NCBI RefSeq assembly: GCF_052425735.1
Contig: NC_135767.1
Span: forward strand, 22,196,001-22,259,347
DNA: 63,347 bases
Reading direction: 5' to 3'
Source of the DNA: Oculina patagonica
Taxonomy: Eukaryota
Every line of letters begins with the position of its first letter. Positions within the stretch are counted from its first letter, which is position 1. The translations under genes and the position numbers were made by a program. Below, piece after piece: positions 1 to 63,347 of this stretch. The notes beneath the pieces are model-generated. The model saw nothing but the letters and a program-made list of their open reading frames with translations, was not told the DNA's origin and ran no database searches.

Positions 1-722
1 AAAGATACAGGTAATGTGTGCAAACTCAACTCATTAGAGATTAAACCAAACCGGTGAAACGTGCTTTTCGCGCGCGCTGATTGGCTTCTCAATTCTGCTA
101 CTTCTACATCCAAACAAAACAAATGGATTTGTGTAACGATTGGACGGAAAACTTTAGGTTTCTATCGGCAGATAGTTGGTCGACAGAAACTGAGAGCGAG
201 CGGTCAAATTGTTTTAGCATAACCCAGTTGCAGATCTATAAAACACAGAATGTCGCAAACTTTTTGGAAGGTTTTAATTGATTAGATTCAGCGAAAAAAA
301 GGCGCGTGCTCCAAGAGCCGTCTATCTAACAATTAGACGGCAAGCTCGAGATTTCAATCGGCTGATAGTTAACGAAGGGCGAAGCTTCGAGCCAATCACA
401 TTGCGCGCTTTGCCAATAGACGGCCGCTAGGTTATGCTGATGATTAATAGATGGCACCTACGTAGACATTGCGTATTTTGCCAAAAGTCAGCAACTGAGT
501 TATGCTAATTTCCTTTAGACCGCAAAACATTTTACTGGCTTGCTATAAACAGCAACACATAGGATTTTACTGTTTTTCATTTCCATCTCGATGAATAATC
601 GCCAGGTAAAGTACCGCCCTACTTATCAACGCAACATTTTTTTTTCTCCCACTCCAAAACTTTGATTTGTAAAGTCCAATTATACAAATACAAATAACAA
701 AAAGCAACTAAAAATGACTTAC

Positions 723-3512
723 CTCTCACTGTATACACTAAGAAATTAATAGCAAGTTCTATTCCGACGTGCTTGTAGATATCAAACAAAATGGATGATT
801 TGGTAGAGTTAAAGACAGGGCGATCCTCCCACGATAAAGATTTCATCTTCCATGGCGAGCAACCTGACGCATTTGTACCATCATACACGTGAAAGTAATA
901 CAAGTTACCATACCAAGGTGTATAATATAGAGCCTGAATGACTAATTTATAACCTGGCTCTGTTTCCATCGCATGCTGACACCTGAGCTGCAAGGTCCTT
1001 TCTAGTGCCTCCAAAGTGAAGTAATACAGCTTGTTCGCCAATAGAAAGGTTTTGTTTTTTGAGCAGGCGTGTAGAGTTTTGTTCACATCTGGGCTGGCCA
1101 TTTCGGCCGTGTAAATGTTTATTCCATCCCAAGTACTTTCATAAAAAAAACCGTAGATATCGCTACTTGTCACATTTACGTCTGTTAGTGTAAGAGAAGG
1201 AGACCGCGAAAGAACACCGAAATATTTTGTGTTGGACACAGTAGAATGCGGCATCAAGGACTGGTCGTAAAATAAACTCTGATATACTACTTGCACACCA
1301 ATACCGACTGAATTGTTTACAAAAATGTTACTTATATTATGGTGGTTGAAATCAACTTTGAGAGCTGCACCAGGAATATAGTTATCCCTGCAATATATAT
1401 GACCATACTGATAATCACAGATTTGCAAGTTATATGCATACCCAGCATCGTGGATTTCCAGGTGGTGCAACGAGCTTTTATGGTTTGACATTGTCAGATG
1501 AAGCCCCGCCCAGTTGAACTGCTGACAGTAGACATGTACAGTATTTCCCCAGCAAGTAGGTCCATAACTCCAGGCATTAGCACTGCAGTTCATTATATCT
1601 CCGTCATCGTTCCCATCACAGACAACGTTACGCACAAAACCATTTTCCTCTCTAGGATGGGGAAGGACTGTGTAGTTTTTATAGAATAGATCGAGTTGTT
1701 GACAAATTACTTTCGCTTCTCTGGTGAACGATTCCTTGTAAGGTAAACAGAGGGGCCACCAAGTATTATTGACCAGAAACTCAACTCTTCCTGCCCACGG
1801 TCCATCCCCTCCACCCAGACGGAATCCTTTTTGACGTTGCATTTTCGTAAATCTCACTTTTTCATTTTCAGTTCCATCGACAATAAGTTTACCTTGTACA
1901 ACCATGGCTGACCTGGAAGGAAACTCTAACGTGACATTTTTCGGAATGACCAACGACCCATTGGTCAGGATAATGATGTCATCTCGAACTTTGTAAGGCG
2001 AGTCGGCGCTTGACAAGGACAGCGGTCTATCTACGATTCCACCAATACTTGCACCTCTCAGAAAGCAGGATGGTCTTGGTATGCTGGCATTATTGGCACG
2101 TGTCTTGTTCGAGGAAAGAAGGTATGGGAAGAAATCCACTGGAGACAAGTGAACCCTGTGGTGGAAGTCAAATATTCTGTCCACGATTTCACATTCCTTT
2201 GTTGTTCCCCACCAGTTGAATTTAGCGTCAATAGCTCGTCCAGAATTTTGACGCAAGGTAGAGATCTGGAATTGAAAACTAGGGTTTTTAAAAATGTTTT
2301 CGTGCAAGGTAAAACTGCCTTCCTTAAGAACGATAACTGCACGAGTTGTCGAGGCACGGAAAAAGTTCGGAAAAAGGTCTTTTGTAACAACTTCGTTGTC
2401 TTCAAAAGTATTGTTTCTCACGACAACAGAACTTTTTTCAGGGAAAAAGCTGAAGTCGATAAATAAAACGTTTTCAGCGCGGTTCTTCATGAATGTGTTT
2501 TTATCTATTGACACGTCAACGGAGCTTCTTTTGTCGATTGTGCCACATTTGTTGTCATCCACCATAGTAAGTACTTGATCTGTATTGTTTGTAAAATTAT
2601 TTGATTCAATAACCGCTTTTAACCCGAAAGCACGTGTACAGTTAATGTAGAATGCATTGCCTTTGTTCAGTTCGAAATGATTGTTCGTAACGATAGCTTT
2701 TAGTCCTCTCGGTTTCGGCCACCAAAAGTGGTCTGGAGACAAAAAGATGGCCCCTCTTCTGTTGCGCATAAATTGGTTTTTGCTAATGACCAGAGTAATG
2801 TTAACTGCCAAATTGCTGTAATAAGAATGAGCCTCGGGTGCTAGTCTGAATCCGTATTGAAAATTGTCGTTGATAGTGTTATTTATAAGACTAATTTGCT
2901 TAAAGTAGTACTTTAGTGAAGGGGATGACGATTGAGGATCGAATAAGCTAACACCGTGTCTCAAATTGGAAGTTGCTGTGCAGTTAAAGAATTGATGAGC
3001 TCCCTCTTGGTTTGATATGAAGCAACCGTCTTCCATGTTGCTTGAGAAATTACAATCTTTGAATCTGGACGCGACTTGGCCATCATAAATGCGAACCCCG
3101 CTGTTTGTGTTCAAAACTGCAGTGGTGTTTAGGAAATTAACTTCACCGGCACCGTTAGCAATTGCAAATCCGTTTTTATGGTTTCCAACAAACTCCGACT
3201 GTGACACGCGACCTTTACAATAAACACGCTGAAAATTCAACCCATTCTCTGCATTTCCTTTTGCGGACAGTTCGTGAAGATTACACGAATGGAGGCTGCT
3301 GTTTAAGATTTCAAGACCATTGGCGCTGTTGTTAATAAAGTGACTATTGGTAGCTGTTAGTGTTCCAAGGATACGTTCAGCAGTAATACCTTCGTTATTC
3401 CGAGCGACAGTAGTTTTGTCAATGATCATATTTCCTGTAAAGTTCTTTAAGGAGACACCCTTTTTATGGTTGTCACGAAATGTGCAGTTGGATATTACGA
3501 GAGAGGCAGCAT
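723..3512 (-). CDS. Gene A exon 5 (beta-helix + SRCR + CUB-like)
   Basis: Lies within ORF 619..3561; acceptor ttttcag|ATGCTGCC, donor GTGAGAG|gtaagt; 2790 bp, phase 1-1. Confidence 0.9.
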
Positions 3513-6500
3513 CTGAAAAGAAGTAAAGAACCAAAATGGAAAAAACACGAATACTCGCCAAGATTCACTTCGCCTTCGTTGAACAAGTGTTAAATGTTTC
3601 TATAATAGACCTGCAATCATGCGCCTGAGGAAACGGTGTAACTAAGTTGTTCGCTATCTACCCCTGATTGTTTACATTGGCTTGATTGCTAATAACTGTT
3701 CGAGGGAGAAACTACTGAAGGCCAGACTTGAAGGAGCGGAAGAAATCAAGCCAAGTTTGTTACAGATAAGATAATAAATTAACAAAATTAAAACAAATGT
3801 CACGGCATTTTTCTCCCTACCTCGATCATCGTTGATTAAGAAATTCATTCTGGCTTTTGCACTGGAATGAAATCTTATGTAAAGTTCGTGACCTGAGCTT
3901 AAGGATGGCGGGACAACCAGCTGATTGTCACGCGTCCACTGGTTCACGAATACGCGTGTGAGTTTAGTGGCGTTTATGTTGTTACCATCGTGTACATCTA
4001 GCGTAGACTTTCCTCCAGTCATAGATTGATAATATAGAGTTAAGTGTCGTCCTGGACGAGTTCTGAAAATCTAAAAAGAAATGTTCAGAATTAAAAAAAA
4101 AATCAAACAATATGTCTCCGTTATGTGACGAAAGATTGTTTGTTTTGATTGTTTAGAGCTCCACAAAAGCGCACCCTCATTTCTTCCGAAAACTATTTTG
4201 CTGCATTCCTTTAGTTTTGGTTTCGGTTCCAGTTCTTCTTTCCTTACTTAAAGTCATTCCACTGAAATAAAACCAGCACTGAGATTTTTTTTTCAAATCA
4301 AGGGAATTAAATTTTGGAATAAAAATGGGGGGGGGGGGGGGGGGGGGGGAGCAACAGGACCTTGTTTATACCCAATAAATCCTTATAATATCACCATGGT
4401 TATAGTCACAATTACTTGCTTTATTCACGTTTCCAAGAATTATTTCTTATTCTACGCTGAGAATTGGTCCATATTTATTCTATAGATAGAAATTTACTAT
4501 TCAATTCAAAACAACAGAAAAAAAAGAATAGGTCACCGCACTCGTGTTCAAGAGAATGACGATTTACCTCTCTGGTTAGGTCCAGCCGTAATAAGAAAGC
4601 CTCCGTTCTTTTATGCGCGCGCCCAAAACACGCGTGAAATTGAGCGCAGTACTGGAAGCGCAATGCAATACTGGGGAAAGTTCAGACTCAACCTTGACAA
4701 ACCAATACTACGACTCTTTCTCAGTTGAGAAAACATTACAGTACCTAATAAATGCCCAATCAGGTGAACAAATAATTATGATAATTTTCTTTATGTTTTA
4801 AGTTACCATAGCAACGATGTAACTTGTTAAAAACACCCTAAATTTTAGCTTTAGTGCCTAAATCAAGTCCGGTGACCCCCATTTTGTATTATCGAGTTGA
4901 CTTTTAACTTAAAGACTAGTTGCAAACGTAACTAATGTATCTCATAGATTTTAGTGACTTATTTTCAGCATAATTATCATTTTTGTAGATTTTAATCCTG
5001 GGTGTATAACAATTAGTTTCAGTGTGGGTGGGTTAAAGCATTTTTACATTTTAATATATTTATTCATAAGATACTGTAATCTAGCTTTTTTAAATTTTTA
5101 TTATTTCTTTTATTTTTTACTTATAGTGTATATGACATGAAAAATATTTTCTGCTTATTTGAAAGGCCTTTCGAAAATGTCACTCCACTGAATTTTGAAA
5201 GGCGTTTCAAATAAGCAGGAAATATTTTTCATGTCATATACACTTTATATTAGTTCCCAATGTTTTTATAATGTATTTTAATTATTTATGCGCTTTATAT
5301 CCGAGAGAGGACAACCTCATCCCGCGCCATGACATTAATGAATTGATTGATTGATTGATTGATTGATCGATTGATCTCGGCAAACTTAAAAAAAAAACTG
5401 CATATGAGGTTCAGAGCCAGCTTATATTTACAAAAACAAAATAAGGTGGCTCTGAATCCCACTTCCACTATTTCCTCTACTTAGTCATATAAATTTAATG
5501 CTACCAACACAGCGTATAACCAGAAAAAATATTCAAGGGAGAGGGGGACGGGGAGAGGGGAAGATTGTCTAGGTTGGTCTAGCCCCCATTGAGGGGCTAA
5601 GGCAATGCTAAGGTCCCTTGTTGCCTCACCGAAGTGATGAGTCACCGAGCTCTTACATGGTATGAAAACAGACTTCACCTTAGTAGCCAAAAAAAGTCTT
5701 TACTTACCTTGGCACAATCGACTGTCTTTCTAAATCTGCCCAATGCTTGGAAGGTGACTGGAAATGAGGTGATGTTATTCACATCGGCAGAACAAAAATC
5801 AAGTTGTACAGGAACGTCTTCGCTGTAACTTAATCCGTGCCCTTTCACTGTATTACTCACTACAGTGTTCTCAATCGTAATTCCATTTGATATCCCTTTA
5901 ATTTGGATTCCTGCAAACACGTTGTCGCTGAAACTGCTATCCCTAATGGCCAGCGGAGAACTTCCTTTGGTGGACAACACTCCATATACAGACCTTTTAA
6001 CTGTCACGTGTTCGAGGTTTGGAAGGAACGCGCCGCCCTTTATCGCTTTGTAGGCCTGGGTCACATCCACATATTGAAGAGACGACGTCTTCTCAAAACT
6101 GGAAAACTCAATACCTTTCCAGTTTGCTAGGCTGTAGCATTCTATTCCAACATCCTGGTTATGAGCTGACAATGGAAAGATAATCTTATTCAACTTTTTT
6201 TGTTAAAAAAAAGATTCCAGTTCGTTCTTTGTCAAGAGTAGCTTAAACGTTGAGCAGTGTATATTTTCTGAAAGGATAGCTTAACTTTTTGATTAAAGCG
6301 TGTGTGTAACGGTTGCCATACTGCGATTACCAAGAGTTCAAGGCATGACAATCAGATTCGCTGATTGGAAAAAAAAAAAGATTCGTTATACCCTTTCAAG
6401 GTTGGTTATTAAAGAGGACAGAGTCACATGGACGATTCCAGAAGGGCCTTAATAACATGAATTCAATTGTATTTCTCAATTATATTGGATTACGTAATTC

Positions 6501-7338
6501 GTCCACTTGTGACTTACCGCAGTAAGACCCATATCTTCTATGTTTGCACTCCAGCAAGCTACTCTCTGTCCCCTGGCAGTTGCCATTGTCCAGCCAAATT
6601 GGTCCGGTTCCCCCGCCGTGTGTGTAGTACCTTTTGGCTCCCAGAAAACCGAGCTGTCTGCAAGCAACCTGTGATCGACAAAAACTATATTACTATGTTA
6701 CTATACAAACAAAAGCAACAGCATCCAGACTGTACTACGGGACACAGAAAATAAATAAATGGAACATAGTAAAACGCGGAACTACCGATTTTCAGTGATG
6801 AACGTAAACTATGCATGGCCAGGAGCTTGTTATGACTAAGTCAGCTCGCCTTTATATGAATATTTAGAGAAGAAATTGCATTCTGATCATCCAGTTGATT
6901 TACCTCGGCATCTGTCATATCCCAGTTCTCATCGCACACGGTTCCCCATTCTCCTCTTATGAAAATCTCCAGCCGGCCATCGCTGTAACTGTTCCCGTTG
7001 CGCAAGCGGATGCCATCATTATAAATATTTGTGACGTTCAAATTGTCCACATCTCTAGTGAAGACGATTCTTTCGCGAGAGTTTCCTTTCGCTTGCAGGG
7101 AACCTTTAACTTTAAAGGCAACTCCAAGTGTGAAATGTAATTGAACTCCAGGCTGTATAGTTAGCGTGGCGTTTTCAGCTACAACAAGGTCTTGAGATAC
7201 GACGTACGGGGATTCATTCAGCGTTAGGTTGGTATCTACAACGATATCACCTCCGATTCTTGTGCTTGCGACCCGATCTTGTATAATAAGTAACAACAAG
7301 GATATAATTCTCCTCATCAATGACGAATAACTCGCCAT
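723..7338 (-). CDS. Gene A: protein bark beetle/Anakonda-like, 5' part (5 coding exons; gene continues beyond the left edge)
   Basis: Exons 7338-6904, 6668-6518, 6165-5708, 4070-3821, 3512-723, all GT-AG and phase-consistent. Signal peptide [38 protein letters not shown] motif, SRCR ([36 protein letters not shown]), PbH1 Asn ladders, second SRCR and CUB-like segments. Exon-for-exon paralog of gene B. Confidence 0.9.
3821..4070 (-). CDS. Gene A exon 4 (CUB-like)
   Basis: [40 protein letters not shown]; tttttag| and |gtaggg boundaries. Confidence 0.85.
5122..5246. repeat. Short foldback/MITE-like palindrome
   Basis: agtgtatatgacatgaaaaatattt..tttgaaagg is mirrored by tttcaaataagcaggaaatatttttcatgtcatatacact. 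Confidence 0.6.
5708..6165 (-). CDS. Gene A exon 3 (SRCR end + beta-helix)
   Basis: [20 protein letters not shown]...; ttgtcag| and |gtaagt boundaries. Confidence 0.85.
6518..6668 (-). CDS. Gene A exon 2 (SRCR core)
   Basis: [29 protein letters not shown]; 151 bp, same length as gene B exon 2. Confidence 0.85.
6904..7338 (-). CDS. Gene A exon 1 (signal peptide, SRCR start)
   Basis: ATG at 7338, donor GCCGAG|gtaaat. An acceptor tag|G at 7361 implies a non-coding first exon upstream. Confidence 0.85.
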
Positions 7339-8084
7339 CTCATTGGAATAACGTTTTTGCCCTAGAAATAATATACAGAATAGTTTAAAGGGAAACCTAA
7401 ACACGCCGGGCCACTTTGGATAAGCCATAAAGTTTCTAGATCATCAATTTTGATGCTGTTTCACCATGCACTAAATTTAACTGTTTAGATTACATAGTCC
7501 CTGTAAAATCCTAGTTTTAGTCATACAATTTCTAGGTTACTCTTATCCAACTACCACATACATCTTCACTATCGTATCGTAAAACAAACTTATAAGCTTG
7601 CAATAGCTGTTTTATCTTTTCTTATTGCTATTAAAAAGATCCAGACTGTTTGTTAATTAGACTCTACAACTTTCAGATAAGAAAATTATTAAGATACACT
7701 ATCTACATATGGTTCCAAATTGTTTTTGTGCGGCAGAATATTGGCCGATATTCTTATATCCTCAGCCCCTAATTTGTTAGCGCTGAGTTATAGCTGCAGA
7801 ACGTACATTGCATCGAAAAGTACTTAAAACGACCATTAAAAGACACCGCACGGCAGAAACAACACACTGTAAAATCCTCTAAATGTGCTTTACATCTTCA
7901 ATGATTATTAGAACGATCATTGATCAAGGCAATGATGTTGTTTAACTATTACTAGGAGTCAAGCAGCAAGCACATCTCAGCGGAGTACCAATGTAGTGTC
8001 TGGTTATCAGGTTTTTTGTTTTTCTATTATAACCCACCCATTAATTTTTGCGCGCGCTCATTGGACGACGGACGACGGGTATTT

Positions 8085-9060
8085 AACAATTATTCCATGA
8101 GCCCGCGTTGGATACGAGGTGGTAAATAGCCAACGAGGCGCGAAGCGCCGAGTTGGCTATAACGACTCGTATCCAACAAGGGCGAATGGAATAATTGTTT
8201 TATTAAATTCTTCTCAAGTTTAAATCAACTGGACATTTCATTTTGATGTAAACGAAGTGATAGTACGAGGAGGCGCGAAAATTTCTGGCGCTGTGTACAC
8301 TTCTTGAGTTAAATGAAACATACGAGGAAAGCGAGCGAGAGAGTTTTCTTCCCGAGATTTTCCTCGAACAATCTCCTCTTAAGTCGTCTAAATATCCTGG
8401 AAATTGTGACAACAGTTAAGATTTACGAGAAGATCCGAAGCAAAAGCTTTTCTGGAAACTACAAGTCTTGTGCAAGTCGAACGAAGCAAGTGTTTACATT
8501 GTACTTCTTTACGGCTCCACGGCTGTCATCAAGACTGCTATATTATTTGAAGCGAATTTGAGCTCAAAGTGGAACAGGTTTATTGAAGTATAAAAGGACA
8601 AAACCAAGATTGAAAGGTAACAAACTTTACTGAAGTGCTGAGCCTAGTTTTATGACGTACACTGAATGAAACTGTGTCAGTTTGCCGTTCTTTCGTAAAT
8701 TATTTGCTGCTTTTCTACTTTATTCACTCGCTTTTGTTGTTGTGTGTTTACAAGTATTATTAATTTAACTTTACGCATCAATCCTTTTGTTTTGCGTAGT
8801 TAATTTTACTATGGCATTTCTGTGGTTTTTGTAGGCACCGCTGATTATTTCTTGTTCATAAAGCTCGCCAAATTTGCTGTTTTCAACCATTTTTCTGACG
8901 AAACTGTCGCTTCCCGCAGAAAAATTTTACGCTGAGCCGCACTTGCCGCACTCATTTCCCATATAAGGTCAAACATAGGTATACGAGCTGATAACCGGGA
9001 TTCAGTGAACCAATCAGAAAGCTAGAAATGCAATATCCGAGGTTGAGAATTTAATAACAG
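8085..9060. repeat. Dispersed repeat with internal GCGAAGC-looped hairpin and CCAATCAG end (possibly Crypton-type non-autonomous)
   Basis: aacaattattc..tagccaac..gcgcgaagcgc..gttggcta..gaataattgtt hairpin; similar layout at about 325-410 and 22470-23660. The family assignment is inference. Confidence 0.45.
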
Positions 9061-9324
9061 CGAATATACCTCGTCTGATTTGATATCCGTCGCCCGATTT
9101 TGTTGGCAAGCACAAAACAAACGAATGAAGTCACCTTATTCAATTCTAACCTTTAATGAAATCACAGAGTTAAAAAATCACGTAAACCAATCAACTTACA
9201 TTTCTTTCAACCAGAGTTACGCCGGGTTTAGTTAGTAGGTGTTTTCCTATAAATTTACTGGCGATTAATGCCGTTGTAGAATTTTTGTGGGGGCAAAGCC
9301 GCCACATTGTTATCGACTGCGGGA

Positions 9325-9325
9325 T

Positions 9326-9364
<39 letters not shown>

Positions 9365-9367
9365 TTT
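9325..9367. repeat. (ATTT)n microsatellite
   Basis: About 10 units. Confidence 0.9.
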
Positions 9368-9805
9368 GTGTGTGGGTTTGCTTGTGTCACGTGGTCTTCT
9401 GCGAGAGAGCCTGGGGATGAGTCGGCGGTGCGTGTCGAGTAGGCCATATTGGATTTTGGCGTGTCGTACGTTTCGTGTGGTTTCTTTGATTTCACTGAGC
9501 TGTTCTTGAAGTTGCTCGTCATTACAGCAGCTCACGAAGTCATACTAGCCAACATTACGTTTGGCTGGAAGTCTGTGCAGGTTGCACATCAATTCAAGAG
9601 AAGCTTTTACGCTTACGCAAGCCAATATTGAAAGCCGCAGAAACAGCACAATTTAATACATTTGTACTTGAATCAGTCTATATGGCTATATGTTCTGATA
9701 TATGTAAATTATTCTGCAATGCATACCTACGGAGCGATATAATAAACAAACCATTTTAGTGCTACTTGTTAAAAAAGAAAAAAAAAAGGAAAAAAGAAAA
9801 AAATT

Positions 9806-9880
9806 GTCCCCTCTGGGATTCGAACTCGGGCCTCTGGCGACCTCTCGTTCCCCAGTCAGATGCCTACCCAACTAGGCTAC
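9806..9880 (-). ncRNA. tRNA-like Pol III unit (pseudo-tRNA/SINE head)
   Basis: A box TAGCCTAGTTGG, B box GTTCGAATCC, followed by oligo-T; acceptor and anticodon stems do not pair properly. Confidence 0.55.
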
Positions 9881-12112
9881 TCTTACATTCTTAATGACGT
9901 TAGGGCGAAAATATTGTATATCAATGTAATAGACATTCCGCTGTTTATCTGTTATCATGTGCATCAAAGAAATGTTTGAATCACCTGCTGCTCATAAATT
10001 TTCAAGGAATGAATTTGCAAAAAATCACAAAGATTATTTGCCGCAATAAATAGCAGCCTTAAGGTAATTGAATGTACTAAATAAATTCACAAAAAAAAAG
10101 AATCAAATTTGAAATTATCAAGCCCCCACACGTACGCATCGCGGACCGATTTTTTTGGAGGGTTATGAAATGAATAAACCCCTTTCTGGCTTGCTGGTAT
10201 ATTGAAGAATAATGCCCTTGGCTAAAGATTGTCCTCAAGATTTCACAGTTGGAATCGAAGCTTCGCTTTTCGGCCAACTGTTCATTTTTCGACAATCTTT
10301 CAGTCTCGAGCATTATCCTCCAATATACCAGCCGCCTGAGGGGGTTTATTTACTTAATATGCTATGGATATAAGCTACTTTCGAAAGCGCGGTATATTGG
10401 AACCGAATGTTAACCTTTGTGGTGCTAAACCCGACTTTTTTTCCGGGATTTTGGAGGAGCGGTCATTGAACCACTTGTGACGTCATCAATTTATACGTCA
10501 GAAGATTCTTGTGGTAAGAAACTAATACAGACAGGATAGATCTTTGCACACGACTGTCTATTTTGAATATAGATTTGCATTTTGACAGAGCTAATCTAAA
10601 ATAAAAATGATCTGTGTTTGGTGCAAAATAGGAGGTTTTCACTGTCACTCCACTGTCATGCCGCGAAGAAATAAATCGAAATCATCGAGTAAAAAAAATC
10701 AAGAATATATGAAGAAGTAAACATTCAAATGAACACTTCTCACAAAACCTCAACTTTCAAGATTCTTAAAAATCGCAGGATGATGCATTTTTAAAAGAAA
10801 ACGTGCGGCGAATGCTATCAAGCTAAAAACCTTCAAGAGAGATAAATTTTAAGGACGTCTAATAGTCAGGGAAGCTTAGGATAAAAAATCAGGTGTCTTG
10901 CGATTCTACGTTTTAGAATTTTGATGACGTCTTGTGAAAACCAAGAATTGGTAGCAAAACAGGCATATACACCAAGCTTGCATTTGCTGCAGTGTGAGAA
11001 AGTTGCTTTTCTAGCAAAGCTAAGAGAAAGTAGCATCTAACCACGAAAAAAATAATAATATGATATTCCCCCCAATGTTTCCAATCGCTTCGATCGCCTA
11101 CGATCGTCTCAGTATTTGCAAACGATCGATGCAATAGAAACGATCGGGGCGATTATATATGAACCAACATTAAGGAGGTCGCAAAAATGGTCTGTGTTAC
11201 GAAAATGTTACAACCGCGTATAGCCAAACAAATTCCAAATCGTAACCCTGCAAAATGTGCGTTCTTTGGAACGTTAACTGGTTACCTTTAACGAGTAACT
11301 TACGACAAGTAAGTGAAAGTCAGTTCGAGTCATCAGATTAATTTGGAAATGAATCTTGGCTCTTATTATCTAACACGGGTTTAAGCGTTTAGCAATCGAA
11401 CTGAACTAATGAACTCATTATCGCGTTCCACTTACCTTCCAAATGAGCCTCTGGTATTCCTTAAGTCAACAAGTCTGTTTCGGGAAAGAAACTATCCATC
11501 GTAGCATGCAATCGTCAAAGAACCTTCACTGGCTAGCTATAGCTTAATAACGGAACTACATGTCAATAACTGTTTAATGCATGTCTCTTTGTTTGATGAA
11601 GGAGTTTATGATTAGCATGCGTGTCACGTCCGAACCACACGCGACCGGAGATATTATTGAAAAGCTGCGGATGATTATGTCCACGACAGAGAACCCTAGG
11701 GAAATGAAAAATAACCTCTTGCCATCGAAAAACCTTAGTTTAGGATGGGCAAACATTTGTCAAATATTTTGGTTTACAAACGGCTTTTAGAAATGCACAC
11801 GACTAATTTAGGATGGTCTCGCATGACCTGATTCCGGAATAAGATTAAAAGTTAAATTTTCTACGCGGAAAACGAAAACAAAATTAAGCAAAAAAATATC
11901 GCTGAAGAATAAATAAAAGAACTATAATGAAATGAAAAAGAAAACAACTTAAGTAAAGGCCAAAATTATCACTCATTTATTATCTGCTGATGTCCGATCT
12001 CGTCCCGTAATGCTGGAGTTCCACTGACGCGTAATTTTTTACGTGCGTGAAAAAAATTAGAGACAATGTATGAACGACTTGCGTAAACGTTTACGCAAGT
12101 CGTTCATACATT

Positions 12113-12482
12113 GGCTGCGGTCACATCTAGGCTACTAGGGACTTTAAGATACCTGGACGGCGAAGACTCCACTTGACTTCGCTATCAGTTTGCTATGCAA
12201 AGCACAGCAAATATATTCGCAACCGCGCGCATCCGGCGTCTAGCATCCGTTTAAAGTTTTACCTTATACTTCTCAATTTCCTACAATGGTTTGCCGCACG
12301 AAAATAAGAAATGAAAATGATAACAGCTTTGACGTCACAATAGGCTAATCACAACTAACTGTGGTTTACTGTGGTGTGACCGCAAAGTCGACCGAAAGCA
12401 CTAACTACAGTAGGTTTGACGTCACGTAAATTGAGACTAACTTAAGTTAAACTTTAGTTACGTCGTAGATGTGGCCGCAGCC
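12113..12482. mobile_element. PIF/Harbinger-like MITE nested in a palindromic MITE (about 12014-12548)
   Basis: TIR GGCTGCGG(T/C)CACATCTA, 3-bp TSD ATT; the host has TTCCACTGACG TIRs and a perfect palindrome at 12064-12113. Confidence 0.7.
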
Positions 12483-12586
12483 ATTGTCACTATTTTTTTA
12501 ACGCACGAAAACGCATGTAAAAAATACACGTCAGTGGAAATCCACCTTAACATTAGTTGTGAAGCGCATTCAGCTCTGTAAATGCG

Positions 12587-12763
12587 NNNNNNNNNNNNNN
12601 NNNNNNNNNNNNNNNNNNNNNNNNNNNNNNNNNNNNNNNNNNNNNNNNNNNNNNNNNNNNNNNNNNNNNNNNNNNNNNNNNNNNNNNNNNNNNNNNNNNN
12701 NNNNNNNNNNNNNNNNNNNNNNNNNNNNNNNNNNNNNNNNNNNNNNNNNNNNNNNNNNNNNNN
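12587..12763. other. Assembly gap (N run)
   Basis: 177 N. Confidence 1.
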
Positions 12764-13474
12764 CTGGACAACAGCAACATACGAACCCGGGTGTTTACTC
12801 TCCGAATTTTTTTACCCTTTTGAAACCCTAACGCAGACTGACAGTCGGTGGAAGAACCTAAGCTTGGTAACGAAACTACACGTCATAAACCGTCCAAAGC
12901 ACCCACGTGTATTTTTAGCCGGAATTCAAGAAAAAATGTCATCCCCGCAACGGAGAACCGGACATTGCTATTACTAAGAAATACGGGAAGTTATGTGGGA
13001 CTAACATGGGACTTCAACACGAAAACTTCTAGTGCCCTTTCGTGCTCGTTTTCTTTGAGTGAAAGACTTTGGACGAAAACTTGGATGGCAATTAAAATGG
13101 AGAAAAGCTTACTTACTGAAGCATTGCGTTCACAAAGCACATTTAATGATTTTGCTATTTCGGAAAACTTTACTAAGAATGCTCAAATGGACTGCTTATA
13201 CAAGAGGGCTTTCGATTGGCATTATTGCGGGATAACAATAAATGGACCAATCCAGAAACCGTCGGATATCAGCTCGATTGAGCTACTCTTCCATTTCAGG
13301 ACCACGAGAATTGTATTTCAGGCATTCTGCTCTAGGGAGGAAATATTTAACCTTGGAAAGTACAATGAAGAACGAGCTTTTTTCGATCTTTCCAGACCCG
13401 GCGGAGGGGGTTGGTGGTGGAGGGCGTATTCCGCCCCGCTACAACTTCCAGAATATTCAGGTAAGTTATAGTAC

Positions 13475-13517
13475 TGGCCCTGAAGAAGACTAGCTCTGCT
13501 AGTTGAAATATTGGCCA
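13475..13517 (+). ncRNA. Minimal type I hammerhead ribozyme motif in a Penelope-like terminal fragment (about 13466-13690)
   Basis: TGGCC-CTGAAGA-A-GACTAGC(TCT)GCTAGTT-GAAA-TA-TT-GGCCA: stems I and II pair and the core is intact. Confidence 0.7.
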
Positions 13518-14164
13518 ACAAATCTTGCCCTCCTGCCGTTGTTCCAGCCTTGCAATCAATCTGGTTTTATTAGCACTTAGAGTGACGTCTGGTACGAGCA
13601 TTTGTTGAACAAGAGATCCGGCAGCAGACAAGCCAAGCAGCAGTTGTTTTCTTCGTTGTGTGGTCCCCTGCATCAAAACTGTTTTTATATTTAGGCAATC
13701 ACAATGAAACTTATAGTATTTCCCAAAAGCTATCTATTGATACACGTTATGTGGGATGATGACATCACATCACGTGACAATTACATCATGCTACATCATG
13801 AATTCGCCCTCTCCTCTCTAGACCAAAAACCTTAGAAGTAGGGGGGTGGGGGGGAATCCATCCAACCTCATCCATCCAACCCCCCGCTCCCCTGGTACCA
13901 CGGTAAGGATTTGAATTTGCTTGTAATTCCCCTTCCTAGAGCAGAATGTCTGGAATGCATTCCTCGTAATCCGTAAAGAGGGGTCTGAATGACGCTTATT
14001 TTAAACACTTATTTTTTTGGCTCTGTAACAATATTATTAAGTTTAGATTATCAAGAAGTTTGCGGCCATTTCCCGACGATTCCCTATCATTTCGGAAGAT
14101 TTCCGAATACTACCGAAGACTCCCGAAGACTGCCAAAGATTTTCGTAGACTACTGAAGATGAAT

Positions 14165-14492
14165 TACGTCGAACTTCACGTGAGTCGAACCTAATGCAAA
14201 TGAGCAAAACCTATTGTTTTTGTTCATTTGTATGGTGGCCTAAGGTTGCCATAGTCAAATTGGTATAGAATTGTAAAAAAAAGTTCAAAAATAAAAATAA
14301 ATAAATAGGAAATAAAAATAGTTTCACTTTGTTTTGTTTTTAAAAAATATTTTTATAAAATTATTGAACCGAAAACTAAATTAAAAAAAAAATGGAATGA
14401 AAAGCAAAAGAAAGTAAAATGAAATCAAAAATCCGCATGTTCACATTTGCATTAGGTTCGACTCATGTGAAGTTCGACATTTGGCCCGGGCC
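14165..14492. mobile_element. MITE-like element with TIRs
   Basis: gtcgaacttcacgtgagtcgaacctaatgcaaatg is mirrored by catttgcattaggttcgactcatgtgaagttcgac. Confidence 0.55.
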
Positions 14493-16675
14493 TAAGAGTT
14501 TTTCACGAAAAACCCCCCAAACCGCGGCTTAACAGTATTTTCTCTGGAAACTGTAAACATAAAAAAAAAATTGGAACGGGTTTTGTTGATATTGGAAGCA
14601 TTGGAACGTCGCAAATGAGTGCATTTTGGGTCGCATAATGGGCTGATTACGGATAAAATATACGCAAGAGTGCATTTCAAAGAGGTAAGACGTATTTTAT
14701 TGATCAGTTCTAACCGAACTCCTCTGCTCCCTGTGCAATAATTAGTGAGTTTTCCGGAATCGCAAGTTCATTAAAATGTGCGGTGAACGCAATGCTTCAG
14801 TATTATAAAGTAAGCTTCCCTCCATTTTAATTGCCATCCAAGATTTTTGTTCAAAGTCTCTCACTCATACAAAAACGAGCACGAAAGGGCACTAGAAGTT
14901 TTCGTGTTAAAGTCCCATGTCAGTCGCACATAACCCCTCCCGTGTTTCTTAGTAACAGCAATGTCCGGTCCTCTGTTATGGGGATGACATTGTTTCTTGA
15001 ATTCCGGCCAAAAATATACATGTATGCTTCGAGCAGTTTATGATCTGTAGTTCCGTTACCAAGCCAACATTAACTTTAGTCCGGTACCCAAAATAACCAA
15101 AATATTTGACAAATGTTTGAACATAATGCTGAACTAAGTTTATCTTAACTTAATAGTATTGCCATCGAAATAGTGAGGTTTTGGATGGCAAGAGATTTTT
15201 TTTCGTTTCCCTAGGGTTCTCTGTCATTAGACATAATCAACCGCAACTTTCTAAAAATATCATGATCCGGTCGTTTGTTATTCGGACGTGATATTATTGT
15301 CTGCTGCGTGCTAATCGGAAACTACCAGATCCGACAGATACACGTTTTGAACAGTTAATGACGTGTAGTTCCGTGCTGATACCAAGCTAGCCGCCAGTGG
15401 AGGTATTAAGACGATTGCCTGCTACGATGGATAGTTTCTTTCCCGAGACAGACTTGTAGACGCTGCGAACAACATAAAGACTCATTTGTAAGGTAAGTGG
15501 AACGCGATGATGAAATCATGAGTTCATTTCGATTGCTAAACTAAAAGGAACTAAATTACGCTTTCACCGTGTTCCATACCTAGAGCTAGATTTCTTTCCA
15601 ACTAAATTAATTTGGCGACTAGAACTAAATTCGGATTACTCGTCGGAAGTTACTCGTTAAAGTCAACCACATAACGTTTGTAAGAACGTGCATATATTTT
15701 GCACAGTAACAATTTGGAATTTGCATGGCCGTACACGTTTGTAACATTTAAATAACAATTGCCATGAACTACAGTTATGAGTAACAGTCGTGTTAAGATG
15801 TTATCGCTTGCAGATCAATATTGTTGTCACGCGAAGATCTGAAATTAAAGCGTCGGCTTCTTGTAGCTCAGATATATTTTAATGTAAATAGTGTCCCCAG
15901 CAGTTTTTTTTTAAAGCTAAATACTTCACTGATACTATAATAAAGTATTTCATCTTCATCGTCTTGAAGATCGAAGAAAAAATTATTCTTGCATATCGAG
16001 AAAGAGTGGATGTCAACCCACGCTGCAATTTTCCCAATGCTAAAAGCCATAAAAAGTATTGGATTCAGATTTTTTTAATGTGCATTGCTGGCCGGTTAAA
16101 CATAGTTCGTGACTTATAACAATGTGGATTTATTTTTTTCTTTGATAAATTATGACTTGAGTGATCTTTGCATTGCTCATAAGTAAATTCCAATCCGAGT
16201 CATTCCAAAAGAACATACCCATAACCTCCAGTCACTGGTCCGATCGTGCAAAGAGAAAATTATTTATAGTGCCATAAATGGACGGAAAGCGGGTTATATC
16301 AGTTCTGGTTGTGTCGTCAAACTGAAGTTGTTAATGTCCATGTTATACTTGGATGCCGTAGTTAATGGTTTTCATTAGTAAGTTCTTTGTCTGCATTGTG
16401 CTTGAGTTACTCTTTCAATCTGAAGTTCTTTTACAATTAGTGTTGTTCGAATAAACCAAAAAAGTTATGATTAATATTCAAAAGTTGTATTAGGCCCTGC
16501 AGCCATGAGTTAATGCTATAACTAATATCAGTTTACGGAAGTTGCTTTCAATTTTCAGATCACTGTCATCAATCATCTTCCCTGCGAGATCTCAGTTCCG
16601 ATAATATTGCTCGAGCCACAGTCTAAAATACCAGCACACCGAGCTAAAAAGCTGTCGTTTTTTTCTTGCCTCTTG

Positions 16676-17152
16676 CACAGGAAACCCAAACGCTGTATTA
16701 GTTATTCGTAATCTTAAAATAAAAATGTCCTTATTTACCTGCGTTCCTGTGTTTTTTACCGGTTTTGGGGCGATTTGAATCAGACCGAAAGCGGTTTACG
16801 TTGCGAGTTTTAAACGGTAATAGATCTGTCGCAATGTTAATACGACGCGCCTCAAGTTTCAATTGTTATTAACTCAAGTTACTAACACCATTAACTATTA
16901 ATACTCCTCGCGGGGAGTTTCGTGTTTCAAGTTAATAATAACAGTTAAAGTAAAACTTGAGACATAATTGAGGCGTGTCGTATTGACATTGCGACAGATC
17001 GATTACCGTTTAAAACTCGCAACATAAACCACCTTCGCTCTGATTCAAATCGCCCCCAAAACCGGTTAAAAAAAAACACAGGAACGCAGGTAAATAAGGA
17101 CATTTTTATTTTAAGATTATGAATAACTAATACAGCGTTTGGGTTCCCTGTG
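16676..17152. mobile_element. Foldback MITE, CA..TG ends, 7-bp TSD (P-element-like)
   Basis: About 190-bp inverted arms starting CACAGG(A/G)AACCCAAACGCTGTATTAG; CCTCTTG duplicated at 16669-16675 and 17153-17159. Confidence 0.8.
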
Positions 17153-17239
17153 CCTCTTGCAAGATTGGTGACTTCAAAAAGCGTAACTATGTTTTGTGTG
17201 TGTAGCAACTATAACTCAGGTTATTGTCATCACGCGCAT

Positions 17240-17700
17240 TTTAGCGGAGCTCCCAGCGGCCCGAAGGGCCGCAGAGCAGAGCCCCATACCCATAGAAAAT
17301 TAACAGACCCATGCTTTTGGTTTTTCATGGTCATCATGACTAGCGGCATGGCTCGCGGGCGCGTGCGACGACGACGACGGCGACGAAGTTGCCCCAACAT
17401 GGCGGCCATACTCCAGAAGTCGGTTTAAGGTTATGGTTAGCGGCAGCTTACATCTTTGATATTGGACTTCCATGTCATGGTCAATTGACAGCTGTCAAAA
17501 CAAGGTATCCGCTGACCATTATCACATGACCATATCGCGGGCTCATATATAGAACTCATCGAGGTCGAATGTTTTTTTTAAGTTTACCGCTGACCAAATA
17601 AGGGTTTACATTGGATCGCGGGCTCAAGTGCTACATTTTTTTCTTTTATTAGTCAGTAAATTGGAAGCTCCGGTTTTAGGCTTGGCTAAATCTATCTATA
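17240..17700 (+). repeat. Dispersed repeat, inverted copy at about 41265-41678
   Basis: Shared blocks gccccataccc, catggtcatcatg, ggtcaattgacag, ccatatcgcgggctca, ctcatcgaggtc, ttggctaaa. Confidence 0.75.
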
Positions 17701-17925
17701 TTTTGAGTTGTTACATAATTAAATGATTACGCAACACAGTCAGTATGTATTGGCATGATTTAAAATTCTAGCAGCATTCACAGTTTTTTTTTAATTTCAT
17801 GTAACGTCGTCGTCGTTTCGGTTTCTACCGTAATGTTTGATTTCGGATTTCGCTTGTCATGATGATCATGGAATATCTCGCCCCAGATTGTAAGGTTTAA
17901 AGTTTTGCTATCGGTTTGTGCAATA

Positions 17926-18318
17926 CCGTAGAATTCCGGTTTTAAGCCGCCGCGCTTAAAAACCCCTCCGGTTATAAGCCCATCTACCTGAAAACAACAA
18001 CAAAAAAATACTTCCAATTATACGCCCCCTCTCCTTCCCACCCCCCCCCCCCAACCCCCACCACCTCCCTACCGGATATAATCCCCACCGTGCTGGATGA
18101 CAGTGCTGAACAAGGATAAATGTTGCTTTATTACGACTTGTTAACTTAAAAACTTATTCCGATGAACACTATCGTGGCTCGTCTTGTCTCTTATTATTAT
18201 TTAGCTTATAAGCCCCTCCCCCCCCCCCCCCCTGGATATAAGCCCATCCGTTTACAAGGCCACTAAAAACCCCTTACGGAGTTTTATCAGCCCAGTGCTT
18301 ATAACCGGAATTTTACGG
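17926..18318. mobile_element. Tc1/mariner-type MITE
   Basis: TA|CCGTAGAATTCCGGTT ... AACCGGAATTTTACGG|TA. Confidence 0.75.
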
Positions 18319-18581
18319 TATTCTGTACTTAGGCATTTTGTTATTTACTTAAATTTGTAGCTGAACCGCACAAACACGATTACAAGCGCATTTGTACGGA
18401 TTCCAAACTCAAGTCATTAAACTAAATTTGCATTCTACTGTGGCACAAATTTCTTTATACTCAATGCAACGTACACTTAAGCTAAAGTATTATTATTATT
18501 TTTTTAATGAGCTACTTGTTCTGTATTACGTCCTCCTCACAGTCTCCATGCAAATTTAAAAAGAACTTGGCTGAGTCAGTA

Positions 18582-18615
<34 letters not shown>

Positions 18616-20399
18616 TCTTAAACCGTCATGTCTAGACAAAGATTGCATGTAAAGGTCTGTAAAATGTAGAATATTTTACTTTGGCGCATGCACAAAAGCC
18701 AAAAGCTATAAGCCAGGTGTATTTGGCCTCTTTTACCGCCAATTTTGCACCAAACGCTGAACATTTAGCATTAACTCTGTACTCAATATTGAGTCGATAT
18801 TCAAAATGGAAAGTCTTGTGAAGAAATCTTTTCTATCTGTATTAGTTGGTTATCACACGAATCAGCTGGCGAGCAAATGAATGGCGTCACAAGTGGTTCA
18901 ATGACCGCCCTTCCAAATCCCGAAAGAAGTCGGGTTTAGCACCAAAAGGGTTAACATAACTCCAACATACCGTGCCTTAAAAAGTAGCTTTTTTATAAGA
19001 CATTACCTGATATCCAGACATCATACTACGGCTACTCCGCTGAGATGTGCTTGCTGCCTGACTTCTAGTAATAGCCGATGATAGAACTTTATTTGTTGTT
19101 TTTGTTTTTGAGTAAAAGCAACAAAAGAATCAAACCGGTAAGTAATAGTCTACTCGCGTTACAGTCGATGTTTTCTCTATTGTGGTCTACAATCTGTTTA
19201 TATTGGGAAGCTTATAATTTAGCAGTGAAGGCGGCGACGCCGAGAACAACGCCAATTAAAAAGGGATATTTTTTACTCGAGAGTCTTGCGATTATCCAAA
19301 TGTGTTTAGTACATCTATCGGTTTAAGAACTAGCTCCAGCTGAATACCCGAAGAGAGTGTTCAACTAGGAATATGAAAATTTAGCCATCGCCATTCACGT
19401 TCCCCCAAAAACGCAGAGTTTGGTTATTTCACGTTGTTGTTTTTCAGAGAACGGCCAAAACAATGTACCAAAATTTAAAACGCACGAGTAGAATTGTTAT
19501 TCTGCCCATAAATCCTTTTGTTTGCTGATATCTTGTTAGACTTCTCGTCGTGCTTTTCACTAGCGGTGCAAACACAAGCACAAGCGTCGCTAGTGAAAAC
19601 CAGGATTTCGTATCAGTAAAGAAAATGAAGTTGATCTTAATTAAATTATATTTTTAGAAAGGAATAAATATCGGTGAAGATCTGTTTAACAAAAACATCA
19701 TTGCTGCGATCAAGGAGCGTTTCAATTGTCAGCGAAGAACCACATTTACAGGATTATACAGTGTTTATAGATAAACATAAATTTGCTTTTAAAAGTCGCT
19801 TTTCGATTTGATGCACGTTTTGCAGCTACAACTCAAGGCATGCAACTTAGAGACTGATATTAGAATATTGCCCATTCTGACGCAAGCTTAGAAAAAATTC
19901 CTATATCTAATTAAGGTGACAAAATGTTAATCCCCTTCCTGGCCCTTACAAAATTATTTGTCGAGAACCTTCCCCCCCCCCCCCGGGGGATACTCCCTTA
20001 TATGGGCTATATAGGTAGTTGCTGCGGGATAGGGTATGGTTTTTGAGGTTCTCGGTCCAAAATAGGGTATCATTTTTGCTCCTTTTGTCATTTTGGTCCC
20101 GGTGCGATCCTCAGATAGGGTTTCTTGATCTTTGAGGCGTATTTGAGGGGGAACTAGACACCTGCGGTTTACTTTTTTAGTCAGAGAGGGGAGCCTTATA
20201 CGAACTTTAAACCTCATGGTAGGTATTAGTTGACGTTTATTACATCATCTACGGTAAGCTAGGAAGAAAAACTAGAACATGATATAACAGATTCAAACTC
20301 AGAGGCCTAGAAACTTTTAAAAGCGCTTCGGTGTTTTAGGTTCTCATCATAAACTATTCTTTATATAATTTATAGGGCTAAAAACGTTATTCTAATGAG

Positions 20400-20855
20400 A
20401 TGGCGAGTAACTCATCATTAATGAAGAGAATTATCTCCCTGCTGTTACTTATCATACAAGATCGGGTCGGCAGCACAAGTCTTGGAGGTGATATTATTGT
20501 AGATACCAACCTAATGCTGAATGGATCCCCGTATGTCGTATCTCAAGACCTTGTTGTAGCTGAAAACGCCACTCTAACAATAGAGCCAGGAGTCCAATTA
20601 CACTTCGGTGTTGGTGTGGCCTTAAAAGTAAAAGGTTCCCTGCAAGCGAAAGGAAACGCCCGCGAAAGAATCGTCTTCACTAAAACACCAATTAACAGCT
20701 CGGTAGATGTGGACAATTTGAACGTCACAGATATTTATAATGATGGCATCCGCTTGCGCAACGGGAACAGTTACAGCGATGGCCGGCTGGAGATTTTCAT
20801 AAGAGGAGAATGGGGAACCGTGTGCGATGGAAACTGGGATATGACAGATGCCGAG
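20400..20855 (+). CDS. Gene B exon 1 (signal peptide, SRCR start)
   Basis: [44 protein letters not shown]; donor |gtaaat. Confidence 0.9.
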
Positions 20856-23800
20856 GTAAATCAACTGGATGCAATTTCTCCTCTTAATATTCATATAAAG
20901 GCGAACTGATTTAGTCATAACAAGTTGCTGGCCATGCATGCGTTAATCACTAAGAATCGGTAGTTCCACGTTCAACTATGTTCCATTTGTTTATTTTCTG
21001 TGTCCTGCAGTACAGTCTGGACGCTGTTGCTTTTAGGGGTCATGAATGGTCCCTCAAAATGTTGCAGTGCTCGCATGCAATGCTCGCAAAATTTTAGTGG
21101 GTGCTCGTTTGCTCGTGCTCGCACATTTTTACAAGTGCTCGCATGCTCGTTTTTTAGTGTAGGTAGGTTTTTGAAAAGTGCTCGTTGCTCGCAAGGCTAA
21201 TTTTTGTCAATGCTCGTGCTCGCAAAGAAAAACGCTGTGCTCGCATGCTCGCAAATGCTCGCAAAGACCATTTGATACCCCTGCTTTTGTTTGTATAGTA
21301 ACATAGTAATATAGTTTTTGTCGATCACAGGTTGCTTGCAGACAGCTGGGTTTTTTTGGAGCCAAAAGGTACTACACGCACGGCGGGGGAACCGGGCCAA
21401 TTTGGCTGGACAATGTCAACTGCCAGGGGACAGAGAGCAGCTTGCTGGAGTGCAAACATAGAAATGGATATTGGTATTGCGGTAAGTCGCAAGTGGACGA
21501 ATAACGTAATCCAATATCGAGAAATATAATCGAAGCCATGGCTCCATATTTTTAGGATGTTAGGTAATCCTTCATAAGGGCCTTTCTTGAATCTTCCATA
21601 TGACTTTGTCCTCTAAATTATCCACCCTTAAAAGGTTCAACGTAGCTTTTTTTATTGTTATGCCTCGAACTCTCGGCAACAGTTTATTCATCTTTTCAGA
21701 AACGGTACGTTAAAGCTACTATTGTCAAAGAACGACCTGGAATCTTAACATAAAATGTAAAATAAGGATCTCTTTCCTTTCCAGATCATAATCAGGATAT
21801 TGGAATAGAATGCTTCAGCCTAGCAAACTGGAATGGTATTGAGTTTTCTAGTTTAGACAAAACGTCTTCTCTTCAATATGTGGATGTGTCCCAGGCCTAC
21901 GAAGCGATAAAAGGCGGCGGATTCCTCCCAAACCTCGACCATGTTACAGTTAAAAGCTCTGTATATGGAGTGATGTACGCCAATGCAAGTTCTCCGCTGG
22001 CCATAAGGGATAGCAGTATCAGCGACAACCAGTTTGCAGGCATCCATATTAAAGGGATATCAAGGGGAATTACGATTGAGAACACTGTAGTGAGTAATAC
22101 AATGAAAGGACACGGATTAAGTTACAGCGATGACATTCCTCATGAACAACTTGATTTTTGTTCTGTCGATGTGAATAACATCACCTCATTTCCAGTCACC
22201 TTCCAAGCGTTGGGCAGATATGGAACGACTGTCAATTGTGCCAAGGTATGTTATGAAACGTAAAAGACTGTTTGGCCACTTAGGTGAAGTCTGTTTTCAT
22301 ACCAAGAGCTTAGTGACTCATCAGTTTGGTGAAGCAACAAGCGACTGTAGCAGTGCCTTAACCTCTCAATGGGATGCTAGAACAACCTAAGCAGTCCTCC
22401 CCTCTTCCCATTCCCCTCTCCCTCTCCTCTCCGTCTGGTTATACCCTGAGTTTGTAGCATTAAATTTCTATTTAACAATAAGATTATGAGCTCGATATTT
22501 CTATCGCGTGATAGTTGATGAGGGCCAAGCCTAAATCAACTATGACGAATAGAAATCGAGAGCGAAAAATCTTATTGTTTAAGTAAAAATCTACTTTACG
22601 TTCAAAACTAAACAACAAGACAGGTTCTTGTTTTTATCGAATAATGATATAAATAGGTCACGCCACACGCTGAAAATTGACAACTGCACCACATTGCATT
22701 GACATCTGTGTGCGCGTTTGCATTTCATTTACAATTTATTGAGACAGTTTATATTTGCTTGAAACTGAAGGAAAAGCCCAGTTTTTTTTTTTTTTTGCAA
22801 AATGGCAATTGAAAGATGCGATGACGTACAAGGGACATTGGAAGTCAAGTTTTTTTAAAAAAATTCGAGAACGTTAACGATCAGAAATTTCTATTAAAAA
22901 AGTTGAACGAGTTGCTCGCAAGAAAGAAACCACATTGCATTAGCTTAGGTGTGCGCCTTTGCACTTCATTCACGATTTATTTAAACCGTCATTTGTTCGA
23001 AACTGGACAAAAAGCCGGGATTCTCATTGTAAAATGACAATTACTTGAAATATATACTAACTAACAAAGGCCCTTTGGAAGTCAAGTTGTTTTAAATCTA
23101 GGAAACGCGAACTATAAGAAATTTATGAAAAGTTGAACGAGTCGCCCGCAAGGAAAAAACCTAGAATTCGCTTTTAATTTTTTGGCTTAATTGATTGATG
23201 CATAAAATAACTTGCAAGTTGGATCTGTTTAGCTTTTTTTACTGTTCCTCCATGGGGACGATGAAATTGTGTTGGATTCAAACCATTCTAAAATTTATTT
23301 CCACAAAATGTCTCGGTGAATTGCATCTCTATAAAATTAAAAAATCACCTTTTAAAAGCGTAAATGAAGAATAAAAATCATTGAACTTTAATTTCAAATA
23401 CTTTTCTTGCCGTGTGAAATCTTCATTACATATTTCGTTGCAGTATTTGTCTTCTTTGAAATCGCCACAAATAATAAATTATCCAAGTCTTTCTTTACAG
23501 ACATTTTGAAAAGCGAAGAAGCGGCCGCCATTCTGCTGACAAACGCACGCTATTTGGCTACTCCCTTTCTACAACAGAATAGATAGTGAGTAGCGCTAGC
23601 GTCGCCAATCAGAGAACGGCATTCGTGATAGAACGCTAGTAGATTTATACTAAAACTAAGTAAGAAAAAAAGAGGCAATGAGAATTAGAGCGATCTTATT
23701 TTTTGCCCTATATGTTGGCTCTGAACCTGATATGCACTTTTTTTTTAGGTTTGCCGAAATTTGAATCTTATCCTGTTGATTACATCACGATAATACAAAA

Positions 23801-26800
23801 TGAGAGTCAACGGACTTGGTTTAGACATTAAAGGCTAAATTTTATGGTGTTTTTAACAAGTTTTATCGTTGTTATGGTAACTTGCAACATCAAGAAAATA
23901 ATTATAACTTGTTCACGTGATCTGGCATTTGTTAGATACTCTAGCGTTTTCTCAACTGAGAAAGAGTCGCTGTATTGGTCCGTCAGGGTTGAGTGCTGAA
24001 AAATTCGGTAAAACTATTTTGAGCTACTTTAGCTGGAAGAAATAAGAACTGGAACCGAAACTAAAATGGAATGCCAGCAAAATAGTTTTCAGAAGAAATT
24101 TAGGGTGTGCTCTTGTTGAGCTCTAAACAATCAAAACAAACAATCTTTCGTCACATTATGAAAACATAACGTTTAACGTTTTTGAATTCTGAACTTTTTT
24201 TTTTTTTTAGATTTTCAGAACTCGTCCAGGACGACACTTAACTGTATATTATCAATCTGTGACTGGAGAGAAGTTTGAGTTAGATGTACACGATGGTAAC
24301 AACATAAACGCCACCAAAATCAAGCACGTGCGTGTAAACCAGTGGACACGTGTTAATCAGCTGGCTGTCGCGCCATCCTCAAGCTCAGGTCACGAACTTT
24401 ACATAAAGTTCCATTCCAGTGCGCGCAGTACATACGCCAGAATAAATTTCTTAATCAAGGATAATCGAGGTAGGAAGAAATGATATTCGCTTTAATTTTG
24501 TTAATAACCTTAACATTACTGTTAACCTATCTGTAACCTGTTGGATCGATTTCTTTGGCTCCTTCAAGTCTGGCCTAAGTTTCTTTCTCGGGAGCAGCTC
24601 AAGGCTTTATTCAGGACATCTGCTTGCAATCAAGCCAATGAAGAAAATCAGGGGTAGATAGCGATCAACTTAGTTACACTGTTTCTTCAGGTGCATGGTT
24701 GTAGGTCAATTATAGAGACATTTAACACTTGTTCGCCGAAAGCGAAGTGAATCTTGGCGAGTACTTGTGTTTTTTTCCATTTTGGTTGTTTACTTCTTTT
24801 CAGATGCTGCTCCTCTCGTAATATCCAACTGTACATTTCAAGACAACCATAAAAGTGGTGTATCCTTTAAGGACTATACAGGAAATATGATCATTGACAC
24901 GACTACTGTCGCTCGGAATAAAGAAGAAGGCATTACCGCTGAACGTATCTTTGGAACACTAACATTTAATAATAGTCACTTTATTAACAACAGCGCCAAT
25001 GGTCTTGCAATCGTAGACAGTAGCCTCAATTCATGTAATCTTCACGAATTTTCCGCAAAAGGAAACGCACAGAATGGGTTGCATTTCAAGCGTGTTTCTT
25101 TTAAAGGTCACGTGTCACAGTCGGAGTTTGTTGGAAACCATAAAAACGGATTTGCAATCGCTAACGGTGCCGGTGAAGTTAAATTCGTAAATGTCACTGC
25201 AGTTTTAAACACAAACAGCGGGGTTCGCATTTATGATGGCCATGTCGCGTCCAGCTTCAAAGATTGTAATTTCTCAAACAACAGGGAAGACGGTTGCTTC
25301 ATATCAAACCAAGAGGGAGCTCATCAATTCTTTAATTGCACAGCAACTTCCAATTTGAGGCATGGTGTTAGCTTATTCGATCCTCAATCATCGTCATCCT
25401 CTTCACTTAAGTACTACTTTAAGCAAATTAGTCTTATAGATAACACTATCAACGACAACTCTCAATACGGAGTCAGACTAGCACCTGAGGGTCATTCTGA
25501 TGACAGCAATTCGGCAGTTAACATTACTCTGATCATTAGCAAAAACCAATTTATGCGCAACAGAAGAGGGGGCATCTTTCTGTCTCCAGACCAATACTGG
25601 TGGCAGACACCGAGAGGACTAATAGCTATAGTTACGAACAATCATTTCGAACAGAACAAAGTCAGTTCATTCTATATTAACTGTGCACGTGCTTTCGGGT
25701 TAAAAGCGGTTATTGAATCAAATCATTTTACAAACAACACGGATAAAGTACTTACTATGGTGGATGACAACAAATGTGGCAAAAACCACAAAAGAAGCTC
25801 TGTTGACGTGTCAATAAATAAAAACACATTCATAAAGAACCGCGCTGAAAACGTTTTATTTATCGACTTCAGTTCGTTCCCTGAAACACGCTCTGCTATG
25901 GTAAGGAACAATACTTTTGAAGACAACAAAGTTGTTACAAAAGACATTTTTCCAAACTTTTTCCGTCGCTCGACAACTCGCGCAGTTATCGTTCTTAAGG
26001 AAGGCAGCTTTACCTTGCGCGAAAACATTTTGGAAAACCCCAGCTTTCCATTCCAGATCTCTACCTTGCGTCAAAATCCTCGACGAGCTATTGACGCTAA
26101 ATTCAACTGGTGGGGAACAACAGAGGAATGTGAAATCGTGGACAGAATATTTGACTTCCACCACAGGGTTGAACTGTCTTCAGTGAATTTCTTCCCATTC
26201 CTTCTTTCCTCGAACAGGACACATGCCACAAACGCCAGCATATCAAGACCATCCTGCTTTCTGAGAGATGCAAGTATTGGTGGAATCGTAGATAGACCGC
26301 TGTCCTTGTCAAGCGCCGACTCGCCTTACGAAGTTCGAGATGACATCATTATCCTGACCAATGGGTCGCTAATCATACCGAAAAATGTCACGTTAGAGTT
26401 TCCTTCCAGGTCAGCCATGGTTGTACAAGGAACGCTTCATGTAGATGGAACTGAAAATGAAAAAGTGAGATTTACGAAAATGCAACGTCAAAAAGGATTC
26501 CGTCTTGGTGGAGGTGGTGGACCGTGGGCGGGAAGGGTTGAGTTTTTGGTCAATAACACTTGGTGGCCCCTTTGTTTACCTCCCAACGAATCGTTCACTA
26601 GAGAAGCGAAAGTAATTTGTCAACAACTCGATCTTTTCTATGAAAAATACGAAGTAATACCCCATCCTGGACAGGAAAATGGTTTTGTGCGTAACGTTGC
26701 CTGTGATGGGAACGATGACTTAGATATAATGAATTGCAGTGCTAATACCTGGCGTTATGGACCTACCTGCCAGGGATATACTGTGCATGTCTACTGTCAG

Positions 26801-29800
26801 CAGTACAACTGGGCAGGGCTTCATCTGACAATGTCAAACCATAAAAGTTCCTTGCATCACCTGGAAATCCACGATGCTGGGTATGCTTATATATATCGCA
26901 ATGGTCTCCAAATTCCTGGTGCAGCCCTCAAAGTTGATCTCTCCCACCATAATATAAGTAACGTACTCATTAACAATTCAGTGGGTATTGGCGTGCAAGT
27001 GGTATATCAGAGCGTTTTCCACAACAAGGCCTTGATGCCACATTCTACTGTTTCTAACACAAAATTTCACGGTGTTCTTTCACGGTCTCCTTCCCTTACA
27101 CTTACAGACGTAAATGTGACAAGTAGCAATGCCTACGGGTTTTTGTATGAAAGTACTTGGGATAGAATAAACATTTTCACAGCCGAAATGGTCAACCCAG
27201 ATGTGAACAAAACTCTACACGCCTGCTCAGAAAACAAAACGTTTCTATTGGCGAACAAACTGTATTACTTCACTTTAGAGGCACTAGAAAGGTTCTTGCA
27301 GTTTAGGTGCCAGCATGTTATGGAAACTGAGTCAGGTTATAAATTAGTCATTCAGGCTTTATATTATACACCTTGGTATCGTAACTATCATTTCTTACAC
27401 GTGTATGATGGTGCAAATGCCTCAGTTGGCTCGCCATGGAAGATGAAATCTCTATCGTGGGAGGATCGCCCTGTCTTCAACTCTACCAAATCATCTATTG
27501 TGTTTGATCTCTACAAGGACTTCGGAATAAAACTTGCTATTAATTTCTTAGTGTATACAGTGAAAGGTAAGTCATTCTCCAGTTTTTTTGTGAATTTAGA
27601 TAGGACGCTAAACAAATTGCAGTCCGTTGACTAATTCATTCGATTCCTAAAATATTTTGCTAATGCGTTTAAAATGGTATTCAACTTTCGACTATATAAC
27701 AGCCATTTCATATCGAGGTCTGGATGATTTCTTCAGACCTTAATTCTATTAAAATATATGTCAACTGTCCCAAATGTTCCTAAGGAACGAATCATCACTG
27801 TCACAACGAGAGAGAGGCAAAAAATTTAACCATAACACGTGCCACGATACTTTTGTCCCCACGTGTGAATGGAATATACCAGCAAAAATTGTCCTGTCAT
27901 GCTCTTAGATATCGGAATTTACAAATCAAAGTTTTGGAGTGCGAGAAAAAAAATTGATGTTCCGTTGATAAGTAAGACGTCCTTTACTTGGCAAATATTC
28001 ACCGAGATCGAATAAGCATAACTCAGTGGCTTACTATTGGCAAAATGCGCAATCTGATTGGCTACGTAGGTGCCGTCTATTGATCAATAGACCGCTTTTG
28101 GAGCACACGCTCAATTTTTCGCTGAATATATTCAATTAAAACATAAAAAAAAAAATCAATTCTAGAGATTTTCTGTGTTTAATAGATGAACCGAATCAGT
28201 CGAAATGAAAAGCTCATCACATATCATATTTATAACGTATTCCTTTTTTTTCGACTTTCTTAATTTGAAATTACTTTTGAACTTATTTGTGATAGAGAGC
28301 CAACAGCTTGATTACATCGGAGGAGAGATACGCATAGATCGAGCTACGATTACCAACAGTCTTCATGGAAATGTCAGGATTGGAGGGAACTTGTTAAAAT
28401 CTCTCACCATTACTGAAACAGACATTGCTAACTCCAAGGAATTCGGTATCAAAATTGCACCGAAAGGCATCAATGTCGTAAAAATCATTTCAACAAATCT
28501 TCAACAAAACAGAAAGGGAATTGAGTTTCCCGAAATGTCCATAACAGAATTAACGATTGAGAACTGTACCATCAATGGTTCAGAAAACTATGGCGTGTAT
28601 ATTGACAACGAGGGCAAGGGTATCATCAACATTGTAAACTCGATTATTACAGCCAGTGGTCGTGGCCTCCAAATTAATGATAATACTGAACGGGTAAGCT
28701 TAACCTTATTTGTCAGTGGTAGTACATTTTCGTGGAACAAGGTGGGGGCACTTTTATATTATCGTGGCTATCGATTCACATATAGCGATTTCCCCGCTGT
28801 ACAGATTAAGTCCAGCCATTTCTATCGAAACCAGGGACCTACTGTTGACATTAGAAGCAAGGGCCATTGGGTGTTTGCTAATAATACGTTTGAGCAAAAT
28901 CAAGGCACTTCTGTTATCGCATTTCACAAATTTGACTTCGACAAAGAATGGACATCACCCTTCGTTGTTCAAGATAACTTGTTTATCGCTAACCAGTGCT
29001 CAGATAAAGCAGTAATTAACATTGGGGAGTGGGCGAATCGTAATAATGTTGTAATAAGGAGCAACGATTTTACGTCAAATTCAGGACGCTGTGTGCTTCT
29101 TGAAGGAACAGCTACCCATGTTCCCATTTCCATAACAGATAACTTTTTTAATGAGAATTTTTGCGAAGATAAGAGTGTGATAGAGGTTCTTCACCTGGAC
29201 GAAAATTCCACGTTTTCGAACAACATCTTTACGCACAACAAGGCAGAGAGCGTGGTTCTTCTTCAATTTATACGTGACATCGACCTAACGACTCAGAGAA
29301 GAAAGGTCGCTTTCACTAACAACACTTTATCCAATAACATTCCTTTCACGTCATCGCAATTCTCAGCTGCAGACAATTACTGCGCTCTTGTTCTTTCTGG
29401 AATCCTTTATTACAAAGAAACGGAATTAAGCTTTAACAAATTTGATAACTGCAAATATCGGAGGGAACTGTGTATAAAGTTTCCTGCCAGTTCTTTGCGT
29501 GACGTTGTGAATGCGACACATAACTGGTGGGGTACAGCGATAGCAAGTGAAGTGCGTGACAAGATATCAGATTTCGATGACAATTATGACTTTGCTATTG
29601 CCGATAATTGGCCTTTTCTTCTAAGCCGCGATGATCCAACTTCAACTGTCGTCGAACAACACAATTCCAAACAACATGCAAGAGTTCTTTCTGGACGATT
29701 GTTCGAGTCTTTCGTACTCAAGGCCTCTCATAGCCCATATAGCGTGACTTCTGATTTGACCATTCTTGAAAACGTCACGCTAACTATAGAAGCAGGTGTC

Positions 29801-32800
29801 ACGGTCAAGGTAAGCCCTGGAATGAGCATACTTGTTGCTGGAGCGCTCCAAGCTCTAGGAACGTCTTCCAAGCCAGTTCTATTCACCGTCAAGGAACCAT
29901 CGGGCAGTAATAACGATTCACATCTACCTGTACGACTTTTCAATGGAAATTTTCCATGGGAGGGGAGGGCAGAAGTGTATTATAACAAGTCTTGGAAACG
30001 AATCTTTGCTTCCAGCAATGTGCACTTAAGGAACGTCATTGAAGTAGTATGTAGACAACTTGGCTATGGTCCGCCAGTCGCTGCCATGGTTCACTCTGAT
30101 GCATTTGGTCAGGCTGTTTCCGTATCGTGGACAGAGGAATTTCTTTGCCAAGGGACCGAAACATCCTTGCATGAATGTCCTACAAAAAAGCGCAACCTCG
30201 ACAAAAGAAGTATGTTAGCTGTTGTTGCGAAATGTCAGGGCATACCTTGGGGAAATTTGCGTTTTGTATCTTCCAGAGATCTAAACGCGTCCCAAACGGA
30301 GTCCGTGTTGAATCATGTCGAGTTTTCACATTGTGGCGTTCGTCATGGAATGGCTGTCCCAGCATTAGAGGCCGTGACAAATGTGCCTAAACTGAAATCT
30401 ATCTCGATAAGAAACTGTTTATCTGGTGGCCTACAAATTCACTCGCCAAGGAGTGATGTACATGTGTATAACAGCACGTTTTTTAACACTGGAGGGATTG
30501 GTATAAGCTTTACGCAAACACGACGCAACATTCTGGTTAAGAGTTCGGAATCATCAAAAAATCAACAAGGCATTTCCTTTGAGGAACCAAGTGCGCAAAA
30601 CGTCCCTCGTGTCCGCTATGGAAGTTTATTTCTATGTAGTGAGGAGAAAGCTTTCTTTGTCAACAATCAAGCGCATCTTTATTTCGATTTCCCAAGGACG
30701 AAGAACAGAGTGGTTTCGCTAACTTGTCAGAAAGTGTTGAAGGTACGCAAAGGTCAAGGGATCAAGTTAACTCTGTTGTACTTTAAAGGAACGCAGGATT
30801 TTAAAATCTATGACTCCAATAATACTGCTGATGCGATTTTGAAAACCTATTACTCTAATAGACGTATGACTGATCTTGTTCATAAAGAGTTGTTTATACA
30901 ACGTGATGCAATTTTGGTACAGTGGAGAGGCTGGGTAGGTGACGGGAATTCTGAAATTGTTTTCCTGGTAGAAGACATAAATATCAAGGGTAAGTTCCTT
31001 CTTAAGAATATTTTTTGATGGCTAAAATTATTTTAGAACACTTGTTAAAGCTTTAAATCAAAGTCAATTTTTGACTTCGCTAACGCTTAGGTCCAAAAAG
31101 GAATGCAAAACAAGAAAAACAAACAAACAAACAAACAAACAAACAGAAAAAAAACAAGGAAGAATAGCAACCAAAGAAAGATATAGGATGCCGTAAAATC
31201 GATTCACAGCATGAAATCCTAAATTTACGATTCCGTAACGATGCCGTAAAGAAATCGTTAAGATCCTCTTTACGTTTGTATACGAACCTCTTTACAATTT
31301 CGTACAGAACGTCTTTACGCACTGAAAACTACAGTGCGTAAAGAGTATGTAGGTAGACTATAAACGCTATGTTTACGCACGCTGTAAAAAATCGTAAAGA
31401 GGTTGCTTACGAAATTTTACGGCTACTGTAAGACGAACAGAAAGTCGATCTTTACGCGTTGTTGAACTATCGTAAATCGGCAGTATTAAAAAGCTCATTG
31501 ACGGCTTTGTATCTTTCTGTATTCTTCGTCAATATCTTTCCTTTTTGGTAATCCGACTTTTATAAATGCAGGTTTGTGTCAACATCTCAAAAGCCTATTC
31601 AGAATGTTTACGATTTTTAACGCTTCCGTAAACTGGGATATACATGTAATTTACGTATATGACTCCCAAGTACTGACCCAGCCCCAAGAAGAACAAGAAT
31701 ACATGTTTAATTCCTTGCAATTTATTTTATTATCATAACTCAAACCAAACATACATCTCTGTTATTTCAAGAATAAACGTTTAGCCACAGCTGTTACTCT
31801 GAAAAGCACTTGGTTTGATTGTTAATAACAGTGAATTTATACTAGAAATACTTGGAAACAATAACAGGTTTTTTAAAACTTGACTGTTCAGCTAAGTTGT
31901 ATTCTTTGTTTCCATTGTTCAAGGTGGTTTGGCTTAAGTGCCTACATGTATGTGACACAAATTATTTATTGTTACTGTACTGTAAAATATAATCTTATTG
32001 GCAATTATACATTTCTTTAGAGATGTGTCCACTAATTTAAAGCTTTGTACATGAAATTAATTTCACTGAATTTCCAACATTGCATGCTTAAAAGAAACTA
32101 AGTTAAAAGCACAAACACTATTTTTTTGGTGAAATTCGTTCCTAACAGGCCCAAAGTCGGCCAGCAGTTGCAGGCCTCTGACTCACCATCAACATCTCAT
32201 GGTTTTGTCATTGCCCTTGCATATGGCATTAGAATGTTCCCATGTGTGTGCTCAAGTTAAGCTTTTGCTTTTGCAAGACTGGCCCTCTCCCATGGTAGCT
32301 GCATGGTAACATGTTGCATAATTTATTAGTCTGCCTCATCCATAATGCATCAGTCAATTGAAACCCCGGCCCCCCGACTCCCGGGACTTACCGGGGAATT
32401 TAACATTTACCAAGTGTTAAAACCCGGCTCATTACCCCGCCCTAGGGGCCAAGTCGTCTGTTAAAACCTCCGCATAGCAGGGACATCCTAACCGAATAAA
32501 TTAACAGCTCAAGAGCGATATTCAGGAAAATCGGGGAAAAATCTTGATTTCGTTCCAGAAGTTAACAATCCTATTTCTATTATTTATTGTCCATATATAG
32601 ATATAAGGTGGGAAAGAAACCTGATGTAGTTTGTTTCCGCCGAAAGCCTTTTACTTTGAGAAAACTAAGAAATCATTTTTCGTAGTCAGAGTTACAATTG
32701 CCAAATTTCTAACCCGAAATAAGCTATTATGAACGCACCTGTCAGAAGACCCATAATATCGCCCTACAGAACATATTTCAGCTTCTGTTGACCATCTACT

Positions 32801-35800
32801 TCAGCCGGATAGCACAGTGTGACAAACTTTAATAACTTCAACGAGAAGATTACACTGCCTAAACAGCCTAAAAAAGCCTTCCTTGTCTCATTACACTGTA
32901 TGCGAAGCATACAAAGAATTTCATCAAGGAAACCCTCCCAAACCTAACAGGTTTTATAAGAGAGATATATACTAAGTCTGATCTTTCAAGAAAACTCGTT
33001 CATATTCAATGAAAAAGATTACCTTTAAACCCATCGAACAGCCACGGGCACAAAAATCACCAAAATAGAAAACGAAATACTCCGACAACGTAGCAATAAA
33101 CCTATCTTTAAAATAGAAGAATTTATTCTAAAAGCCAACAGCTTTTACCCTTCGATAAAATTCACGGCTGAAATATCAGAAACAGAAACTACTTTCTTGG
33201 AAACGATAGCGCACAAAGCTGGAGATTCCGCATGGAGTCTATCTTTAACGTGCGAGCACATTACAAACCTACAGAGCCGTTTCAATACACGAATTTCTGT
33301 TCGTGTCATCTGCCAGGCGTCACGAAAGGCTTTATCTAGGGAGAAGCGTTAAGACATCTTAGAACTAATTCCTCACAATGTACATTTGAGAAAAACATTA
33401 GTCCTTCATGTTAAATCCCGGCTGTCGTCCCCGCTTCAGGTGATTGCGTGCTGGCGTTAAATCACCGCGCCACGGCCCCGGTCTACCGACATTTTGTTAA
33501 ATCCACCGCCCACCGGGGGCAACGCGCCGTTAAAAGTGCGTTAAATCCCGGCTTTGGACGCGTTAAATCCCCAGTAAGTCCCGGGGGTCGGGGGGGCCGG
33601 GGTTTCAATTGACTAATGCATAATGAAGATCACTCATGGAGAGTAAAGTTTTTATGAGTCAATGATGATGAGTCGAATCTTAAAATTGAAAACAGTGTTG
33701 CCCTAACTAGCAAATGAAAGCTATCTGCAAGCAAACTAGAGTGGAACTCGCTACAAGCAAACCCGAGTAAAACCAAATGGCAAGTAGACCAGACCAGAAC
33801 TAACTGCAGGCAAACTAGGGTCACCATAAGCAAAGTAGAGCGCTTCTAAGCTACACTTGTATAATGGGAAACCATGGTTTAATAGATAATAACCAACTTT
33901 GTGTAAAATTCACCTTGAATCATGACTCATAGAAACTTTACTCTCCATTAGTGGTCTTCATTATAGGAGAGACACCTGTACCATGGAAGGGCCAGTCTTA
34001 CAAAAAGCAAAAGTTTAACTTGAGCAAACCCATGGAACACTCTTACTAATGCCATGCAAGGGTAATGACAAAACCATGAGATGTTGATGGTGAGACCTCC
34101 CACTCATGTTGTCCATGAAGATACAGCAGTCTCACAATAGCAACTATAGCTGCAGTGTCTTTCTTTTGCTGTCATGTCTTTCATCATTTTATATGCAAAG
34201 TGATGCCTTTCCAGTTTCTATTAAATGGAATAAAAAATAACAATTCAGTCACAGTGTGTGATTAGATGTGTGTGAGACATTTATTTACATCAACTCTGTT
34301 GTTATATTATAAGCACTTGCCCCATTCATTAAGCCAATTAACAAAATAAGAATTCTTACAGAAATTTCCTGTTAACACTGTACATGTGTTCAGTATTTGA
34401 GGCAAAACAGTAACTTTGACATTATTTTACTTCTGGACATGCATTGTTATCAGAGTGTACAGTATGCTTTCTTATTAAAGGACCCTAGCCAGCCTCTGTC
34501 ACTTTCAGTGCCATCGAAATTATGAAAACTGTATCGTGAAGCGAAATCTTATTGCATTGCTGTACATACAGTGTATACTGTAAGTTGTATTACTGGAAGT
34601 TAGCAGTTTCACCATTATCTGTTTTGTTTAGACACGCTCTACATGTACATAAAATACAGGTATACATTGTAACACCGAAATTCTTGCAATGGTGACTGAC
34701 AGGGGTCCTTTAAGATTTTAGTGTGTAACAAAAAGTTGTAATCACGAACTGGACTTGCATGATACATGTGTAATAAGTATGAAATAAGAAAACTGCAATG
34801 TCCATACTGCAAAAACAATGCACTCTGAGAGAGTAAGAGTCAGAATTGAGGTGAATTTCTTATTATTCACAAATCAGTCAATTTATCTCTCTCAATCTCA
34901 CTGAACTTTTTGATTTCTCACTCAACCTTTCCTTGTTTCATTACTTAGATCAATCTTTTTTGTGTGTGATCATATAAATTAATTTTGTCTAACCTCAAAA
35001 AGGGCAAAAAATGTTTCTGATAATAATCAGTAGTAGCCGAAAACAATCAGTGACTCTGGCTTTACAGGGATATAAATTGTAGCTAAGATTTGATTTACTA
35101 TTTGTGGGTATTAGCAAAGGAAAGGTCATGGCAAGGTTTCTGCACAGCCCCATACATTAATTACGCATACAATTTTCTGACTGACTCATTCTTTTCAGGG
35201 TACAATGTAAAGGTCTCCACAATGACAAGACAAAGGGACATGTTGCAAAAACATGTAGCAGTGACATACTCAGGGAAATGTGGCAGTGACATATCTCTTT
35301 GTGTGTGCTAATAATTTTGAGATGTGCAACAGGAATTCCTGCAACAGTTTGTCCCTGCGACATGTTGCACGACGTTCAATGAGTTGAATTCCGTGCAACA
35401 TGTAGCAAAGACAAAACAGCTTCAACACGTGATTTTGTCGCTTCTACATTTTGCTGCGACGTGTCCCTGTGACATGTCCCCACGTGTGTGGAGACCTTAA
35501 GATTCATGCAACAAACAATGTATTCTTATCCCTTCATGTACCTTACAATTTTCTTTAAGCAATCAAAAGCCAATGAACTCACCATTATTTTGTTGCTTTG
35601 AGCATTGATTTTCATTTATTGTTGTCAATAATTGTGTTGCTTTGAACATTGATTTTCATTGATTGTTGTCAACTACATGTATTTGTTTATCAATTGACTA
35701 TGATGGGTGTTTGTAGCCTGTGTCGCAGACATAATCTTACCCTGGCTAGGGTTTAGTTTAATCTGTGGCGCAGGCTAGGTGTTTGATGATCAAGCAAGAT

Positions 35801-38800
35801 ATTTTCAAAAGAATTCAGTTTGATTAAAATATTGTTTTTAAATTTACCAGACCTTTCAAAACCTGGGACTATGTACTTGTAAAATTCCATAATTTTGAAG
35901 TGAAACCGCAGTTCTCACTCATGGCTTTAGTTGCTAGTAGTTTTATCCAAGGTTGGAGAACATTGAAAGTGTGATTGATTTACAAAGTATATATTGATAC
36001 AAAGAGTCTACGCACTTCAAATGAGTAAATGGGTGAATAATAAGTGAATGTTTGCAATAATTTGTTTGTCGTGAACTCCTGGGGATTCGAACATGATAAG
36101 TAAAAATTATTGCTTAGCTCTAAAGTGTAAAGAAATATCTTCTAAAAGGGATGTACAGCATAGAAAAGGTAAGAAATTATACATAGCTTAAGACATAAAA
36201 AAGAGATTTAGCCTACTCACCTAATCATACCTCTGACACTGTTTCGCGCTCGACTCGAAGTCATGGAATAACCTGAGGAAATGGAACGATGTACGCGTCC
36301 ACCACACATTCCATCTCAACCTTTTTTTATGTCCGAAGGCTTGTATTGTATGTTAGGACAAGTTTTCGATAAACTGAGCTCAACAACAACAGGAGAGAAG
36401 ACTTCGAAGTGGACCGTTGAACAAGTTGTGAATCATTGTCACTTTCAAAATGGACGCCAAATTCAAGCACACACGTAAAACCGCTGACCCTTAATAGCGA
36501 CGTATAACAGTGCCCAGTCCACCTCTGAGGCTCGCAAGCCGATCGCATGAAAAGTCAATGAAAGACTTATAGAATGTGTTCGAGCTTCACGGTAACAATT
36601 CCATGGATTTTATAATAGTGTTTATAAATTGAACGAAGCACTGTTTTATTTAAAAGATAAGGTGTGGTTTTCACTTGCAAACAAGCAAAAAATTTAGATT
36701 CCGGGAGGTGGATCAATTTTTAGGATAAACCGAGGCGGGAGGCTAGGCCAATGAATGCAAGAAGCCTTGACAGTCTAATCTTATAGTTGGAAAAGCTAAC
36801 TGTCAAAGCATCATGCTTGCATATATCAGTGCAATCTCCATTGTAAGAATAAAACAGTTATCTCTCGTGATATATAAAGACAACTCCCTGTTTTTTAATG
36901 CTATTAAAATGTTCATCAAAAAAGGTAATTACAGCGGACAGTTTGTGGCCGTGTAAAAAAAAAAAACAGCTTAAACATATTCGGAAAGACATTTAAAAGT
37001 AGTTGAATTGTGCGTACAGAATTACTCGAATAGCCTTAAAGAAAAAGTAATGTTCTTAAAGAAATAAAAGGCGCGTTAAGATTGACTCTGAGTAAAGAAA
37101 GTTAAAGGTCCGTAAAGAACGGTTCGTAAAGAAGCGTAAACAATGTTAAAGATTCGTAAAGTTTTGACAACGAAACTGATCATAATAGTTTTAATTCTAC
37201 TCTGATCGACGATTTATCACTTCTTTTAGCATTTCTCTTATTAGAAAGTGGTGAATTATATACAAGGCGCGTAAGAACTGTTTTCAGTGCGTAAAGAAAG
37301 TTAAAGGTACGTAAAGAACGGTACGTAAAGAATCGTTAAGAATGTTAAAGACGCGTAAAGTGTTAACAGTGAAGCTGCTCAAAATATCTCTAATTCTACA
37401 TAAGACGGATGATGTTTCACTTCTTTCGGTATTTCTTTTCATAGAAAGTAGTGAATTAGCTTGAATAATATCCATCGAGTTCTTTATCCTTTACGAACAT
37501 GTAATATCCTTTACGCAGTCTTTACGCGTTCTCTGCCGTTTACGCATCTTTACGGAACGCGAACTTGTCCGTAAAGAAAAGGCCACATATTTACGAATAT
37601 TTACGCAAGCGGTAAAAATGCGTAAATTCGTGTTTTCATGCTGTGATTAAGAAAATTGAGGAAATCACATTTTTTACAATCTTTAGATGACCAAGATCAG
37701 AAAACAGAAATTTCGCGAAATATATTTCGCGCAAACGCTAGCGCTGCGATTTCGAAAGAAACCAACCGTGAAAGCAACATGTATTCATTTTGACGATATC
37801 TTTTTTAATTCATAGATATGCCATGTACATATCAGTATGGCTTTTGCGGCTGGCAGACATTCACCAACATGTCAGTCAATAGAATTAATGTCACGCGAAC
37901 ATGGATAACATCGACGAAAAGTGATTACACTTACTTCTCATTTCAAGGTACGTGCATGTCTCTATACAAAAGCTATAACTGGGAACGGAGATCGTGAGCG
38001 TGGTATCCACGCAAATCCATGCATATGTGTACCATTTTGTGATGTGTACCATTTTGTACCAGTTTTTTAAAGGGCCACCATTCTTTTTTACCTCACGATG
38101 CTCACCTCTAAATACCACTTTGTTACGGTCTCCGTCCACGATTATGGTTCCTGCTTTATATTATTTAGGAATGAAAGCTATACACATCATTTCTTCGGTG
38201 TAACATTGCAGTGTGACATGTCAGCCCACACAATGCAATATTATCGAGGTACTTGCTTGTACAAAAAGTTATAATAATCATGTATCCAGTTTCAACTCAA
38301 TTTAGCAATTAAGTTTAATGAGAAATTTTCCATTTCAGGAAAATCGTTATACATCGGTAACGAACGGCAGTCATATGTTTGCGGGCGTGCAGCAATCATC
38401 AGTCCTTCAATCACAAAACTGTCTCAGTTCTGCTCTATTGTGTTCTTTTACCGCGTGGGTAGGAAAGGAAAAGCTGGACTTTCACTCTACATCCAAACTG
38501 GTTAGTTTTCATCATGGTCATTTGCGTGTATGTTATAAAAATCGTCCACGACAGGATCTGGCTGCAATGCTACTTTGGTATATATCAGGCGACCAAGTCA
38601 AATGCAATCAGTGCGACACTGATTTTATGATCATCGTTTTGTTGTTTTCATTTAGCCGGGTTTATTTTAAGACACAGTCTAGTTTCCCCGATTGCCGTTA
38701 GTGACTAGGAGGCTCATGGCTATGTGTGACTTGTATATTCTTTTTAGATTTAGGATTAAAAAATTTTTGTCTTTTTTTTATCTTAAAGGAGCTTTTCCCA

Positions 38801-41800
38801 CATTTGAACAAAGATTAATCTGGAAGGCCAAAAATATCGAGGTATCTCGGTGGAGAAAGGTGGTTGTAGACCTTCCCAATGATATTGACGAGTATAGACT
38901 TTTGTTTGAAGGCGAATGTGAAGATGGGAGATCTTACTTGAGAAATTACGTCACTGTCGACAACTTAGAATTAAGAAGCTGCCGCTCAAATAAAGGTTTG
39001 CTGTTCTTCCTCTTTTAAAAATAAATAAACCGCGTACTTAACCCTTAATTAATATGCTGAAATTTCTCCAAAAAACAGGTTTTTTTTAACCGTTAATGGA
39101 GTTTCTTGGCTCTACGGTCCTAAATTTCTCTAAACTTTGCTAGAAATGCACTTTCTGACACGGCAGTAGGTTTTTGATGCAATTTCCATGTAAAAATGTA
39201 CAACATTTTACTTGGCGCATGCGCATAAGCCTTTTTTTTGCTGAACCGTTCCGATTTTTTTCCCTTGCTCCTTTCCTTTTCGTTTTTCTCTACAGGACAA
39301 CTCGGATTAATATTAATCCGCGGATTATAATAATAATAGATTATAATAGGATTATTATAATCCAGTAATAGATTATTATAATCTAGTAATAGATTATTAT
39401 AATCCAGTAATAGATTATTATAATCCAGTAATAGATTAAGGCACGGCAAAAAATTGGAAGGATTAGATTATTATTAATATTATAATCCGGATTAATATTA
39501 ATCTCTATTATAATCCCGATAAAATTCCTTGAATGTTCGGATAAAAGATGCACTATTTGACTATTTGACAGATATGTATATGACAAACACACTGCAGACT
39601 TAAAACAAAGGACTGACAGAACATAAGTCACTAATCACATCCGTCAATTGTAAATTAAGGTGACGGGCCTACACGACTCCTACACTGTACGTTCGTAACA
39701 TTTGTACCTTTGCCGTTCCATCTTAAGTTCAGTCTTTCGACCTTATTTGCATCTGACTTCTTTCTGAGGGTACTGTTTTTATTTGGAGGCATTTTGTATT
39801 GAATAGAGCCTCAAGATTGTGTCCAAGGAAGAGTCTAGAGGTCATTAGTCCGCGCTGCGTGGTTCCCGTTTGTAGAGTTGAATGACACCTCTAAATCTGT
39901 ACTCTGCCACGTTGTGCTAGTTCAGTTTGTTTTGGCTCAATTATATTTGCAAGATATGCTTTAGGCTCAAAATGTTCGCACTGGAAGGACAAGATAAGAT
40001 ATGAAATGTTCCGTGAAAATGTAAACTACTTGCATTTTATTTACGCCGAGCCCTGCATTTTAATCAATACTGTTGCAAGATGTATTGTCTTATCACGGAT
40101 TATCTTGGTCCGGCTTCACCACAGACTGGTTCAACTTTACTATGAAAAATCTGAAAGTTGGTTTCAGAGAGACACTCTGTGTTGTGAAGGCTATGCTTCT
40201 TGCACTATTTTGATCAAGCGCTCTGTCTTTTTAGCTCGATGTTTAGGATTTTTTACCTCCCTTGTTCGTTGCGTTGGGTTGGCACCATTTGAAATCTTCC
40301 ACGCGCAAGTCTGTTTACTATTTTGCGTTTTGTATATGCCAGTATATGGTTCAGTTTGGAAGCTTTGAACTAGGATTGAGTTGTTGAGATTAATTATTAA
40401 GATTAATATTAATCCGATTAATATTAATCGTACATACGATTAATATTAATCCTAATGGATTAAGGCACGGCTCAAACCTCAGTAATAGATTATAATAATC
40501 TATTACTGGATTATAATAATCTATAACTGGATTATAATAATCTATTACTGGATTATAATAATCATTAGGATTAATATTAATCCGATTAATATTAATCCGA
40601 GTTGTCCTGTCTCTACTTTCTTATTCTCCCTATCTTTTACTCTGTGCACCCCTTCTACTGGCCTGAAAAAGTTTGATCTTAATCAGTGGAAAACCCTGGA
40701 AAGGAGACCATGATCAAATACGGGTATATTGGCCTGTTTTAGCACCAATTTTACACCAAAAGCTGATCACGTTTTTTTTTTTTTCGATTAGCTCTGTCAG
40801 AATGCAGTCAATAGTCAAGACGGATACTCCTGTGGAAAGATCTATCCAAACTCTATAAGCTGCACGTCACAAAAATCTGCTGACGTGTAAATTGGTGACG
40901 TCATAAGTGGCTGAATGGCCATTCCTCCAAATCCCGGAATAATCCGGACTTAGCATATTAAGGGTTAATTTAGGATACATTAAATGCCATAGCAGTGAGG
41001 TTGTCGTAGGGCATGGCTCTTCTGCAGTCTCGGCAGCAGAGAGTTATGATTTAAAAAAATCTCAAAAATTACTAACAGTTCTATTTTTGACGATCGCCGA
41101 AATGATCAGGCCTAAAACAATTTGATTCATTTTTGTCTATTTCAGTACCGTTTAAATGTTTTCTACCTTAGTGACTGAGGTTGTAAACTTTTCAAAGTGA
41201 TTAAATTATCTTTTAACTTTTATGCCAAGATTATTCATGTATATCGTATATAACGTATTAAATAGTTTTAGCCAAACCTAAAAGCGGAGCTCCCGGGTAA
41301 TTTACTTTGCCCTTCACTGACCTTAAAAAAAATAGGACTTGAGCCCGCGATCAAATAGAAAAACCATTTTCCCGTCAGCGGTCAACTTTAAAAAAAAACG
41401 TGACCTCGATGAGTTATACACCTGAGCCCGCGATATGGTCACGTGATGCTGGTCAGCGGACACCTTGTATTGACTGCTGTCAATTGACCATAACTTGGAT
41501 GCCCAGTATCAAAGAGGTTAGGGTTAATCAGGCTCCTGGGTTAATCTATTTCTAGAGTGCACGACGTACGTACGTCGTACGCGCCCGCGAGCAATGCCGC
41601 TAGCCATGATGACCATGAAAACTCAAGTTCATGGTTTTCCTAATTCTGTAGATTTTCTACGGGTATGGGGCTCCGCTATCATCAACCATGGTAATTTACC
41701 GAAATACTTTTTTTAACCGCACCCAATTGTCAAGTAGCCAATTAAAAGCCAAAAACCAAGTCAGTGACCTGATATCGCCGAATTATTGGTCGAAGGAAGG

Positions 41801-44800
41801 TACGGCAAAACTCGAATCGTGGCACGATTAAACGAGCCTGTTCTACTCAGTGCCGATTAGAAAGGTACGATTAAATCTAGTTTTATCTAAATACTTTCTC
41901 TTTTCTGCAGGAGAACACCGCATTTCTAACAGTGTATTCAGTGGCAGCATCCTCCAAGCCATAAACTATACTTCTGTGGCCGATGGAAGCGATAAACGAC
42001 CTAGTTTCACAATTGAAAGGTGTAAAATCACTGACACGGCTATCTCTGCCACAAACGTCAGCCAAAATAGCGCTATTTCACTTGATATTCAAGACAATAA
42101 ATTCACGCTCGCCAACAACTTTATCTCTGGAAACCGTTTAGGTGGCATTCATGCGTGGTTAGGGCGAAGCGATACAACAAACTTACCAAGAAGCTTGATA
42201 TACGGCAACACGTTCTCTAGTAATGCAAACGGAACAATTCTCGTGGAAGGAAGAATCGGAAGGAAAAGCAGTTTTGTTAGCACTGTGGACAACATATTTG
42301 AAAGCAATCTGGGCAATGGTAGCACCATAAAACTTTCTGAGGTACAAAGCGAGATCATAAACAATTTTATCTACAACAACTCTGGGTTATTCACGTTAGA
42401 ATACAACTCTTCCAGTGATCGGCCCAAAGGACAGAAGTGTGAGTTAAATACATTCTATCTCAACAAAGGTCTTGGACAGAGCTATGGTGTGACTGTTTTG
42501 TCCAACGGACCAATGGAATACCAAAAAAACAATTTCAAGAATCCGTCGAATCTTTACGAATTTAGTTCAACAACACAGACAGTTTCTGAGCCCATTGATG
42601 CAACACAGAACTGGTGGGGCGTTAAAGGGGATGCATTGGTTGCCTCACGCATCTATGATAAAAAGGACGACTACAGACTTGCAGCTGTGGAATTTAGACC
42701 ATATGAGAAGTGGCGGCCAAGAAACATTTTATCACGTAAGTACGAGAGGGGCTGTGTCCTGTAAAATCTGGTCATAGCTTCGGGATCAGGAGGCCGGGGA
42801 TCGATTCCGACCAATGAATACAAAGTAAACAGTACTTCTATGCACTTACGGCTTCGGTATGAGATGGCCACAAAACAATTAAAAATTTTCCCCACTGTTG
42901 GTACAGGGACTATTATTATATTGTTTTTACAATTATTGTCTTTGTTCGATTCCTTACTTTGTTTACTGGAAAGAGCCCGACAAGTGAACGTATAGAACCC
43001 AGCTTTTTTTTTTTAATTTCAGGTTAGTTTTTAATAATAGTTTTTAATTCTTAGGTATTTTTCGTTTTATTGTATATAGTCTTATTAAGTATTTTTAATC
43101 TTAGTTAGGACCTTTCTGAAAACCACTGTATAGTGAATGAAGGCTTCCTAATAAAAGATTATTATTATTATTATTATTTAGCTTGCAAAGGCGGCTTAAC
43201 GGACAGCAGCGACTCTCTTTTGTAAAAACGTTTCACTCGTTTCGTGAGATTACGGATAGGGTAACTCGAAGCTATTCCAATTCGAGTAATATAAATTGTT
43301 ATATTTTATGTAGTTGTCGCACTAACTGTGTTGATATTATTATTCAGCTTACTGTCCCGCCAACTGGCAAAACGTAAGATCGACGTGCTTTGTGTTTAGA
43401 GGTGGAAGTAGGACGCTAATGGAAGCCAAAGAATACTGCCAGGTTAGCAATTTACTAAGGCAGCTGTTATCGTTAGTATCTAAGTAATACGAGACCACGT
43501 GTTTTAACTTCTTATCGGCTTAATGAAGATGTGAGGCGAGGTTTCTTGTCAACAACTCATGTGGTTTGTTCCACGCGATCTTAACTGCATGCCTTTCAAG
43601 AAATAACAATAGCTACGATGTTCTGTGAGGCCCACTGCTTCATCATCCTCCAAACCCATACTGCACACCCTTGTGATCCCAGTTCGTGATCACTGACTAA
43701 ATACATAATCCGAGAGAGTGCTTGTAGGACGTCAGCCAACAATAATAATTGACAAAATCTTCTAGAACTCAGTTTTTTGGAGATGCACCAAAATGGCACC
43801 TGTATTTGAGAAACAGAAAACATGTTCCGTGTTTCTGTCCAGCTATTAAAAACAGGAGGGGAAGTCTGGGAAAACGAGAAATGCTGTTGGAACACCAGCC
43901 GATAGGCAAGGTGTTTTCTAAAACCTCGGGGGTGGAAGCGGAATCATTGGACTTTGGATATTCATGATTCCTGTCTTATTTTACCTCGATGATTCATGAT
44001 TCATTTATAAATTTTATTCAATATTCATGATTCATTATCATTCTTTTCACCCAGCTTTCAAAATAACGTGTTACCAGTTTCTGTTGTTTTTCACTTACAG
44101 GCTGGTTGCGCATTCTGGTTCCCTGCTAACAGAGTCTCCTTTTCCAAGTGGAGACTCTTCTGGCATGGAAATATGCCGGAAGGCGATGTAAAATATTTTC
44201 AGTCATCAAATTATTTCTAAATACTCATTGTGGGTAACATACTTGATCACTGTGAAGCCAAGGGTACAGTCGTGTTTCCATTGCTTTCCTATAGGGGGGT
44301 CTGGGGCATGCTCCCCCAGGAAATTTTGAAAATAATATGCTCAGAAATGCGATTTCAGGCCATTTCTGAAAGATATTTGTCAAGAATCTAGTAAAGTTTA
44401 CTTTTTGCTACATTCTATATTCACAAGCAATCAATATCGATGGAAGCATTCATTTGTTATTCATGATTCTTTTGACCATCTCCGTTATTCATGATTCCCA
44501 AGTTTTAAACACAAAAATTCATGATTCCTACCAATTTTACAGCTATGATTCATGATTCATGATTCATGATTCCGCTTCCACCCCCGATAAAACCAGCCGC
44601 ACACTAGAGCAACTAGCTGAGCTATTCGCCTGACGTGCTCGCTTGCTCAGCCATTTACTCACTGCACATTTCACCGCAGACAGTGAAGAAAGTGCCTAGC
44701 GAGCTTGATTCGGAAGCCGCCATGTTGAAGCACGTGAGCATTTTGGGTGTTTTTATTGATGAGTTAAAATTTCTGGCTTAGCAAGTAGCTCACGTCGCCC

Positions 44801-47800
44801 GCACAAGTTGAGGTTTTTACCTATCGAGGCAAAAAATATCAAACACGATAAATATTTTCTTCAAGGCCTCGCGAGGTAACGCACGCGAGACGGTTAGCTC
44901 TGCTGGATCCTATAGTGTGCGGCCGGCTTAATCCTCTTTATAACTGCTTCTAAAAAAGAGGGCACCTTTAAATATGTCGCCATATTACTGTTGTAGAAAT
45001 TATAATATAAGGAGATCATAGAGGAGAAAAGCGGTCGTCAGGCGAAAAAGTGCACAATTTAATTTTGGCCACGAACGTAAAATTTAGATTATGTAGCCCT
45101 TGAGTCATAATAATACGGTAGAATGTTTCCAAAGTACACAATTCGTTCTGCCATAATTTTGTGAACGTTGTATATCGATTGTGTTATAGTACTATGGAGG
45201 ACATGTGGCATCGACTTATATACCAGAAGATATGGACTTTATCAACATGGCAATGCAGGCACCAAGACCAGATGGAAAACCACCTGTGCCTATGTGGATA
45301 ACAACAGAGGAAAACGCGGTAAGTGCTTATTCTGGGTCGAAAGAGTAACTATATAATAATGTTCTATTGTTGTGTCCTTGACTCTTCTTCGCCCGTCTGT
45401 AAATTGTGATATTAATTTTAGAGACATCTCTCTTTACCCAGTAGGGTGCTTCTCATTAATCACAACTGGCCGACTGGTGTGGTGCTTTTGAATGTTAACT
45501 GGGTCTTTTCCATACGATTTTGTCCCACAAATCTACCGCAACAGTGGATAATACTTATGTGTTAGACTGATTTGACAGGACAAATCTGACTAAAAAAACG
45601 GAGATCTCTTTTCGAATAAACCGGTCTGGCTGGCTAGTTCTGACTAATGAAAAGCGCCCCCAGTTAGATAAATGACCTTAGGTCGTATTGTGTGATCGTC
45701 CGGGTGAGAGTAGTTCTGAGAAGAACTGTTGTTGGTGACTGATGTTTCGACAACCTGAGCGGAAGTCATCATCTTCAGAGCCAAGTGACTTGAAGATGAA
45801 GATGACTCTGAAGATGACTTCCGCTCAGGTTGTCGAAACGTCAGTCACCAACAACAGTTCTTCTCAGAACTACTCTCACCCGGACGATCACACAATACGA
45901 CGTGACCTACTGATACTCCTGGCCAAACCATTTACTATATAAATGACCTGGTTATAAATTGTTAAGGTAACCACGAAGAATACTGGACTGCAAACTCCGA
46001 TGAACTAGAATCCATGAGGGGACGTTTTACTATATAGACTCTCAATAAACGCTTCATGACATGAGAAACCATGCATAAACATTGACCTGGTAGACCAATG
46101 AAGTGAGCGCTTGACTCCATCAGCTCAATCAGCAAGATCAGCAAGCCAATAAAATTAGTTTTATAGTGGAATAGTATTTCACTATCGTGCATTAACACAT
46201 AATATAACACACGCTTGCTCCATTTCTTTCTTTGCTTTAATTTGTCTCTTATATAAAACGCAAACTTGTTACTTTTTGACCAGATAAAGCGTCGTTTAGT
46301 CTTCGAGTGAGCAGCATGCAGCTGTGTTTTAATGGAGCAAAACGTTAACTTTGCCAATGCTGATTAGTGATCGACCAAAATAGGATAATGTTTCTCACAA
46401 TGAAAGATGTAATTCTGTTCAATTCTACAGGTGGAAGGTAAAAGTGGTAAACGAAGAAAACAGCCGTGTACCGTGATAACACAGGACAGGGTTCAGAAAA
46501 TCGTTCCGTGCAGCAGTCTTTATCCCTTTGTTTGCACAACAGCAGCTCGTAAGCTACATGTTTTCAAATAAAAAAAATCATATGGGTGATACCATTTTGA
46601 CAGAAAAGGCACCCCTTTCGTATATCTTTTACTGACAAAAGGTACCCCTTTCATATACTGAAAAGACAGGACAAATGTCTAAAACAGGAAGTCTTGATGC
46701 CATTTTTATGTAGCGTTTAATAAATTTAAATGATACCTCCATAAGGTGTGTCTGTTCCAAATATTTTAATTGAAGGCCTTTTTAAATACCTAAATGAGCG
46801 ATATCCCTACTCTTTTCTATACCTTAGCTTGTGAAATTCCGACCCTTTTATATACCTGAAGCATGAAAAAGGTACCCCTTTCGGGCGGAGCCTCCCCGTA
46901 TAGGCCAATATAGGGAGTGCCCCCCCCCCCCGGTTTCCATACCTTTTAATTCTTGTATACGCCCTTAATGTGTTTTGCGGTTTGTCCATTGCAAAATATT
47001 ACGGGATGATTGGACATTTCGTATTTAGTTGTTTTACTTTTAGAACAGTATTCTCACCAAGAACTTAAGTCACTCTGCTATCAGTAAAAACTTTAAGGAT
47101 TCTATTTTTTATTTTTATTGACAGCTCCTGCTATTCAATGCTATGTATGCACTGACCATCCCGAATTTACTGGAGGGACCAAGTGCGACAACGAAAACAC
47201 TGGAAAGATCACTTGCCCTATGAGTTATGATAAATGCATGATAATGAAATACACCATGTCACTTGGACAAATGGGCTCAGTATCAGGAGAGCTTAGGAAC
47301 TGCTCCAACAGTCCTTCTTGTGACCCGAAAAGCGACTTCTACAGTAAGTGAAAGAATAGCTATTATTTCAAGGTTTTTTTCTTTATTACGGTGCAACAAA
47401 AGAGAATTTGCAATTGATGCAAAATCACAGTAGCTGTATACCTCAGTTGCGTGTTCTTTATATGTTTCTTGGCCAAAGATTTTTTTCTTTTTTGATAAAG
47501 TCATTTTGCCAAAAAGGGTCAAAATGTTCTGATATAATAACGTAGACATTACTAGTCTCTTAATTGGAAATAGTTGAGCATCAGAGTAGTGACTTATGTT
47601 TCCGTGGCTGTTGACTGAATTGCAACTACAAACGTTCACTGAAAATTTTAAGGGGAAGTGACCTGCTGACTGAACCAGTCAAGTTTACACCCAGGGATGT
47701 GAATTGATACTGACAAATCGCTTGGAGTAACCTGCTAAAATCTCGCAAGGTCACTTTCCATGCACTTAGCTTTACCCTAATTATAGATTTGGTGTGAACT

Positions 47801-48147
47801 TAGAGCCCGAAGTGCCGTGCACAGTACTATTAATTTTTGACAATCTTTTGTTCTTTTTTTTTTTAATTCCAGCCTGCGCTATGTCAAACATTACTGGCAT
47901 GTTGACTGACTGTTCGCTTGAATGTTGTCAAGGAAACCTGTGCAACCTGCCCGGGGAGAAACCAACAACTAAGCCAACAGCAAGTGCAGTTGTACTCAAA
48001 CCACCTAAACCAACAAGTACCACCTTGGTTTATAATTCAACCGACCAGACGACACACAAACCACCCAAACCAAAAAGTGCAGGATTGGAATTGGCTACAA
48101 GTTCAAGCGCCATTTTGACGGCTTTAGTTCTAATTATGTTTGCATGA
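20400..48147 (+). CDS. Gene B: bark beetle/Anakonda-like giant secreted protein (3 SRCR/beta-helix/CUB-like modules, MAM, C-type lectin) predicted to end in a Ly6/uPAR domain + GPI signal; about 2981 aa
   Basis: Coding exons 20400-20855, 21331-21481, 21785-22245, 24211-24469, 24804-27566, 28296-30989, 37816-37947, 38339-38500, 38789-38995, 41911-42735, 43348-43442, 45190-45318, 46431-46548, 47125-47343, 47873-48147. Total 8946 bp, all GT-AG, frame conserved. The join 46548->47125 is predicted from phase only. Confidence 0.8.
21034..21283. mobile_element. hAT-like MITE in gene B intron 1
   Basis: TAGGGGT..ACCCCTG ends and many GCTCGC subterminal motifs; absent from the paralogous intron of gene A (about 6715). 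Confidence 0.65.
21331..21481 (+). CDS. Gene B exon 2 (SRCR core)
   Basis: [43 protein letters not shown]; cacag| and |gtaagt boundaries. Confidence 0.9.
21785..22245 (+). CDS. Gene B exon 3
   Basis: [21 protein letters not shown]...VNCAK; ttccag| and |gtatgt boundaries. Confidence 0.9.
22470..23660. repeat. Inserted repeat in gene B intron 3 with internal ~240-bp tandem duplication
   Basis: Absent in the gene A intron; ccacattgcatt..agttgaacgagt..gcaag occurs twice (about 22689-22925 and 22930-23152). Confidence 0.6.
24211..24469 (+). CDS. Gene B exon 4 (CUB-like)
   Basis: [35 protein letters not shown]. Confidence 0.85.
24804..27566 (+). CDS. Gene B exon 5 (beta-helix, SRCR 2, CUB-like)
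   Basis: Lies within ORF 24767..27634; 2763 bp, phase 1-1; [33 protein letters not shown] motifs. Confidence 0.92.
28296..30989 (+). CDS. Gene B exon 6 (beta-helix, SRCR 3, CUB-like)
   Basis: Lies within ORF 28205..31018; [36 protein letters not shown] motifs; donor AAGG|gtaagt. Confidence 0.9.
32346..33620. mobile_element. PIF/Harbinger-like TIR element (TAA TSD) nested in the CACAG element
   Basis: About 60-bp TIR TGCAT(C/T)AGTCAATTGAAACCCCGGCCCCCCGAC; TAA at 32343-32345 and 33621-33623. Confidence 0.78.
32735..33400 (+). pseudogene. Degenerate Penelope-like reverse transcriptase fragment
   Basis: Frameshifted peptides [81 protein letters not shown]. Confidence 0.72.
34479..34709. mobile_element. 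Kolobok-like MITE
   Basis: TTAA|AGGACCC ... GGGTCCT|TTAA. Confidence 0.6.
35211..35497. mobile_element. Harbinger-like MITE
   Basis: TAA|AGGTCTCCACA ... TGTGGAGACCT|TAA. Confidence 0.7.
35714..35777. mobile_element. 64-bp mini TIR element (TAG termini, Academ/hAT-like)
   Basis: TAGCCTG..CAGGCTA flanked by the 8-bp duplication GGTGTTTG. Confidence 0.65.
37816..38995 (+). CDS. Gene B exons 7-9 (MAM-like domain): 37816-37947, 38339-38500, 38789-38995
   Basis: [68 protein letters not shown] matches the MAM consensus pattern; three phase-1 exons. Confidence 0.85.
39042..40964. mobile_element. piggyBac-like MITE interrupted by a second element
   Basis: TTAA|CCCTTAA..TATGCT ... AGCATATTAAGGG|TTAA; related copies end at about 18950 and 10413. 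Confidence 0.7.
39293..40609. mobile_element. TIR element with subterminal 21-bp tandem arrays
   Basis: CAGGACAACTCGGATTAATATTAATC at both ends; TCTCTA duplicated on the flanks; (ATAATCCAGTAATAGATTATT)n at left and inverted at right. Confidence 0.8.
41911..42735 (+). CDS. Gene B exon 10 (beta-helix)
   Basis: Lies within ORF 41850..42764; [16 protein letters not shown] motif; ctgcag| and |gtaagt boundaries. Confidence 0.88.
43348..46548 (+). CDS. Gene B exons 11-13 (C-type lectin-like domain): 43348-43442, 45190-45318, 46431-46548
   Basis: [23 protein letters not shown]|[15 protein letters not shown]|..[17 protein letters not shown] gives the CTLD cysteine/Trp pattern. Not in the ORF track; read manually. 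Confidence 0.82.
43926..44587. mobile_element. MITE with 7-bp TSD
   Basis: TCGGGGGTGGAAGCGGAATCAT TIRs; TAAAACC on both flanks; TTCATGA heptamer repeats. Confidence 0.75.
45679..45938. mobile_element. Penelope-like inverted terminal-repeat insertion (near-perfect ~100-bp-arm palindrome)
   Basis: Arms about 45682-45780 and 45806-45901; 11-bp TSD ATAAATGACCT at 45668-45678 and 45939-45949. Confidence 0.78.
45803..45847 (+). ncRNA. Minimal type I hammerhead ribozyme motif
   Basis: TGACT-CTGAAGA-T-GAC..GTC-GAAA-CG-TC-AGTCA; GUC cleavage triplet, palindromic ACGT stem III. Confidence 0.72.
46590..46933 (-). repeat. Dispersed MITE-like repeat; related head at about 19975-20070
   Basis: The reverse complement ccggggggg..ctccctata..ggcctatacgggg resembles ccccggggggatactcccttatatgggctatatagg; repeated tacccctttc motifs. 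Confidence 0.55.
47125..48147 (+). CDS. Ly6/uPAR (three-finger) domain exons 47125-47343 and 47873-48147 with Pro/Thr/Lys stalk and GPI signal; predicted last exons of gene B
   Basis: IQCYVC..C..C..C..RNC..C..|[11 protein letters not shown]; hydrophobic C-terminus [13 protein letters not shown]; AATAAA near 48312. Confidence 0.88.
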
Positions 48148-48576
48148 TTTAATGAAAGTGTACGCTATATCGATCGCTTGTCCTTTTTTAATACTTTTAT
48201 GAATGAAACTCTAGCTATCATAATTCTAAAGCTAGTACGATATTGTTTCCAACTTATTCTAGTTTGTGACACTTTCTGAGCTGTATAAGAAATAAGCCAA
48301 TTTTTCTTTTCAATAAAATAGTTGTTGCATTTTGACTTGTGATACCTTTGGTTTACATGCTTAATTTGCCAAAATCATTTTCTGCCCCTCCCACCCCTCC
48401 CCCCCCCCCCAACACACACGCACACACACCACTTATCTAAAATCAAAATCTCACTTATTACTAGTCGTCTCTTATGAGAAAAAGTGTTTCCTTCTTACCT
48501 TTATCTGTTGCGCTCTACCTTTTTTACTTACAGCGAGAAACGCTCTATATATACGTAACGTTACTCATGTACTGAA

Positions 48577-48955
48577 TGGGATCTGAACCCATGAACTCCG
48601 CGATACCAGTACCTTGCTCTATCAACTGAGCTATGAAGCCTTGATACAATGGGAGCAGGTCAATCGTGGGTCCTAATGTCCCGCATGTGGAGTAGATGAC
48701 AAAGTGACTATATGAAAGACATATATTATGTGAACTGCGAAAATGACTGAATGATCCTCGCAGTGCGCAGCAAATAAGCAATTGCATTTTTTAGCCTGAA
48801 AAAACAACCAAGGCTATAACGGTATTTGAACTCATGACGTTCGGTTTCGCTGAGGTCATAGCTTCAAATACCGTTATAGCCTTCATTTTTTTTTTCAGGC
48901 TAAACAATGCAATTGCTTAAATTGCTTATGCACTGCACGAGGATTATTTCATTAA
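48577..48955. mobile_element. tRNA-derived SINE-like fragments forming a foldback
   Basis: Minus-strand A/B-box-like head (ggcttcatagctcagttgatagagca..gggttcagatccc); 48750-48838 is inverted at 48853-48952. Confidence 0.6.
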
Positions 48956-50398
48956 TTGTCATAGTATTGTAGCGCTAACAAATCTCAGCAGCCTCGCATA
49001 ACTCCCTTCCCCAATCCCTTAAAACTAAACGGTTCCCCAATTTTCATTAGCGCCACCAGCAAATGGTTTTTCGTGTTCTAAAAACAAAATGAATGTACGC
49101 TTGAGGTCTAGAAAAGCTGCTAGTGGTATGCTGTCAGCTGCTGTTCTAGTCCTCAAAAGTGTAAAATAAAACGTTTCCGCATTCAAATTTTAACTTCAGT
49201 CGACATTTGGATGGGGAAACGTTTCGCAGTACTTAGGGAGGCTGACAACGGTCTGCAACGCAGGCTACCGGACTTCTAGGACACACCCCGCCCCTCCCCC
49301 CCCCCCCCCGCCCCCCTTCTAGCTGTTTCTTCTTTTGTGATCGCTGGCCAGTGCCGGGTCAAAAATCTCTGACCAAAACAATTTCGCGAGTTGCCGTTTT
49401 CCTGGCTCAAAAGATCAGATTTGCGTTTTTATTCATGGCAATGAAGATCTTTTATTGCGAAAGATCTGTGAAACCGCGGTGTAGGAATTGTTATGTCAAT
49501 GAAAGAATAAAAAAAAACATTCTCTTCTCTGATTGCTCTTATTCTACATCTTGGCTTGAACAGTTAACTAAGTGTTGTAAATACTGCTTCTGAGAGCAAG
49601 TAATAACGATCTTTTTTTATGGCGGGATTTCTTGGCTGCATGTAACTCCACAGTGCGAGGTCGCCATTTGAAATCTCATAGCTCTTACTTAATGGGCTCG
49701 AAAGTTACCATTTGATACTTATTTCTACCAGTTAATATTACTTTAAGCCGCCAATACCCATTTTGTAAATTCAATTAAAAGTGCGAGAAAGGTTGCTAAT
49801 GGAAAAGGGGATATTCGCCACGTCCGTGCATGCAGGCGTGCATCCCCATGGCGCATCGAGAAGGCGTCAAGCGATGGAATTAACAAAGAGCTGCTGATTG
49901 ATATTGTACTTTGATAAACTCCCATTACAATATTATCGAGCGAAATTTAATGGAAAAAAGATAAGTCGCACGGGAAGTCCCGTGAGCTTATCTTGGAAAT
50001 TTAACAACCAAAATGCAAACGGGGAACAGGTATGTAGAGATATATGATGAGGTCACAGTGACTGCAGTTAATCAGTCGCCACTCTGAGCACAATAATGGT
50101 ATGTGACGTTTCTGCGATGAACAGTCACTAATTTAGCCTGCGATGAAATAAAAAAGCAACAGATTTTTTTTTTTAAATTCGAAAGAAAAATCGACCCTTT
50201 TCCTTTACAGTGCTAGTAGAATAAAATCTCTACAAACTCAAATGAGAAATAAACACAACAACAACAAAACTAACAACATCAACGACAACAACAACAACTT
50301 TATTAACCCTTTGTTACCCTGTGGTAACTTAACAGATAGCCAGACTTTCATGAAAGTATAGAGAAAAAGATTGAAACGATGTATTCTTTTTTTGCACT

Positions 50399-53300
50399 TT
50401 AAGCACTGATATAGAGGACTAAAGCTGACAAAATGACTCCAAAGCTTGCAGCCAATCCCAATCCTGCACTCGTGGGTGGAGGAAGTGTCACTTGTTTGGT
50501 TGAATTAAAAGGTGCATTGCACAGGTCTCCTTGACAACATGCAAGCGAACAGTCAGTCAACATGCCAGTGATGTTCGTTAAAGTGCAGGCTGTAAAATGA
50601 TGAACAACGGGATGTCAAAATTGTGCTACATATATTTTTCGTTCCCGACTGGTTAATTTCTTGGCATTTATGGTAACATAAAAGACAAGGCAAGGTAAAA
50701 TTCCAAATTCTACCTAAGGAATTGAAGGACTTAGTAGATTGTCGTTGCTTAACTATTCAAGTAAAATGAAAAAAAAAATGGGGATTTTAGCTCAGATGCT
50801 TACCGTAATGATTCGATTAAGCGCCCTCCTTCCAATAAGCACCCCCTTCCGAATAAGCGCCCCCCCCCCCCCCCTTCGAATGTGTTTTTGTCAATAAGCG
50901 CCTCTATTCCAATAAGCGCCCTCATTCTAATAAACGCCCCCATTCTTATAAACTCATAAACATTCACGGTACCGTACATGTATATATTTACTGCTAAAAT
51001 GAACAATTCTTTTAAAAGTAACTGAACTTTCAACAATTTGTTACTGTTACAGTTTCTGTTGATGTTAGTTATTTTAATATCTATAAAAGTTTTGTTTTGA
51101 ACATTTGGTTGTTTCTCAAAAAATTAAAGAGCGCCCTGTCCCCAATAAGCGCCCTGTCTCGAATAAGCGCCCTCCCGGGCGCTAAATCGAATCATTACGG
51201 TAGTTGTTGAAATGACTGCTGTGCTATTTCTGTTAAAAATCCCTAAACACTCTCTTTTTATAGAAAAAACGCCATCATATACATGATGCTATGGACAATT
51301 AAAGACGGCCCCACAATACCACTGATGCTTCTGTAGCCTCAAATCTATTGCATTACTGTACCATATATAAGTTATAATGAAAGGAGCAACAAACACATTC
51401 CTTGCCAAAATATTATTCTCGCACTTACTGTAGTAGTCGCTTTTCGGGTCACAAGCGAGACTGTTGGAACAGTTCCTTTGCTCGATCGATACGGAGTTAT
51501 TTTGTCCAAGTGACATGGTGTATTTTATTGTCATGCATCTATCATACACCTGGAGGCATTTGATCTTTCCCACTCTGGGATCACTGCACTTGGTTCCTGC
51601 TCCGGGTTGGTTGGTGCACTCATAGCAGTCAATACCAAAAGCTGTCAAACAGAACGAAATATCTGAGTATACTGTTACATGTACGGTCTGATTTTCCTTT
51701 TAAAGAAAAGCAACTGAAATATATGTCTAAAGAAGGGTGTGCAGGGGTAAAATGGGAACTGGGATTTAGGCAAAGACTGTCCCTAAAATACTCGGCAGGT
51801 TTTCATATTTGGAGCAACTTTTTTCCGTTCTAGCAACTAGACCGAAGTTTCTAGCAACTAGACCGAAGTTTCCCGAAGATTCTCCGATTTCTGTTCGATG
51901 TCCATACGAACGATTCCGATCGTTATTCGAACTTGTCCGAAGATAACGAAGTTTCCCGAAGACTTCCAAGGAGATTCGAAGATAAGGTTTCCGTCTCACT
52001 CACGAGACGGAAGATCTTGACAAACCAACTTTACGCTGCGCTCGCGATATTTTTTGCTCCAAAATGTGTGTGTGTGTGTGGGGGGGGGGGGGTAATTTTC
52101 GTTTGTTTTCGGGGGGGGGGGGGGTGGGGGCTACAGTCCCCTGCCCCCTGCACCGCCGCCTATGCGAAAACAACTCAAGGTTGGATTGATTTATAAAATG
52201 GCACTCGAACGAAACATGTAGAATAAACACTATCTTGTTTTCTTATGTGGCTATTTTTTGCGTGTGCATCCATTTTCCTGTCGACTTTTCATCCCACAAA
52301 AGTCTCTGTTGTTGTAGCCTTTTCAAGATATTTTTGCCGGCTTCGCAGTTCTTACCAGAGTGAACGGAGTACGAGGTAAATCGTCCCTTTTATTTTTATG
52401 CTGGGAATTGAACTTAAGATAATAAAATCATTTTGGTGGTCAAACTGACTATAGGATGTAAAAAGAAATGATTGATTTTTGCTGACAGAAAGGAAGCAGG
52501 CAGACATGTGCACAACATTTCCTTTTCAGGTTAAGCATATCGAAGCATATCTTTCTCGATAAATAAAGCAACATAATTTACATTTATTTTGAAGGCAGGC
52601 AAATAAACCTAAAGTATCATTTGATTGTTTTGTCCATTTCAACTTAATTACCAGACGGCATCAAACGTAGAGCCAGGACAAGTGACAAGAAGAAAATGTA
52701 AAGTTCGCACGGTTTGTGAACTCGGGGAGCAGATGTACAACATTCTGATCATTCTATGGTGCTACCCAATATATATTGCATGCTGGTTTTCACTGTCACG
52801 CAATCAAAAAATAAATTCGAAACCCTTCAACTACAGAAGCTATGAATTTCAAATATTATAGATGATAAATAGATAAACAATTTCTGCAAGCTTCGGGTCT
52901 GTGCGGTGTATCGTTCGCGAGTTATTTTCCGAACCTTTCCACGCCATAAGGGACACAGTGGGAGTTATAGCTAGTTATGGCCGCCGTGATGTCAGAGAAA
53001 CCATCTGGAACTCAATTCTGTTTACAACAGCGGCTGTCCTTGGCTTAAGAGGTAGTACACTTTCACATAAACACCACTTATTATATCTGAAATTTTCTAT
53101 CTGCACAAAATGGAAAGGAAAGGCCTTTTTTCAAACAAAACAGGTTTGTCACGGCAATCAGCTTACATACGACGGAGAACTCAAATGTTCAAAATGCTCT
53201 GTTTTAAAAACTAATGACGCGATCGATCTGGAAATTTGCAAAAATATATATTTTTAGTTTATCTTTCGCCTAATGACAACGAAAATTTAGCAGGCCTAGT

Positions 53301-55442
53301 GAATTTTGATTTCAGAATTTTATGACGTAACATGAAAACCAAGAATAGGTCATACAGACTGGGTGTCATAATGTTATGATTAAAATCATATGTCGTATTT
53401 ATATAAAGTGGCTTATTCGAATCAAATATGTAAATAACATTTTGAAGTCTAGCAAAATGTGCGATCATGAACGCGTAAAATAGTCTGTGATACAAATTTA
53501 GCTGTTATTCTACACTTAAGTTGTATCCTCTAGTGCCACGCTACAGTTTACTGACGCCTTCATAAAAAGGGAGGACTTGAATTAAAAGAGGATTATACCA
53601 GGCGTAGTCAATCGATAGAAATCGATATCGGAAATCAATCGATACAATCGATATCACTCGATATCAATCACTGATTGATATCGATTGATATCGGTAAGTG
53701 ATTGATATCGAGTGATATCGGTATTCGATAACAATCGAACTCACAAAAAATTTCTTTATCGATTGTTATCGATTGATAAAATCGATAACAATCGATAGCA
53801 ATCGACAGCAATCGATAAAATCACTAAACCCAAAAAGTCCCTTAAGAAATATTCGTCTCAAATATGTTACATGCCGTTACTACCTAGTAAAAGTAAACGA
53901 TACGAGATTAGCGTTTAAGTGATAAACATTTTATTATTCAGATTATTTGGAGTATCTAGTCCTGCCGGAGTCTGTGCAGAAAATTATGTTTACCATCAGG
54001 TGATCCTCTTGGTCAGTTTGTGTTTCTAAAATATTTTAACTTGTCCAGCCATCCCAGCGCTCTCAATTGCATCTTGGATCTCCTTCATAGCGTTCTCGCG
54101 TAGATGAAATCCAACATGATCCTACTACTGGATTACTTTTTATTTCTTGCTTACTCTGCGATTTATTACGATTACCGGTACGCTTCTTTCTTAATGCAAT
54201 TAACTGAAATCATAAAAACACTGATTCTTTTGTTTATTTTGCTTCATATTTATGGCGTTGCTATAGCGAGACTAGAGGGTTGCACACCGCTACTTCGGCC
54301 GCAGCACCTTGTTCTTCTTTGAACCGCGCTGATAAAGCTGTTATGTTACTGTTACTGTTCTTGTTATTTTAGTATCAGCTTGTTGGTATTTGCAGTCGCA
54401 TATCCACGATTAAATGACCCAATAAAACTATAAAAACAACATCCTGTCAATGTTTATCTTGTAGAGATTGTCAAAAATAGTTTCCGATAAAAATCGATGA
54501 CAATCGATAACAATCGATAAAACAATCCTTATCGATTTCCGATGGAAATCGATATCAATCGAACTCACAACTTTTTTTCTTTATCGATTCCTATCGAGTG
54601 GTATCGGAAATCGATATCAATCTTCGATTGATATCGATTGCTGTTGATAGTTATCGATTATCGGTTTATCGATTGACTACGCCTGGATTATATTATAATT
54701 CAACCGCAGCTGAAGTCAAGCAAAATTTTAGCGCGCTCTCCGTTAGTCAGTAGCGACTAACCATACTTAGAAACTAACTTTAAATCTTGTGAAGTGTAGA
54801 AATGTCATAGAAAATTAAAACTCTAGGTCCGAAATCTCCAATAAGATAGCTCAAAAGACGAACTCAGAAATTGCATACTGTGACAAAATCAGTCAGCTGT
54901 GACAGCAGAAGGACTTAAATTGTTCCTGTTGATTGCACTGATCGAAAAATCAGGACCGGTTTTCTTTGACGCACAGCTATCTACAGGGGAAAATCGGAAA
55001 CTTTTAATGGTTGCCTTTAACTTTCAAAAGGCTTTTAAATTGATTCACCCGTATGGAAAATCGACTAGTATAAAAATACAAGTAATTATTAATGCGAACC
55101 GCCAGACTTACCTGACCATTAAACGCCCAAGTGCTTTCGCTTGTTGTGATTTTAATTTGTTTCGTTTCGCTCGCTTCGGTTTTTACCGCAATTTCGTTTC
55201 GTGTTTCGCTCGTTTCGGTGGTTTCGTTTCGTTTTTTTCGGGTTTCAGTACATGCGGCGTTCGACCACGTGTAAAAAGTGTTCTCTCGCGAACATTCATT
55301 GACTTTAGAATATTCTTCTAGAACGATTCATGCAAGAAATGCAAATATTTTATGGCACATTCAGTCAAAACGAGTTGAACTTACCAGTCGGCATTATACA
55401 TAGAGCCAGTAGAGCGACAAGAAGGAAAGGTAAAGTTTCCAT
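50399..55442 (-). CDS. Stand-alone GPI-anchored Ly6/uPAR (quiver/sleepless-like) protein; exons 55442-55385, 51641-51429, 50589-50399
   Basis: METLPFLLVALLALCIMPT|AFGIDCYECTNQPGAGTKCSD..RNCSNSLACDPKSDYY|[48 protein letters not shown]; phase-1 introns; minus-strand AATAAA at 50299-50304. Confidence 0.88.
50803..51200. mobile_element. Tc1/mariner-type MITE in Ly6 intron 2
   Basis: TA|CCGTAATGATTCGATT ... AATCGAATCATTACGG|TA; AATAAGCGCC repeats. Confidence 0.8.
53599..54685. mobile_element. hAT-like non-autonomous element in Ly6 intron 1
   Basis: CAGGCGTAGTCAATCGATA TIRs; 8-bp TSD GATTATAC/GATTATAT; ATCGAT-rich subterminal regions. Confidence 0.8.
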
Positions 55443-56476
55443 GATTCGTGAACTTGAGGATCAGTGAACTGAACTCTCTACGCTGCCGTATGCACTATGC
55501 AATCCAGAAAAACTGAACAATGGGCGCGTCATGGCGGCCAGGTGTGTTTTTGTCATTGCGTATTTTAATGTAATTGACAGCTTCCCGTCTAGCAGTGGTT
55601 AGCCCTATCCCTTACCATCCTCCCATCCACGGAAAATCTTACACAGAATCGCACAAATCATGTCCTGGATGCAGGGGCAGAAGTTGAAGCGAAGGGTCAT
55701 ACGATCTCATACACATATATGGGTAGAAGCCCTGTAATGGATAATTTTTACTGAGCTTCACTGTCAAATTATAATACTGTGGTAGTTTTGTTTTTATCAT
55801 CTTGAAAAATGAAATGGAAAGATATAGTATAACGCTGACTGGTAAAAATAAAATAAAAAATGCTAGATCGAGGGGGGACACTGCTAAAGCGCCTCCCGTT
55901 TATGGCGAAATCGATTCGTTAAGCGTTTTTGGAGGTTTACACTTGACTGTATAAACAACACTCTGTCGTCACAGCTTATTTTGTCACAGTACATTGTACG
56001 CTTTGTGATAAGAAAGACTCAGAGTTTTTTTTTTAGTTCACTACCGGATATTTACTTTTATAGACTTCAAGGATGTAAAGCTCAGGTTTGGTTTTATAGC
56101 TTCTTATTATTTTAGTCCCTACTAACAAGAACGCGCTAGATTTTAACACTTCGCCAATTGCGTGATATCAGCTATCCATGTAGCCTTGAATATTCATAAT
56201 CTTCTGAATCTTTGCCGCGCCTGTCACACACAGGAGCAATGAACTTCAAGGCTTTTAGCGGCTAAATCTTGAGAATTGGCCATTTTTCATGGGACATAAT
56301 ATTTTACGTGTTCATCGTGTATTTTACCAAACTCAATAATGTTAGATTTGGTTACACATGGGATTTTATACCCAGTGTTGTTTACGATTCTATGCGTCCA
56401 CGCGTCAGACAATTATCATAACACTTATAATATCATATGACACAATGAGTTATAAATATCATAACCACGCCCAGTC

Positions 56477-56483
56477 TATAAAT
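56477..56483 (+). promoter_or_regulatory. TATA box upstream of orphan exon
   Basis: CCCAGTCTATAAAT about 65 bp before the ATG; context conserved at 58870-58883. Confidence 0.5.
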
Positions 56484-56545
56484 TAGATCGCTCGCACCAT
56501 AAGTAGGTCATATTGCTTTTGTTCTGTTCCTCGAGTCGAAGAAAC

Positions 56546-56603
56546 ATGGAAACTTTTTGTTCCCATTTTCTCGTCCTCCTGGCTTTGTGCATCTTGCCGT
56601 CTG
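56546..56603 (+). other. Orphan Ly6-type signal-peptide first exon (METFCSHFLVLLALCILPS|gtaagt)
   Basis: 58 bp, same length and phase as the Ly6 exon 1 at 55442-55385; no intact downstream LU exon seen. Confidence 0.65.
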
Positions 56604-58949
56604 GTAAGTTTACCCCGTAATATTTTGCATTTGCTAATATTTGCTGTTCAACTGCATGTCTATCGCGGTAAACCATATTTGTCGAAAGTGCGCTACTATA
56701 AAATTCACACTTGTCCTGCTGCAGTTCTTTAGTAGCGTATTTACGTCCAATTCAGGAGATCAGTTAATTTATGGTCGATTCAGCTGAACTAGCTGAAGAA
56801 GGTTGTAAACGAAATCGTTTTTATAATTATTTTTTCGGCTTTGTTTTTTTCATGATATAAATCGGGAAGAAGCAACTTACCTCGTTAGTTGACTAAGTAT
56901 TGAGAACTTGAAAATTCATAGTGTTTGAACGTGCTTGTATTTTTTTTCTGCAGTACTTTCTATCGGAATGCTGTTTTTAACTAGATCATTCAGTATTCAT
57001 CTTTGCATTTAATGGTCGGTCCAGCTTCCGAGTTCACAAACGAAGGGGTTTTATTATCACTTCATCAGTTGTGTTTTGATATTTATAATAGTAAGTACTG
57101 AGAGTTGTACAACCAGTCCCTCTTGTAGACCATACTGAGATCAACAAGTTTGGTTAATGAAATGTAAAGGGGAATTGTGTGCATCCATATAAGAAGGCAA
57201 AATGGGAAAACGATAGCATACTAAGAATCATGGTAGACTTATGTTAACAAATGCTACGAGTACATACTTCATTCGATTCAAGTTGGTTTATGTTTGAATA
57301 TTTATTCGTAATCAAGCGTTATTTAGACTGACTGCAAACACGACAATGCCAGGATCCCACTTAAATCTAAACCCGGAAAATATGCCGTGTAGTTATTTCT
57401 GTGAAAAAAATTCGAGGAGAAGTATATTCTTAACTTGATAAACAACGAAGAGGTCTTAAAACAGAAACAAATCCTTTTTACTATAACAGTTCAGCATTTT
57501 TCGATCAGTTACAGAAAGATCTATTATCCCTACTAGCTAACTGAGCTCAGCTCAGCCACAGCCAACTCTGTTTCTTTCCTTGTAGCTAAAATCGGACAGG
57601 CTGTGACTTTGGCGTTGCAATGATCCCAGTCCTTTGAAAAGGTCATAGGACCCTATCAAAACAAACCCTGATCGGGAATTTGTATCTTATGACGAGAAAG
57701 CCATACCTACAGAAATGTCACTGCATACACTGTATATAAACTAATTAAGAAGAAGCAATGAAAGTCAATATTGAGTACATTTCAAAAGCAAATATATTGC
57801 AATTAATGTCAGATTACGACAGCTAAATTCATCGCTACAAAAGGAGCTAAAAGGGAATTCTCGAGGAAAAAGATTACATCAGGATTTTAAGTAAAGACAT
57901 AGTTTACAATGCAATTTCTTTTGATATCCTCAAGTCCCTAAGGTACACACAAAACATCTTTTAGAAAGGGCAACACAGACACTGCTTGGTAAAATTAAAT
58001 TTGAAAAGAATTATATAATGCATCCTCGGAGACCCAACCGGGCAGAAATCGTAGCGACGAAAGTTTTCTTGATGATGATGCATTTGTTAACTTCTGTTTT
58101 TATAAATTTACTGAAGGAAAAAAACTTAGACTTTTACTGGCTTTTCATCAGTAATGAGACATGACACAGTGAAGGAATGAAATGGAAAACTGATATTAGG
58201 TGTTTCTGTAGTTTTTGTACAAAATTTCTCTCAATTTGTAAGGAGAACAACATTAACAGATAATTTTATTATTTATTATGAAGTTTTACATATTTATATT
58301 TAAAACAAAGAAGAAATTGTATTTTTATGATCTTCTATGGCACTGGACCAGAAAAGATGGCAGTCAATGTATACTGCAATCAAAATGCTTCGATCAGGTC
58401 AAACTTTCATTCGAGTGCCACTATAATTCCGTGTCTTTTTTCTGTGACATTTTCACTTTCCACAAAAGTTGGAATGTTAAGTGATAAACAAGTTGAATCT
58501 AGCTCAGTTAAGATAATTATTACTAGACGAAAAAAAAAACAATTGTGTGTTTATTTATTCTTTTGGACTGATTATAGACTCGCAATTATTTTACTGTATT
58601 TGTTAATGTATATTTTCCCAATAAAAGTCTCGTGTATGATTTTGAAGATGACAAAACCTAAGCTACCATAATAATGGATTTTATTCAACTGAGAAAAAGT
58701 CAAAAAATGTCTCAACCCTCCCCCAGTCCCCCTCACCTTTCCTTCCTTCTTAAGACGACCCAAGCACCAGTGTTGCTGACTAATGCTGGTTCCACCCACT
58801 GCACGAGGCAGTTGTCAGCTGTCATTGCATCAATCACACACACAATGAATTAAAAATAGCATAACCGCACCCAGTCTATATATTAGATTGCTTGCAGCAC
58901 AGCTAGTTCAAAGTCGTGTTCCAGCTCTGTTCCTTCAAGTTGACGAATC

Positions 58950-59007
58950 ATGGAAGCTTTACCTTTCCTTCTTGTCGCTTCTCTGGCCCTGTATATGATG
59001 CCATCTG
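58950..59007 (+). other. Second orphan Ly6-type signal-peptide exon (MEALPFLLVASLALYMMPS|gtaagt)
   Basis: 58 bp and near-identical to Ly6 exon 1; TATATAT at 58877-58883. Confidence 0.7.
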
Positions 59008-59527
59008 GTAAGTTCACTCCGTTGTATTTGAATTTGCTTGATAACTCTCCCCTTGCGTGAATCGTGGCTAACTACTTTCAAAGTCCGTAAAGTACGCGAG
59101 GCAAACTTCACGGCACTCCCACAAGGTCGACAAAGCCACCGTCTTGTGGTTAGTTTGGAAATCAAATGGTCTGGACGATAATTATTTAACTCAGTTCCTT
59201 TGCTCTTAACTGGCTTTTAATAACCCATTTTGAACTAAATTAAAAATGTAATTTTGGTTCACTGTTTCTCAAGAAACAGAAATTCACTGCGCGTTTCTAC
59301 GATTGAGTTTCACAAGTCCTCAAATTTTGATTCGACATTTTCTAACGAAATGATTCATAATCTTTGTTTCTTAATAATTATTCGTAAATCGAAAGTCAAT
59401 TGGACTTGTGCCCCAGCTTCGGTAAGAAGTGAGAGGGTCGCCAGACTTTACACCCAGTACTTCAGCTGCAGTACAAAATTAGAAAGCTTCTAGTGTGCGA
59501 CAAATCGACACCGTTGCCGAATATATC

Positions 59528-59680
59528 ATGGAAACCTTACAACTATCTTTCCTTTTTGTCGCTTTTCTGGTTCTGTCAGTAAAATGCATTACATCCGTCT
59601 TATTTGAATTTGCTAGGTACCTGTTTATCTTGTGCGATTCGCGTGGTCTACTATGGATAAACTTACACGAGGCAGCATAT
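59528..59680 (+). pseudogene. Decayed third copy of the Ly6 signal exon plus intron start
   Basis: ATGGAAACCTTA..TTTCCTTTTTGTCGCTTTTCTGG; donor lost; downstream tatttgaatttgct matches about 59025-59038. Confidence 0.5.
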
Positions 59681-60016
59681 TGCAAGAAACAAAAAACCTC
59701 CTGTAGCTAACATTCCTGTAAACAGGAACCTCGTGAAACTCACACGTACTTGGGCGATTGTGTTTGCTGTCTGCTGCAACTTTTTGCCGCTATCTTTATT
59801 TCATTAGTTTTATATTTGATTTTTCCACCGAAGTTTTCCAACGAAGTGGTTTTATAATCGTTGTTTCGCGACGCTGTTTTCTCAATAAACGAATCGAAAA
59901 GCAATATTGCCTCGTGCCTTGTAGTGCACAGAAGGCACCAAAACGGCCATGGAATTAGACAATTCTCTGTGATGAAAACCGCTGTAAAGTTAATCGGCAG
60001 GAAAATATATAAGGTA

Positions 60017-60510
60017 CAGTCCGACCTCTATTGAGCGGCCAATTTCCAAAGTCCCGATTTATTTGTCAGTAAACTGCTGTATTTGATACCTCTATTCAAC
60101 GACCACCTATATTAAGCGGCCGCGGCCACCTTTTTTGCTGTCGCAAGTGTAATATTTATATGTTTTTTACCTCCATTAAGCGGCCAGCAAATTAACTTTC
60201 CAAGCGAAATGGGGACAAATAAATAAATTATCAACCCGAAGAAATACTGTACATTTCAACTACGTGCCCTCTGTGTTATAGCTAAAACTATGCATGGGCT
60301 GGAAATGCACTTGATGTTTTGTTTCAATGAATTTTGGATTTATCTTCATATATGTTTACTTTTTAAAAGCAATTGGTCTAGAAAGTCAAAAAAATCGTGT
60401 TTACTGCAATTCCTATCCAATTTATATTGTACCTCTATTAAGCGGCCAACCTCTATTAAGCGACCACTTTTCAAAGTCCCGAGGGTGACCGCTTAATAGA
60501 GGTTGGACTG
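60017..60510. mobile_element. pogo/Tigger-like MITE
   Basis: TA|CAGTCC(G/A)ACCTCTATT(G/A)AGCGG ... |TA. Confidence 0.8.
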
Positions 60511-60901
60511 TATCTAAAAAAGAAGGAAAAGGGAAAAATACTTATAGAAGTTAAAATTCCTGACGAGTAAACAAGCTTTTCTCTGTGCTCCACATATTTT
60601 ATTCGACTCGTACCTAGTGCAAAAGTGCAATTCCAAGACTAGCAAATCTCATTAAACAATCAATCTGTTTTGTGCTGATCGAGTATAACATTTAAAAACA
60701 TTAAGGCTAGCTAGTCTTGTTAATTCAGGGCAGAATTTTGAAACGGGAACAAATATCTTTTTGCTGAGTCACAGTTATTTCCTGTTCAGTCAATATTTTG
60801 TTCCGTTCAGTTGTGAATGAAATCCATCCTTGGAGGTTTACACTGATAGTATCCTTGAAAGGGCGCCAGGTCAAGATATTTTAGGTAATTCTATATATTT
60901 T

Positions 60902-61401
60902 NNNNNNNNNNNNNNNNNNNNNNNNNNNNNNNNNNNNNNNNNNNNNNNNNNNNNNNNNNNNNNNNNNNNNNNNNNNNNNNNNNNNNNNNNNNNNNNNNNN
61001 NNNNNNNNNNNNNNNNNNNNNNNNNNNNNNNNNNNNNNNNNNNNNNNNNNNNNNNNNNNNNNNNNNNNNNNNNNNNNNNNNNNNNNNNNNNNNNNNNNNN
61101 NNNNNNNNNNNNNNNNNNNNNNNNNNNNNNNNNNNNNNNNNNNNNNNNNNNNNNNNNNNNNNNNNNNNNNNNNNNNNNNNNNNNNNNNNNNNNNNNNNNN
61201 NNNNNNNNNNNNNNNNNNNNNNNNNNNNNNNNNNNNNNNNNNNNNNNNNNNNNNNNNNNNNNNNNNNNNNNNNNNNNNNNNNNNNNNNNNNNNNNNNNNN
61301 NNNNNNNNNNNNNNNNNNNNNNNNNNNNNNNNNNNNNNNNNNNNNNNNNNNNNNNNNNNNNNNNNNNNNNNNNNNNNNNNNNNNNNNNNNNNNNNNNNNN
61401 N
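60902..61401. other. Assembly gap (N run) truncating gene C exon
   Basis: 500 N; the round number suggests the true size is unknown. Confidence 1.
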
Positions 61402-63213
61402 CCCAGAGTTGTTGTAAAAAAAATTATTTATGATCTCGCTTTGCTCGTCATCAACTCTTATGGTACTTCCATAGCCCAAGTTGCTTTCAAAGATGTTGTT
61501 CACTATGCTAACAAAGCTATAGTTGCAATTCAACTCTTTTTTCTCTTGTATGAGTATTGTTCCGTTTGCATTACTATAGAACGTGTTGCCGTATATCAAG
61601 TTTCTTGGTAAGCTTGCTCCGTCGCTCCGCCCTAACTGCGCTTGAATACCCCCTAAAATGTTTCCAGAGATAAAGTTATTGGCGAGAGTAAAATTGCTGT
61701 CCTGAATATCAAGAAAAATAGCCGCGTTCTTTTGAGGTACAACTGAGTTAGAGGCTGGTGTGCCAGTGATTTTACACCTTTCAATGGTCAGACTAGATTG
61801 TCTGCTGCTTCCATCGTCCACAGAAGTGTACTTTATAGCTTGTTGTACGTTGTCACTTAATACACTGTCGGATATGCGGTGTTCTGCAGGAAAAAATAGA
61901 TAAAAGATACCATTAAAAAGCGATTTGCAATCTTTGCCGGTTGACTAAAGAAGCGCATTTTAATTATCAAAGAATAATAAGATAGCTTATTCAAAATTAA
62001 AAGTCTTTCCGCAGAATCAAACTATAGTTCAATCCCTTTCTTAGTAAGTCTTGTGTTTAAGTTAAGTGCCTTTTTAATACGACCAACTCGTTAATACGAC
62101 TTGATTTTAGTCACTTTTTGATGCTTAGAATATCGTGTTTCCGCCACGTGTAAACAAATATTTTTTTAGCTTCTGCCGTGTTACCACAAAGGTCATGGAT
62201 TCGAATCCCATCAGAACCCCCGGATTCTTTGGGTCTACGCAACTGATGAAATTTAATTTACTAACAAAGTTTTTTTTTTGCATATCATCATTTATTTCAA
62301 ACCAAATTATAGCAAATGCTTGGAGAATAGTTTACCTTCAACTGAGCAGCTTCTTAGTTTCAAGTTGTCAATAGTCACATAGTTCCTCGAGAAATAACCT
62401 GATGTCTCGTTATATTCGCCTTCAAACAACAGTCTGTACTCATCAACATCATTGGGAAGTTCAACAACCACTTTTCTCCAACTCGATATCTCGATATTTT
62501 TTGCGCTCCAGATTAGTCTGTGACGAGTTGAGGGAAATTTCCCTTTAAGATAAAAACAAGTACAAAAGAGAAATACGAAAGTTTTGATGAGAAACTAGAC
62601 ATACAAGCCATACATAACCTTTAAATACTCTTGTCATCGAGTCTCCTTGCAACATTATAAGATTGACATGCAAATGTGTTTCATGCTTTATTCTCTTTCT
62701 AGTTATGTGTTATGCCGAAAAGGGATCTGAAGATGGATTTGAAAAATTTGTTGTTCGTTCGCATCACAATCTACAGACAAGAATTTCTGTTGTTGTAGAA
62801 AAAGTTCGGAAACAAGAAATAGTTGGATATTTTGCTAACGACCAAAGTTGTAAAATGTGACGTCATAGCTTCAGAAAATAACTCAGGCAGTAACTCTTCT
62901 GGGAAAGGAGCAGGACAGATCCTGCTCTGAATGATTTTTGCGCAACATTCACATTTGAGATTGAAGGAAAAAATTAAAAACAGTAGCAAGGATCATATAA
63001 ACAAATGATCGATAATGACCACTGAAAGAAAAAAACATAATATACACAACTAACCTGTTTGAATGTAAAGTGACAGGCCAGCTCTTCCTTGTTTTCCCAC
63101 GCGATAAAAGAACACTACAGAGCATAACTGGGATAATATTGTGATAGAAGGGCTGATGATTGCAGCACGCCCACCAACATTTCCAAAGTCATTACCAACG
63201 TATAGCCGTTTTC
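61402..63213 (-). CDS. Gene C: third bark beetle-like paralog, internal exons 63213-63055, 62542-62336 and 61883-(gap at 61401)
   Basis: Homologous to gene B exons 8-10: [24 protein letters not shown]; LIWSAKNIEISSWRKVVVELP..DNLKLRSC; [28 protein letters not shown]. Confidence 0.88.
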
Positions 63214-63347
63214 CTGAAATGGGAAAATTTAACAACGGGTGCTCAAAAATTTGCTGAATTTTACACGCACTCCATAGAAACGGCATTTAAAACTTTTGGA
63301 AAGTGGTTCTCAGTTATCTTAGGTGGCCAGGAAATAAAATCGTTTGA

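Follow-up and report, generated by a model that had tools for sequence, protein, structure and literature searches.

A transcribed Bark beetle/Anakonda-like gene of the coral Oculina patagonica that ends in a Ly6/uPAR domain and a predicted GPI-attachment signal

The window, i.e., the whole stretch of DNA analyzed here, comprises 63,347 nucleotides of Oculina patagonica contig NC_135767.1 (assembly GCF_052425735.1, positions 22,196,001 to 22,259,347), and all coordinates below are counted from its first letter. It contains a long, transcribed gene on the + strand (gene B, ca. 20400-48330), a small stand-alone Ly6 gene and a partial mirror copy of gene B (gene C), both on the minus strand. The features on which the analysis draws are the following.

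20400..20906, + strand: probable first coding exon of gene B, with an ATG at 20400, a 20-residue signal-peptide-like stretch and the start of SRCR 1 (3' end approximate)
24716..27631, + strand: giant exon inside a 972-aa open frame, beta-helix block and SRCR 2
28190..31015, + strand: giant exon inside a 942-aa open frame, beta-helix block and SRCR 3
37809..39015, + strand: MAM-domain exons of gene B, three coding pieces (ca. 37809-38060, 38290-38502 and 38689-38997)
41900..42735, + strand: third beta-helix exon of gene B, phase 1 end, donor GT at 42736
43348..43442, + strand: C-type-lectin-like (CTL) exon 1, phase 1 start, 77% aa identity to ACROYT_G034380
45190..45318, + strand: CTL exon 2, with splice sites and RNA joints on both sides
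46431..46548, + strand: CTL exon 3, phase 1 (one spare base), donor GT at 46549
46549..47124, + strand: intron of 576 nt, mostly interspersed high-copy repeat
47125..47343, + strand: Ly6/uPAR (LU) exon 1, 219 nt, phase 1 to phase 1, fingers 1-2 with 7 Cys, acceptor ttgacag|CT
47873..48147, + strand: LU exon 2, with CCQGNLCN, a Pro/Thr/Lys stalk and a GPI-type end; stop TGA at 48145-48147
48148..48332, + strand: 3' UTR of gene B, AATAAA at 48312; RNA contigs end at 48328 and 48332
50399..55442, minus strand: stand-alone Ly6 paralogue, inverted (signal exon 55442-55385, LU1' 51641-51429, LU2' 50589-50399)
61402..63230, minus strand: gene C, mirror copy of the gene B MAM and third beta-helix exons, cut by an N run (60902-61401)

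Pfam profiles recover from gene B three SRCR domains (20382-21501, within 24716-27631 and within 28190-31015), three Beta_helix blocks (21766-22260, both giant exons and 41832-42761), a MAM domain and a CUB-like piece, i.e., the ectodomain carries three repeats of SRCR plus parallel beta-helix. The probable first coding exon (SRCR 3.1e-08) aligns to the start of an Oculina paralogue gene. Of the giant exons, the first (Beta_helix 3e-24, SRCR 9.3e-09) has tblastn matches with proteins named bark beetle and the second (Beta_helix 9.1e-20, SRCR 2.9e-14) shares 63% aa identity with ACROYT_G034380 of O. patagonica. The MAM match (2.7e-04) lies in the last of the three pieces, with tblastn support from the Montipora protein P0188 and both Oculina paralogues, and the third beta-helix exon (3.9e-07) is 71% identical at the aa level to ACROYT_G034380/ACROYT_G034386 and 25-31% identical to proteins named bark beetle. 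The CTL exons are connected by RNA joints (43440(+2)->45188(+2), GT..AG, and 45317->46430), and the region they span (43348-46548) aligns to the CTL that directly precedes the transmembrane (TM) helix, both in bark beetle proteins (phmmer) and in the coral paralogues; the homologue of CTL exon 3 in the Oculina paralogues has the same end and the same phase. Homology-supported coding on the + strand extends from 20418 to 46535 and amounts to ca. 2,890 aa before the LU tail, a sum of homology-supported pieces that brings the total to roughly 3,000 aa (the 2981 aa given earlier came from the exon model of the earlier note).

The best full-length relatives of gene B are named "protein bark beetle(-like)" and come from insects, ticks, horseshoe crab, octopus, a nemertean and the sponge Oscarella; tblastn matches of such proteins to gene B are colinear, at an identity of only 25-31% over the third beta-helix exon. 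The names of the best hits would fit one-to-one orthology with the fly gene, while the low identity and the at least five or six coral paralogues weigh the other way. Like Drosophila Bark beetle/Anakonda, they have a giant ectodomain, three SRCR plus beta-helix blocks and one CTL before the anchor. Higher identity is found with the O. patagonica paralogues ACROYT_G034380 (P0199) and ACROYT_G034386 (P0200) (63-71% aa) and with the "bark beetle-like" proteins of Montipora capricornis (P0188 and P0198, 41-46% aa). The Oculina paralogues also follow the same exon plan (MAM, beta-helix, CTL1-3) with a phase-1 intron after ...SLYPFVCTT. The Bark beetle/Anakonda-like identity put forward in the earlier note thus agrees with the SRCR, Beta_helix and MAM profiles, the CTL alignment and the names of the relatives, and gene B is, on its predicted domain content, a member of a coral family of such proteins.

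The resemblance ends at the C-terminus. All relatives with a complete C-terminus (arthropod, mollusc, nemertean, sponge, Montipora and the two O. patagonica paralogues) end in a TM helix followed by a tail on the cytoplasmic side. Full-length bark beetle proteins combine a single TM helix with a tail of 200-360 aa, and most of their complete C-termini finish in ...ETAM, a PDZ-binding end (PMC5509417). In the Oculina and Montipora proteins a Ser/Thr stalk and the TM helix are followed by a shorter tail of ca. 25-70 aa, and in the Oculina paralogues stalk, TM helix and tail are all encoded in one last exon. Gene B, unlike the bark beetle proteins, has an LU domain and a GPI-type end, and a MAM domain too. 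Its transcript ends after the LU exons (at ca. 48330, downstream of the AATAAA) with neither TM helix, cytoplasmic tail nor PDZ-binding motif, and tblastn with the tails of the coral paralogues found no TM/cytoplasmic exon for it. Conversely, no LU domain occurs among the 150 best relatives or in the four coral proteins, and the 10 kb downstream of the Oculina paralogues contain no LU exon.

Read across the splice (47125-47343 plus 47873-48147, a joint contained within a single RNA contig), the tail runs from PAIQCYVC to CCQGNLCN with 12 Cys, i.e., an LU cysteine frame with the xCYxC start and CCxxxxCN end, and continues with the stalk and hydrophobic GPI-type terminus that the earlier note had described. 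LU exon 1, which has RNA joints on both sides, reaches Pfam QVR (Ly6-like) on its own only below threshold (E 0.006, 18 bits vs a cut-off of 27.3). A candidate omega site Ser-Ala-Gly, an 8-residue spacer (LELATSSS) and a 12-residue hydrophobic end directly precede the stop, an arrangement (small residues, polar spacer, terminal hydrophobic end) that makes a GPI signal by rule of thumb only. From these features, the gene B product may be GPI-anchored and may be shed.

The minus-strand Ly6 gene corresponds to the 153-aa RefSeq "uncharacterized protein LOC144628915 [Oculina patagonica]". The LU tail of gene B is 53% identical to it overall (60% for LU exon 1 against LU1'), all 12 Cys align, and both share the SAG and hydrophobic end; the earlier note was therefore right in taking the two LU exons for paralogues of exons 2-3 of this gene, which has kept its own signal exon. 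It lies inverted, an orientation that the earlier note did not mention. LOC144628915 matches Pfam UPAR_LY6 over profile positions 3-82 of 82 (1.6e-04, 22.5 bits vs a cut-off of 24.8) and LYPD3 in the PDB (E 0.002); its AlphaFold model is poor (pLDDT 44). Together with CD59, LYPD3 and the fly proteins Boudin, Coiled, Crooked and Crimpled, the fly members being required for septate-junction assembly (PMC8006247), it represents the small GPI-anchored Ly6 proteins, which share with the gene B tail the three-finger frame, CCxxxxCN, a short stalk and a GPI signal. These proteins are of ca. 150 aa and have their own signal peptide, whereas the LU of gene B joins CTL exon 3 instead of a signal peptide, caps the C-terminus of a roughly 3,000-aa protein without a signal exon and carries an extra 26-residue stalk insert.

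The joint between CTL exon 3 and LU exon 1 (46548->47125, GT..AG) was recovered in spliced contigs of RNA runs X1, X2 and X5 at word depths of 63.9x, 83.2x and 104.5x, respectively, solely in 60-nt contigs with 30 letters per side; the three runs represent two studies and two organism labels. RNA across 46548|47125, on whose absence the earlier note would have given up its claim, is thus present, and the joint connects a CTL exon ending in phase 1 to an LU exon beginning in phase 1, as had been read from the sequence. X5 additionally holds a variant joint with 15 other letters (TTTTA-PS vs TTAA-PP) and one more codon, in frame and at 221.5x. The flanking contigs run from an upstream exon through CTL1-CTL2-CTL3 (91.7x and 102x) and from LU1 through LU2 into the UTR (80.5x and 108.2x). 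Each of these long contigs breaks off precisely where its exon ends, indicating that the assembly graph branches there, and RNA support takes the form of separate contigs rather than of a single long molecule from ATG to poly(A) site. The joint has 70-80% of the depth of the flanking exon contigs; the remaining ca. 20-30% may represent unspliced RNA, an isoform polyadenylated within the intron or another partner. For the second of these, read-through past the donor at 46549 gives 7 codons and then a TAA at 46569, overlapping an AATAAA at 46567, so that an isoform ending there could arise. The CTL-LU fusion is real and supported by RNA.

Most of the intron between the two exons is taken up by a 33-nt direct repeat family (RNA-contig depth 680-4,768). 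The "MITE-like repeat" of the earlier note is present as a high-copy repeat, but terminal inverted repeats, which would have marked it as MITE-like, were not found in it. A similarity search with the signal exon of the Ly6 paralogue gave no + strand copy upstream of LU exon 1, the only copies being at 55442(-), 52694(-), 56546(+), 58950(+) and 59528(+). A de novo scan for an ATG, a hydrophobic stretch and a phase-1 GT donor, with the known copies recovered as controls, yielded no signal exon between 43443 and 47124 at the threshold that recovers the controls; a lower threshold brought up no more than three ORFs, all of weak hydrophobicity and with poor donors. Together with the tblastn of paralogue tails, these searches bear out the view that no TM or Ly6 signal exon lies between CTL and LU.

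We consider it quite likely that gene B is a tail-swapped, transcribed Bark-like gene with a Ly6 domain and a predicted GPI-attachment signal. Exons 2-3 of a Ly6/uPAR gene would occupy the place of the ancestral last exon (stalk, TM helix and cytoplasmic tail), the phase-1 donor of the last CTL exon being spliced to the phase-1 acceptor that normally receives the Ly6 signal exon. The predicted product would consist of a signal peptide, a ca. 2,800-aa triple SRCR/beta-helix ectodomain with MAM and CTL, the 12-Cys LU, a Pro/Thr stalk and the GPI-attachment signal; its tail would be cleaved at about Ser-Ala-Gly and a GPI put in place, leaving the protein in the outer leaflet without a cytoplasmic or PDZ link and, more tentatively, with a role in cell-cell contact as in Bark. 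Capture of the tail by exon shuffling, as proposed earlier, fits relatives that are TM-tailed after the CTL and the lack of LU among the 150 best of them. As the same-species paralogues have the same phase-1 intron and none has an LU, the swap appears to be specific to the gene B paralogue.

Alternatively, the joint could stem from conjoined, read-through transcription, the LU exons belonging to a separate Ly6 gene with an undetected first exon, the last exon of gene B having been lost and the CTL3-LU1 splice being a side effect from which hardly any protein, if any, is made. The exact breaks of the long contigs at 46548 and 47125, the incomplete depth of the joint, the signal-exon copies scattered nearby and an inverted LU copy (LOC144628915) that is a working gene in its own right, signal exon included, would all suit such a scenario. 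It is nevertheless improbable, given that no + strand signal-type exon was found in 43443-47124 by either search, that in three runs the joint accounts for the greater part of the depth on either flank, that a diverged allele or species keeps it in frame as well, and that the only listed intron-LU1 boundary contig is unspliced and has ca. 13x vs 326-743x for the exon (X5).

A tail-swapped gene B could also be a transcribed but decaying or neutral family member without a specific function, the anchor swap being an accident not yet purged. Bark-like paralogues number at least five or six in this coral, with nucleotide identities of about 75-80%, and gene C, whose exons are 77-80% identical to those of gene B (nucleotides; Pfam MAM and tblastn), has no detectable CTL or TM exon and looks truncated. 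Moreover, of the 26 listed codons in which the window differs from organism A, 17 change the amino acid, so constraint looks weak, yet no Cys or reading frame is lost. We give decay of gene B only a slim chance, as its 972-aa and 942-aa open frames are intact, no RNA-supported exon contains a stop, all 12 Cys and the SAG/hydrophobic end are retained, runs carrying two organism labels show similar expression and an indel leaves the frame intact, and between genes B and C the exons still align and the introns do not, which points to selection on the coding parts.

In flies, septate-junction assembly depends on Bark, located at cell vertices, and in addition on Ly6 proteins that are separate from it. 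A septate-junction link of gene B would follow by analogy with these Drosophila homologues, and with so many Bark-like paralogues gene B need not be the junctional one. We regard it as rather unlikely that the LU serves as a built-in Ly6 cofactor, so that a single molecule, GPI-anchored, targeted to rafts and releasable, would unite the two families that are separate in flies; if true, gene B would be a natural experiment in Bark-type vertex adhesion without TM helix or cytoplasmic tail. An account in PMC11698045 (citing Byri 2015) has the vertex accumulation of fly Anakonda depend on the ectodomain and not on the cytoplasmic domain, so that the ectodomain suffices for it and an anchor swap need not abolish a Bark-type role.

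With a junction role in corals that is putative and a family that is expanded, the locus carries moderate biological weight. A tail-swapped gene B would nonetheless provide a natural variant of a tricellular-junction-type protein without cytoplasmic links, which is relevant to how proteins of this type reach their position. It would also be a clean example, backed by RNA, of phase-1 exon shuffling that can be observed inside a gene cluster, and as one genome holds TM-tailed copies, the fused copy and a version of the donor gene that stands alone, the route of the swap should be reconstructable. T-cadherin (CDH13) and GPI-linked NCAM-120 belong to TM adhesion families but have a GPI anchor in place of the TM and cytoplasmic part; these gain the anchor signal only, whereas gene B appears to have acquired with it an entire additional folded domain derived from a different family.

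Gene B is a Bark-like paralogue in which the anchor has probably been swapped and a Ly6/uPAR (LU) domain captured. It is a very large gene on the plus strand, with its probable start at the ATG at 20400, and its features, together with those of the stand-alone Ly6 gene on the opposite strand, are as follows (CTL, C-type lectin; LU1' and LU2', LU exons of the stand-alone gene).

20382-21501, plus strand: SRCR domain (Pfam)
21766-22260, plus strand: beta-helix (Pfam)
24211-24480, plus strand: CUB-like piece (Pfam)
24716-27631, plus strand: giant open frame of 972 aa with beta-helix and SRCR (Pfam)
28190-31015, plus strand: giant open frame of 942 aa with beta-helix and SRCR (Pfam)
38683-39015, plus strand: MAM domain (Pfam)
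41832-42761, plus strand: third beta-helix exon (Pfam)
43348-43442, plus strand: CTL-like domain, exon 1
45190-45318, plus strand: CTL-like domain, exon 2
46431-46548, plus strand: CTL-like domain, exon 3, ending with one spare base, donor GT at 46549
47125-47343, plus strand: LU exon 1, acceptor ttgacag/CT, phase 1 at both ends
47873-48147, plus strand: LU exon 2, ending in a stop
55442-55385, minus strand: signal exon of the stand-alone Ly6 gene
51641-51429, minus strand: LU1'
50589-50399, minus strand: LU2'

The homology-supported coding sequence of gene B between 20418 and 46535 on the plus strand sums to ~2,890 aa (exon borders not all rebuilt), and the ~3,000 aa proposed in the earlier note is therefore reasonable.

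Parts of the window were present in twelve RNA runs, and contigs of four of these were placed on 43300-49299, where they revealed GT..AG splice joints at 43440->45188, 45317->46430, 46548->47125 and 47343->47873. The third of these is the junction that had been predicted between CTL exon 3 and LU exon 1, and RNA crossing it was found in runs X1 (63.9x), X2 (83.2x) and X5 (104.5x), i.e., in two studies and under two organism labels, in 60-nt contigs with 30 letters on either side. X5 carried a second form of the joint as well (46541->47130, 221.5x), where 15 other letters separate the two sides and which reads ...CTTTTA-PS-AI... versus ...CTTAA-PP-AI... and adds one codon in frame; contig ends in run X6 are consistent with this variant, the joint itself not being among those listed for that run. 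On the upstream side, a 633-nt contig in X1 and X2 (91.7x and 102x) joins an upstream exon to all three CTL exons, and on the downstream side a contig of both LU exons and the 3'UTR (80.5x and 108.2x) ends at 48328 and 48332, just past an AATAAA at 48312, which makes LU exon 2 the last exon of the transcript. RNA in which the Bark-like ectodomain is spliced to the LU exons, and which ends after them, is thus present. These results confirm the exon order given in the earlier note, and its fusion reading survives the refutation proposed there, an absence of reads over 46548-47125. Both long contigs stop exactly at exon borders, and the assembly graph must therefore branch there, with 20-30% of the flanking depth unaccounted for by the 46548->47125 joint. 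An unspliced X5 contig spans the border between the intron and LU exon 1 at ~13x versus 326-743x for the exon, and at least some of the branching is accounted for by pre-mRNA. If CTL exon 3 is read on past its donor (46549-46572), seven codons, RKLHVFK, are added before a TAA at 46569 that overlaps an AATAAA at 46567. Polyadenylation at this intronic signal would give a secreted Bark-like isoform without an anchor, and such an isoform could make up part of the depth that leaves the joint.

Once spliced, the LU exons read P-PAIQCYVC ... CCQGNLCN, followed by a Pro/Thr/Lys stalk, a 23-residue C-terminal segment and the stop. LU exon 1 alone gave a sub-threshold Pfam match to the Quiver/Ly6 family. 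The earlier note had also regarded the stand-alone Ly6 gene at 50399-55442 as a close paralogue of these exons with a signal exon of its own, and the comparison agrees: this minus-strand gene matches P0201 ('uncharacterized protein LOC144628915 [Oculina patagonica]', 153 aa), to which the gene B tail is 53% identical in amino acids, with 12 of 12 cysteines aligned, the SAG and hydrophobic end kept, and an extra 26-residue insert in the gene B stalk. P0201 itself covers the whole UPAR_LY6 profile in Pfam (22.5 bits against a cut-off of 24.8, E 1.6e-04) and matches human LYPD3 in the PDB (E 0.002), and its language-model neighbours, to be taken as leads only, are all Ly6/uPAR clusters; its single-sequence AlphaFold model, made without an alignment, has a pLDDT of 44, too poor for use.

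Could the LU exons start from a signal exon of their own, hidden upstream of 47125 on the plus strand? A similarity search with the Ly6 signal exon and promoter region recovered copies at 52694 (minus), 56546 (plus), 58950 (plus) and 59528 (plus) and none in such a position. Nor did a de novo scan (ATG, hydrophobic stretch and phase-1 GT donor, with the known signal exons recovered as controls) find one: between 43443 and 47124 no candidate reached the control threshold, and a lower threshold yielded three weak ORFs with poor donors. A relic transmembrane or cytoplasmic exon was likewise sought by tblastn across the whole window with the tails of P0188 (a 'bark beetle-like' protein of Montipora capricornis) and of the Oculina paralogues P0199 and P0200, and only chance matches were seen; of two weak minus-strand matches at ~56340-56570, one coincides in part with a signal-exon copy read in antisense and the other is interrupted by stops. 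These searches bear out the view that neither a transmembrane nor a Ly6 signal exon lies between CTL exon 3 and LU exon 1. The intron that separates them (46549-47124, 576 nt) consists largely of an interspersed repeat that contains direct repeats of 33 nt and reaches an RNA-contig depth in the thousands; the 'MITE-like repeat' of the earlier note holds as a high-copy interspersed repeat, but no terminal inverted repeats were found in it.

The relatives of gene B in corals end differently. P0188 was found in a 90% cluster, and a search with it led to another Montipora 'bark beetle-like' protein (P0198) and to P0199 (ACROYT_G034380) and P0200 (ACROYT_G034386) of O. patagonica. These last two share 63-71% identity with gene B across its final giant exon, MAM and beta-helix; across the CTL domain the values are 61% (P0199) and 55% (P0200). 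They would be paralogues of gene B in one genome, with 75-80% nucleotide identity in exons. In each of the four coral proteins the CTL domain is followed by a Ser/Thr stalk, a transmembrane helix and a cytoplasmic tail. The Oculina paralogue loci follow the exon plan of gene B, with the phase-1 intron after ...SLYPFVCTT at the identical place and in the same phase, and the next and final exon encodes stalk, transmembrane helix and tail, with no LU exon within 10 kb downstream. Across all the coral loci compared (L004-L009, the Oculina loci L008 and L009 included), no LU exon was seen up to 10 kb 3' of the Bark-like genes, although L004-L007, whose terminal exons were not located, weigh little. 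On these comparisons, the predicted LU/GPI tail is thus specific to gene B among the paralogues and not a general cnidarian form.

Outside corals, the third beta-helix exon of gene B served as query against 1.84 billion representative proteins, a library in which short fragments can stand for clusters and coral matches are exon-sized fragments; the P0001 contigs end short of the LU region. Long matches at 25-31% identity, named 'protein bark beetle(-like)', came from locusts, termites, ticks, horseshoe crabs, octopus, a nemertean and the sponge Oscarella. Wherever the C-terminus of these relatives is complete, a hydrophobic transmembrane segment is present, usually followed by 200-360 further residues (~50 in the Oscarella protein); most of them end in ...ETAM, and in the named bark beetle proteins the CTL domain directly precedes the helix. 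By phmmer, none of the 150 best relatives has an LU-like tail, which agrees with the earlier proposal of a captured one.

As to origin, gene B and gene C, a Bark-like gene on the minus strand (63230-61402, MAM and third beta-helix exons), are mirror copies in which the exons alone still align, at nucleotide identities of 77-80% for MAM, 77% for the beta-helix, 76% for LU1 and 80-89% for LU2. It therefore seems that a Bark-like gene and the LU exons behind it were duplicated together, as one inverted unit. Gene C runs into a stretch of Ns (60902-61401), and no CTL or transmembrane exon for it came to light between 55500 and 60900. Two histories are compatible with the data: the fusion may have preceded the duplication, the minus-strand copy later regaining a signal-exon module from 52.6-59.6 kb, or a free Ly6 gene may have lain downstream, a deletion in copy B removing the transmembrane exon and the Ly6 signal exon. 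In either case, the join works because it is flanked by phase-1 domain exons. We consider it a neat, reconstructable exon-shuffling event in an expanded family.

The gene B product would enter the secretory pathway and exchange its last ~22 residues for GPI at about Ser-Ala-Gly, so that the ~3,000-aa ectodomain would hang from the outer leaflet via the LU domain and a probably O-glycosylated stalk, with no cytoplasmic or PDZ link predicted. A passage of PMC11698045, citing Byri et al. 2015, states that accumulation of fly Anakonda at vertices needs the ectodomain and not the cytoplasmic domain, and septate-junction assembly in flies requires separate GPI-linked Ly6 proteins (PMC8006247); a junctional role is thus conceivable. 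Gene B is possibly a natural test of anchor independence. Between the window and organism A, 17 of the 26 changed codons listed alter the amino acid, with no cysteine or reading frame lost, which suggests fast evolution or weak constraint. Our literature search found no paper uniting Bark/Anakonda and Ly6 in one protein, or on coral bark-beetle-like genes; an automatic (RefSeq) model of the fusion may already be on file.

Several further observations concern the surroundings. The tail-to-tail arrangement of LU2 and LU2'-LU1' recurs at 99% identity in an independent, fragmented assembly (GCA_044670265.1, JADOBR010051401.1). The sole protein on file for that contig, P0151, is an artefact of prokaryote-style gene calling (a code-4 style ORF with TGA read as Trp) and, as an ORF on a genomic contig, gives no gene-model information. 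Gene A (minus strand, ~763-7347) is a third Bark-like gene with SRCR and beta-helix matches; it and gene B are arranged head-to-head, and at its 3' end it extends past the left window edge. On CM126644.1 of O. patagonica (~22.33-22.44 Mb; L008 and L009), further Bark-like genes with transmembrane tails form a tandem array; each of them is divided among two or three GenBank models, and in another annotation several are fused into a single 4,977-aa product. The Ly6 signal-peptide exon occurs in five copies within 52653-59581, in both orientations and with GTAAGT-type donors, that at 52694 being degenerate; the plus-strand copies have no LU body 3' of them in the window. Finally, a foldback element (45682-45901) with 92-nt arms, 98% complementary, and a 36-nt loop sits in the intron that separates CTL exons 2 and 3; one arm recurs at 98% identity in the paralogous locus L009 (27438-27536). 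RNA-contig word depth over the element reaches 1,786-14,913, and it is probably a MITE-like hairpin of high copy number that many transcripts contain.
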